DNA of 20,863 bases from Fimbriimonadales bacterium (GTDB lineage Bacteria; Armatimonadota; Fimbriimonadia; Fimbriimonadales; ATM1): contig JBGTLG010000027.1 in assembly GCA_041744215.1 (NCBI GenBank), positions 1 through 20,863 of the forward strand. The letters run 5' to 3'. Below, in pieces: positions 1 to 20,863 of this stretch (position 1 is the stretch's first letter; each line of letters starts with the position of its first letter). The notes beneath the pieces were generated by a model. It was not told the DNA's origin. It saw only the letters and a list, made by a program, of their open reading frames with translations, and ran no database searches. A program made the position numbers and the translations under genes.

Positions 1-525
1 TTGAAGGTCGAGAAGAGCTGTCTGCAAAATGTGACTGCGCCCAATCAAGCGTGGGCGCTGGACTTTGTTCACGAGCGGCTTTCAAATGGCCGCACCGTGC
101 GTATTCTCGGTGTATTGGACTGCTTCACTCGTGAAAACTTGCTTTTGAAGGCGAGCCCGAGTTTTCCCGCGTGTGAAGTTGCACGCGAACTCGAATGGCT
201 CTTCTTGGTTCACGGACATCCCCAAAGACTAATCAGCGACAACGGTCCGGAGTTTCGCGCACTGAAAACCGATGTCGAACGATCTTTCATTCAGCCCGGA
301 AAACCGTGGCAGAACGGCTACATCGAGAGCTTCTTTGGAAAGCTCCGCGACGAACTTCTATCCTGCGAACTCTTCGACTGCGGCTCTGAACTGCAAACGA
401 AGCTCAGCGAGTTTCAGGAATACTACAACACCGAACGCCCGCACCTCGGCCTGTCTGGTCAAACCCCTGCACGGTTCAAGGAAAGGCTGTTCGAAACGAC
501 CAACGACGAGATCCTAACAAAATGA
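1..525 (+). CDS. IS3-family transposase, integrase core (DDE) domain; 5'-truncated by the window edge
   Basis: WALDFV...LDCFTRE...SDNGPEF...PGKPWQNGYIESFFGKLRDE...YNTERPHLGL...TP, the DDE triad and C-terminal motif of IS3 OrfB. Confidence 0.93.
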   Translation: MKVEKSCLQNVTAPNQAWALDFVHERLSNGRTVRILGVLDCFTRENLLLKASPSFPACEVARELEWLFLVHGHPQRLISDNGPEFRALKTDVERSFIQPGKPWQNGYIESFFGKLRDELLSCELFDCGSELQTKLSEFQEYYNTERPHLGLSGQTPARFKERLFETTNDEILTK

Positions 526-551
526 CCTGGAGCGAAAATGGGGACTAGTCA
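1..551 (+). mobile_element. Right end of an IS3-family insertion sequence, terminal IR approx. 527-551
   Basis: After the transposase stop, CTGGAGCGAAAATGGGGACTAGTCA ends in CA; its reverse complement TGACTAGTCCCC... fits the IS3 5'-TG...CA-3' terminus pattern. The left end is outside the window. Confidence 0.75.
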
Positions 552-724
552 GTGCCATCGCTATGGCAGTTGCATTTCGAGCAGGATGCTTGGCCTTAGA
601 GATGGGGGATATGGTGTTGGACGTGCAACGCAGAGTGATTGATTTGAAGAGGGAAGTTGACGACTTAAAGAATGATAGAGATGCGCGAACTGAAGCTTCC
701 CCAGTTGAGGGCAACACGGATTGA
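552..724 (+). pseudogene. Possible 3' remnant of a gene interrupted by the IS
   Basis: Open frame from the IS end: AIAMAVAFRAGCLALEMGDMVLDVQRRVIDLKREVDDLKNDRDARTEASPVEGNTD, then TGA TAA; hydrophobic then coiled-coil-like. Confidence 0.35.
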
Positions 725-865
725 TAATGTCATAGGCTGATGAAGGGTTGCGGATGCGGGATAGGGTTTTGGTATGTGGTTGCAATCACACTTATAAACT
801 GGGTGCTGAAGCGACGTGAGTAAAGTGTTCGAAATGCTGTGTCTCTGCGATGACGCGTTCTTCAG

Positions 866-2296
866 TTACTGCTCAAATGGCGTTAGCTGACCCTGATCGT
901 ATACAACGAGAAGCCGATCGCCTAACTCGGCAGCGTTGACGATCGTCAGCGCTCCGTCTGCAAGCAGAGCGAATGAGGGCTCGACCTCACCTGCGAGGAG
1001 GTTCCCGCCCGGCCCGGATCGGTATGCGCCGTCGAACACAATTGCAACCGGTGTTTGTGAAATCGAAAGCCGCGCCAGCGAAAGCGGCGGATCGCCTCGA
1101 TATCCGTGGAGCGTCATCGCATCATCGAGTCCCTCGCGAAAAATGTATGCGCCTCGGTAGCTGTCGGGAACACCAACGATTGCAAGCGGCCGATCAAACG
1201 ACACTGCAGATTTTAGAAACTCGTCAGCCTGCCTTCCTGCATCAATCCAATTCGTTGATAGCGCAATAAGATTGGAGGCGAATGCGATGCAGGCGAGTGA
1301 CCCAAATGCGAGGTGCGACCTCCGACGCGCATCGAAAGCGAGTGCAACAACAAGCGCAGCAAAAACCGAAGCAAGGAAGACGAAGCGGTCGTTGAAAGTT
1401 GTCGAAAGCGGAACTCGAAGCGTCACTGTCGGCGCAATCGCCAGCACCATCGCGAGGATACAAAACCAAGCCTTTCGCACGTCGATGCGCGACGGGGCGA
1501 AGATAGAGAGTAGCAAGCTGACGACAATGGCGAGAAAGGCGAGCCCAAACACACCGCCGAGGACTGGAGACGGCAATACGGGCTTGAAGAATTGAATCAC
1601 TGCGTTTGTGCCCGCGTTCTTGAGCGAGAAGTCCAGGTGCTCGCCGCCATATCCGCCTATGATTCCGCCGACTACCGATGAGCGAATGACGACGAAGAGA
1701 ACAAGGATCGCAAACAATGCGCCAAAAGCAAGTAACGGCTTTCTATTCCGCGCGACGATCAGTTGGTAGGCGAGCAAAATGAAAGGAAAGACGATCGCGC
1801 TCTCCTTGCTTAGAAGGGCGAGGGCGAACAAAACGACCGTCAGCAGAAGCCGACCTCGAAGATGCGCCAAGAAAGCTCCAGCAACGAAAGCTGTCGCAAA
1901 GAGATCCGTTCTTCCTGACACCCAATAGAGCGCCTCTGCGTGAACGGGCAAAACGGCAAACAATACGGCGCAGAAGAGCGCGCCCGATGGCGCAAACCTC
2001 TTCGCGATGAGGTAAACAAAAACGACGCAACCTACGTATGCGACGGTGTTAGTGACGTGATACCCAATCGGGTTTAAGCCCCAGATCCAGTAGTCGAGCC
2101 AGATGCTGATAGAGATTAGCGGTCTGAAGAAATCTGACGGTGCAGTTGACCAAACTCCGAGCGGACCGCTATCCGCGACTCCGCGAATCAGCGCGTAATC
2201 GTCGGAAACCAAGCCAACCGCCACGCCCGGCAGTGAAACGATGACGGCGACTGCGATGGATAAGACGAGCCGATAGTCGATGTTCGCGTCGCGCAC
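866..2296 (-). CDS. Multi-pass membrane glycosyltransferase, GT-C fold (PMT/TMTC-like, no TPRs)
   Basis: SDDY, FFRPL, WGLNPIGYHVTN, LPVHAEALYWVSGRTD, ALLSKESA and DRFVF motifs; about 11 hydrophobic segments. Confidence 0.8.
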   Translation of the reverse strand: MRDANIDYRLVLSIAVAVIVSLPGVAVGLVSDDYALIRGVADSGPLGVWSTAPSDFFRPLISISIWLDYWIWGLNPIGYHVTNTVAYVGCVVFVYLIAKRFAPSGALFCAVLFAVLPVHAEALYWVSGRTDLFATAFVAGAFLAHLRGRLLLTVVLFALALLSKESAIVFPFILLAYQLIVARNRKPLLAFGALFAILVLFVVIRSSVVGGIIGGYGGEHLDFSLKNAGTNAVIQFFKPVLPSPVLGGVFGLAFLAIVVSLLLSIFAPSRIDVRKAWFCILAMVLAIAPTVTLRVPLSTTFNDRFVFLASVFAALVVALAFDARRRSHLAFGSLACIAFASNLIALSTNWIDAGRQADEFLKSAVSFDRPLAIVGVPDSYRGAYIFREGLDDAMTLHGYRGDPPLSLARLSISQTPVAIVFDGAYRSGPGGNLLAGEVEPSFALLADGALTIVNAAELGDRLLVVYDQGQLTPFEQ

Positions 2297-2311
2297 GGCG
2301 CGGAGTATGCC

Positions 2312-2986
2312 TTATCCCGCGAGCTTCGATAGGATCGCCTTGCCATCGATTCCGCCGAGGATGTCGGCACATGCGCGTTCAGGGTGCGGCATCAATCCGA
2401 GGACGTTTCCTCGCTCGTTCAATATGCCAGCGATGTTTTCTGATGCGCCGTTCGGGTTGTGCTCGTCGCCTTCTTGGCCTTCGGGCCCACAATAAACAAA
2501 CGCGATTCGCCCATCGCCTCTTAGGCGTGCGAGCGTTTCCTCATCGGCGATGTAACGGCCTTCGTTGTGCGCAATTGGGACCCGCAATACTTTGTCGATG
2601 CCCGATGTCCAAACCGAATCCTTATTGACGCTCTTGATGTAAACCTTTCGACAGATGAATCTCATACCTGCATTCCGAACGAGCGCGCCGGGCAAAACTC
2701 CTGCTTCGGTCAGTATCTGAAAACCGTTGCAGATGCCAATGACCGGTTTGCCCTCGTCAGCAAATCGCTTAACTTCAGCGACGATGGGCGAGCGCGACGC
2801 AATCGCGCCGCCGCGCAGATAGTCGCCGTAGGTAAACCCTCCAGGCACGACAACTCCGCTAAAACCATCAAGCGAAGTCTCCTTGTGCCAAACGTATTCT
2901 GCCGCGATGTTGAGACGGTCATTTAGCGCGTGAAGCGCGTCTTGATCGCAGTTGCTGCCGGGTGTCTGTACAACCGCGACTTTCAC
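2312..2986 (-). CDS. purQ: Phosphoribosylformylglycinamidine synthase glutaminase subunit
   Basis: PGSNCD, PGGFTYGDYLR, GICNGFQIL (catalytic Cys), PIAHNEGRY, GLMPHPER; GTG start overlaps the purS stop (GTGA). Confidence 0.97.
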   Translation of the reverse strand: MKVAVVQTPGSNCDQDALHALNDRLNIAAEYVWHKETSLDGFSGVVVPGGFTYGDYLRGGAIASRSPIVAEVKRFADEGKPVIGICNGFQILTEAGVLPGALVRNAGMRFICRKVYIKSVNKDSVWTSGIDKVLRVPIAHNEGRYIADEETLARLRGDGRIAFVYCGPEGQEGDEHNPNGASENIAGILNERGNVLGLMPHPERACADILGGIDGKAILSKLAG

Positions 2987-3216
2987 TTGGCCTCGACGAC
3001 CTCAAATGTTTCGATCACCGGATTAGCGAGAAGTTTCTTCGCCATTTCTTCAACTTGTTCCCGCGATCCATTGCTCACCGTGACATCCATCAGCTTGCCA
3101 ACTCGAACATCTTCGACGGAGTCAAATCCCATCCCTCGCAACGAATCCGTGACTGCTCGACCGGCCGAGTCGAGGAGGGCAGGTTTGAGGGTGACGTAGA
3201 CACGATATCGGGTCAT
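2983..3216 (-). CDS. purS: Phosphoribosylformylglycinamidine synthase subunit PurS (77 aa; start revised to ATG 3216)
   Basis: VYVTLKPALLDSAGRAV...VRVGK...KLLANPVIETF signature; coupled to purQ. Confidence 0.95.
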   Translation of the reverse strand: MTRYRVYVTLKPALLDSAGRAVTDSLRGMGFDSVEDVRVGKLMDVTVSNGSREQVEEMAKKLLANPVIETFEVVEAK

Positions 3217-3238
3217 TTGCGGATTTTGGCACGCAATC

Positions 3239-3267
3239 CTCGTACTTTCTCCGGCAATACCTGTCAA
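3239..3267 (-). promoter_or_regulatory. Candidate sigma70 promoter for purSQ
   Basis: Minus strand TTGACA (3267-3262), 17-bp spacer, imperfect -10 TACGAG (3244-3239). Confidence 0.4.
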
Positions 3268-3338
3268 ACTTGCGCTTCGCTGTCTCGCCTGGAGGCGGAA
3301 TGGCTCAAGGGACCGATGCCTTTGGAGGGACTCCGTCC

Positions 3339-4076
3339 ATGACCATACTTGGCCTTGCTGTGCTGTTCGCCGCATCGTCAGCGGCTCCTGCCAACCTCTC
3401 CCCGTTGGTTGACTCCGACGTGGTCGACTACTATTCGCGCGCTTTATCGGCAGAGCGTGAAGGCGATTCTCAAAAGAGCATGGCTATGCTCAAAGCGCTG
3501 CTCGTCCCCCGCGCGGCGGTCAGGGTCGACTACTCAGGCCTTCCAGACGACATCCGCGCAAGCTTCAAGCGCGGTGTCGAGAGCGGTTTCGCTATGTGGC
3601 GAACTTCACTCGGCTCGGATATGCCGTTCACGCTGACCGACCGTGCCGACGCTCCGGTTACTCTCCGGTTCGTCGATGCGATCCATGGTCACAACCATCA
3701 GGGGATGGCTTGCAAAGGGGAGATCACCGCAAAGCGACGGATCCAGTGGGGCCCAAACGTCCACTATTTTGAGTTTACTGCTCAGGTCAGCATTGTTCGG
3801 TACCGGCAAGGCAAGGAATGGATGACCAGCGATGAGGTGGCGCACATAACCGCCCACGAACTTGGTCACGCCTTAGGTTTGGGCGACATCCAGAGATCCG
3901 GCAGACTGATGGGGCCGATGGTGATGGGCAAGCCGCTCGCGAGCGTGCCTCCCGACGAATCTCGAGCTGTGGCCCAGCTTCGATCGGTCCTGAAGTACGA
4001 GATCGATAGGGTTGCCACACAGTCATCTACACGGCCAGTATCCGGGAACCAGCGAACCGCAATCGCAATACCGTAA
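3339..4076 (+). CDS. Secreted zinc metalloprotease, metzincin (matrixin/snapalysin-like); start revised to ATG 3339
   Basis: SD GGAGGG upstream; signal-peptide-like MTILGLAVLFAASSAA; HELGHALGLGD zinc motif followed by a Met-turn (RLMGP). Confidence 0.82.
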   Translation: MTILGLAVLFAASSAAPANLSPLVDSDVVDYYSRALSAEREGDSQKSMAMLKALLVPRAAVRVDYSGLPDDIRASFKRGVESGFAMWRTSLGSDMPFTLTDRADAPVTLRFVDAIHGHNHQGMACKGEITAKRRIQWGPNVHYFEFTAQVSIVRYRQGKEWMTSDEVAHITAHELGHALGLGDIQRSGRLMGPMVMGKPLASVPPDESRAVAQLRSVLKYEIDRVATQSSTRPVSGNQRTAIAIP

Positions 4077-4218
4077 CCCTATTGCATTTAGTGCGTCAGA
4101 CCTTCGCTGCCAACTGAGGCAAGAGGGCAAAATCGCCTCAACAAGTTTTTTGGGGTCTTTTTTGCCAAAACTGCCGTAGAATGGTGGAAGCCACTCTCGT
4201 TGTTGGCGGAGGCTCTAC

Positions 4219-5673
4219 ATGAAGAGATTCTATCTAACGATCGCAGTCGTCGGCCTCACGGTCGCAATTTTGCCTGCCGGCGCTCAGTTTCGGCCCGGCA
4301 ACCCTCCGAAGCAGGACCCACCCAAACAAGGTGACCCGCCTAAACAGTCTCCCCCGGTGAACAACCCACCGCCGAGGCAGTCTCCTCCAGCGAACAACCC
4401 TCCGCCGAGGCAGTCTCCTCCGGCGAACAACCCGCCACCGAGGCAGTCTCCTCCAGTAAACAACCCGCCGAAGCAGAGCCCTCCGGTGAACAACCCTCCG
4501 CCGAGGCAGACACCGCCGGCGAACAACCCGCCGAAGCAGAGTCCCCCGGTGAACAACCCGCCTCCGAGGCAGTCTCCACCTATCAACAGCCCAGGCAGGC
4601 AGAACCCGCCACAGCAGGCTCCGCCATCTCAAGGTGGAGGACTCCAGCAGGGCAACCCGCCTCGCCAATCCCCACCCGGAAACTCAGGCTCGGGACCGGC
4701 TTTTGGCGACCGCAATGCAGGCAACCCTCCGAATCAGGGCGGTCGCTCAGGCAACGACATCACTCAGCCCGGACCGAAACCCGGCTTCGGCGACCGCGGG
4801 CGAATCTTCAATCCTAACGTCCCAGTTGCCGACCAGTTCAAGCCTACGAACCCTCAAGGGCCCGGCTTTTCGCCTAAGACGGGTGGCTTCGATACCAAGC
4901 AGAACACGAACGTCCCGTACGGTGGCAGTCAAGCCCACAAAACGCCGCATGCGTTCCCTGCTCCTTCTGGGCCGAGGATCCGCGATCCGTACTTCGTTGA
5001 TACGAGCTACTACGGGCGCAATCACTGTCGAATCGGGTACTCGCACTACTATCCGTGGTGGCGCGATTGGTACTTCGGCTATAGATGGTATGTCTCCGAC
5101 CCGTGGTCGTATCGTTGCTACTTCTCACCGTACTACTGGTATGTCTCGATCCCAGCTTACGTCCGCTATGACCGCGTGATCATCATCACGCCCCGGATCA
5201 TCGTGCTCACTGGCAGCTATCTGGACTGGCGTTACTACGGCATGGGTGCGACGCATAACACGTACTACGGCGGATACGGTTACAGCTATGGCAGCGCCGG
5301 TCGTCCGATCGATCGAGCTCTGAGTAACTTGACCGATGCCTTCCGCTATGAAGATCCATCTCTGTTGGGCAACTTCCTAACGTCCGACAGTCAGGTGAAC
5401 ATCTACATAGACGAGAACTATGCGTATACACTCAACGGCGCCGACTACTACGACATGACAGCTGACTTGATCCAAAACGTGTACACGACAAACTATCAGA
5501 TAGAGCGTGTACGCCAAGCCCGATCCGGCGAGTACGTCGTACTAGCGCGTCATGACTTCGTCGACCCGAACAACTCTCATCAGACCGTGTGGATGACGTT
5601 CACTCTGCAAGAGTATCGTGGCCACTTCTACATCATAGAAGCTGGCACGAGCCGTCATCAGCCGCGCATCTAA
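4219..5673 (+). CDS. Secreted protein: Pro/Asn/Gln repeat N-terminus, Tyr/Trp-rich middle, globular C-terminal domain (possibly NTF2-like)
   Basis: SD GGAGG at 4208-4212; signal peptide MKRFYLTIAVVGLTVAILPAGA; 484-aa ORF followed by a strong hairpin. Confidence 0.8.
   Translation: MKRFYLTIAVVGLTVAILPAGAQFRPGNPPKQDPPKQGDPPKQSPPVNNPPPRQSPPANNPPPRQSPPANNPPPRQSPPVNNPPKQSPPVNNPPPRQTPPANNPPKQSPPVNNPPPRQSPPINSPGRQNPPQQAPPSQGGGLQQGNPPRQSPPGNSGSGPAFGDRNAGNPPNQGGRSGNDITQPGPKPGFGDRGRIFNPNVPVADQFKPTNPQGPGFSPKTGGFDTKQNTNVPYGGSQAHKTPHAFPAPSGPRIRDPYFVDTSYYGRNHCRIGYSHYYPWWRDWYFGYRWYVSDPWSYRCYFSPYYWYVSIPAYVRYDRVIIITPRIIVLTGSYLDWRYYGMGATHNTYYGGYGYSYGSAGRPIDRALSNLTDAFRYEDPSLLGNFLTSDSQVNIYIDENYAYTLNGADYYDMTADLIQNVYTTNYQIERVRQARSGEYVVLARHDFVDPNNSHQTVWMTFTLQEYRGHFYIIEAGTSRHQPRI
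4345..4599 (+). repeat. Intragenic tandem repeat of 30/33-nt units encoding Q[ST]PP[VA]NNPP(PR/K); 7 clear units and 1 degenerate
   Basis: Visible in DNA and protein; synonymous variation between units. Confidence 0.92.
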
Positions 5674-5694
5674 CTACGCAGATCGCGCAAGCAC

Positions 5695-5734
5695 GAGGCC
5701 CCAACTCCACTTGGAATTGGGGCCTCAATTCTTT
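5695..5734 (+). terminator. Probable intrinsic terminator
   Basis: GAGGCCCCAA-CTCCACTTGGAA-TTGGGGCCTC, a 10-bp perfect stem (5695-5726) followed by AATTCTTT, 21 nt after the stop. Confidence 0.7.
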
Positions 5735-5764
5735 GATGCGCGGCTGGCGTCGGGTTCATAAACT

Positions 5765-5805
5765 GTAGAGGCCTCGGCTGGAGGGGAGTTCACCGAGGCC
5801 TCTGC
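5765..5805. repeat. Inverted repeat (hairpin)
   Basis: AGAGGCCTCGG (5767-5777) pairs perfectly with CCGAGGCCTCT (5793-5803), 15-nt loop; function unknown. Confidence 0.6.
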
Positions 5806-5980
5806 GGGAGGAGAGGGACAAAAAAGAGTCAAGCTTCTGCGCGCTGTATTTTTCTGACGAGTGGAGAATTGATTCCGTTCCGCATGGACTGCGGCGGACC
5901 TGACCGCTGAGTTCAAGCATGATGAAAATAAACGACATCCGGGAGGGCAGTTATCCTCGCCTTTTGCTTCGCAGGAAGAT

Positions 5981-6093
5981 CCCGAGTTCGACTCGATGCT
6001 GCCCATCACCCGTGAAACGACGAATCGCAACGCAAGGTACATTGAGAAGTTCGATGTTCGCAGACCGCAACTCTAAGACTATGGGACACCGCC
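5981..6093 (+). repeat. Diverged dispersed repeat, copy A (copy B at 20382-20493)
   Basis: 6032-6078 matches 20431-20477 at 44/47 nt; collinear upstream blocks CCCGAGTT, CCATCACCC and AACGACGAA. Confidence 0.85.
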
Positions 6094-6183
6094 GGACCCA
6101 ATCGAAACCTCAACGGGCCACCCGCCGATATCAAGATTGACTGTACCTGCACCCTACACGGCAAGCAGTGGAGGGATAAGAAA

Positions 6184-6555
6184 ATGGCTAAGTTCGCTTT
6201 TCCTGGTGAGCATACGAAGACCTTTCTTGCTGTTCTCACAGCACTAATCGTGCTTGTCGCGACCGTTATCTTTGCTCCCTATGTTCTTGGAAGAAACTTC
6301 GAAATCAAAGCGAGAACACTCATCGGTCAATCTCGACACGAGGTCACCGAGGTTTTCGGGCAACCCGATGATGTAGTTTCGATCTCAGAGGTAACAGCAG
6401 GGCTTAAGCGCTTTCCACCTGACGGATTCGTCCTAAAACCTGATTACAAACTGACAAGCGAAGTCCTTGTCTATAGGAACGCGCTGTATGGCAATATCTG
6501 TGTGTTCATCAACAAGGATGAACGTGTTGAGGCTGTCGCTCGCGCAGTTAGTTGA
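6184..6555 (+). CDS. Small membrane-anchored protein, SmpA/OmlA(BamE)-like motif; possible orphan immunity protein
   Basis: SD GGAGGG; one N-terminal TM helix; LIGQSRHEVTEVFGQPD resembles the GMSxxEVxxxLGxP motif. Confidence 0.65.
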   Translation: MAKFAFPGEHTKTFLAVLTALIVLVATVIFAPYVLGRNFEIKARTLIGQSRHEVTEVFGQPDDVVSISEVTAGLKRFPPDGFVLKPDYKLTSEVLVYRNALYGNICVFINKDERVEAVARAVS

Positions 6556-6651
6556 GGTAGTTTTCTGCGCTCAAGTGGGTGGACGGAGTAACCCCTTGCA
6601 AGCAACAGGCTAAAGGGAGATGACGGCAGCGATAGAGGAGAAGAAGAGCGT

Positions 6652-8148
6652 CTAACGACAAGCTAAAACGGGACTGCTCCTGTGGATCACGAGCGAGCCC
6701 TCCTTCTCGCTCAGCGCAGATGCGTGATCAATTCGCATCTTAGCGAGTGGCAGTACCCGTTGACTCCGCCCGCGCCGAAGATTCCCGGAGCAGACGCCCC
6801 TACGCTCCGCCCAGTACTTCACGCCTAACCTCGCGGGTACCATTGCTCTTCGAGAGCGGCTGTAGCTTAATGGTAAAGCTCCTGCCTTCCAAGCAGGTGA
6901 CGTGGGTTCGATTCCCATCAGCCGCTCCAGGTTGTTTGAACTTGATTTCCGTCCCATTCGCCTATCTGCGGTCTCTGAATTCTGTTCCACCCCCGACTTC
7001 GGTGTAGTATTCGGTGTAGTATCCTCCGTGAGTTCCAGCCCCAGCATTGCCTCGGCTACGTCGCTATCAAGCGCTTTGACATATCTCTCGGTTGTCCTAA
7101 TGCTACGATGGCCCGCAACAGAAGCGACAACCTGTATCGACGCGGTTCTAGCCAGGTGAGTGAGCATCGTGTGGCGAAGTTCGTGAACGCTAAAGGGGTC
7201 GTCGACGCCAATCGCTTTTTGAAAGCGCTGAAAGGAGTGATGGATAGATGACCGGTGGTAGGGCGTGCCATCCTCCTGGCAAAACAGAAGCCCGTTGTCT
7301 CGATAGTCTGGACCGACATTTTCGCGGTCGATCTCACGTTGCAAGATCGCCAGTCTGAGTGCTTGTAGTGCCTTAGTGTTGAGCGGCAATAGTCGCTGAC
7401 TATGGCTCTTTGCGCTTCTGAGATCCCACTGGCCATCCTTGATGATCAGTTGATGGCTGATGTCGATACTGAGAACACCCTCATTTTCAACAATGGCATG
7501 TTCCGAAATGCCAAGCGCTTCTAAAACGCGAACTCCAGTATTGAGCAGAAAAAGCAGAATCGGATAGTGGCGAAACTTGCCTGCGGCAAACTGTTGCTCG
7601 GCCTCTGTTAGCACTCGTTGCAATTCGGCTTTGTTCATCGACCGAACCGGCGGACACTGGTAAGCTGGTCTCTTCACGTCCTCTGCGATGTTATGCGCCA
7701 CTAGCTTATGACGTTTGGCGAAGTTGAGACAGCGCTGGGCGATGTCGGCTGTGTAGATTGCAGTGCGAGTCTTGCCGGTTGCGTGCAGCCCGTTGACGAT
7801 CCGTTGCAATTGGACTGCTTGTAACTCCGATAAGCGTAGCCGCGCCAGCGAAGCAAGGTGGTTTCTTCGAACGCTAGTGTAAGATTCGACGGTTCTCGGC
7901 GACACCAGCGGTTCGCATATCTCCATTTGCAACCACAAATCGAACGCTTGATCGAACGTGAGAGTCTTGACAGTATCACAGATCCCTCCGACAAGTGTCA
8001 GTTGTTGCTTGACTGCCTCGATCTTCCTCTCAAGCTCTGATTTGGTCTTAGCTTTGCGTACGATCCTCCGGCCATTAACAACGAGCTCCCAACGTAGATA
8101 GGAACCCTCGCGGCGTCGACTGCCTTCACCTTTAGCCCGACGTTTCAT
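6652..8148 (-). CDS. Tyrosine recombinase/integrase; about 406 aa lie downstream of the tRNA and the last ~92 codons run antisense through tRNA-Gly and host DNA
   Basis: N-terminal KRRAKGEGS arm-binding motif; catalytic residues in TGVRVLEA, SAKS, HELRH, GHRS and TTERY. Confidence 0.93.
   Translation of the reverse strand: MKRRAKGEGSRRREGSYLRWELVVNGRRIVRKAKTKSELERKIEAVKQQLTLVGGICDTVKTLTFDQAFDLWLQMEICEPLVSPRTVESYTSVRRNHLASLARLRLSELQAVQLQRIVNGLHATGKTRTAIYTADIAQRCLNFAKRHKLVAHNIAEDVKRPAYQCPPVRSMNKAELQRVLTEAEQQFAAGKFRHYPILLFLLNTGVRVLEALGISEHAIVENEGVLSIDISHQLIIKDGQWDLRSAKSHSQRLLPLNTKALQALRLAILQREIDRENVGPDYRDNGLLFCQEDGTPYHRSSIHHSFQRFQKAIGVDDPFSVHELRHTMLTHLARTASIQVVASVAGHRSIRTTERYVKALDSDVAEAMLGLELTEDTTPNTTPKSGVEQNSETADRRMGRKSSSNNLERLMGIEPTSPAWKAGALPLSYSRSRRAMVPARLGVKYWAERRGVCSGNLRRGRSQRVLPLAKMRIDHASALSEKEGSLVIHRSSPVLACR
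6856..6929 (+). tRNA. tRNA-Gly (anticodon TCC), 74 nt, encoded CCA
   Basis: Acceptor stem GCGGCTG/CAGCCGC, D-arm GCTT...AAGC, anticodon arm CCTGC-CTTCCAA-GCAGG, T-loop GGTTCGATTCC, 3' TCCA; -10-like TACCAT at 6838-6843. Confidence 0.97.
6998..7021 (+). repeat. Perfect 12-bp tandem repeat TTCGGTGTAGTA x2; candidate integrase arm-type sites
   Basis: 6998-7009 is identical to 7010-7021, about 70 bp inside the element from the tRNA 3' end. Confidence 0.7.
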
Positions 8149-8432
8149 GGCTTATGCTTCCCGATCCGCTTCGCGCTTGTCAACCCGGAGATTGAGTTTA
8201 TCGCACATTTTGTGCAAGAGGGCTCTATTGCGTTATCAACGAGGCTAGCCTGTCTCACTTCGTACTCTTCCAAGCTGGTTCTTAGAATGCGCTTTCTTTG
8301 GCCGCGATAAAACCATCGGACTTCTTTGTCCTTTATGAGGCCGTAGATATGATCTCTCGAAGATCGAATGTATCGTGCGGCTTCCGAAACACTAAGCGAC
8401 GAGCACTCATTGAGTGGTGTTCGGATTTTCAT
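8145..8432 (-). CDS. Excisionase-like HTH DNA-binding protein (95 aa; start revised to ATG 8432)
   Basis: LSVSEAARYIRSSRDHIYGLIKDKEV...RKRILRTSLEEY pattern; ATGA overlaps with both neighbours. Confidence 0.85.
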   Translation of the reverse strand: MKIRTPLNECSSLSVSEAARYIRSSRDHIYGLIKDKEVRWFYRGQRKRILRTSLEEYEVRQASLVDNAIEPSCTKCAINSISGLTSAKRIGKHKP

Positions 8433-8974
8433 CGGTCTCCTCGCTGTGACTTTTGGTGTTGGCGCCCCTGCACCCAAGTTGCCAAGGCCTTGAGTGAAGA
8501 ACATGAGAGCCGCAAGCTAATCTGTGTAACCGATCGCAGGGCCCGAAATGTGAAGCGCCAGACAGAGTCTCGTTGTTTGGGAAAAGCCAGCGACACAAAG
8601 CCAACAATCAGCAACGCCAAGACGAGAAGGCGAAAAGCTTCAGCCAAGAATGTCTCGACGCCAAACCCGGCAACAAACTCAAACAAGAGAGTGATGACTG
8701 AGAAAGCAACTGCGGATATCCTCCCAGCGTTATGGACTGCGGTTTTCAGGATGAGCAACGCCACGCTCCACGCGAGCAACAGGGCTATCGTGCGCAAATT
8801 AAGCGATCTGGCAGTATCAGTCAACTCATCGCTACCGCAACGTAAACAGATATCAGTCTTAGCTGGGTTTAGATGCCGCTTCGAGCACAGGCTGCCCCCG
8901 AATGACTTGCCGCAATGACCACAGTAAAGCGATCCGGCGGGCCAGAGCTTGCGACAACGAACGCAGAGGATCAC
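8429..8974 (-). CDS. Double zinc-ribbon protein with C-terminal TM helices
   Basis: CVRC...CGHC...CSKRH...CLRC followed by 3 hydrophobic segments; GTGA overlap with the upstream gene. Confidence 0.75.
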   Translation of the reverse strand: MILCVRCRKLWPAGSLYCGHCGKSFGGSLCSKRHLNPAKTDICLRCGSDELTDTARSLNLRTIALLLAWSVALLILKTAVHNAGRISAVAFSVITLLFEFVAGFGVETFLAEAFRLLVLALLIVGFVSLAFPKQRDSVWRFTFRALRSVTQISLRLSCSSLKALATWVQGRQHQKSQRGDR

Positions 8975-9813
8975 CGTTGCCCTCCTTTGGCGGTAACAGG
9001 GAACAGTTCCTGAATTCGTCTATCGTGTCGACGCCAGATTGGCGCGTCTACTCCGACGGCTGCCAGTTGGCCAAAGGTCGTTCCAAGACATCGGCAATCG
9101 GACTTGCGGGTTAGTCCCAACAGATAGTCTAGCCGACGCACATTATTTGTAATGAAGAGCAGGGTAAAGCTGTCACTTCCGTAAGTGTCTTGGAAGACGC
9201 AGTCCATGTAGCGCTCGTACGATTCGAGTTTAGCGATCAGCTTGGATTTTGAGACGTTACCGAGATCGACTTCGATAAACGCATCAGCGGACCTGCTTTG
9301 GCAAGAAACTCGAATGAAAGCATCCGGCTTTAGAATGTGGTAAGCCCAGGACTTATCTCGGCGCTCGGAGTATTCGTGTCGGCAAAGCGATTCGGGTAGC
9401 CAGGCTTCCATCGTCAGTTGCGCCGAGCAGACAAAGGCACACCGCACATCGACAATACGAAGCGTGTGCTCATGCAGGGATTTCGACGGGCCTTGCCTAA
9501 GGAGTTTGCAAAGCTCGCGCTTGGTTATTGCGTTTCCGTCATCGAGTAGTGGTTCCGCTTTCGTTCCAACTCGAAAAACGGAGTGCTGACCCGAGACGTA
9601 ATGGACGGCCGGTTCCCGGTGCATTAGCCGAGCGGCAACAAGCTTGGCGAGCCTGCGGTTGGCGCGGTTTGACGTTGAGAAGTACCCAAGCCGAAGTATC
9701 TGAAGGCTCGACATCAACTTATGTGCGAAGATGTCGTTTAGCAGCCGAACGTCGCGCTCGGTCAACCGAAGCGAAGAGTCTCTCTTACTGTCGGAGTTTT
9801 GGTTTGCGCACAT
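8971..9813 (-). CDS. Replication-relaxation (Replic_Relax)-like protein, wHTH plus PD-(D/E)XK-type domain
   Basis: RLTERD..LL...LQI, RRLAKL, HEHTL, KPDA, FIEVDLGN and KLESYERY motifs. Confidence 0.82.
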   Translation of the reverse strand: MCANQNSDSKRDSSLRLTERDVRLLNDIFAHKLMSSLQILRLGYFSTSNRANRRLAKLVAARLMHREPAVHYVSGQHSVFRVGTKAEPLLDDGNAITKRELCKLLRQGPSKSLHEHTLRIVDVRCAFVCSAQLTMEAWLPESLCRHEYSERRDKSWAYHILKPDAFIRVSCQSRSADAFIEVDLGNVSKSKLIAKLESYERYMDCVFQDTYGSDSFTLLFITNNVRRLDYLLGLTRKSDCRCLGTTFGQLAAVGVDAPIWRRHDRRIQELFPVTAKGGQR

Positions 9814-11185
9814 GACGCACCTCCGTGTGACGCCTGGGATCGTCTGTCTGTGTTTCCGCTTCCGGAGTTACCCAACGCTTGAGAATTTGCCGGCGCAGGA
9901 TGCGAGTATCGCCACCAGCCGGCTCAGATGCCAAAACGGTGCGGACTCTCCTGGCCTTGTGGGAGCGAACGACGAGAAACGCTTCACCGACCGGGAGGCT
10001 AAGAAGAGCCTCGTTCACCGCATCGCGTTTGCCTTGTCCGTGAATTTCGCTGGACAGCGCGGTAGCATCGCTAAGACCCGTCTGAAAAAAGACCTGAGTA
10101 TGAACGTTGTTGCGAACAACCTCCTTGAGCTTCGCAGGTAGCTGAGATAGATTTTGATGGGAGAGCACGAGCGACAAGCCGAAACGCCGACCTTCGGCAA
10201 TGATTGTTTCAAAAGATTCCGATGCCATCGTCTCGAATTCGTCGACCACAAGATGAACTTTGGATCTCTGGCTTTCCGGGTCGTCGGCTTTGGAGAGCGC
10301 CGCGCATTCGATCGCGGCGACAAGCAAACTACCGAGTAGCTCTGCCGCGCCGTGTAATCGGTGAGCGGCCAGGGCGACAAGGAAGACTCGGCCCGGGTAC
10401 TGAAGCAAACTGCGAAGATCTATTGATTGCTTTGCCTCCAGAACACGGCGCACAATCGGAACCGACAGATAAGGCGTTACCTTGTTGAGAGCCGCTCCGA
10501 CCCACAGAGACTGCTTTTCGGCAGACAGTTGTTCGTAACGCTCGAAAAACGATAGCACCAACGAATCATCGCAACTCTTCAGCGCTCGGCGACGAAAGAC
10601 TTTGTCGACGAGCAATCTCTCTAGATCAATCAAAGCTAAACTGGCGCAGGCAAGCGCGACCAATGCGTTCCGAAGCGATTCTTCGATCTGGACGCCCCAA
10701 GACTCGCTGTGGCGCCGAAGAATGCCGAGCACATGAAGCGCATTGGTGTGCGGATCGCCGCCACCAGAGAGAGGATTGAAGCCGACGATAAGCTCCCGTT
10801 CCCTTAGGTCCAAAAGGCAGAGCCGTTCAACGGCGTCGTTTTCGGAGATGTTGTCGGCAATCCGCGAGAGAATCTGGTCAATCAAATCGCCTCTAAGATC
10901 GATGACGCACACACTTTGACCGTTAGCGACCAGATGATCGATTAAACGCAACAGAAGATTCGTCTTGCCCGATCCCGTCGCGCCGAGAACGTAGAAGTGT
11001 CTTGCCAAGTCGTCGGGCAGTAGATAGATTTCCTCGTGCGGTTCTTTGCAATCGTGACCGAGCAAGAAACGACCTTCGGGGAAATCGGCTTTACTACTAG
11101 GCGCACTGCGTCGCGGATACAAGAAGCCAGTAGCATCCGATATCCTGATTAGCGCGTCTTCCACGATTTCGACTAGCGGTCTCAT
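9785..11185 (-). CDS. VirD4/TraD/HerA-like P-loop ATPase (type IV coupling-protein-like, 466 aa; start revised to ATG 11185)
   Basis: RHFYVLGATGSGKT (Walker A), VIDLRGDL, GFNPL, LVVDEF (Walker B), EGRRFGLSLVLSHQNLSQL; SD GGAGGG and ATGA overlap. Confidence 0.88.
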   Translation of the reverse strand: MRPLVEIVEDALIRISDATGFLYPRRSAPSSKADFPEGRFLLGHDCKEPHEEIYLLPDDLARHFYVLGATGSGKTNLLLRLIDHLVANGQSVCVIDLRGDLIDQILSRIADNISENDAVERLCLLDLRERELIVGFNPLSGGGDPHTNALHVLGILRRHSESWGVQIEESLRNALVALACASLALIDLERLLVDKVFRRRALKSCDDSLVLSFFERYEQLSAEKQSLWVGAALNKVTPYLSVPIVRRVLEAKQSIDLRSLLQYPGRVFLVALAAHRLHGAAELLGSLLVAAIECAALSKADDPESQRSKVHLVVDEFETMASESFETIIAEGRRFGLSLVLSHQNLSQLPAKLKEVVRNNVHTQVFFQTGLSDATALSSEIHGQGKRDAVNEALLSLPVGEAFLVVRSHKARRVRTVLASEPAGGDTRILRRQILKRWVTPEAETQTDDPRRHTEVRHVRKPKLRQ

Positions 11186-12465
11186 CGTGCCCTCCAAAGT
11201 TCGGCAAGCCGTGATCTTTGATGGCTGCGACCCGAAGAATTGCGATCCGGTAGCGTCTCGGTGATTGCATCCTCTGCAGCGAAGCTCGCGGCGGCCGCAT
11301 CGCTCTGACAATCCTCAAGGCGACGCTTGTCCGCAAGCGGGAGGTCGTCGTCAAGACTGGCTTCAAGCTCGGCGATTCTGTAGGCAAGCTCGGTGCGTCG
11401 AACGTGTAAAATGTACGCTTGCCTATGAGAGGCCGCAGCTTCGGCAAACTGCTCGGAGAGAAGAAACGTTTGCCGTTGCTCGGTTTTGGCGCGAAGAACG
11501 GCAACTTGACGTGCCGACTCAATGCCGCCGAAGAATCCGACCGACAGATAACAGGCGACAACCGGCAACGCCAAAACGAACGAAACGATAGATAGCTCCG
11601 TTTTCGAGAGCGAGAACGAGCGCAAACTGTTCTCTTCGGTTAGCGTCCGAAGCAGTCCGAGCTGCTCGACTTTGGCCTCTATCAAAAGAAAAGCGGCTGC
11701 CAAAGCGATAAGAACGATACAGACAGCAACGAGTAAGGCGTTAGAAACTCGTAAGGACCCGATTGCTTTCAGCTCGGCGCGAAAGCCAACGTATTCGGCG
11801 ACCGGAGTAAGCGCTGCTCCAATCAGGTAGATCACTGCCATGCCCAACGCCGCAAAGAGGATCAGTTGCAGATAGTCTAGCGAGAGATCGGAGAGAGTTA
11901 GTCCAGAAACGAGCAAGCCGAGACTAACGCCAAAGAGCGTTCCTCCTCCGAACACGGCCACCAGCTTCGCCAAAGCGTTACTAAGTTTGCTCTTTGGCTT
12001 CGGCAACGGGATACCGAGAAGCCCGGCAGCCGAGTAGTCGCTTAGCGGCTCGTCGTCTGCAAAGTCGAGCCGGGGTTCTTTACATCGGAGCTTAATGCCA
12101 ACTTTGGACGCTTTCGCTGCGGCTTCGGGCAACTGCTCTTCGAATCTATGATCAAGCTCCTTTAGATTGCGCTTACACTCATCAATTCTCTTCCCCACTT
12201 CGAGTTGCCTTCCTTCCTGTTTTGCTCTTAGCTCTGTCTCCAGCTGATCGCACTTTTCCTCGTGAGCGATAGCTGCGGCGGCTCTGAGGGCAGGAAAAGC
12301 GGTAACTGCATTCTCGGGCGATTCGCTAAGACGCTTTGTAAAACCCAAAAGCGCCTGCGGGTCGGCGGTGATAAGCGGGCGCATGGAGCAGAGCTTGCGC
12401 GGCAAGGCGTCGCCGTTTTCGTCGCGGCGTCTCGGAACAATGTTCGAGAAAACCCAGTTCATCAT
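11182..12465 (-). CDS. Hypothetical membrane protein (coiled coil, ~4 TM helices, coiled coil)
   Basis: 427-aa ORF with SD GAAGGAG and ATGA overlaps at both ends. Confidence 0.75.
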   Translation of the reverse strand: MMNWVFSNIVPRRRDENGDALPRKLCSMRPLITADPQALLGFTKRLSESPENAVTAFPALRAAAAIAHEEKCDQLETELRAKQEGRQLEVGKRIDECKRNLKELDHRFEEQLPEAAAKASKVGIKLRCKEPRLDFADDEPLSDYSAAGLLGIPLPKPKSKLSNALAKLVAVFGGGTLFGVSLGLLVSGLTLSDLSLDYLQLILFAALGMAVIYLIGAALTPVAEYVGFRAELKAIGSLRVSNALLVAVCIVLIALAAAFLLIEAKVEQLGLLRTLTEENSLRSFSLSKTELSIVSFVLALPVVACYLSVGFFGGIESARQVAVLRAKTEQRQTFLLSEQFAEAAASHRQAYILHVRRTELAYRIAELEASLDDDLPLADKRRLEDCQSDAAAASFAAEDAITETLPDRNSSGRSHQRSRLAELWRAR

Positions 12466-12557
12466 CGAACTCCTTCCAGGGTCAGAGCAGACTCGGCGTC
12501 GCGAAAGCCTCGTATCGAAGCGCGCTCACCGAGAAGCTTCAGTAGGTCCGTCCACTG
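12462..12557 (-). pseudogene. 3' remnant of the upstream gene of the element operon
   Basis: ...QWTDLLKLLGERASIRGFRDAESALTLEGVR* ends in an ATGA overlap with the 427-aa gene; further upstream it becomes antisense to the TPR gene. Confidence 0.45.
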
Positions 12558-13579
12558 GCTACGACACATCACCCGAAGGGCAAGCCAAAAAGCACGAGCG
12601 GAACGTGAGGCTGCTAATGCTCGACCTAAAAGAACGACCGGACCATCCCTTCGTCCACTTTTGCATCGGGATGGAATACCATTACAACCACGAGCACGAG
12701 CAAGCAATCCAGCACCTGATCCGCTCCATTAAACTATCCGGAAGCGGCGACACGATTCTTCGTAAGACTTGGGCGTTGCTGGCTGGATCGCTGGAAGCAC
12801 TCGGCAAAATCGATGATGCCCTCGAAGCCTACCGGAAAGGAATTGTGGCGGTCGGCAATGATCCCGACCTCTGTTTTGGGAGGGCGAAACTCCTCGATGC
12901 ACTCGGGAGAAAAGAGGAAGCGATCGCGAACTACTTCCGCGCCACTCAGGCGGATATCTCGGAGCACTTCTCGAGCTTCGACATTGGCATCGTCAACTAC
13001 AAGTCGTACCACAACCTCGGCAACATCTTCCTCGAACTCGGTAGATATGATGAGGCGAGAGAGGTCTGGCAGAAGGCGATGCAGGCGAACCTCTCCGAGA
13101 TCGGTTCCGCGCTCCCGCTGTTTCAAGCAGCTCTCCAACAAAAGGACTACGCAACCGCGAAGGAGTGCAAGGATCGCATCTTCCATGTCGCTGGCTTAGG
13201 AGAGAGCTTCTGCGTTGCCGAAGCCAACTGGCTCAATTCAATACAGGGCCCTGGCGCTGGCCTTGTGGCTCTTCAGCAGATCGCGCAGACGCACCAAACC
13301 GAGGGATCGATGCTGGTCCTCTGCCGCGAGCTCCTCGGGAGAGGTATGGAACGCGAGGCCGTTCCCTGGTTGCTTCGACTAAACGAGCTGGACGTAGCCG
13401 AGGCCGCGTTCCTGCTCGGCAGCATCGAGACCCAACAGGGAAACCATGAAGCGGCGCTGGCCTGGATGCACCGGGCACAACACCTTAACCCGGATCACGA
13501 GCCGACAGCGCGTCTCGTAGCGGCTCTCGAATCGAGGACATTGGCACCCGGCCCCGATCCTCCACGTCTAATGAGCTAG
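12551..13579 (+). pseudogene. 5'-truncated GT2-family glycosyltransferase/TPR protein (GT2 tail and TPR array only)
   Basis: GYDTSPEGQAKKHERNVRLL...PDHPFVHFCIG resembles the HxGY...KxERNxxLL end of GT2-TPR proteins, followed by several TPRs. No DxD domain and no credible start; the track start at 12368 lies within the opposite-strand gene. Confidence 0.7.
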
Positions 13580-13583
13580 CTGC

Positions 13584-13946
13584 ATGTACTCCGAAACAGT
13601 CCACGACCACGTCGGTAAGCCCCGTAACATCGGGCCGCCGGAGGGTCACACGCACGAAGGCACCTTCGGCACACCCGGTGAGGGACCGTACATTCGGATT
13701 TTTCTCAAAATTAGCGGAACCAAAATCGCTAAAGTCGGTTATCATACATATGGATGTCCTGCGGCGATAGCCTCAGCGAGCGTCCTCTGTGAAATGGTAG
13801 TCGGTCTGGACGTCAAGGACGCCGCCCGAATCGATGAAGAACAAGTGATAGGGGCCCTGGGAGGTCTCCCGGATGGGAAACGGAACCGGGCCGCAGAAGC
13901 CGTGGCCGCCCTCAAGGCGGCACTGGAGAGCGAACGAAATGCCTGA
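13584..13946 (+). CDS. IscU/NifU-N-like protein with degenerate Fe-S ligands
   Basis: MYSETVHDH..KPRNIG, TYGCPAAIASAS, LGGLPDGK and ALKAAL align with IscU, but the first and third Cys are absent. Confidence 0.85.
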   Translation: MYSETVHDHVGKPRNIGPPEGHTHEGTFGTPGEGPYIRIFLKISGTKIAKVGYHTYGCPAAIASASVLCEMVVGLDVKDAARIDEEQVIGALGGLPDGKRNRAAEAVAALKAALESERNA

Positions 13947-14166
13947 TACGCGACCGGTTTGCGTACCCGTAACAGACGGAGATGGCGGCGACCCGTGTGA
14001 CCCGAGTTGTCCAGGGGCCGACTCTGAAACGGCGATGTGCGTCTTCGGAAGGGCGAACAACCTACCTATATGGGTTCCTGTTTCAGCGGGCATCGCCCTC
14101 CTAAGCTCCGGTCAGGGGTTTTCCCCGTGTCCGTGGCCAAACAACAGTTCGATCGTAGAGGGTTAG
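13939..14166 (+). CDS. Small Cys/Pro/Asp-rich hypothetical protein (75 aa)
   Basis: SD GGAGAG at 13925-13930; ATG overlaps the end of the IscU-like gene; 5 Cys; fills the gap before the RHS SD. Confidence 0.55.
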   Translation: MPDTRPVCVPVTDGDGGDPCDPSCPGADSETAMCVFGRANNLPIWVPVSAGIALLSSGQGFSPCPWPNNSSIVEG

Positions 14167-14188
14167 AAGGAGAACTGGAGGAACAGCG

Positions 14189-17100
14189 TTGGAAAAGATT
14201 TACATTCCCTCCCCTGACGAAGCAGCGAATGCACTTGCGCACGAAAACTCAAGTCGGCACCCATACCGGCCAACGCCGAATCCGGTAACCGGGGAGTTGA
14301 TAGTTGACCCTGAGATCGTACTCAAAGCAAAGAATTACAACTTAGCGATTTCTTTCTTTTATTCTTCGCTCAGCCAACTCAACAGGGAGTACGGTGTGGG
14401 ACGAGCTGCGAGTGTTCGGGGTTACGTGATGTCGAACGTTTTCCATCCTGAGATTCCCGGCTCCGGCCAAGACGTTCACATCGTTCGCGGCGATTTCTCG
14501 ATGCACAACTATCAGAAAGTTGGAACAACGGGCAGCGTCACGACTTATGTTGCTGATTCCGCGGGAACCGTTTCCACGCTCAGTTACGACTCCACCGCCA
14601 ACGAATTCACCGAGTACTTCACCAATGGCCGTAAGTTCCTTTACGAAGACCAAGCAGACATTACTGTTTCAGGATACGATAAACATGAGCTTATTCGAAT
14701 TGAGGACGCTAATGGTATTGTGCAAACTTACGCCTACGCAGCCGGTGATGAAAACGGCCTTCTAAAAACCATCGAAGTCTACGGCGGACGCAAAGTCACG
14801 TTTGTCTACCAAGCTGCGGGAGGCAGCACGTCACTTCTTAACTACATCGAAGACTGGGGAGGAAGAAGAACTACGTTTCAATACGACAACAACCGCTGCA
14901 TGACAACGATGACTTCGCCACTCGGCTGCGTCACGCAATACGGCTACATCTCGGGCGGTCAGGCAGGATTCCTGTTGGAGACAATTCAAGATCCGAGGGG
15001 CTTTGTCACAACCTATGCCTACGACAACCAATGGAGGGTCGTCAGTATGGCTGCCGGTTCTGCAGTTTTTACATGGGTCTATGCTTCAAACGCGAATCGA
15101 ACGACGCTAATGTGGCCGACAGGGGCGGTCGTCACCTACAACTTTGACAATGAAGGCAACGTGGCAACGGAAGACAAGCCTGAAGGATACAGAGTTACGT
15201 ACGCTTACCAAAACCGGCTGCGAACAAAGATTGAGCTTCCGGCTGGAGTTATCTCAAGCCTCGCATACAATCAATCGCTCTGGCTCGTGGAGAAATCCGA
15301 TGACGCACTCGGTAACCGGACGACGTTTCAATACGATTCCTTCGGCAACCTCACCACGCTGGTGAACGGACTCGGAGAGGTAACCACCTTCGGTTACGAC
15401 GGCTCCGGTTCGACACACCGCAGAATCCGCATAACCGATCCCTTGGGCCGCGTAACCAGCTACGTCTACGACACTGACGGCCAGGTCGTCTCGATGATCG
15501 ATCCCCGTACGCTAACCACCCACTACAAATACGACACCTGGGGAAACGTCGCATCCATGGTGGATTCCCGGGGCGGGATCACAACCTACGAATACGATGT
15601 CCTCAACAGATTGACGACGGTCACCGACCCGTTAGCCCGCGTCACCACTTTCGCCTATGACGCTGGGGATCATCAGGTTGAGGTCACCAATCCGCTCGGC
15701 GAGAGATCCCAATACATCTACGACGGCTGCCTACTCCAAGCCGCCGTCGATCCTCTCGGGAATCGGACCACCTACGCCTACGGCCGGTATGACAACCGCA
15801 CATCGGTCAAAGACGCTTTGGGCAACATCACGACGTACGCCTACGACAACATGGGTTACCTGACGACGGTGACCGACGCGCTCGGCAACTCTTCCAAGAT
15901 CGCCTACAACAACGCCAAGCAGAAGATTGCCGACGTCGACCAGCTTGGAAACAGAACGACCTATGCCTATGACGGCAGCGGGCGGCTCGGCTCAGTGATG
16001 GATGCGAGAAACAACGTCACCACCAACGCCTACAACGCCAGGAGCGACGTGACCACTGTGACCAACGCTGTCGGCAACACGATGGTCTACGAATACGACG
16101 CTCTCGGGCGGCAAGTGTCGGTGAAGAGCGCGCTCGGCCAAGCCTCGACGACGGTCTACGACACGGTCGGGCAAGTCTCCGCCACCGTCGATCCGCTCAC
16201 CAATCGGACGACGTTCCAGTACGACGGCTCCGGTAACCGCACCACCGTCATCGACGCCAACGACAAAATCACGAGTTACATCTACCCGGCAGACTCGAAC
16301 CTTTTGGCGACAATGATAGACGCCAATGGCAAGACAACCACCTACCTCTACGACGCGGCCGGGCAGCAAACGACTATCACCGACGCACGAGGCAACTCGA
16401 CCGGATACATCTACGATCTCGCGGGAAGAACGAAGGCGGTCCGGGATGCTCTTAGCGGACTCGTCACCTACGGCTACGATGCCGCAGGCAGAACGATAAC
16501 GGTCATCGACCAACTCAGCAGAATCTCGACATCGCTCTATGACGCGGTCGGTAGGGTTACCACAAGCATCACCCCGCTGGGTAACGTCTCGACCTACGCC
16601 TACGATGCGGTCGGCAGGCAGATACGGATGACAGACCAGCTCGGCAACAGTTCGGAAAGCGTCTACGACGATGCGGGGCGCCTCAAGGCCAGTGTGAACC
16701 CACTCGGCCACCGCACGACGTATTCTTATGACACCGTCGGCAATCAGGTCACGGTTATGGACGCGAGGAACAACATCCAGACGACGGTTTTCGACGCCGT
16801 AAACCGAGTCTCGGCGAGCGTCGATGCACTCGGGAACCGCACGACCTATCTCTACGACTCAGCTGGCCGCAACACCACGCTGGTCGACGCCAGAACCAAC
16901 ACGATCGTATTCGGCTACACAGCCCGGGGCGAGCTGCTTTTCGAGAAAGACCAACTCGACCGCATCACAACCTACTCTTATGACAACGTCGGGAGGTTGA
17001 CGGCGAAGTTGCGACTCCCGGTCGGTGCATTGGGGTCGCCGACAAGCTACGGTTATGACAATGTAGGCAGACTCGTAACCACCTTGTATCCCGACTCCAC

Positions 17101-18001
17101 ACGCGTGACATATCAGTACGATTCCGTCGGAAATCGAACGACGATGGTCGACACGATTGGCACGACGACCTATGTTTATGACGCCTTGAACCGATTGACA
17201 GGCAAGACCGACCCAGGCTCATTGGTGCAAAGCTACGAATACGACGCGGCATCGCAGAGGAAGAAGCTGGTAGATCCCGACAACGGGGTGATGACGTTCA
17301 GTTATGATATCGACGGGCGTCTTGTGTCGTTCACAGATCCTGCGGCCAACGTCACGACGTATGGCTACGACGGAGCGGGCCGCCGCACGCAAGCAGCGTA
17401 CATTTCCGCACTCTTGCGCGAATGGGCCTACGATCCTGCGAGTCAGCTCATAACGATCGACGACATCGACTCTCAATCGGCCGATCCGTTGCAGCGTTTC
17501 GATTTCGCATATGATCCGGCTGGCAATCGGAACGCGATCATCGACTCGAACGGTGCCCACACGACGTACGTCTATGACGCCAAGAACCGGTTGACCCAAG
17601 ACCATACGACCGGCACCAACGCACACATCTACGACTACTCCTACGACGGAAACGACAACCGTTTGACTTCGAACGAGACGGGTGAAGTGACGACTTTCGC
17701 CTACGGACCGTCTAACCAGTTGGCGACCAGCGTCAATTCCGCCGGGATCACGACATACGTGTATGACTTCAACGGGAACCTGACCCGCGTGCAGGAACCC
17801 ACGAACAGCGCGCGAGCAACCATGACCTATGATAATGAAGACCGGCTCAAACTGCATAGGTATTGGGAAACTGGCATGGGCAGCGAGCAAGTCACGACGT
17901 ATGTATATGAAGGCGGCGGATTGAAGAGAGTCGAGATCGTTGACGGCGCAGTAACGACGATTGTTTGGGATGGAGACGAGTATCTCGGAGAGGTGCAGTA
18001 G
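14189..18001 (+). CDS. RHS/YD-repeat barrel protein (DUF6531-like N-terminus) lacking the RHS-associated core
   Basis: SD GGAGGA and TTG start; PNPVTGEL...FFYSS...YGVG motif; dozens of YD repeats (DxLGNRTTYxYD); ends at WDGDEYLGEVQ*. Confidence 0.93.
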   Translation: MEKIYIPSPDEAANALAHENSSRHPYRPTPNPVTGELIVDPEIVLKAKNYNLAISFFYSSLSQLNREYGVGRAASVRGYVMSNVFHPEIPGSGQDVHIVRGDFSMHNYQKVGTTGSVTTYVADSAGTVSTLSYDSTANEFTEYFTNGRKFLYEDQADITVSGYDKHELIRIEDANGIVQTYAYAAGDENGLLKTIEVYGGRKVTFVYQAAGGSTSLLNYIEDWGGRRTTFQYDNNRCMTTMTSPLGCVTQYGYISGGQAGFLLETIQDPRGFVTTYAYDNQWRVVSMAAGSAVFTWVYASNANRTTLMWPTGAVVTYNFDNEGNVATEDKPEGYRVTYAYQNRLRTKIELPAGVISSLAYNQSLWLVEKSDDALGNRTTFQYDSFGNLTTLVNGLGEVTTFGYDGSGSTHRRIRITDPLGRVTSYVYDTDGQVVSMIDPRTLTTHYKYDTWGNVASMVDSRGGITTYEYDVLNRLTTVTDPLARVTTFAYDAGDHQVEVTNPLGERSQYIYDGCLLQAAVDPLGNRTTYAYGRYDNRTSVKDALGNITTYAYDNMGYLTTVTDALGNSSKIAYNNAKQKIADVDQLGNRTTYAYDGSGRLGSVMDARNNVTTNAYNARSDVTTVTNAVGNTMVYEYDALGRQVSVKSALGQASTTVYDTVGQVSATVDPLTNRTTFQYDGSGNRTTVIDANDKITSYIYPADSNLLATMIDANGKTTTYLYDAAGQQTTITDARGNSTGYIYDLAGRTKAVRDALSGLVTYGYDAAGRTITVIDQLSRISTSLYDAVGRVTTSITPLGNVSTYAYDAVGRQIRMTDQLGNSSESVYDDAGRLKASVNPLGHRTTYSYDTVGNQVTVMDARNNIQTTVFDAVNRVSASVDALGNRTTYLYDSAGRNTTLVDARTNTIVFGYTARGELLFEKDQLDRITTYSYDNVGRLTAKLRLPVGALGSPTSYGYDNVGRLVTTLYPDSTRVTYQYDSVGNRTTMVDTIGTTTYVYDALNRLTGKTDPGSLVQSYEYDAASQRKKLVDPDNGVMTFSYDIDGRLVSFTDPAANVTTYGYDGAGRRTQAAYISALLREWAYDPASQLITIDDIDSQSADPLQRFDFAYDPAGNRNAIIDSNGAHTTYVYDAKNRLTQDHTTGTNAHIYDYSYDGNDNRLTSNETGEVTTFAYGPSNQLATSVNSAGITTYVYDFNGNLTRVQEPTNSARATMTYDNEDRLKLHRYWETGMGSEQVTTYVYEGGGLKRVEIVDGAVTTIVWDGDEYLGEVQ

Positions 18002-19089
18002 TGGCGCTCTCGAAGCGATACTTGAGTGTACAAGGGGAGATCGTCGGCGAGAAGGCTAGCGGCAGTTCTCGGATTGATTACCTGACCGACGCACTCGGTT
18101 CTGTCACCGCAACAGTCGACCAAAACGCGCAGGTTGTCAACACCTATCGCTACAAGCCGTATGGAGCGCAGCTTGCAAAGTCGGGAGCAGGTGCAGATCC
18201 GAGGTTTAGGTGGGTTGGGTCATGGGGTTACCGACAGACAGGCGTCCAGGTCTCAGATACTTACGTGAGAGCAAGACACTACTCAACCATTTTGGGTCGG
18301 TGGTGTAGCGAAGACCCTCTATACTTGGGCTCAACGTATGGCGAGGCTGATCCAACCGGCACGATTGATCCATCGGGGCTTATTCCGGTTCGATTTGAGT
18401 TTAACGCTTTCATAAACAAACGTATCGGCAAATTCCATAATGGAAGATACTGGACTGCTTTCCCATTTGGTTGGGTGTTCAAAATTATCACTCTGCCTCA
18501 CATTCGTGCCGAGCTGTGGGCTAGCACTAACGATCGTGGCCATGGTGAACCAGGCACCTCTAAACACACGTCTTGGGCTACTTGTGAAAGTGCTGCGCTC
18601 GGTGATCCGTCTGCGTGTAACACAGCAGTGAGAATGGGTACTTCGGCAGTCTTGATCGTCAGATACTCAAAGTTTACGGGAGAGCAACTGAGTAGTTTCG
18701 TAATCCCTAAGCTTGGTGTGTACAGAATGCCTCCCGTTCACTTCGCAAATCGGCTCGGGCCGTGTGCGAATCGTGCGGTGTTCCTTATTTCTGCTTGTAC
18801 CGGTTTTCTTCCCGCAAGTCAACGCTCCAGGAAAACCTGCATCGACTATCAGATTTTTGTCGACTTCTTCGTGGTTGCACCCGGGCGAGTTGGCATCAGG
18901 CTCCAGGGCAACCATGACATGTTCCCTGATTACGAAGCACTTGTTCTCGCGCCGGGACCGAGAAAACTGTTTTGGCGATACACCACGCCGTTCAAAGCGA
19001 TTGATGCTGGAGGGTTAGACATCCAAACTGGGTGGAGGCAACTCAGCTATACCGAAGTTGATGCCCCGACGCCGCCATGTTGCGAATAG
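18001..19089 (+). CDS. RHS repeat-associated core plus C-terminal toxin tip (362 aa; start revised to GTG 18001; predicted cleavage after DPSGL, tip 18382-19086)
   Basis: YLTDALGSV, YRYKPYG, YVRARHY...GRWCSEDP and PTGTIDPSGL; SD-like GGAGAGGT; TAGTG stop/start overlap. Confidence 0.9.
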   Translation: MALSKRYLSVQGEIVGEKASGSSRIDYLTDALGSVTATVDQNAQVVNTYRYKPYGAQLAKSGAGADPRFRWVGSWGYRQTGVQVSDTYVRARHYSTILGRWCSEDPLYLGSTYGEADPTGTIDPSGLIPVRFEFNAFINKRIGKFHNGRYWTAFPFGWVFKIITLPHIRAELWASTNDRGHGEPGTSKHTSWATCESAALGDPSACNTAVRMGTSAVLIVRYSKFTGEQLSSFVIPKLGVYRMPPVHFANRLGPCANRAVFLISACTGFLPASQRSRKTCIDYQIFVDFFVVAPGRVGIRLQGNHDMFPDYEALVLAPGPRKLFWRYTTPFKAIDAGGLDIQTGWRQLSYTEVDAPTPPCCE

Positions 19090-19099
19090 GAGGATTTCA

Positions 19100-20131
19100 G
19101 TGAAAGCCCAGTGGAGACCAATGATAGCCTTCGTCGCAGCATCTTGCCTAATCGGAATTGTTGTTTGCTCAGGGGTCTATCTCCTAAATGCTGGTCACGG
19201 TGAAGGGTGGGATCAGGCGATGCAGGAGATTTCGAGAAAGAGCGTCGATGCACCGCCCATATCAGCGATAGCTTTTTCTCAAGACAGTAAGACGCTTCTA
19301 GCGTGTGGCGACGGAATGATCTTCGTTTGGGACGTATCGCGAGGCGATCTCCTGTGGAAAAAGAAATTGCCATTGAAAGGGGCTCAGCGTGCAATCTGTC
19401 TTGATGACGGCACGTTTCTCGTTGGCGGTCCGAACTGGTACAGGATAGACATCGCAAGGAGGACGGTGGAGTTTGTTAGTCCTGTCGCAGGCACGGAACC
19501 TGATGCAACGACGTTGCTGTGGTCTCGTGACCAAAACTACTTGGTCTACATACACTCATTCGATAGCAAGACGAGGCGTGGCCGCGCCGCACTCTGGAAC
19601 GTATTCGAAGCAAGGAAAGTAGCTGAAGTCGCTATCAGCGATGCCGAGACCTTTGGAGTCTCATTCTCAGGTGATGGCAAGTACGTGGGATTTGGGCAAG
19701 ATTCCGAGGTAGCTGTCCACACCACAGCTGACGGCTCCTATTATACAGGCATACAGTCGGGAACCCCTGAGTTACCACGTATGGGCCCGCGCTCCATTGC
19801 TTTCGTTGGCCCATCGCGCTTGATGGCATTTTCAGATGCTGTCGAAGTAATCGTTATGGAGCCTGAAGGTCCGATTGATATCGTAATGGTCCCCTCGAGT
19901 GGACTACCTTCACTTTTTGCGTCCCAGAAGAGCTTTCTTCTTGCTGTAGTTGATCAAACGGTCGCTTTTTATGATGCAAGGGACGGCAAGCTGCTTGTTA
20001 CGTTGCCACGCACGATGGAAGTGGTTGACGTAGCATTTGGCGAAAGTCAAAACCTTGTTGCAGTTGCATTCGAACGCGGGATAGTGGTGCTGAGCTCGAA
20101 GCGTTTCTTCGTCCATCAAGTCTTGCACTAA
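19100..20131 (+). CDS. WD40-like beta-propeller with N-terminal TM/signal anchor; putative immunity protein (start revised to GTG 19100)
   Basis: SD AGGAGG overlaps the toxin stop; hydrophobic N-terminus; ISAIAFSQDSKTLLACGDGMIFVWD, VSFSGDGKY and VAFYD blades. Confidence 0.78.
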   Translation: MKAQWRPMIAFVAASCLIGIVVCSGVYLLNAGHGEGWDQAMQEISRKSVDAPPISAIAFSQDSKTLLACGDGMIFVWDVSRGDLLWKKKLPLKGAQRAICLDDGTFLVGGPNWYRIDIARRTVEFVSPVAGTEPDATTLLWSRDQNYLVYIHSFDSKTRRGRAALWNVFEARKVAEVAISDAETFGVSFSGDGKYVGFGQDSEVAVHTTADGSYYTGIQSGTPELPRMGPRSIAFVGPSRLMAFSDAVEVIVMEPEGPIDIVMVPSSGLPSLFASQKSFLLAVVDQTVAFYDARDGKLLVTLPRTMEVVDVAFGESQNLVAVAFERGIVVLSSKRFFVHQVLH

Positions 20132-20381
20132 GTACTGTCATCTGTTTAGCAGCGGGTGGCTGACCCGCCGGACCAAGGAGAGAAAACGGAGTGAAAGAAA
20201 TCGCAGTGAGAACAAGACTGGGCGGCGTGGGTAATGGGCGATCCGCGAGACGCGTGTGCTTCGGACGGGTGGCAGAAGTGACCATCGACAAGACACGGAA
20301 TGAAAAAGATGACAGCAGGAACAAAAATGCGTGCCAAAGGTGATGGGCGAGGTGCAACGCCCTCGATCCGCAAACAAAGCA

Positions 20382-20493
20382 CCCGAGTTTGCCCCAGCTT
20401 TCCATCACCCACCTAACGACGAAGCACGATGCAAGGCACATTGAGAAGTCCGATGTTCGCAGACCGCAACTCAAAGATTGTTGTGACCCCGCC
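20382..20493 (+). repeat. Diverged dispersed repeat, copy B (copy A at 5981-6093)
   Basis: 20431-20477 matches 6032-6078 at 44/47 nt. Confidence 0.85.
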
Positions 20494-20606
20494 AGTTTTG
20501 GTAGCGGCACGAGTGAGTTCTGGTCATGCCTTATGGAGGAGATTGAATGACAACGAGTTCATCCATGGCCAACACGACCGATGCCCCACCCCTGCCCCGC
20601 CCGTCA

Positions 20607-20863
20607 AAGTGACAACTTTGGCCTACGGCCCGTCTAACCAATTGGTGACCAGCGTAAACTCGGCCGGAACGACGACGTATACCTATGATTTCGACGGGAA
20701 TCTCACTCGGGTGGCCGAGCCAACGAACCAGGCGCGGACCACGATGAGCTACGACGGTGAGAATCGCCTCAAGGTTCACGAGCATTGGGACAACGGCATG
20801 ATGAACCCACAAGTGGCGACCTACCTGTACGAAGGCGGAGGCCTGAAGCGGGTCGAAAACGTC
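20607..20863 (+). pseudogene. Orphan copy of the RHS barrel C-terminal end, running off the window
   Basis: Frame from 20609: VTTLAYGPSNQLVTSVNSAG...YEGGGLKRVENV; 63/85 aa identical by hand count to the protein encoded at 17687-17941. Confidence 0.88.

Follow-up and report, generated by a model that had tools for sequence, protein, structure and literature searches.

A candidate lineage-specific polymorphic RHS toxin cassette with an IscU-fold accessory protein in Fimbriimonadales

Results

Gene content and layout of the locus

The window analysed here, a DNA stretch of 20,863 nucleotides (GCA_041744215.1 JBGTLG010000027.1:1-20863), comes from a hot spring Fimbriimonadales bacterium of the phylum Armatimonadota. 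Its right-hand part carries a row of ORFs, all co-oriented on the plus strand, which starts with the remnant of a glycosyltransferase gene and runs through genes for an IscU-fold protein, a small Cys-rich protein, an RHS shell, a separate RHS core with a toxin, and a WD40-like protein to an orphan shell fragment (Table 1). The gene row described in the initial annotation was confirmed, and so was its spacing, namely, a gap of 4 nt, an overlap of 8 nt, a gap of 22 nt, an overlap of 1 nt and a gap of 10 nt; three of its details, the GT2 label and the start at 12551 of the first gene and the full loss of ligands in the IscU-like protein, had to be revised. The 1-nt overlap between shell and core reads TAGTG, with the core beginning at GTG 18001, and the GTG start of the WD40-like gene at 19100 is preceded, 7 nt before it, by AGGAGG.

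Table 1. Features of the RHS locus and its left flank, in window coordinates
Feature	Position	Strand	Evidence and remarks
Integrative/mobilisable element, context	6652..12465	-	Pfam matches
Junction between mobile-element side and TPR remnant	12525..12545	.	GT2-TPR homology begins; other assembly breaks
TPR remnant of a multi-GT-A/TPR glycosyltransferase gene	12542..13579	+	5'-truncated, TPR tail only
IscU/NifU_N-fold protein, 120 aa	13584..13946	+	Pfam NifU_N (PF01592) 1.2e-22; 80.8 bits (cut-off 22), residues 1-115
Small Gly/Cys/Pro-rich protein, 75 aa, 5 Cys	13939..14166	+	Homologs in the IscU-shell gap of relatives
RHS/YD-repeat shell, 1270 aa	14189..18001	+	RHS_repeat (PF05593) 3.9e-137, 18 stretches; YD_repeat_2x (TIGR01643) 3.9e-103, 14 stretches
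RHS core + C-terminal toxin	18001..19089	+	TIGR03696 Rhs_assc_core 40.8 bits (cut-off 32.5), residues 63-139 of ORF 17965-19089
Membrane-anchored WD40/beta-propeller-like protein, candidate immunity	19100..20131	+	WD40 30.7 bits (cut-off 27); weak matches to propeller families
Orphan shell C-terminal fragment	20429..20863	+	SHELL profile 982-1060, 1.1e-21; homologous part starts near ORF residue 60

The mobile element to the left of the row holds genes for a tyrosine integrase, an HTH_17 excisionase-like protein, a zinc-ribbon protein, Replic_Relax, a TraD/TrwB-like coupling protein and a coiled-coil membrane protein; a tRNA-Gly gene lies at 6856-6929. The point at which homology to GT2-TPR proteins begins is also where a different assembly, of the sample from which the window probably derives (run X1), is interrupted: its Logan contigs form two separate records here, 11000-12545 and 12525-20695, with depths of 17.4 and 16.3, respectively. 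The 21-mer shared by the two is unique in the genome. The second of these records is a single contig without differences from the window, in a run that is possibly the source sample itself. Gene joins are also bridged in two other samples, by a contig of run X3 (13622-14298) that spans the IscU-like, small-protein and shell genes and by a contig of run X2 (17694-18153) that shows the identical shell stop and core start with zero differences.

A glycosyltransferase gene reduced to its TPR tail

The first gene had been annotated as a GT2-TPR protein starting at 12551. There is no start codon at this position; the TPR frame is open from 12368, and the in-frame start codons past the minus-strand gene are GTG 12605 and ATG 12617. 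Nor does the ORF contain a GT2 domain, as Pfam reports only TPR families and a profile constructed from full-length relatives matches C-terminal positions alone (699-1028 of ~1030, E 1.6e-98). These relatives are proteins of 938-1370 aa that combine three GT-A domains (four in the long forms), one of them SunS/GmaR-like, with TPR; Pfam detects two GT2 domains plus TPR. In sequence comparisons with solved structures, GT2 domain 2 and the start of the TPR region match GmaR (4e-25), SunS (2.9e-20) and 7msk (7e-16), a record whose title names ThuS, and against the SunS family model the same region gives 1.3e-23 to 2.1e-36. Two full-length relatives score 83.6 and 125.7 bits against TIGR04195, far under its cut-off of 350. 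GT2 domain 1 matches MftF (2e-33), and the N-terminal 265 aa form the third GT-A domain in the predicted fold (pLDDT 92.7), with SunS and ThuS as the top structural matches.

The candidate assignment of the window gene as a SunS/GmaR-type glycosyltransferase was accordingly rejected, because the GT-A + TPR fusion present in relatives is absent here and the TPR tail stands alone. Given that the local protein lacks any catalytic domain, it is unable to glycosylate, and glycosylation cannot be essential at this locus unless supplied in trans; other glycosyltransferase genes of the genome include a 620-aa GT2-TPR on contig C35 and a 271-aa GT2 on contig C42. With nothing but the TPR part of the enzyme left, beside a mobile element, the local copy seems either to work without an enzyme of its own or to be decaying.

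An IscU-fold protein with an altered ligand set

The 120-aa protein had been described as a ligand-less IscU, which is largely but not entirely the case. Its alignment with the SufU of the same genome, encoded by a canonical SufU-type gene on contig C2, places E at the position of the first Cys, C58 at the second, N at the His and R at the third Cys; thus, the first and third Cys and the His are lost, and the middle Cys is retained. The protein scores under every NCBIfam equivalog cut-off considered (TIGR03419, TIGR02000, TIGR01999, TIGR01994). Across a family alignment of 78 sequences, the first Cys is missing from 77, with D, E or G at this position in 73, whereas the middle Cys is present in all 78 and the third Cys in 35; G32, G34 and P96 never vary, and 76 of the 78 have K99. 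The motif of IscU is LPPVK; the cassette family reads LP(E/D)GK instead, and the window protein has an LPxGK loop.

Compared with IscU, NifU and SufU scaffolds, the family shares the full-length NifU_N fold and the middle loop G-C-P/S-x-x-I-A, but has the first Cys replaced, has many members that have lost the His and the third Cys, and is encoded beside RHS genes instead of desulfurase or suf genes. In the window, the neighbours are the TPR remnant and the RHS genes, and no cysteine desulfurase, suf or isc gene lies beside the IscU-like gene. The missing three-Cys ligand set, the absence of suf/isc neighbours and the sub-cut-off scores speak against a canonical Fe-S scaffold.

A small Cys-rich protein, fused to a Hint domain in some relatives

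The 75-aa product of the next gene has no match in Pfam or NCBIfam and is predicted to be disordered, its AF2 model having a pLDDT of 52 and no secondary structure. Small Gly/Cys/Pro/Ser-rich ORFs with at least 3 Cys occupy 42 of 62 gaps between IscU-like and shell genes, and in 8 further gaps the same N-terminal region is fused to a Hint/mini-intein domain (50/62 in total); by the criteria applied, 12 of the 62 gaps have no small-protein gene. The small proteins of relatives often have 5 Cys, and C34, P47 and C64 are invariant among 32 sequences. The Hint profile matches the gp41-1 intein at 3.3e-15, and C59, H125, H186 and N187 are invariant in 9 relatives; the window protein has only the conserved Cys and an 11-residue tail, with no Hint domain. 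As far as the accessible part of the description of pretoxin-HINT and intein-like domains goes (Zhang et al., 2012; PMC3482391), the Hint fold, Cys1, the block-B His, the terminal HN and the location in polymorphic toxin loci are shared, whereas the domain considered here is C-terminal on a small accessory protein, has no toxin behind it and occurs in 9 loci only.

Shell and core/toxin are separate genes

Pfam matches of the shell are confined to RHS_repeat and TEN_YD-shell, in agreement with the claim that the barrel lacks PAAR, VgrG, WXG and SpvB domains. It likewise has no recognizable signal peptide, the strongest 19-residue hydrophobic window reaching just 1.12, and it is indeed Thr-rich (12.3% Thr versus 5.4% in the long ORFs of the genome). 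The shell ends with ...WDGDEYLGEVQ*, without an RHS core domain or toxin. The core protein carries the last shell strands, the plug and the DPxG motifs, read in the sequence as ...EDPLY... and ...IDPSGL, behind a conserved N-terminus, (V/M)ALSKRY.

The stop codon of the shell (17999-18001) and the GTG of the core lie in different frames, and all seven junctions that we read have the same architecture: a stop after WDG(D/T)xYLGE, followed by a new ORF, M(A/P)(M/L)..., with the frames differing. Across the loci, 39 core ORFs come immediately after a full shell and 8 after a shell fragment, and a further 37 are free-standing; many loci contain several complete core/toxin genes with their own start codons. 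Shell and core are fused in 8 long ORFs, which shows that together the two pieces make up the equivalent of a single canonical Rhs protein. A single polypeptide comprising shell, core and toxin is ruled out by the stop and the start in the other frame, as well as by the 39 split versus 8 fused arrangements. Shell and plug-plus-toxin are usually two translationally coupled ORFs, and the initial reading of separate, conserved genes stands.

Toxin tail, WD40-like gene and orphan module

The C-terminal toxin domain (~220 aa) has no assigned family: it has no Pfam or Atlas match, and neither the 87 other loci nor the rest of its genome contains a homolog. The WD40-like protein has a hydrophobic segment at residues 8-26 (KD 2.46), which would serve as an N-terminal anchor. 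Since its gene also has no homolog in the 87 other loci or the own genome, it appears to be a variable immunity-like module outside the conserved set. The orphan fragment is 78% identical in DNA to the 3' end of the shell gene across 131 nt. The last 138 nt of the window equal the reversed start of contig C42 of the same genome, into which the orphan module continues and which contains a complete second core/toxin ORF; a contig of run X1 links position 20863 to a copy of the shell end followed by an ATG-started MALSKRY ORF. The locus thus displays the features of polymorphic toxins: a variable C-terminal toxin, a downstream gene (predicted immunity) and orphan modules.

Conservation of the linkage across relatives

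A search with the profile A2 detected IscU-like genes in 80 of 228 Fimbriimonadales genomes at E<=1e-15. Of the 71 best places (E<=2.7e-33), we inspected the surroundings of 70, which belong to 68 loci. The survey, with the IscU-like protein as bait, corroborated the proposed association: 55 of the 70 genes are immediately followed, in the same orientation, by a shell of this family, as are 51 of the 60 with at least 1.5 kb of downstream DNA, although these counts overstate the number of independent events because the genomes are related. The link to GT2-TPR is looser. Such a gene immediately precedes the IscU-like gene in 41 of the 70 cases. Among the 65 with 1.5 kb or more of DNA on the upstream side, it occupies this position in 38 and not in 27; some GT2-TPR gene occurs in the retrieved sequence of 49 of these 65, and none in that of the other 16. 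By comparison, at 10 SufU loci from the same order and 4 canonical IscU loci from the phylum, shell, core and GT2-TPR occur in none of the 14 within ~9.5 kb. In five of five near-complete genomes, the sole full-length match to the N-terminal 340 aa of the shell adjoins the IscU-like gene, whereas the other RHS genes of these genomes lack this region. Genomes with multiple copies contain IscU-small-shell units without GT2-TPR.

In two other Armatimonadota lineages (loci L121 and L125), an IscU-like gene lacking Cys37 is embedded in large GT4/GT2/GT9 clusters, with no RHS gene seen near it. These clusters imply that the primary partner of the IscU-like gene may be glycosylation machinery rather than RHS. 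That the accessory genes are dedicated to the RHS proteins, as originally proposed, is only partly upheld: the tight conserved linkage of the IscU-like, Cys-rich and, in relatives, GT2-TPR genes speaks for it, and the window glycosyltransferase without catalytic domains against it.

Absence of T6SS and relation to known systems

The families of PAAR, VgrG and TssC (PF05488, PF05954, PF05943) were not found in the genome of origin, which is 93% complete, and the T6SS sheath gene TssC (PF05943) was found in none of the 228 genomes of the order. Together with the lack of PAAR in the shell, this speaks against a T6SS Rhs effector. Among families present in at least five loci, no exporter family is conserved, so that secretion is assumed from the kind of system. 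A glycocin (RiPP) cluster was also considered and rejected, given the absence of a C39-peptidase ABC exporter and a thiol-disulfide oxidoreductase from the window ORFs and from families in at least five loci.

Literature searches yielded no description of this gene set, in line with the initial claim, but parts of it resemble known systems. In the Tc toxin TcB-TcC, the YD cocoon is formed from two polypeptides, the second of which brings the plug, aspartyl-protease motifs and toxin. The division of the cocoon between two proteins is the same in the cassette; the cut differs, falling just before the core, so that the second protein adds only the last strands, and no SpvB/TcB N-terminal or beta-propeller Pfam domain was seen in the shell. 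Among the T6SS Rhs effectors, the EagR accessory family corresponds to DUF1795. Judging from the accessible parts of the reports on Photorhabdus laumondii Rhs1 (PMC8636562) and on Serratia Rhs with its EagR chaperone (PMC4524185), such effectors share with the cassette the YD shell, the DPxG core, the variable toxin, the downstream immunity-like gene, the orphan modules and a small accessory gene directly upstream. They differ, within the same parts of these sources, in that the cassette has no PAAR, VgrG or T6SS, that its shell and core/toxin are mostly split and that its accessory protein has the IscU fold instead of being of the EagR family, with a Cys-rich protein and a protein glycosyltransferase added. 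The glycosyltransferases of relatives resemble SunS/ThuS and Listeria GmaR (PDB 7MSN, 7MSP, 7MSK and 22AO, by their titles) in the order of GT-A (GT2) and TPR, at 4e-25 to 7e-16. SunS and ThuS are glycocin S-glycosyltransferases and GmaR is a flagellin glycosyltransferase, all cytoplasmic and acting on a protein or peptide; the relatives differ from them in their three to four GT-A domains, their sub-cut-off scores and the lack of a glycocin-type exporter nearby.

Discussion

The conserved unit comprises GT-TPR, the IscU-fold protein, the small Gly/Cys/Pro-rich protein (with or without Hint), the YD shell and the core/toxin, followed by variable immunity-like and further toxin genes. We consider it probable, at roughly two chances in three, that the unit is a polymorphic RHS toxin cassette, lineage-specific to Armatimonadota and chiefly to Fimbriimonadales, that is T6SS-independent and has a new accessory set. 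The linked accessory genes and the split between shell and core, as given in the initial annotation, are retained in this reading; an active glycosyltransferase at this locus is not.

Alternatively, a competition island could house two independent modules, an RHS system and, next to it, a set in which glycosyltransferase, IscU-fold protein and Cys-rich peptide make a glycosylated peptide of their own (glycocin-like) or a glycoprotein. The SunS/GmaR-like enzyme, the disordered, Gly/Cys-rich small protein with its frequent five Cys and the IscU-like genes in the RHS-free clusters of L121 and L125 would fit this scheme. We nevertheless regard it as improbable, because IscU-like, small and shell genes duplicate together without the enzyme, the IscU-like gene pairs 1:1 with the shell subfamily in all five near-complete genomes, the window genes overlap or lie at most 22 nt apart, and the peptidase/exporter and oxidoreductase of glycocin clusters are missing from the window ORFs and from families shared by five or more loci.

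Less probable still is that the cassette acts inside the producer, in abortive infection or addiction of mobile elements, with the cocoon holding the toxin until a trigger and no export. Such a role is compatible with shell, core, IscU-like and small proteins free of signal peptides and membrane segments, with the failure to find T6SS or a conserved exporter, and with the frequent proximity of cassettes to integrases, recombinases, TraD-like and ArdC-like genes (the ArdC label was assigned by reading). Conversely, PADLOC defence families are unmatched, bar a weak TPR match, and variable toxins, variable downstream genes, toxin arrays and orphan shell fragments are hallmarks of inter-bacterial systems. 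An artefactual arrangement (a chimeric contig, a frameshifted RHS pseudogene or chance neighbours) is very improbable and now concerns the left junction only, where the other assembly does not span 12525-12545 and the GT2-TPR truncation falls exactly, since the remainder is covered by the uninterrupted X1 contig and the X2 and X3 bridges, and the same order and split recur in dozens of genomes.

For the polymorphic toxin cassette, the following course can be envisaged. Shell and core/toxin proteins would assemble after translation into a closed cocoon, like that of fused Rhs proteins; if they are joined at this stage, the same shell could take up different cargo subunits. The IscU-fold protein may have moved past Fe-S building to become a shell-specific adaptor or chaperone, acting through the former cluster loops and the invariant Cys. 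The SunS/GmaR-like enzyme would glycosylate some cassette protein in the cytoplasm, with the disordered Cys-rich protein, the Cys of the IscU-fold protein and the Thr-rich shell as candidate acceptors, and export would proceed by a non-T6SS route. Protein glycosylation and chaperoning are thus the accessory roles that we infer. A more specific version, which we put forward as a speculation of low probability, is that the repurposed IscU fold, with its Fe-S ligands lost but one invariant, exposed Cys retained, is the dedicated acceptor or adaptor of the SunS-like three-GT-A TPR enzyme and, with the disordered Gly/Cys/Pro-rich peptide and, in some genomes, release or activation of that peptide by a C-terminal Hint domain, serves the glycosylation-dependent maturation or targeting of the two-piece cocoon. 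If the scheme is correct, plug-toxin subunits would be exchangeable without recombination, and Armatimonadota would possess a T6SS-independent route of toxin delivery of their own.

Gene content and genomic setting of the cassette

The window corresponds to an entire contig (C27, 20,863 bases) of a genome of 2.68 Mb in 42 contigs that is 93% complete, and the public runs containing it are labelled exclusively as hot-spring metagenomes. On the plus strand, between 12368 and the end of the contig, ORF reading bears out the gene row and intergenic spacings proposed in the initial annotation. A promoter and terminator scan of the window returned no more sites than shuffled controls.

Features of the window and the matches on which their assignment is based
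Feature	Position	Strand	Basis
Integrase-core (rve) transposase fragment	1-525, running off the contig start	+	Family scan
PMT_2-like glycosyltransferase, purQ, purS, matrixin-like peptidase	866-4076, after the rve fragment		Family scan
Integrative/mobilisable element	6652-12465	-	Tyrosine integrase, HTH_17, double zinc-ribbon, Replic_Relax, TraD/TrwB-like coupling protein, coiled-coil membrane protein
TPR ORF	Open frame from 12368, end 13579	+	TPR families only (Pfam)
IscU-like ORF	13584-13946	+	NifU_N, 1.2e-22
Small Cys-rich ORF	13939-14166	+	Zero matches in family scans
RHS shell	14189-18001	+	RHS_repeat, 3.9e-137
Core/toxin	18001-19089	+	RHS-associated core domain, 40.8 bits (cut-off 32.5)
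WD40-like	19100-20131	+	WD40, barely above cut-off; hydrophobic N-terminal anchor
Orphan shell fragment	From 20429	+	Shell-end homology

The genes from the PMT_2-like glycosyltransferase to the matrixin-like peptidase look like ordinary chromosome beside the island. For the integrative/mobilisable element, a search for att-site direct repeats between 5600 and 13000 recovered one 14-nt pair, internal to the element, and no flanking pair. ARAGORN places a tRNA-Gly(TCC) at 6856-6929 on the plus strand; this position falls past the Pfam domain of the 498-aa integrase ORF, in its 3'-terminal third. Either the integrase ORF has been called too long, or the tRNA serves as the attachment site.

At the opposite end, the orphan shell fragment runs on into an ATG-started ORF beginning with MALSKRY. 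Another contig of the same genome (C42, locus L134), read on its reverse strand, continues the window at 20726-20863 and carries, after the orphan shell end, a complete second core/toxin ORF (351 aa) followed by a 313-aa ORF without a family. The same contig encodes a stand-alone 271-aa GT2 protein similar to GT2 domain 1 of the large glycosyltransferase of relatives, and a DUF932 protein; DUF932 genes are typical of mobile elements. Given that shell or core fragments are also found on the short contigs C13, C18, C19, C28, C29, C33 and C40, the orphan array extends beyond the part visible in the window.

Conservation of the gene set

A profile built from eight IscU-like proteins (E ≤ 1e-15) matched 80 of the 228 genomes of the order, in 37 of its 68 genera. 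The matches were found in families f1 (5/19) and f3 (74/175), and in none of the 33 genomes of the other three families; the unpublished genome G011 was counted in denominators only. Of the 101 places listed, we took forward the 71 best (E ≤ 2.7e-33) except for one match at the end of a contig (G140), and set aside the other 30, which were weaker. The resulting 70 places lie in 68 loci, the window among them, which we scanned with our own profiles of five gene families.

The neighbourhood survey by which the initial annotation had proposed to judge the gene set supports it. A shell gene lies directly downstream of the IscU-like gene, on the same strand, in 55 of the 70 cases (51/60 where that side has 1.5 kb of DNA or more), and GT2-TPR, as which the TPR remnant of the window was counted here, lies directly upstream in 41/70 (38/65 with at least 1.5 kb) and anywhere in the fetched DNA in 52/70 (49/65), although these counts are not independent events, because relatives share ancestry. 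By comparison, neither the 10 SufU loci of the same order (8-19 kb fetched) nor the 4 canonical IscU loci of the phylum contained a single match to shell, core, small protein or GT2-TPR. In 5 near-complete genomes, the sole full-length match to the N-terminal 340 residues of the shell adjoins the single IscU-like gene, and the other RHS genes of these genomes match via the repeats only. Beyond the order, RHS-linked copies are present in at least 8 further Armatimonadota genomes. The cassette is a real, recurrent, lineage-specific variant of RHS toxins, with a set of accessory genes undescribed so far and a cocoon that is naturally encoded by two genes. An intact example is the cassette of locus L013 in genome G010 (genes 6611-14613).

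Copy number and integrity vary. G062 carries six IscU-like/shell units (L055, L061, L064, L065, L068 and L070), three beside GT2-TPR and three not. IscU-like matches with one or two in-frame stops (TGA/TAA) occur in G076, G082, G128, G129, G117, G053, G046 and G125, and may be decaying copies or assembly errors.

Shell and core are usually encoded by separate genes

At all seven junctions read, the shell ORF stops just past the motif WDG(D/T)xYLGE, and the ORF that follows begins with M(A/P)(M/L)xxRY, in the window with GTG-ALSKRY. The two ORFs overlap by 1 nt in the window and at L015, L016 and L018, and at L013 and L017 the core begins in the same frame one codon later. That a programmed frameshift or readthrough joins the shell to the core was considered and rejected, since the frame differs among loci and the start codon and N-terminal motif are conserved; the variation in relative frame points instead to separate, coupled initiation of the core. 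The stop/start arrangement of the window is reproduced with zero differences in a contig from another sample (X2) covering 17694-18153.

Across all loci, 84 of the 90 core ORFs start at the beginning of the profile. Thirty-nine directly follow a full shell and 8 a shell fragment, whereas 37 are free-standing complete genes, in runs of up to four. Shell and core are fused into one long ORF in eight cases, and the two pieces together are therefore equivalent to a canonical Rhs protein. Fused ORFs of 1266-2031 aa are found at L083, L091 and L099 (genomes G130, G129 and G117), L061, L062, L078 and L129. The fused L083, L091 and L099 and the unfused L084 and L086 belong to one clade of IscU-like proteins (support 99); in L083, L084 and L086, the small-protein gene was not detected. 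Judging from this gene organization, shell and core/toxin would assemble post-translationally, and one shell might accept alternative plug-toxin subunits.

An IscU fold without its full set of cluster ligands

The IscU-like protein matches NifU_N over its full length, yet falls under every NCBIfam scaffold cut-off. Among the 78 RHS-linked members, the position of the first cluster cysteine is occupied by Asp in 46, Glu in 18, Gly in 9 and other residues in the rest, with Cys once; the middle cysteine is invariant (78/78), and the histidine and third cysteine are retained in 26 and 35 members, respectively. In the window protein, these four positions (first Cys, middle Cys, His and third Cys) read E, C, N and R. 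The most conserved residues (G32, G34, P35, G57, C58, P96, G98 and K99) fall in what we take, from alignment with the SufU of the same genome, to be the cluster-binding loops of IscU. As a canonical SufU is encoded on contig C2, the IscU-like protein is not the Fe-S scaffold of the cell, and the public annotation of such IscU-fold proteins as "iron-sulfur cluster assembly scaffold protein" is probably misleading. The residue pattern argues for a different selection at the cluster-loop surface, whose target might be an interaction partner, a modified cysteine or, in some members, a metal. Because every shell copy has its own IscU-like gene, whereas the enzyme may be missing locally, we favour a role as a stoichiometric adaptor or chaperone.

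Two loci of other Armatimonadota (L121, G281:C33; L125, G239:C29) speak for a different reading. They encode IscU-like proteins that lack the first cysteine and retain His/Cys at the third site. These genes lie inside clusters with at least five GT4 genes plus GT2, GT9, pyruvyl transferase and radical-SAM genes, and no RHS genes were seen in the fetched DNA, which suggests that the fold may be linked to glycosylation as such. In a quick protein tree, in which 43 of 83 inner branches are open and the canonical IscU clade (support 99) is the sole firm one, the glycosyltransferase-linked forms occupy a weakly indicated intermediate position.

The small Cys-rich protein and its Hint fusions

A small ORF of at least 50 aa, with at least 36% G/C/P/S and at least three, often five, cysteines, occupies 42 of the 62 gaps between IscU-like and shell genes. 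In an alignment of 32 sequences, C34, P47 and C64 are invariant; an N-terminal C-(V/L)-P-(F/Y) motif is frequent, and a conserved cysteine lies 3-12 residues before the end. AF2 predicted no structure for the protein (pLDDT 52, low confidence). A similar N-terminal region carries a fused domain of ~140 aa in another 8 gaps (as in L054:9916-10512, for example, among the Hint-fused forms) and in one case 3 kb upstream of a shell; counting both forms, 50 of 62 gaps hold the gene. The profile of this domain matches mini-inteins (gp41-1 intein, 3.3e-15; a bacterial intein-like domain, 4e-4), the Pfam Hint families match it weakly, and all copies have Cys1, a block-B His and a terminal HN. The fusion of Hint at the conserved cysteine implies that the C-terminus of the small peptide is a predicted processing site.

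The glycosyltransferase is truncated in the window and intact in relatives

The initial annotation had taken the first gene of the cassette for a GT2-TPR fusion, but Pfam recognizes only TPR families and no GT2 domain in the window ORF, which aligns solely to the last ~330 residues of the 938-1370 aa proteins of relatives. In the latter, the stretch made up of the second Pfam GT2 domain and the first part of the TPR region matches the sequences of three glycosyltransferases with solved structures, GmaR (4e-25), SunS (2.9e-20) and a chain titled ThuS (7msk; 7e-16), and scores 1.3e-23 to 2.1e-36 against the SunS family model, far under its 350-bit cut-off. The first GT2 domain is closest to the mycofactocin glycosyltransferase MftF (2e-33), and the long forms carry an extra rhamnosyltransferase-like domain. 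The N-terminal 265 residues, without a Pfam match, are modelled as a further GT-A domain (pLDDT 92.7), with SunS and ThuS as top structural matches at a modest TM of 0.45-0.49. From these domain matches and the model, the intact enzyme resembles a cytoplasmic glycosyltransferase that acts on proteins or peptides and may be able to build a short glycan.

Homology to GT2-TPR starts at ~12542. In another assembly, of the probable source run (X1), contigs covering 11000-12545 (depth 17.4) and 12525-20695 (depth 16.3) abut at that point, and the 21-mer at the junction is unique within the genome. We read the putative join as a real truncation beside the mobile element, possibly polymorphic in the population. 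A plain insertion of that element into GT2-TPR was rejected, as the 5' part of the gene is found neither beyond the far side of the element nor elsewhere in the 93%-complete genome. By its sequence, then, the window copy appears to have lost its glycosyltransferase. Contig C35 (5925-7787; L135) encodes a 620-aa TPR-GT2-TPR protein resembling domain 2 and the TPR region of the cassette enzyme. Its gene adjoins one for a MerR regulator and one for a XerC-like integrase, and the protein might provide a related activity in trans.

Toxin, immunity and export

Neither for the toxin tail nor for the WD40-like gene did the other fetched loci, or the rest of the genome, yield a homolog, which fits a candidate toxin/immunity pair. 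The tail has no usable ESM Atlas match and no Pfam match, and a PADLOC scan returned nothing beyond a weak TPR match. No additional gene family is common to more than 11 loci; the recurrent extra families are recombinases, integrases, TraD-like proteins and, labelled by reading without a family scan, restriction-like and ArdC-like proteins. The recurrence of these families indicates that the cassettes tend to lie in mobile islands.

No exporter conserved with the cassettes was found among the gene families of the loci. The initial annotation had recognized neither PAAR nor VgrG in the barrel. Searches of the 93%-complete genome for the TssC, PAAR and VgrG families likewise gave no match, and TssC was detected in none of the 228 genomes of the order. 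The shell indeed appears to lack a signal peptide, with no signal-like or membrane segment found in shell, core, IscU-like or small proteins.

Relationship to known systems and implications

Known RHS toxins are mainly T6SS cargo, Sec-exported wall proteins or Tc components. The genes read share the repeats, core domain, variable toxin and orphan copies of Rhs polymorphic toxins. However, the cassette departs from the usual Rhs in not being a single polypeptide, lacks the hallmarks of T6SS Rhs effectors, and resembles the Tc BC components only in its two-piece cocoon. As the initial annotation had surmised, no characterized system with this gene set turned up in searches of the literature on Rhs, polymorphic toxins, YD repeats, Fimbriimonadales and S-glycosyltransferase mining. 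In 300,000 characters of Zhang et al. (2012; PMC3482391), NifU, IscU and Armatimonad have zero occurrences.

Although the roles of the accessory proteins are inferred from sequence, the cassette is recurrent and sharply defined. Its IscU-fold protein, the Cys-rich protein that is sometimes linked to a Hint domain, and the multi-domain glycosyltransferase resembling SunS and GmaR are concrete candidates for a new route of RHS maturation or delivery in phyla without the T6SS, Sec or Tc routes, and the IscU-fold protein provides an example of a repurposed Fe-S scaffold fold. The two-gene cocoon, together with arrays of complete alternative plug-toxin genes, suggests exchange of cargo by subunit swapping rather than by recombination, and offers a ready system in which to study or engineer the loading of RHS cages in trans.

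Follow-up and report, generated by a model that had tools for sequence, protein, structure and literature searches.

How cargo enters an Rhs or Tc cocoon is still debated, and in single-chain Rhs proteins cargo entry is inseparable from folding of the shell. In the BC sub-complex of Tc toxins, a single B chain can combine with more than one C chain (for example YenB with YenC1-3), the C genes lying at separate loci, according to a passage of PMC11067744. The discussion in the same article treats classical orphan rhs modules as incomplete fragments that require recombination. Salmonella orphan Rhs-CT is described, in one part of PMC7043789, as having weak internal CTG starts.

We analyzed a stretch of 20,863 nucleotides (the window) from a hot-spring bacterium. 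The original prediction, made from its letters, was that an Rhs barrel and its core with toxin are encoded by two coupled genes in a natural two-chain design. Paralogs, junctions in relatives and contigs from independent metagenome runs bear out the two-chain design, and the locus most probably encodes a working polymorphic toxin of the Rhs type, with two translationally coupled genes for its cocoon. A literature search, covering mainly main texts outside subscription journals, found no description of an Rhs split at the core.

The junction in the window

The features of the locus are as follows.

14189..18001, + strand: Rhs barrel (shell) gene, 1270 aa, TTG start, without Rhs core, ending ...TTIVWDGDEYLGEVQ-TAG
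17987..17994, + strand: Shine-Dalgarno-like (SD-like) GGAGAGGT within the final barrel codons (G-E-V), with GTG 7-14 nt downstream
17999..18003, + strand: overlap TAGTG of barrel stop TAG and core start GTG, read from the sequence
18001..18381, + strand: Rhs-associated core, 127 aa; beta-hairpins, then RARHY..GRW..DP and DPSGL, with a TIGR03696 match
18382..19089, + strand: variable cargo (toxin) domain, 235 aa plus stop codon
19061..20131, + strand: candidate immunity gene; N-terminal hydrophobic segment and WD40/beta-propeller-like repeats, 29-nt overlap with the end of the toxin gene
20555..20863, + strand: orphan module, the 3' fragment of a barrel gene (63% identity to the tail of the main one)

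Pfam RHS_repeat (PF05593) matched 18 stretches of the barrel (E 3.9e-137); Pfam TEN_YD-shell and NCBIfam TIGR01643 (E 3.9e-103) also matched. Residues 1 to ~110 had no Pfam domain match. The N-terminus, HPYRPTPNPVTGELIVDPEIVLKAK, matches those of colinear relatives, split as well as fused, and its motif HPYRPxP...IDPEI.LKAK is conserved among relatives and has no assigned function.

The barrel ends in ...WDGDEYLGEVQ before TAG. The predicted stop after YLGEVQ, at 17999-18001, is exact to the base, and the sequence and its translations place the core start as claimed, at GTG 18001-18003, in another frame (-1/+2 relative to the barrel gene) and with the G at 18001 common to both codons. Bases 17987-18001 read ...GGA GAG GTG CAG TAG; the SD-like GGAGAGGT is present at 17987-17994 and has a duplex energy of -7.8 kcal/mol with the canonical anti-SD. 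The TAGTG geometry is also found in one locus (L005) of the relative G034. Direct reading of 17990-18003 revealed no slippery heptamer. A promoter and terminator scan of 13500-20863 gave counts at chance (5 vs 4.0 expected; 8 vs 6.7), with none at the junction. The original prediction called for a check for an indel near 18000: contigs from three metagenome runs (X1, X2 and X3) match the window there, with zero differences and zero gaps (X2 record 4 covers 17694-18153; X3 records 6 and 7 cover 17858-18136).

From the GTG at 18001, the second gene encodes 362 aa, a 127-aa core and a 235-aa cargo. Its translation, V-ALSKRYLSVQGEIVGEK...IDPSGL, runs onward to a stop at 19087-19089; DPSGL forms residues 123-127, and the core ends at 18381, matching both the ~127 aa and the end coordinate of the original prediction. 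NCBIfam TIGR03696 (Rhs_assc_core) matched this open reading frame at 40.8 bits (cut-off 32.5). Across 91 core proteins, the most conserved part of the chain was the first ~60 residues (M-x-V-T-N-Y-Y-T-V-N-G-E-I-I-G-E-K...DYLTDALGS); D123 and G126 were invariant, and D105 was kept in at least 90%. By analogy, DPSGL is a putative aspartyl self-cleavage site, and we take D105 and D123 to be the catalytic aspartates of the predicted autoprotease. An AF2 model of the core showed beta-hairpins with pLDDT of about 70-80. The sole match of the core in a phmmer search against PDB sequences was the mosquito SGS1 protein (E 2.5e-4).

The cargo had zero matches in Pfam or NCBIfam and no usable match in the ESM Atlas, and pLDDT fell to ~30 over residues 136-362 of the core-toxin protein. 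Among 91 cargos, a Pfam domain was found in 4 and none in 87. The product of 19061-20131 gave weak Pfam WD40-type matches; its position makes this a candidate immunity gene.

Junctions in paralogs and relatives

The orphan module at the window end carries about 100 codons of barrel homology. It runs on into contig C42, whose reverse complement shares an exact 138-nt overlap with the window end, and closes with WDGDEHLGEVQ-TAG-ATG, ahead of a second core-toxin gene that encodes 351 aa. The prediction had asked where this module stops; it does so at the same WDGxxHLGEVQ position, with TAG and then an in-frame ATG. A further paralog, C33, has TAA-ATG, also in frame and with the stop at the same codon position. 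Similarity between the window and C42 core-toxin proteins stops at core residue 126, and the main and orphan junction regions share 75% DNA identity, no exact run between them exceeding 22 nt.

We then took a census of junctions in relatives. Among 140 tblastn matches in fetched loci, 20 starting after query residue 12 and 4 near a locus edge were dropped. The census yielded 91 distinct junctions: 44 were split with an upstream WDG motif, 37 were free-standing (with a start of their own but lacking WDG in the 50 codons upstream) and 10 were fused. Of the 44 split junctions, 34 place the stop 11 codons past the W of WDG. Stop codons were TAA in 25, TGA in 13 and TAG in 6; start codons were ATG in 41, GTG in 2 and TTG in 1, and the window's GTG is an uncommon start in this set. 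Stop and start overlapped by 1 nt in 16 junctions (gap -1), abutted in 5 (gap 0) and were +1 to +5 nt apart in 17, with extremes of -29 and +83 nt, and all three relative frames were used (23, 13 and 8). The barrel frame was open for at least 400 aa ahead of 13 split junctions, marking main genes, and fragments shorter than 400 aa preceded the other 31. ATG was the start in 35 of the 37 free-standing junctions, and in 34 the start lay within 2 residues of the conserved position. This recurring stop-then-start junction is above chance.

The core was also sought at protein level. Among 621 candidates, at least 406 short proteins (199-634 aa) have a core match at E<=1e-5; of the 120 core-toxin proteins among the matches listed, 114 have their start at -3 to +2 relative to residue 1 of the window protein. 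Of 570 longer candidates (635-2000 aa), only 6 gave a core match, at 34-40% identity. All core relatives at least 45% identical, among the matches listed in a survey of the phylum, lie in short open frames. The continuous frame in close homologs or reads that the prediction had named as a sign of error or decay was not found, the closest fused core forms found being at most 41% identical to the window. Named records with core-toxin proteins are almost all Armatimonadota. SD-like pairing of -4.5 kcal/mol or lower was found at 74% of 58 distinct core-gene starts, compared with 19% of 3000 random positions. Stop, start and SD are thus conserved over many genomes, in all relative frames and with all stop codons.

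Many core-toxin cassettes are distant from any barrel. In G349, five tandem cassettes each have the same initiation region and N-terminus, MSASVLYTNFGGMLVHED, and different C-termini; the barrel of this genome is split over two frames (759 and 347 aa). Cores from one genome group together in a quick tree, in which the label 'short' takes in a few fused orphan fragments (less than 60 aa of barrel) and counts of changes are approximate. Colinear barrels ending at the WDG motif were found elsewhere (P0151, 1257 aa; P0251, 1252 aa; G221, 1246 aa; G010, 1090 aa). Such an end was present in 2 of the 150 best barrel representatives, a list in which giant repeat proteins prevail and a handful of colinear relatives are usable. 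The near-complete relatives G040 and G034 have 7-8 core genes each and zero barrel N-terminus matches with the window query; for some cassettes of this type the partner barrel may be absent or divergent.

Assembly of the two chains and alternative readings

The split was mapped on a model of a natural fused relative, since alignments of the window barrel to PDB chains are too repeat-scrambled for mapping. The model (G354, 940 residues) has a mean pLDDT of 86.6 and pTM of 0.77. It is nearer to solved single-chain Rhs cocoons (TMq 0.85 for 7pq5 and 0.81 for 7q97) than to TcdB2-TccC3 (0.57); the values for 9ifo and for teneurins were 0.59 and 0.44-0.69. For a closed YD cocoon, the repeats are present in the window barrel itself, and the fold match is that of the fused relative's model. 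The window break aligns to the G354 loop 811-817, flanked by strands 805-810 and 818-823, and would thus correspond to a loop between hairpins of a canonical Rhs cocoon.

The first gene would give a 1270-aa YD-repeat barrel without a C-terminal Rhs core, and the second a 362-aa chain from the GTG that overlaps the barrel stop, with its SD embedded in the last barrel codons. A ribosome terminating on the barrel would re-initiate at the core gene. By homology to fused relatives, where the segment is one continuous shell, the core is expected to dock on the barrel: its N-terminal hairpins would extend the final strands of the barrel and seal the shell around the cargo. The two conserved aspartates would cut the chain behind DPSGL, as happens in TcC and single-chain Rhs proteins, and the downstream membrane-anchored propeller protein would serve as immunity factor. 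We also suggest, tentatively, that the 127-residue core may be a portable loading-and-closing tag, so that one generic core-less barrel could be filled post-translationally, in trans, by any of several core-toxin chains. We think this quite possible; trans loading would fit cassettes that stand free with an ATG and SD of their own. The free-standing cassettes on which this reading draws include five in tandem in one closed genome and others up to ~1.8 Mb away.

Other explanations concern either the junction itself or the use of the cassettes. The window frames lie one base apart, as a 1-nt indel would leave them. An ordinary rhs gene for a single chain could have been broken, either by an indel error in sequencing or assembly or by a frameshift that recently made it a pseudogene. 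This is extremely improbable: the contigs of three runs are concordant, without inserted or missing letters; in the paralogs and the 44 junctions of relatives, the stop position is shared across every frame and all three stop codons, and a conserved start and SD accompany it; and no fewer than 406 proteins retain the downstream core. Recoding, whether readthrough of the stop codon or a programmed -1/+2 frameshift, would make a single Rhs polypeptide of canonical form, and where stop and start are in frame, as in some paralogs and relatives (TAG-ATG, TAA-ATG), readthrough would indeed fuse the two. However, no single rule can fit frames used 23, 13 and 8 times, three stop codons and gaps of -29 to +83 nt; the window lacks a slippery heptamer at 17990-18003; and a read-through linker needs neither the start kept in 114 of 120 listed proteins nor the SD upstream of it. 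We consider recoding very improbable. Because the 44 junctions vary in stop codon, frame and gap, sequencing error, frameshifting and readthrough are excluded as general explanations.

Core-toxin genes might need no barrel, serving for instance as internal, TA-like toxin-immunity modules, the core-less barrel being a remnant or having another role. A passage of PMC7043789 describes Salmonella Rhs-CT made from internal promoters and a CTG start as type II TA-like; many cassettes here are also remote from any barrel, and neither G040 nor G034 has a barrel N-terminus match with the window query. Such action is nevertheless unlikely. The best-conserved part of the core chain, its first ~60 residues, corresponds to shell strands in the modelled fused relative, and a toxin acting alone would have no use for these; main barrels (1090-1270 aa, repeats intact) end exactly at the junction, with the core gene directly next; and the tight stop-start coupling links translation of the core gene to that of the barrel. 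Alternatively, the split may be real and the barrel may pair solely with its adjacent core gene, the other cassettes being a silent reservoir used through recombination (C-terminal displacement). The fragments shorter than 400 aa before 31 of 44 split junctions are the classical footprint of displacement, the window orphan retains ~100 codons of barrel homology, and the tree groups cores by genome, a pattern expected from gene conversion. Against this, 37 of the 91 junctions lack a WDG motif in the 50 upstream codons and yet keep ATG (35 of 37) and its position (34 of 37), and the five G349 cassettes repeat the initiation region and MSASVLYTNFGGMLVHED ahead of differing C-termini. Furthermore, the main and orphan junctions of the window, with a 22-nt exact run at 75% identity, are presumably a poor substrate for homologous recombination. 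We regard a purely silent reservoir as possible but doubtful.

If cassettes do load one barrel in trans, a cell would hold a mixed toxin arsenal without recombination, its cassette arrays usable at once rather than as a silent reservoir. Covalent linkage of shell and cargo would be dispensable for Rhs encapsulation, and the core would suggest a short tag with which foreign proteins could be loaded into YD shells. With the shell and a minimal 127-aa core plus cargo as separate products, loading gains a direct handle: the chains can be expressed apart, mixed, swapped and imaged. Armatimonadota, a poorly studied phylum, also gains a large and diverse set of cargos, 87 of 91 without a Pfam match.

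Comparison with known systems

Like the window, Tc BC complexes (YenB/YenC1-3, TcdB2-TccC3) use two separately encoded chains for a YD/RHS cocoon; that the window's chains form one cocoon is suggested by the modelled fused relative. Both TcC and the window's second chain comprise an Rhs core and variable cargo; TcC self-cleaves, and cleavage is predicted in the window. The shares of the shell differ: the conserved TcC N-terminal domain is given as ~680 residues in a passage of PMC11067744, in agreement with the larger TcC share stated in the original prediction, whereas the second chain here contributes the 127-residue core alone. Pfam also found none of the TcB-type SpvB, TcdB mid or propeller domains in the window barrel. 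TcA-like VRP1 gave zero matches in a search whose control was likewise silent.

Single-chain Rhs proteins (Photorhabdus Rhs1/Tre23, 7pq5; Pseudomonas RhsA, 7q97; Tse5, 8cp6; RhsP, 8h8a) have repeats and a cocoon fold in common with this system and, like the window, an Rhs-associated core with DPxGL, then polymorphic cargo and a small gene downstream. They are one polypeptide, whereas the window chain is cut by a conserved stop and start 11 codons past WDG. They are also tied to T6SS parts (PAAR/VgrG); by Pfam, the window barrel has no PAAR or other delivery or secretion domain, and TssC/Hcp (PF05943, PF05638) were not found in the 93%-complete genome, with E. coli controls positive. Bacterial teneurin-like proteins and eukaryotic teneurins likewise have a YD shell and Rhs core, in line with the TEN_YD-shell match in the barrel, but each is a single chain that includes FN-plug and NHL domains, according to part of PMC13018210, and none of those domains was found here.

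Enterobacterial orphan rhs-CT modules resemble the arrays here: core-toxin-immunity modules follow the main gene, and a stretch of barrel homology often precedes them; the accounts of C-terminal displacement and of Salmonella main and orphan rhs in PMC2935791 and PMC3967940 match this layout. Unlike classical orphans, each cassette here is a complete gene, equipped with an SD and with a conserved ATG whose position is fixed. Judged from these sequence comparisons, the conserved two-gene Rhs is real and is a new variation on the B/C principle of Tc toxins.

The barrel/core junction in the window and its paralogs

The original prediction held that the Rhs barrel and the core/toxin are encoded by two coupled genes, and its positions for the SD, stop and start match the sequence exactly, as read directly:

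14189-18001, barrel ORF, 1270 aa, C-terminus ...TTIVWDGDEYLGEVQ before the stop
17987-17994, SD-like GGAGAGGT
17999-18001, TAG stop of the barrel
18001-18003, GTG start of the core-toxin gene

The barrel ORF contains 18 RHS_repeat stretches (Pfam, E 3.9e-137), and the Rhs core is absent from it. The frame from the GTG translates as VALSKRYLSVQGEIVGEK...RARHYSTILGRWCSEDP...IDPSGL, followed by 235 more residues, and scores 40.8 bits against TIGR03696 (Rhs_assc_core, NCBIfam; cut-off 32.5). DPSGL comprises residues 123-127 of the core chain, which puts the end of the core at 18381, as originally proposed.

The window is an entire contig of a 2.68-Mb genome in 42 contigs, and a search for an indel near 18000 in independent metagenome contigs revealed none: the junction is identical in contigs of three hot-spring runs from one study, X1 (possibly the source run of the assembly), X2 (record 4, spanning 17694-18153) and X3 (records 6 and 7, spanning 17858-18136). 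Contig C42 of the same genome overlaps the window end exactly over 138 nt and carries the continuation of the orphan module beyond 20863. There, the barrel fragment stops at the same residue as the main copy, with the start in frame (...TTIVWDGDEHLGEVQ-TAG-ATG-ALSKRYFTVQGEIIGEK). A third copy, on contig C33, reads ...WDGDDYLQERT-TAA-ATG-PVVNYIVANG. The three paralogs are 40-70% identical; all keep the stop and adjoining start, and stop codon and frame vary.

This genome also harbors a second, unrelated Rhs subfamily, with an ordinary fused Rhs on contig C36 (~88.4-89.9 kb; YFYDGQMPMEEDY...QYGLGARGIDYIRNK...DPSGL) and near-identical orphan cores bearing different cargos on C4 (~110.0-110.6 kb) and C3 (~12.3-12.8 kb).

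Junctions in relatives

Core residues 1-130 found matches in 25 of 41 relatives (E<=1e-5) and in 137 of 401 genomes across the phylum, corresponding to 92 of 208 genera (E<=1e-8). Among the phylum-survey matches listed, all those at 45% identity or more lie in open frames of at most 441 aa, and only seven lie in frames of at least 800 aa, each at most 43% identical. In the junction census, 140 tblastn hits in fetched loci yielded 91 distinct junctions; we left out 4 hits too close to a locus edge and 20 whose match begins beyond query residue 12. The junctions comprised 44 split ones with the WDG motif upstream, 37 that have a start of their own but lack a WDG motif within 50 upstream codons, and 10 fused ones, each at most 41% identical.

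The 44 split junctions use TAA (25), TGA (13) or TAG (6) as the stop and ATG (41), GTG (2) or TTG (1) as the start, separated by -1 nt in 16 cases, 0 in 5 and +1 to +5 in 17, the remaining gaps being -29, -4, +10, +15, +77 or +83. The three relative frames occur 23, 13 and 8 times. As the original prediction had suggested checking, homologs do share the stop position: in 34 of the 44, it is 11 codons past the W of WDG. Thirteen follow a barrel frame open for at least 400 aa and are main genes; the other 31 follow shorter barrel fragments. Because stop and start are kept while frame and stop codon vary, selection has held the stop and adjoining start rather than the frame, which is the signature of two genes. 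Neither sequencing error nor readthrough nor programmed frameshifting can, as a general mechanism, account for such varied frames at a kept stop and start. Taken together, the conserved junctions in relatives, the identical independent contigs and the paralogs support the natural two-chain design originally proposed; the junction is that of a real, conserved two-gene Rhs.

At the end of the barrel gene, the codons for Gly, Glu and Val make up the GGAGAGGT site. Pairing with a canonical anti-SD reaches -4.5 kcal/mol or stronger at 74% of 58 distinct core starts (median -6.6), versus 19% of 3000 random positions (median -2.4). TAATG, TGATG and TAGTG overlaps and gaps of a few bases constitute the classical termination-reinitiation geometry (PMC6728339), suggesting that such coupling acts at the barrel/core junction.

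At the protein level, the core has 406 matches at E<=1e-5 among 621 candidates, 199-634 aa in length, and the named short core-toxin proteins are Armatimonadetes MAG proteins. In 114 of the 120 short proteins listed, translation begins -3 to +2 residues from where the window protein begins; the consensus there is M-[AP]-V-T-N-Y-Y or M-A-M-K-K-x-Y-Y. Only 6 of 570 candidates of 635-2000 aa match, all of them Streptomyces fused Rhs at 34-40% identity; this comparison is weak evidence. In named genome records, the pattern occurs in Armatimonadota in 30 of 35 cases (Chthonomonadales, Fimbriimonadaceae, Armatimonas); the other five are three loci in a Methanoregulaceae-labelled MAG (L075, L083, L092), one Synechococcus-labelled locus (L069) and a fused Phycisphaeraceae locus of 34% identity. 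The archaeon- and Synechococcus-labelled loci are typical Armatimonadota-type cassettes on contigs of 121-751 kb, and mislabelling or mis-binning seems more likely for them than transfer.

Colinear barrels in both the split and the fused state share an N-terminal HPYRPxP...IDPEI.LKAK motif. Split barrels end at the WDG motif (P0151, 1257 aa, C-terminus WDGSDYLQWRVD; P0251, 1252 aa, WDGEDYVGGQS; likewise those of genomes G221 and G010), and fused colinear relatives include P0240 and the 1513-aa protein of genome G354. The N-terminal motif, HPYRPxPxxxTGxLxIDPxIxLKAKxFxL...FFY (window 14189-14500 and relatives), has no family match and may be a plug or export signal. In another colinear barrel, P0184 (1369 aa), WDDDDYLQSRF is followed by neither stop nor core but by ~120 non-core residues, which may represent another C-terminal solution or readthrough of the junction. 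A quickly computed phylogeny of 86 core segments (few columns, midpoint root, careful search unfinished), whose label "short" takes in a few fused orphan fragments, places 52 short-frame and 8 fused rows in a clade at SH-aLRT 99. Fused G203, G304, P0240, P0177, G354 and G339 are nested within it, and well-supported branches force at least six label changes; the fused/split state thus seems to have switched several times. Row L018, from the unpublished genome G011, falls into the outgroup; no conclusion depends on this row.

Position of the cut, cargos and neighboring genes

We modelled 940 residues of the natural fused relative from G354, namely its core and the final 800 residues of its barrel, from an alignment of 41 rows, obtaining a mean pLDDT of 86.6 and pTM of 0.77. 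The model resembles solved single-chain Rhs cocoons (TMq 0.85 for 7pq5, 0.81 for 7q97, 0.78 for 8cp6 and 0.75 for 8h8a) more than TcdB2-TccC3 (4o9x, 0.57). Its elements around the cut are:

797-802, strand ALIWDG
805-810, strand DYLGVA
811-817, loop PSAGSMS
818-823, TKYHTV, opening the next hairpin

When the window's ...YLGEVQ-stop/VALSKRYLSV is aligned to this model, the break falls in loop 811-817. In a model of the window core-toxin protein, residues 1-135 form hairpins (pLDDT about 70-80). According to these models, the second chain opens with strands that in fused relatives belong integrally to the shell, and for that reason the core chain would be expected to dock on the barrel.

Residues D26, Y27, G33, T38, Y49, P53, G55, L58, G62, D66, G73, G76, D123 and G126 are invariant over 91 aligned core-toxin proteins, and D105, within GRWxxxDP, is kept in at least 90%. 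By motif, we take D105 and D123 to be the two aspartates of a putative Rhs/TcC self-cleaving site. Past DPSGL the sequences diverge. Pfam recognizes a domain in four of the 91 cargos (NAGPA in two, polysaccharide deacetylase and Ntox16 in one each), and the window cargo matches nothing in Pfam or NCBIfam. The cysteine-rich C42 orphan cargo (reverse strand, ~4.25-5.30 kb) contains an HELMH (HExxH) motif, and HExxHxC appears in the 91-protein consensus, in cargos that Pfam does not recognize. Judging from these motifs, many cargos may be zincin-like.

The product of gene 19061-20131 has a hydrophobic N-terminus and WD40-like repeats and is, by position only, an immunity candidate. Searches of the window's 93%-complete genome detected neither TssC nor Hcp. 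Elsewhere in the window are an rve-type transposase/integrase fragment cut by the contig start (1-525, +) and a 484-aa ORF without Pfam match (4219-5673, +) adjoining a matrixin-like (Peptidase_M10) ORF (3270-4076, +). Directly upstream of the Rhs locus lies what is left of an integrative or mobilisable element (6652-12465, -):

6652-8148, -, tyrosine integrase
8145-8504, -, HTH_17 excisionase-like gene
8429-8974, -, zinc-ribbon protein
8971-9813, -, Replic_Relax relaxase-like gene
9785-11311, -, TrwB/TraG-type coupling protein
within 6652-12465, -, 427-aa ORF without Pfam match

Possible barrel sharing and comparison with known systems

We counted barrels and cores in near-complete genomes. 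In G010 a single barrel N-terminus was found, against about seven split-type cores spread over three places. The single-contig G221 has one barrel and two adjoining cores, and a third core lies about 1 Mb off. In G349, a closed genome in a single contig, the only barrel found is followed by five tandem core-toxin genes, which share the initiation region and N-terminus MSASVLYTNFGGMLVHED and differ in their C-termini; three more are dispersed. The barrel at this locus (L096, G349:C1:1950200-1961800, reverse strand; 1218-4453) is read in two frames that overlap, one of 759 aa and one of 347 aa, and could be frameshifted or further split. In G040 and G034, with 7-8 cores each, the barrel N-terminus query gave no match.

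Loading of one barrel in trans by separate core-toxin cassettes is a tentative reading, to which we give slightly less than an even chance. In the window's genome, DNA identity between the main junction and the orphan is 75% across 607 aligned columns, and no exact match exceeds 22 nt, which fits trans use of complete cassettes. The barrel fragments upstream of 31 junctions, though, are equally in keeping with classical displacement by recombination.

In PMC11067744, the YD cocoon of Tc toxins is described as built from two chains, the second bearing core and cargo; YenB serves YenC1-3, second chains from distinct loci, and the same situation is speculated for other RHS proteins. There, the second chain contributes about 680 residues to the shell, versus 127 here, in line with the larger shell share that the original prediction ascribed to TcC. 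Unlike in TcB, Pfam found no TcB-type domains in the window barrel, and, by the fused-relative model, single-chain Rhs cocoons are closer to the window system than Tc toxins are. Window-type cassettes also differ from classical orphans, described as incomplete fragments, and from Salmonella Rhs-CT, for which PMC7043789 reports weak internal CTG starts. In the literature searched, which was mostly open-access, we met no Rhs split at the core. The two-chain cocoon principle is already established for Tc toxins; the cut at the core sets the window system apart, as does its being a phylum-wide family.
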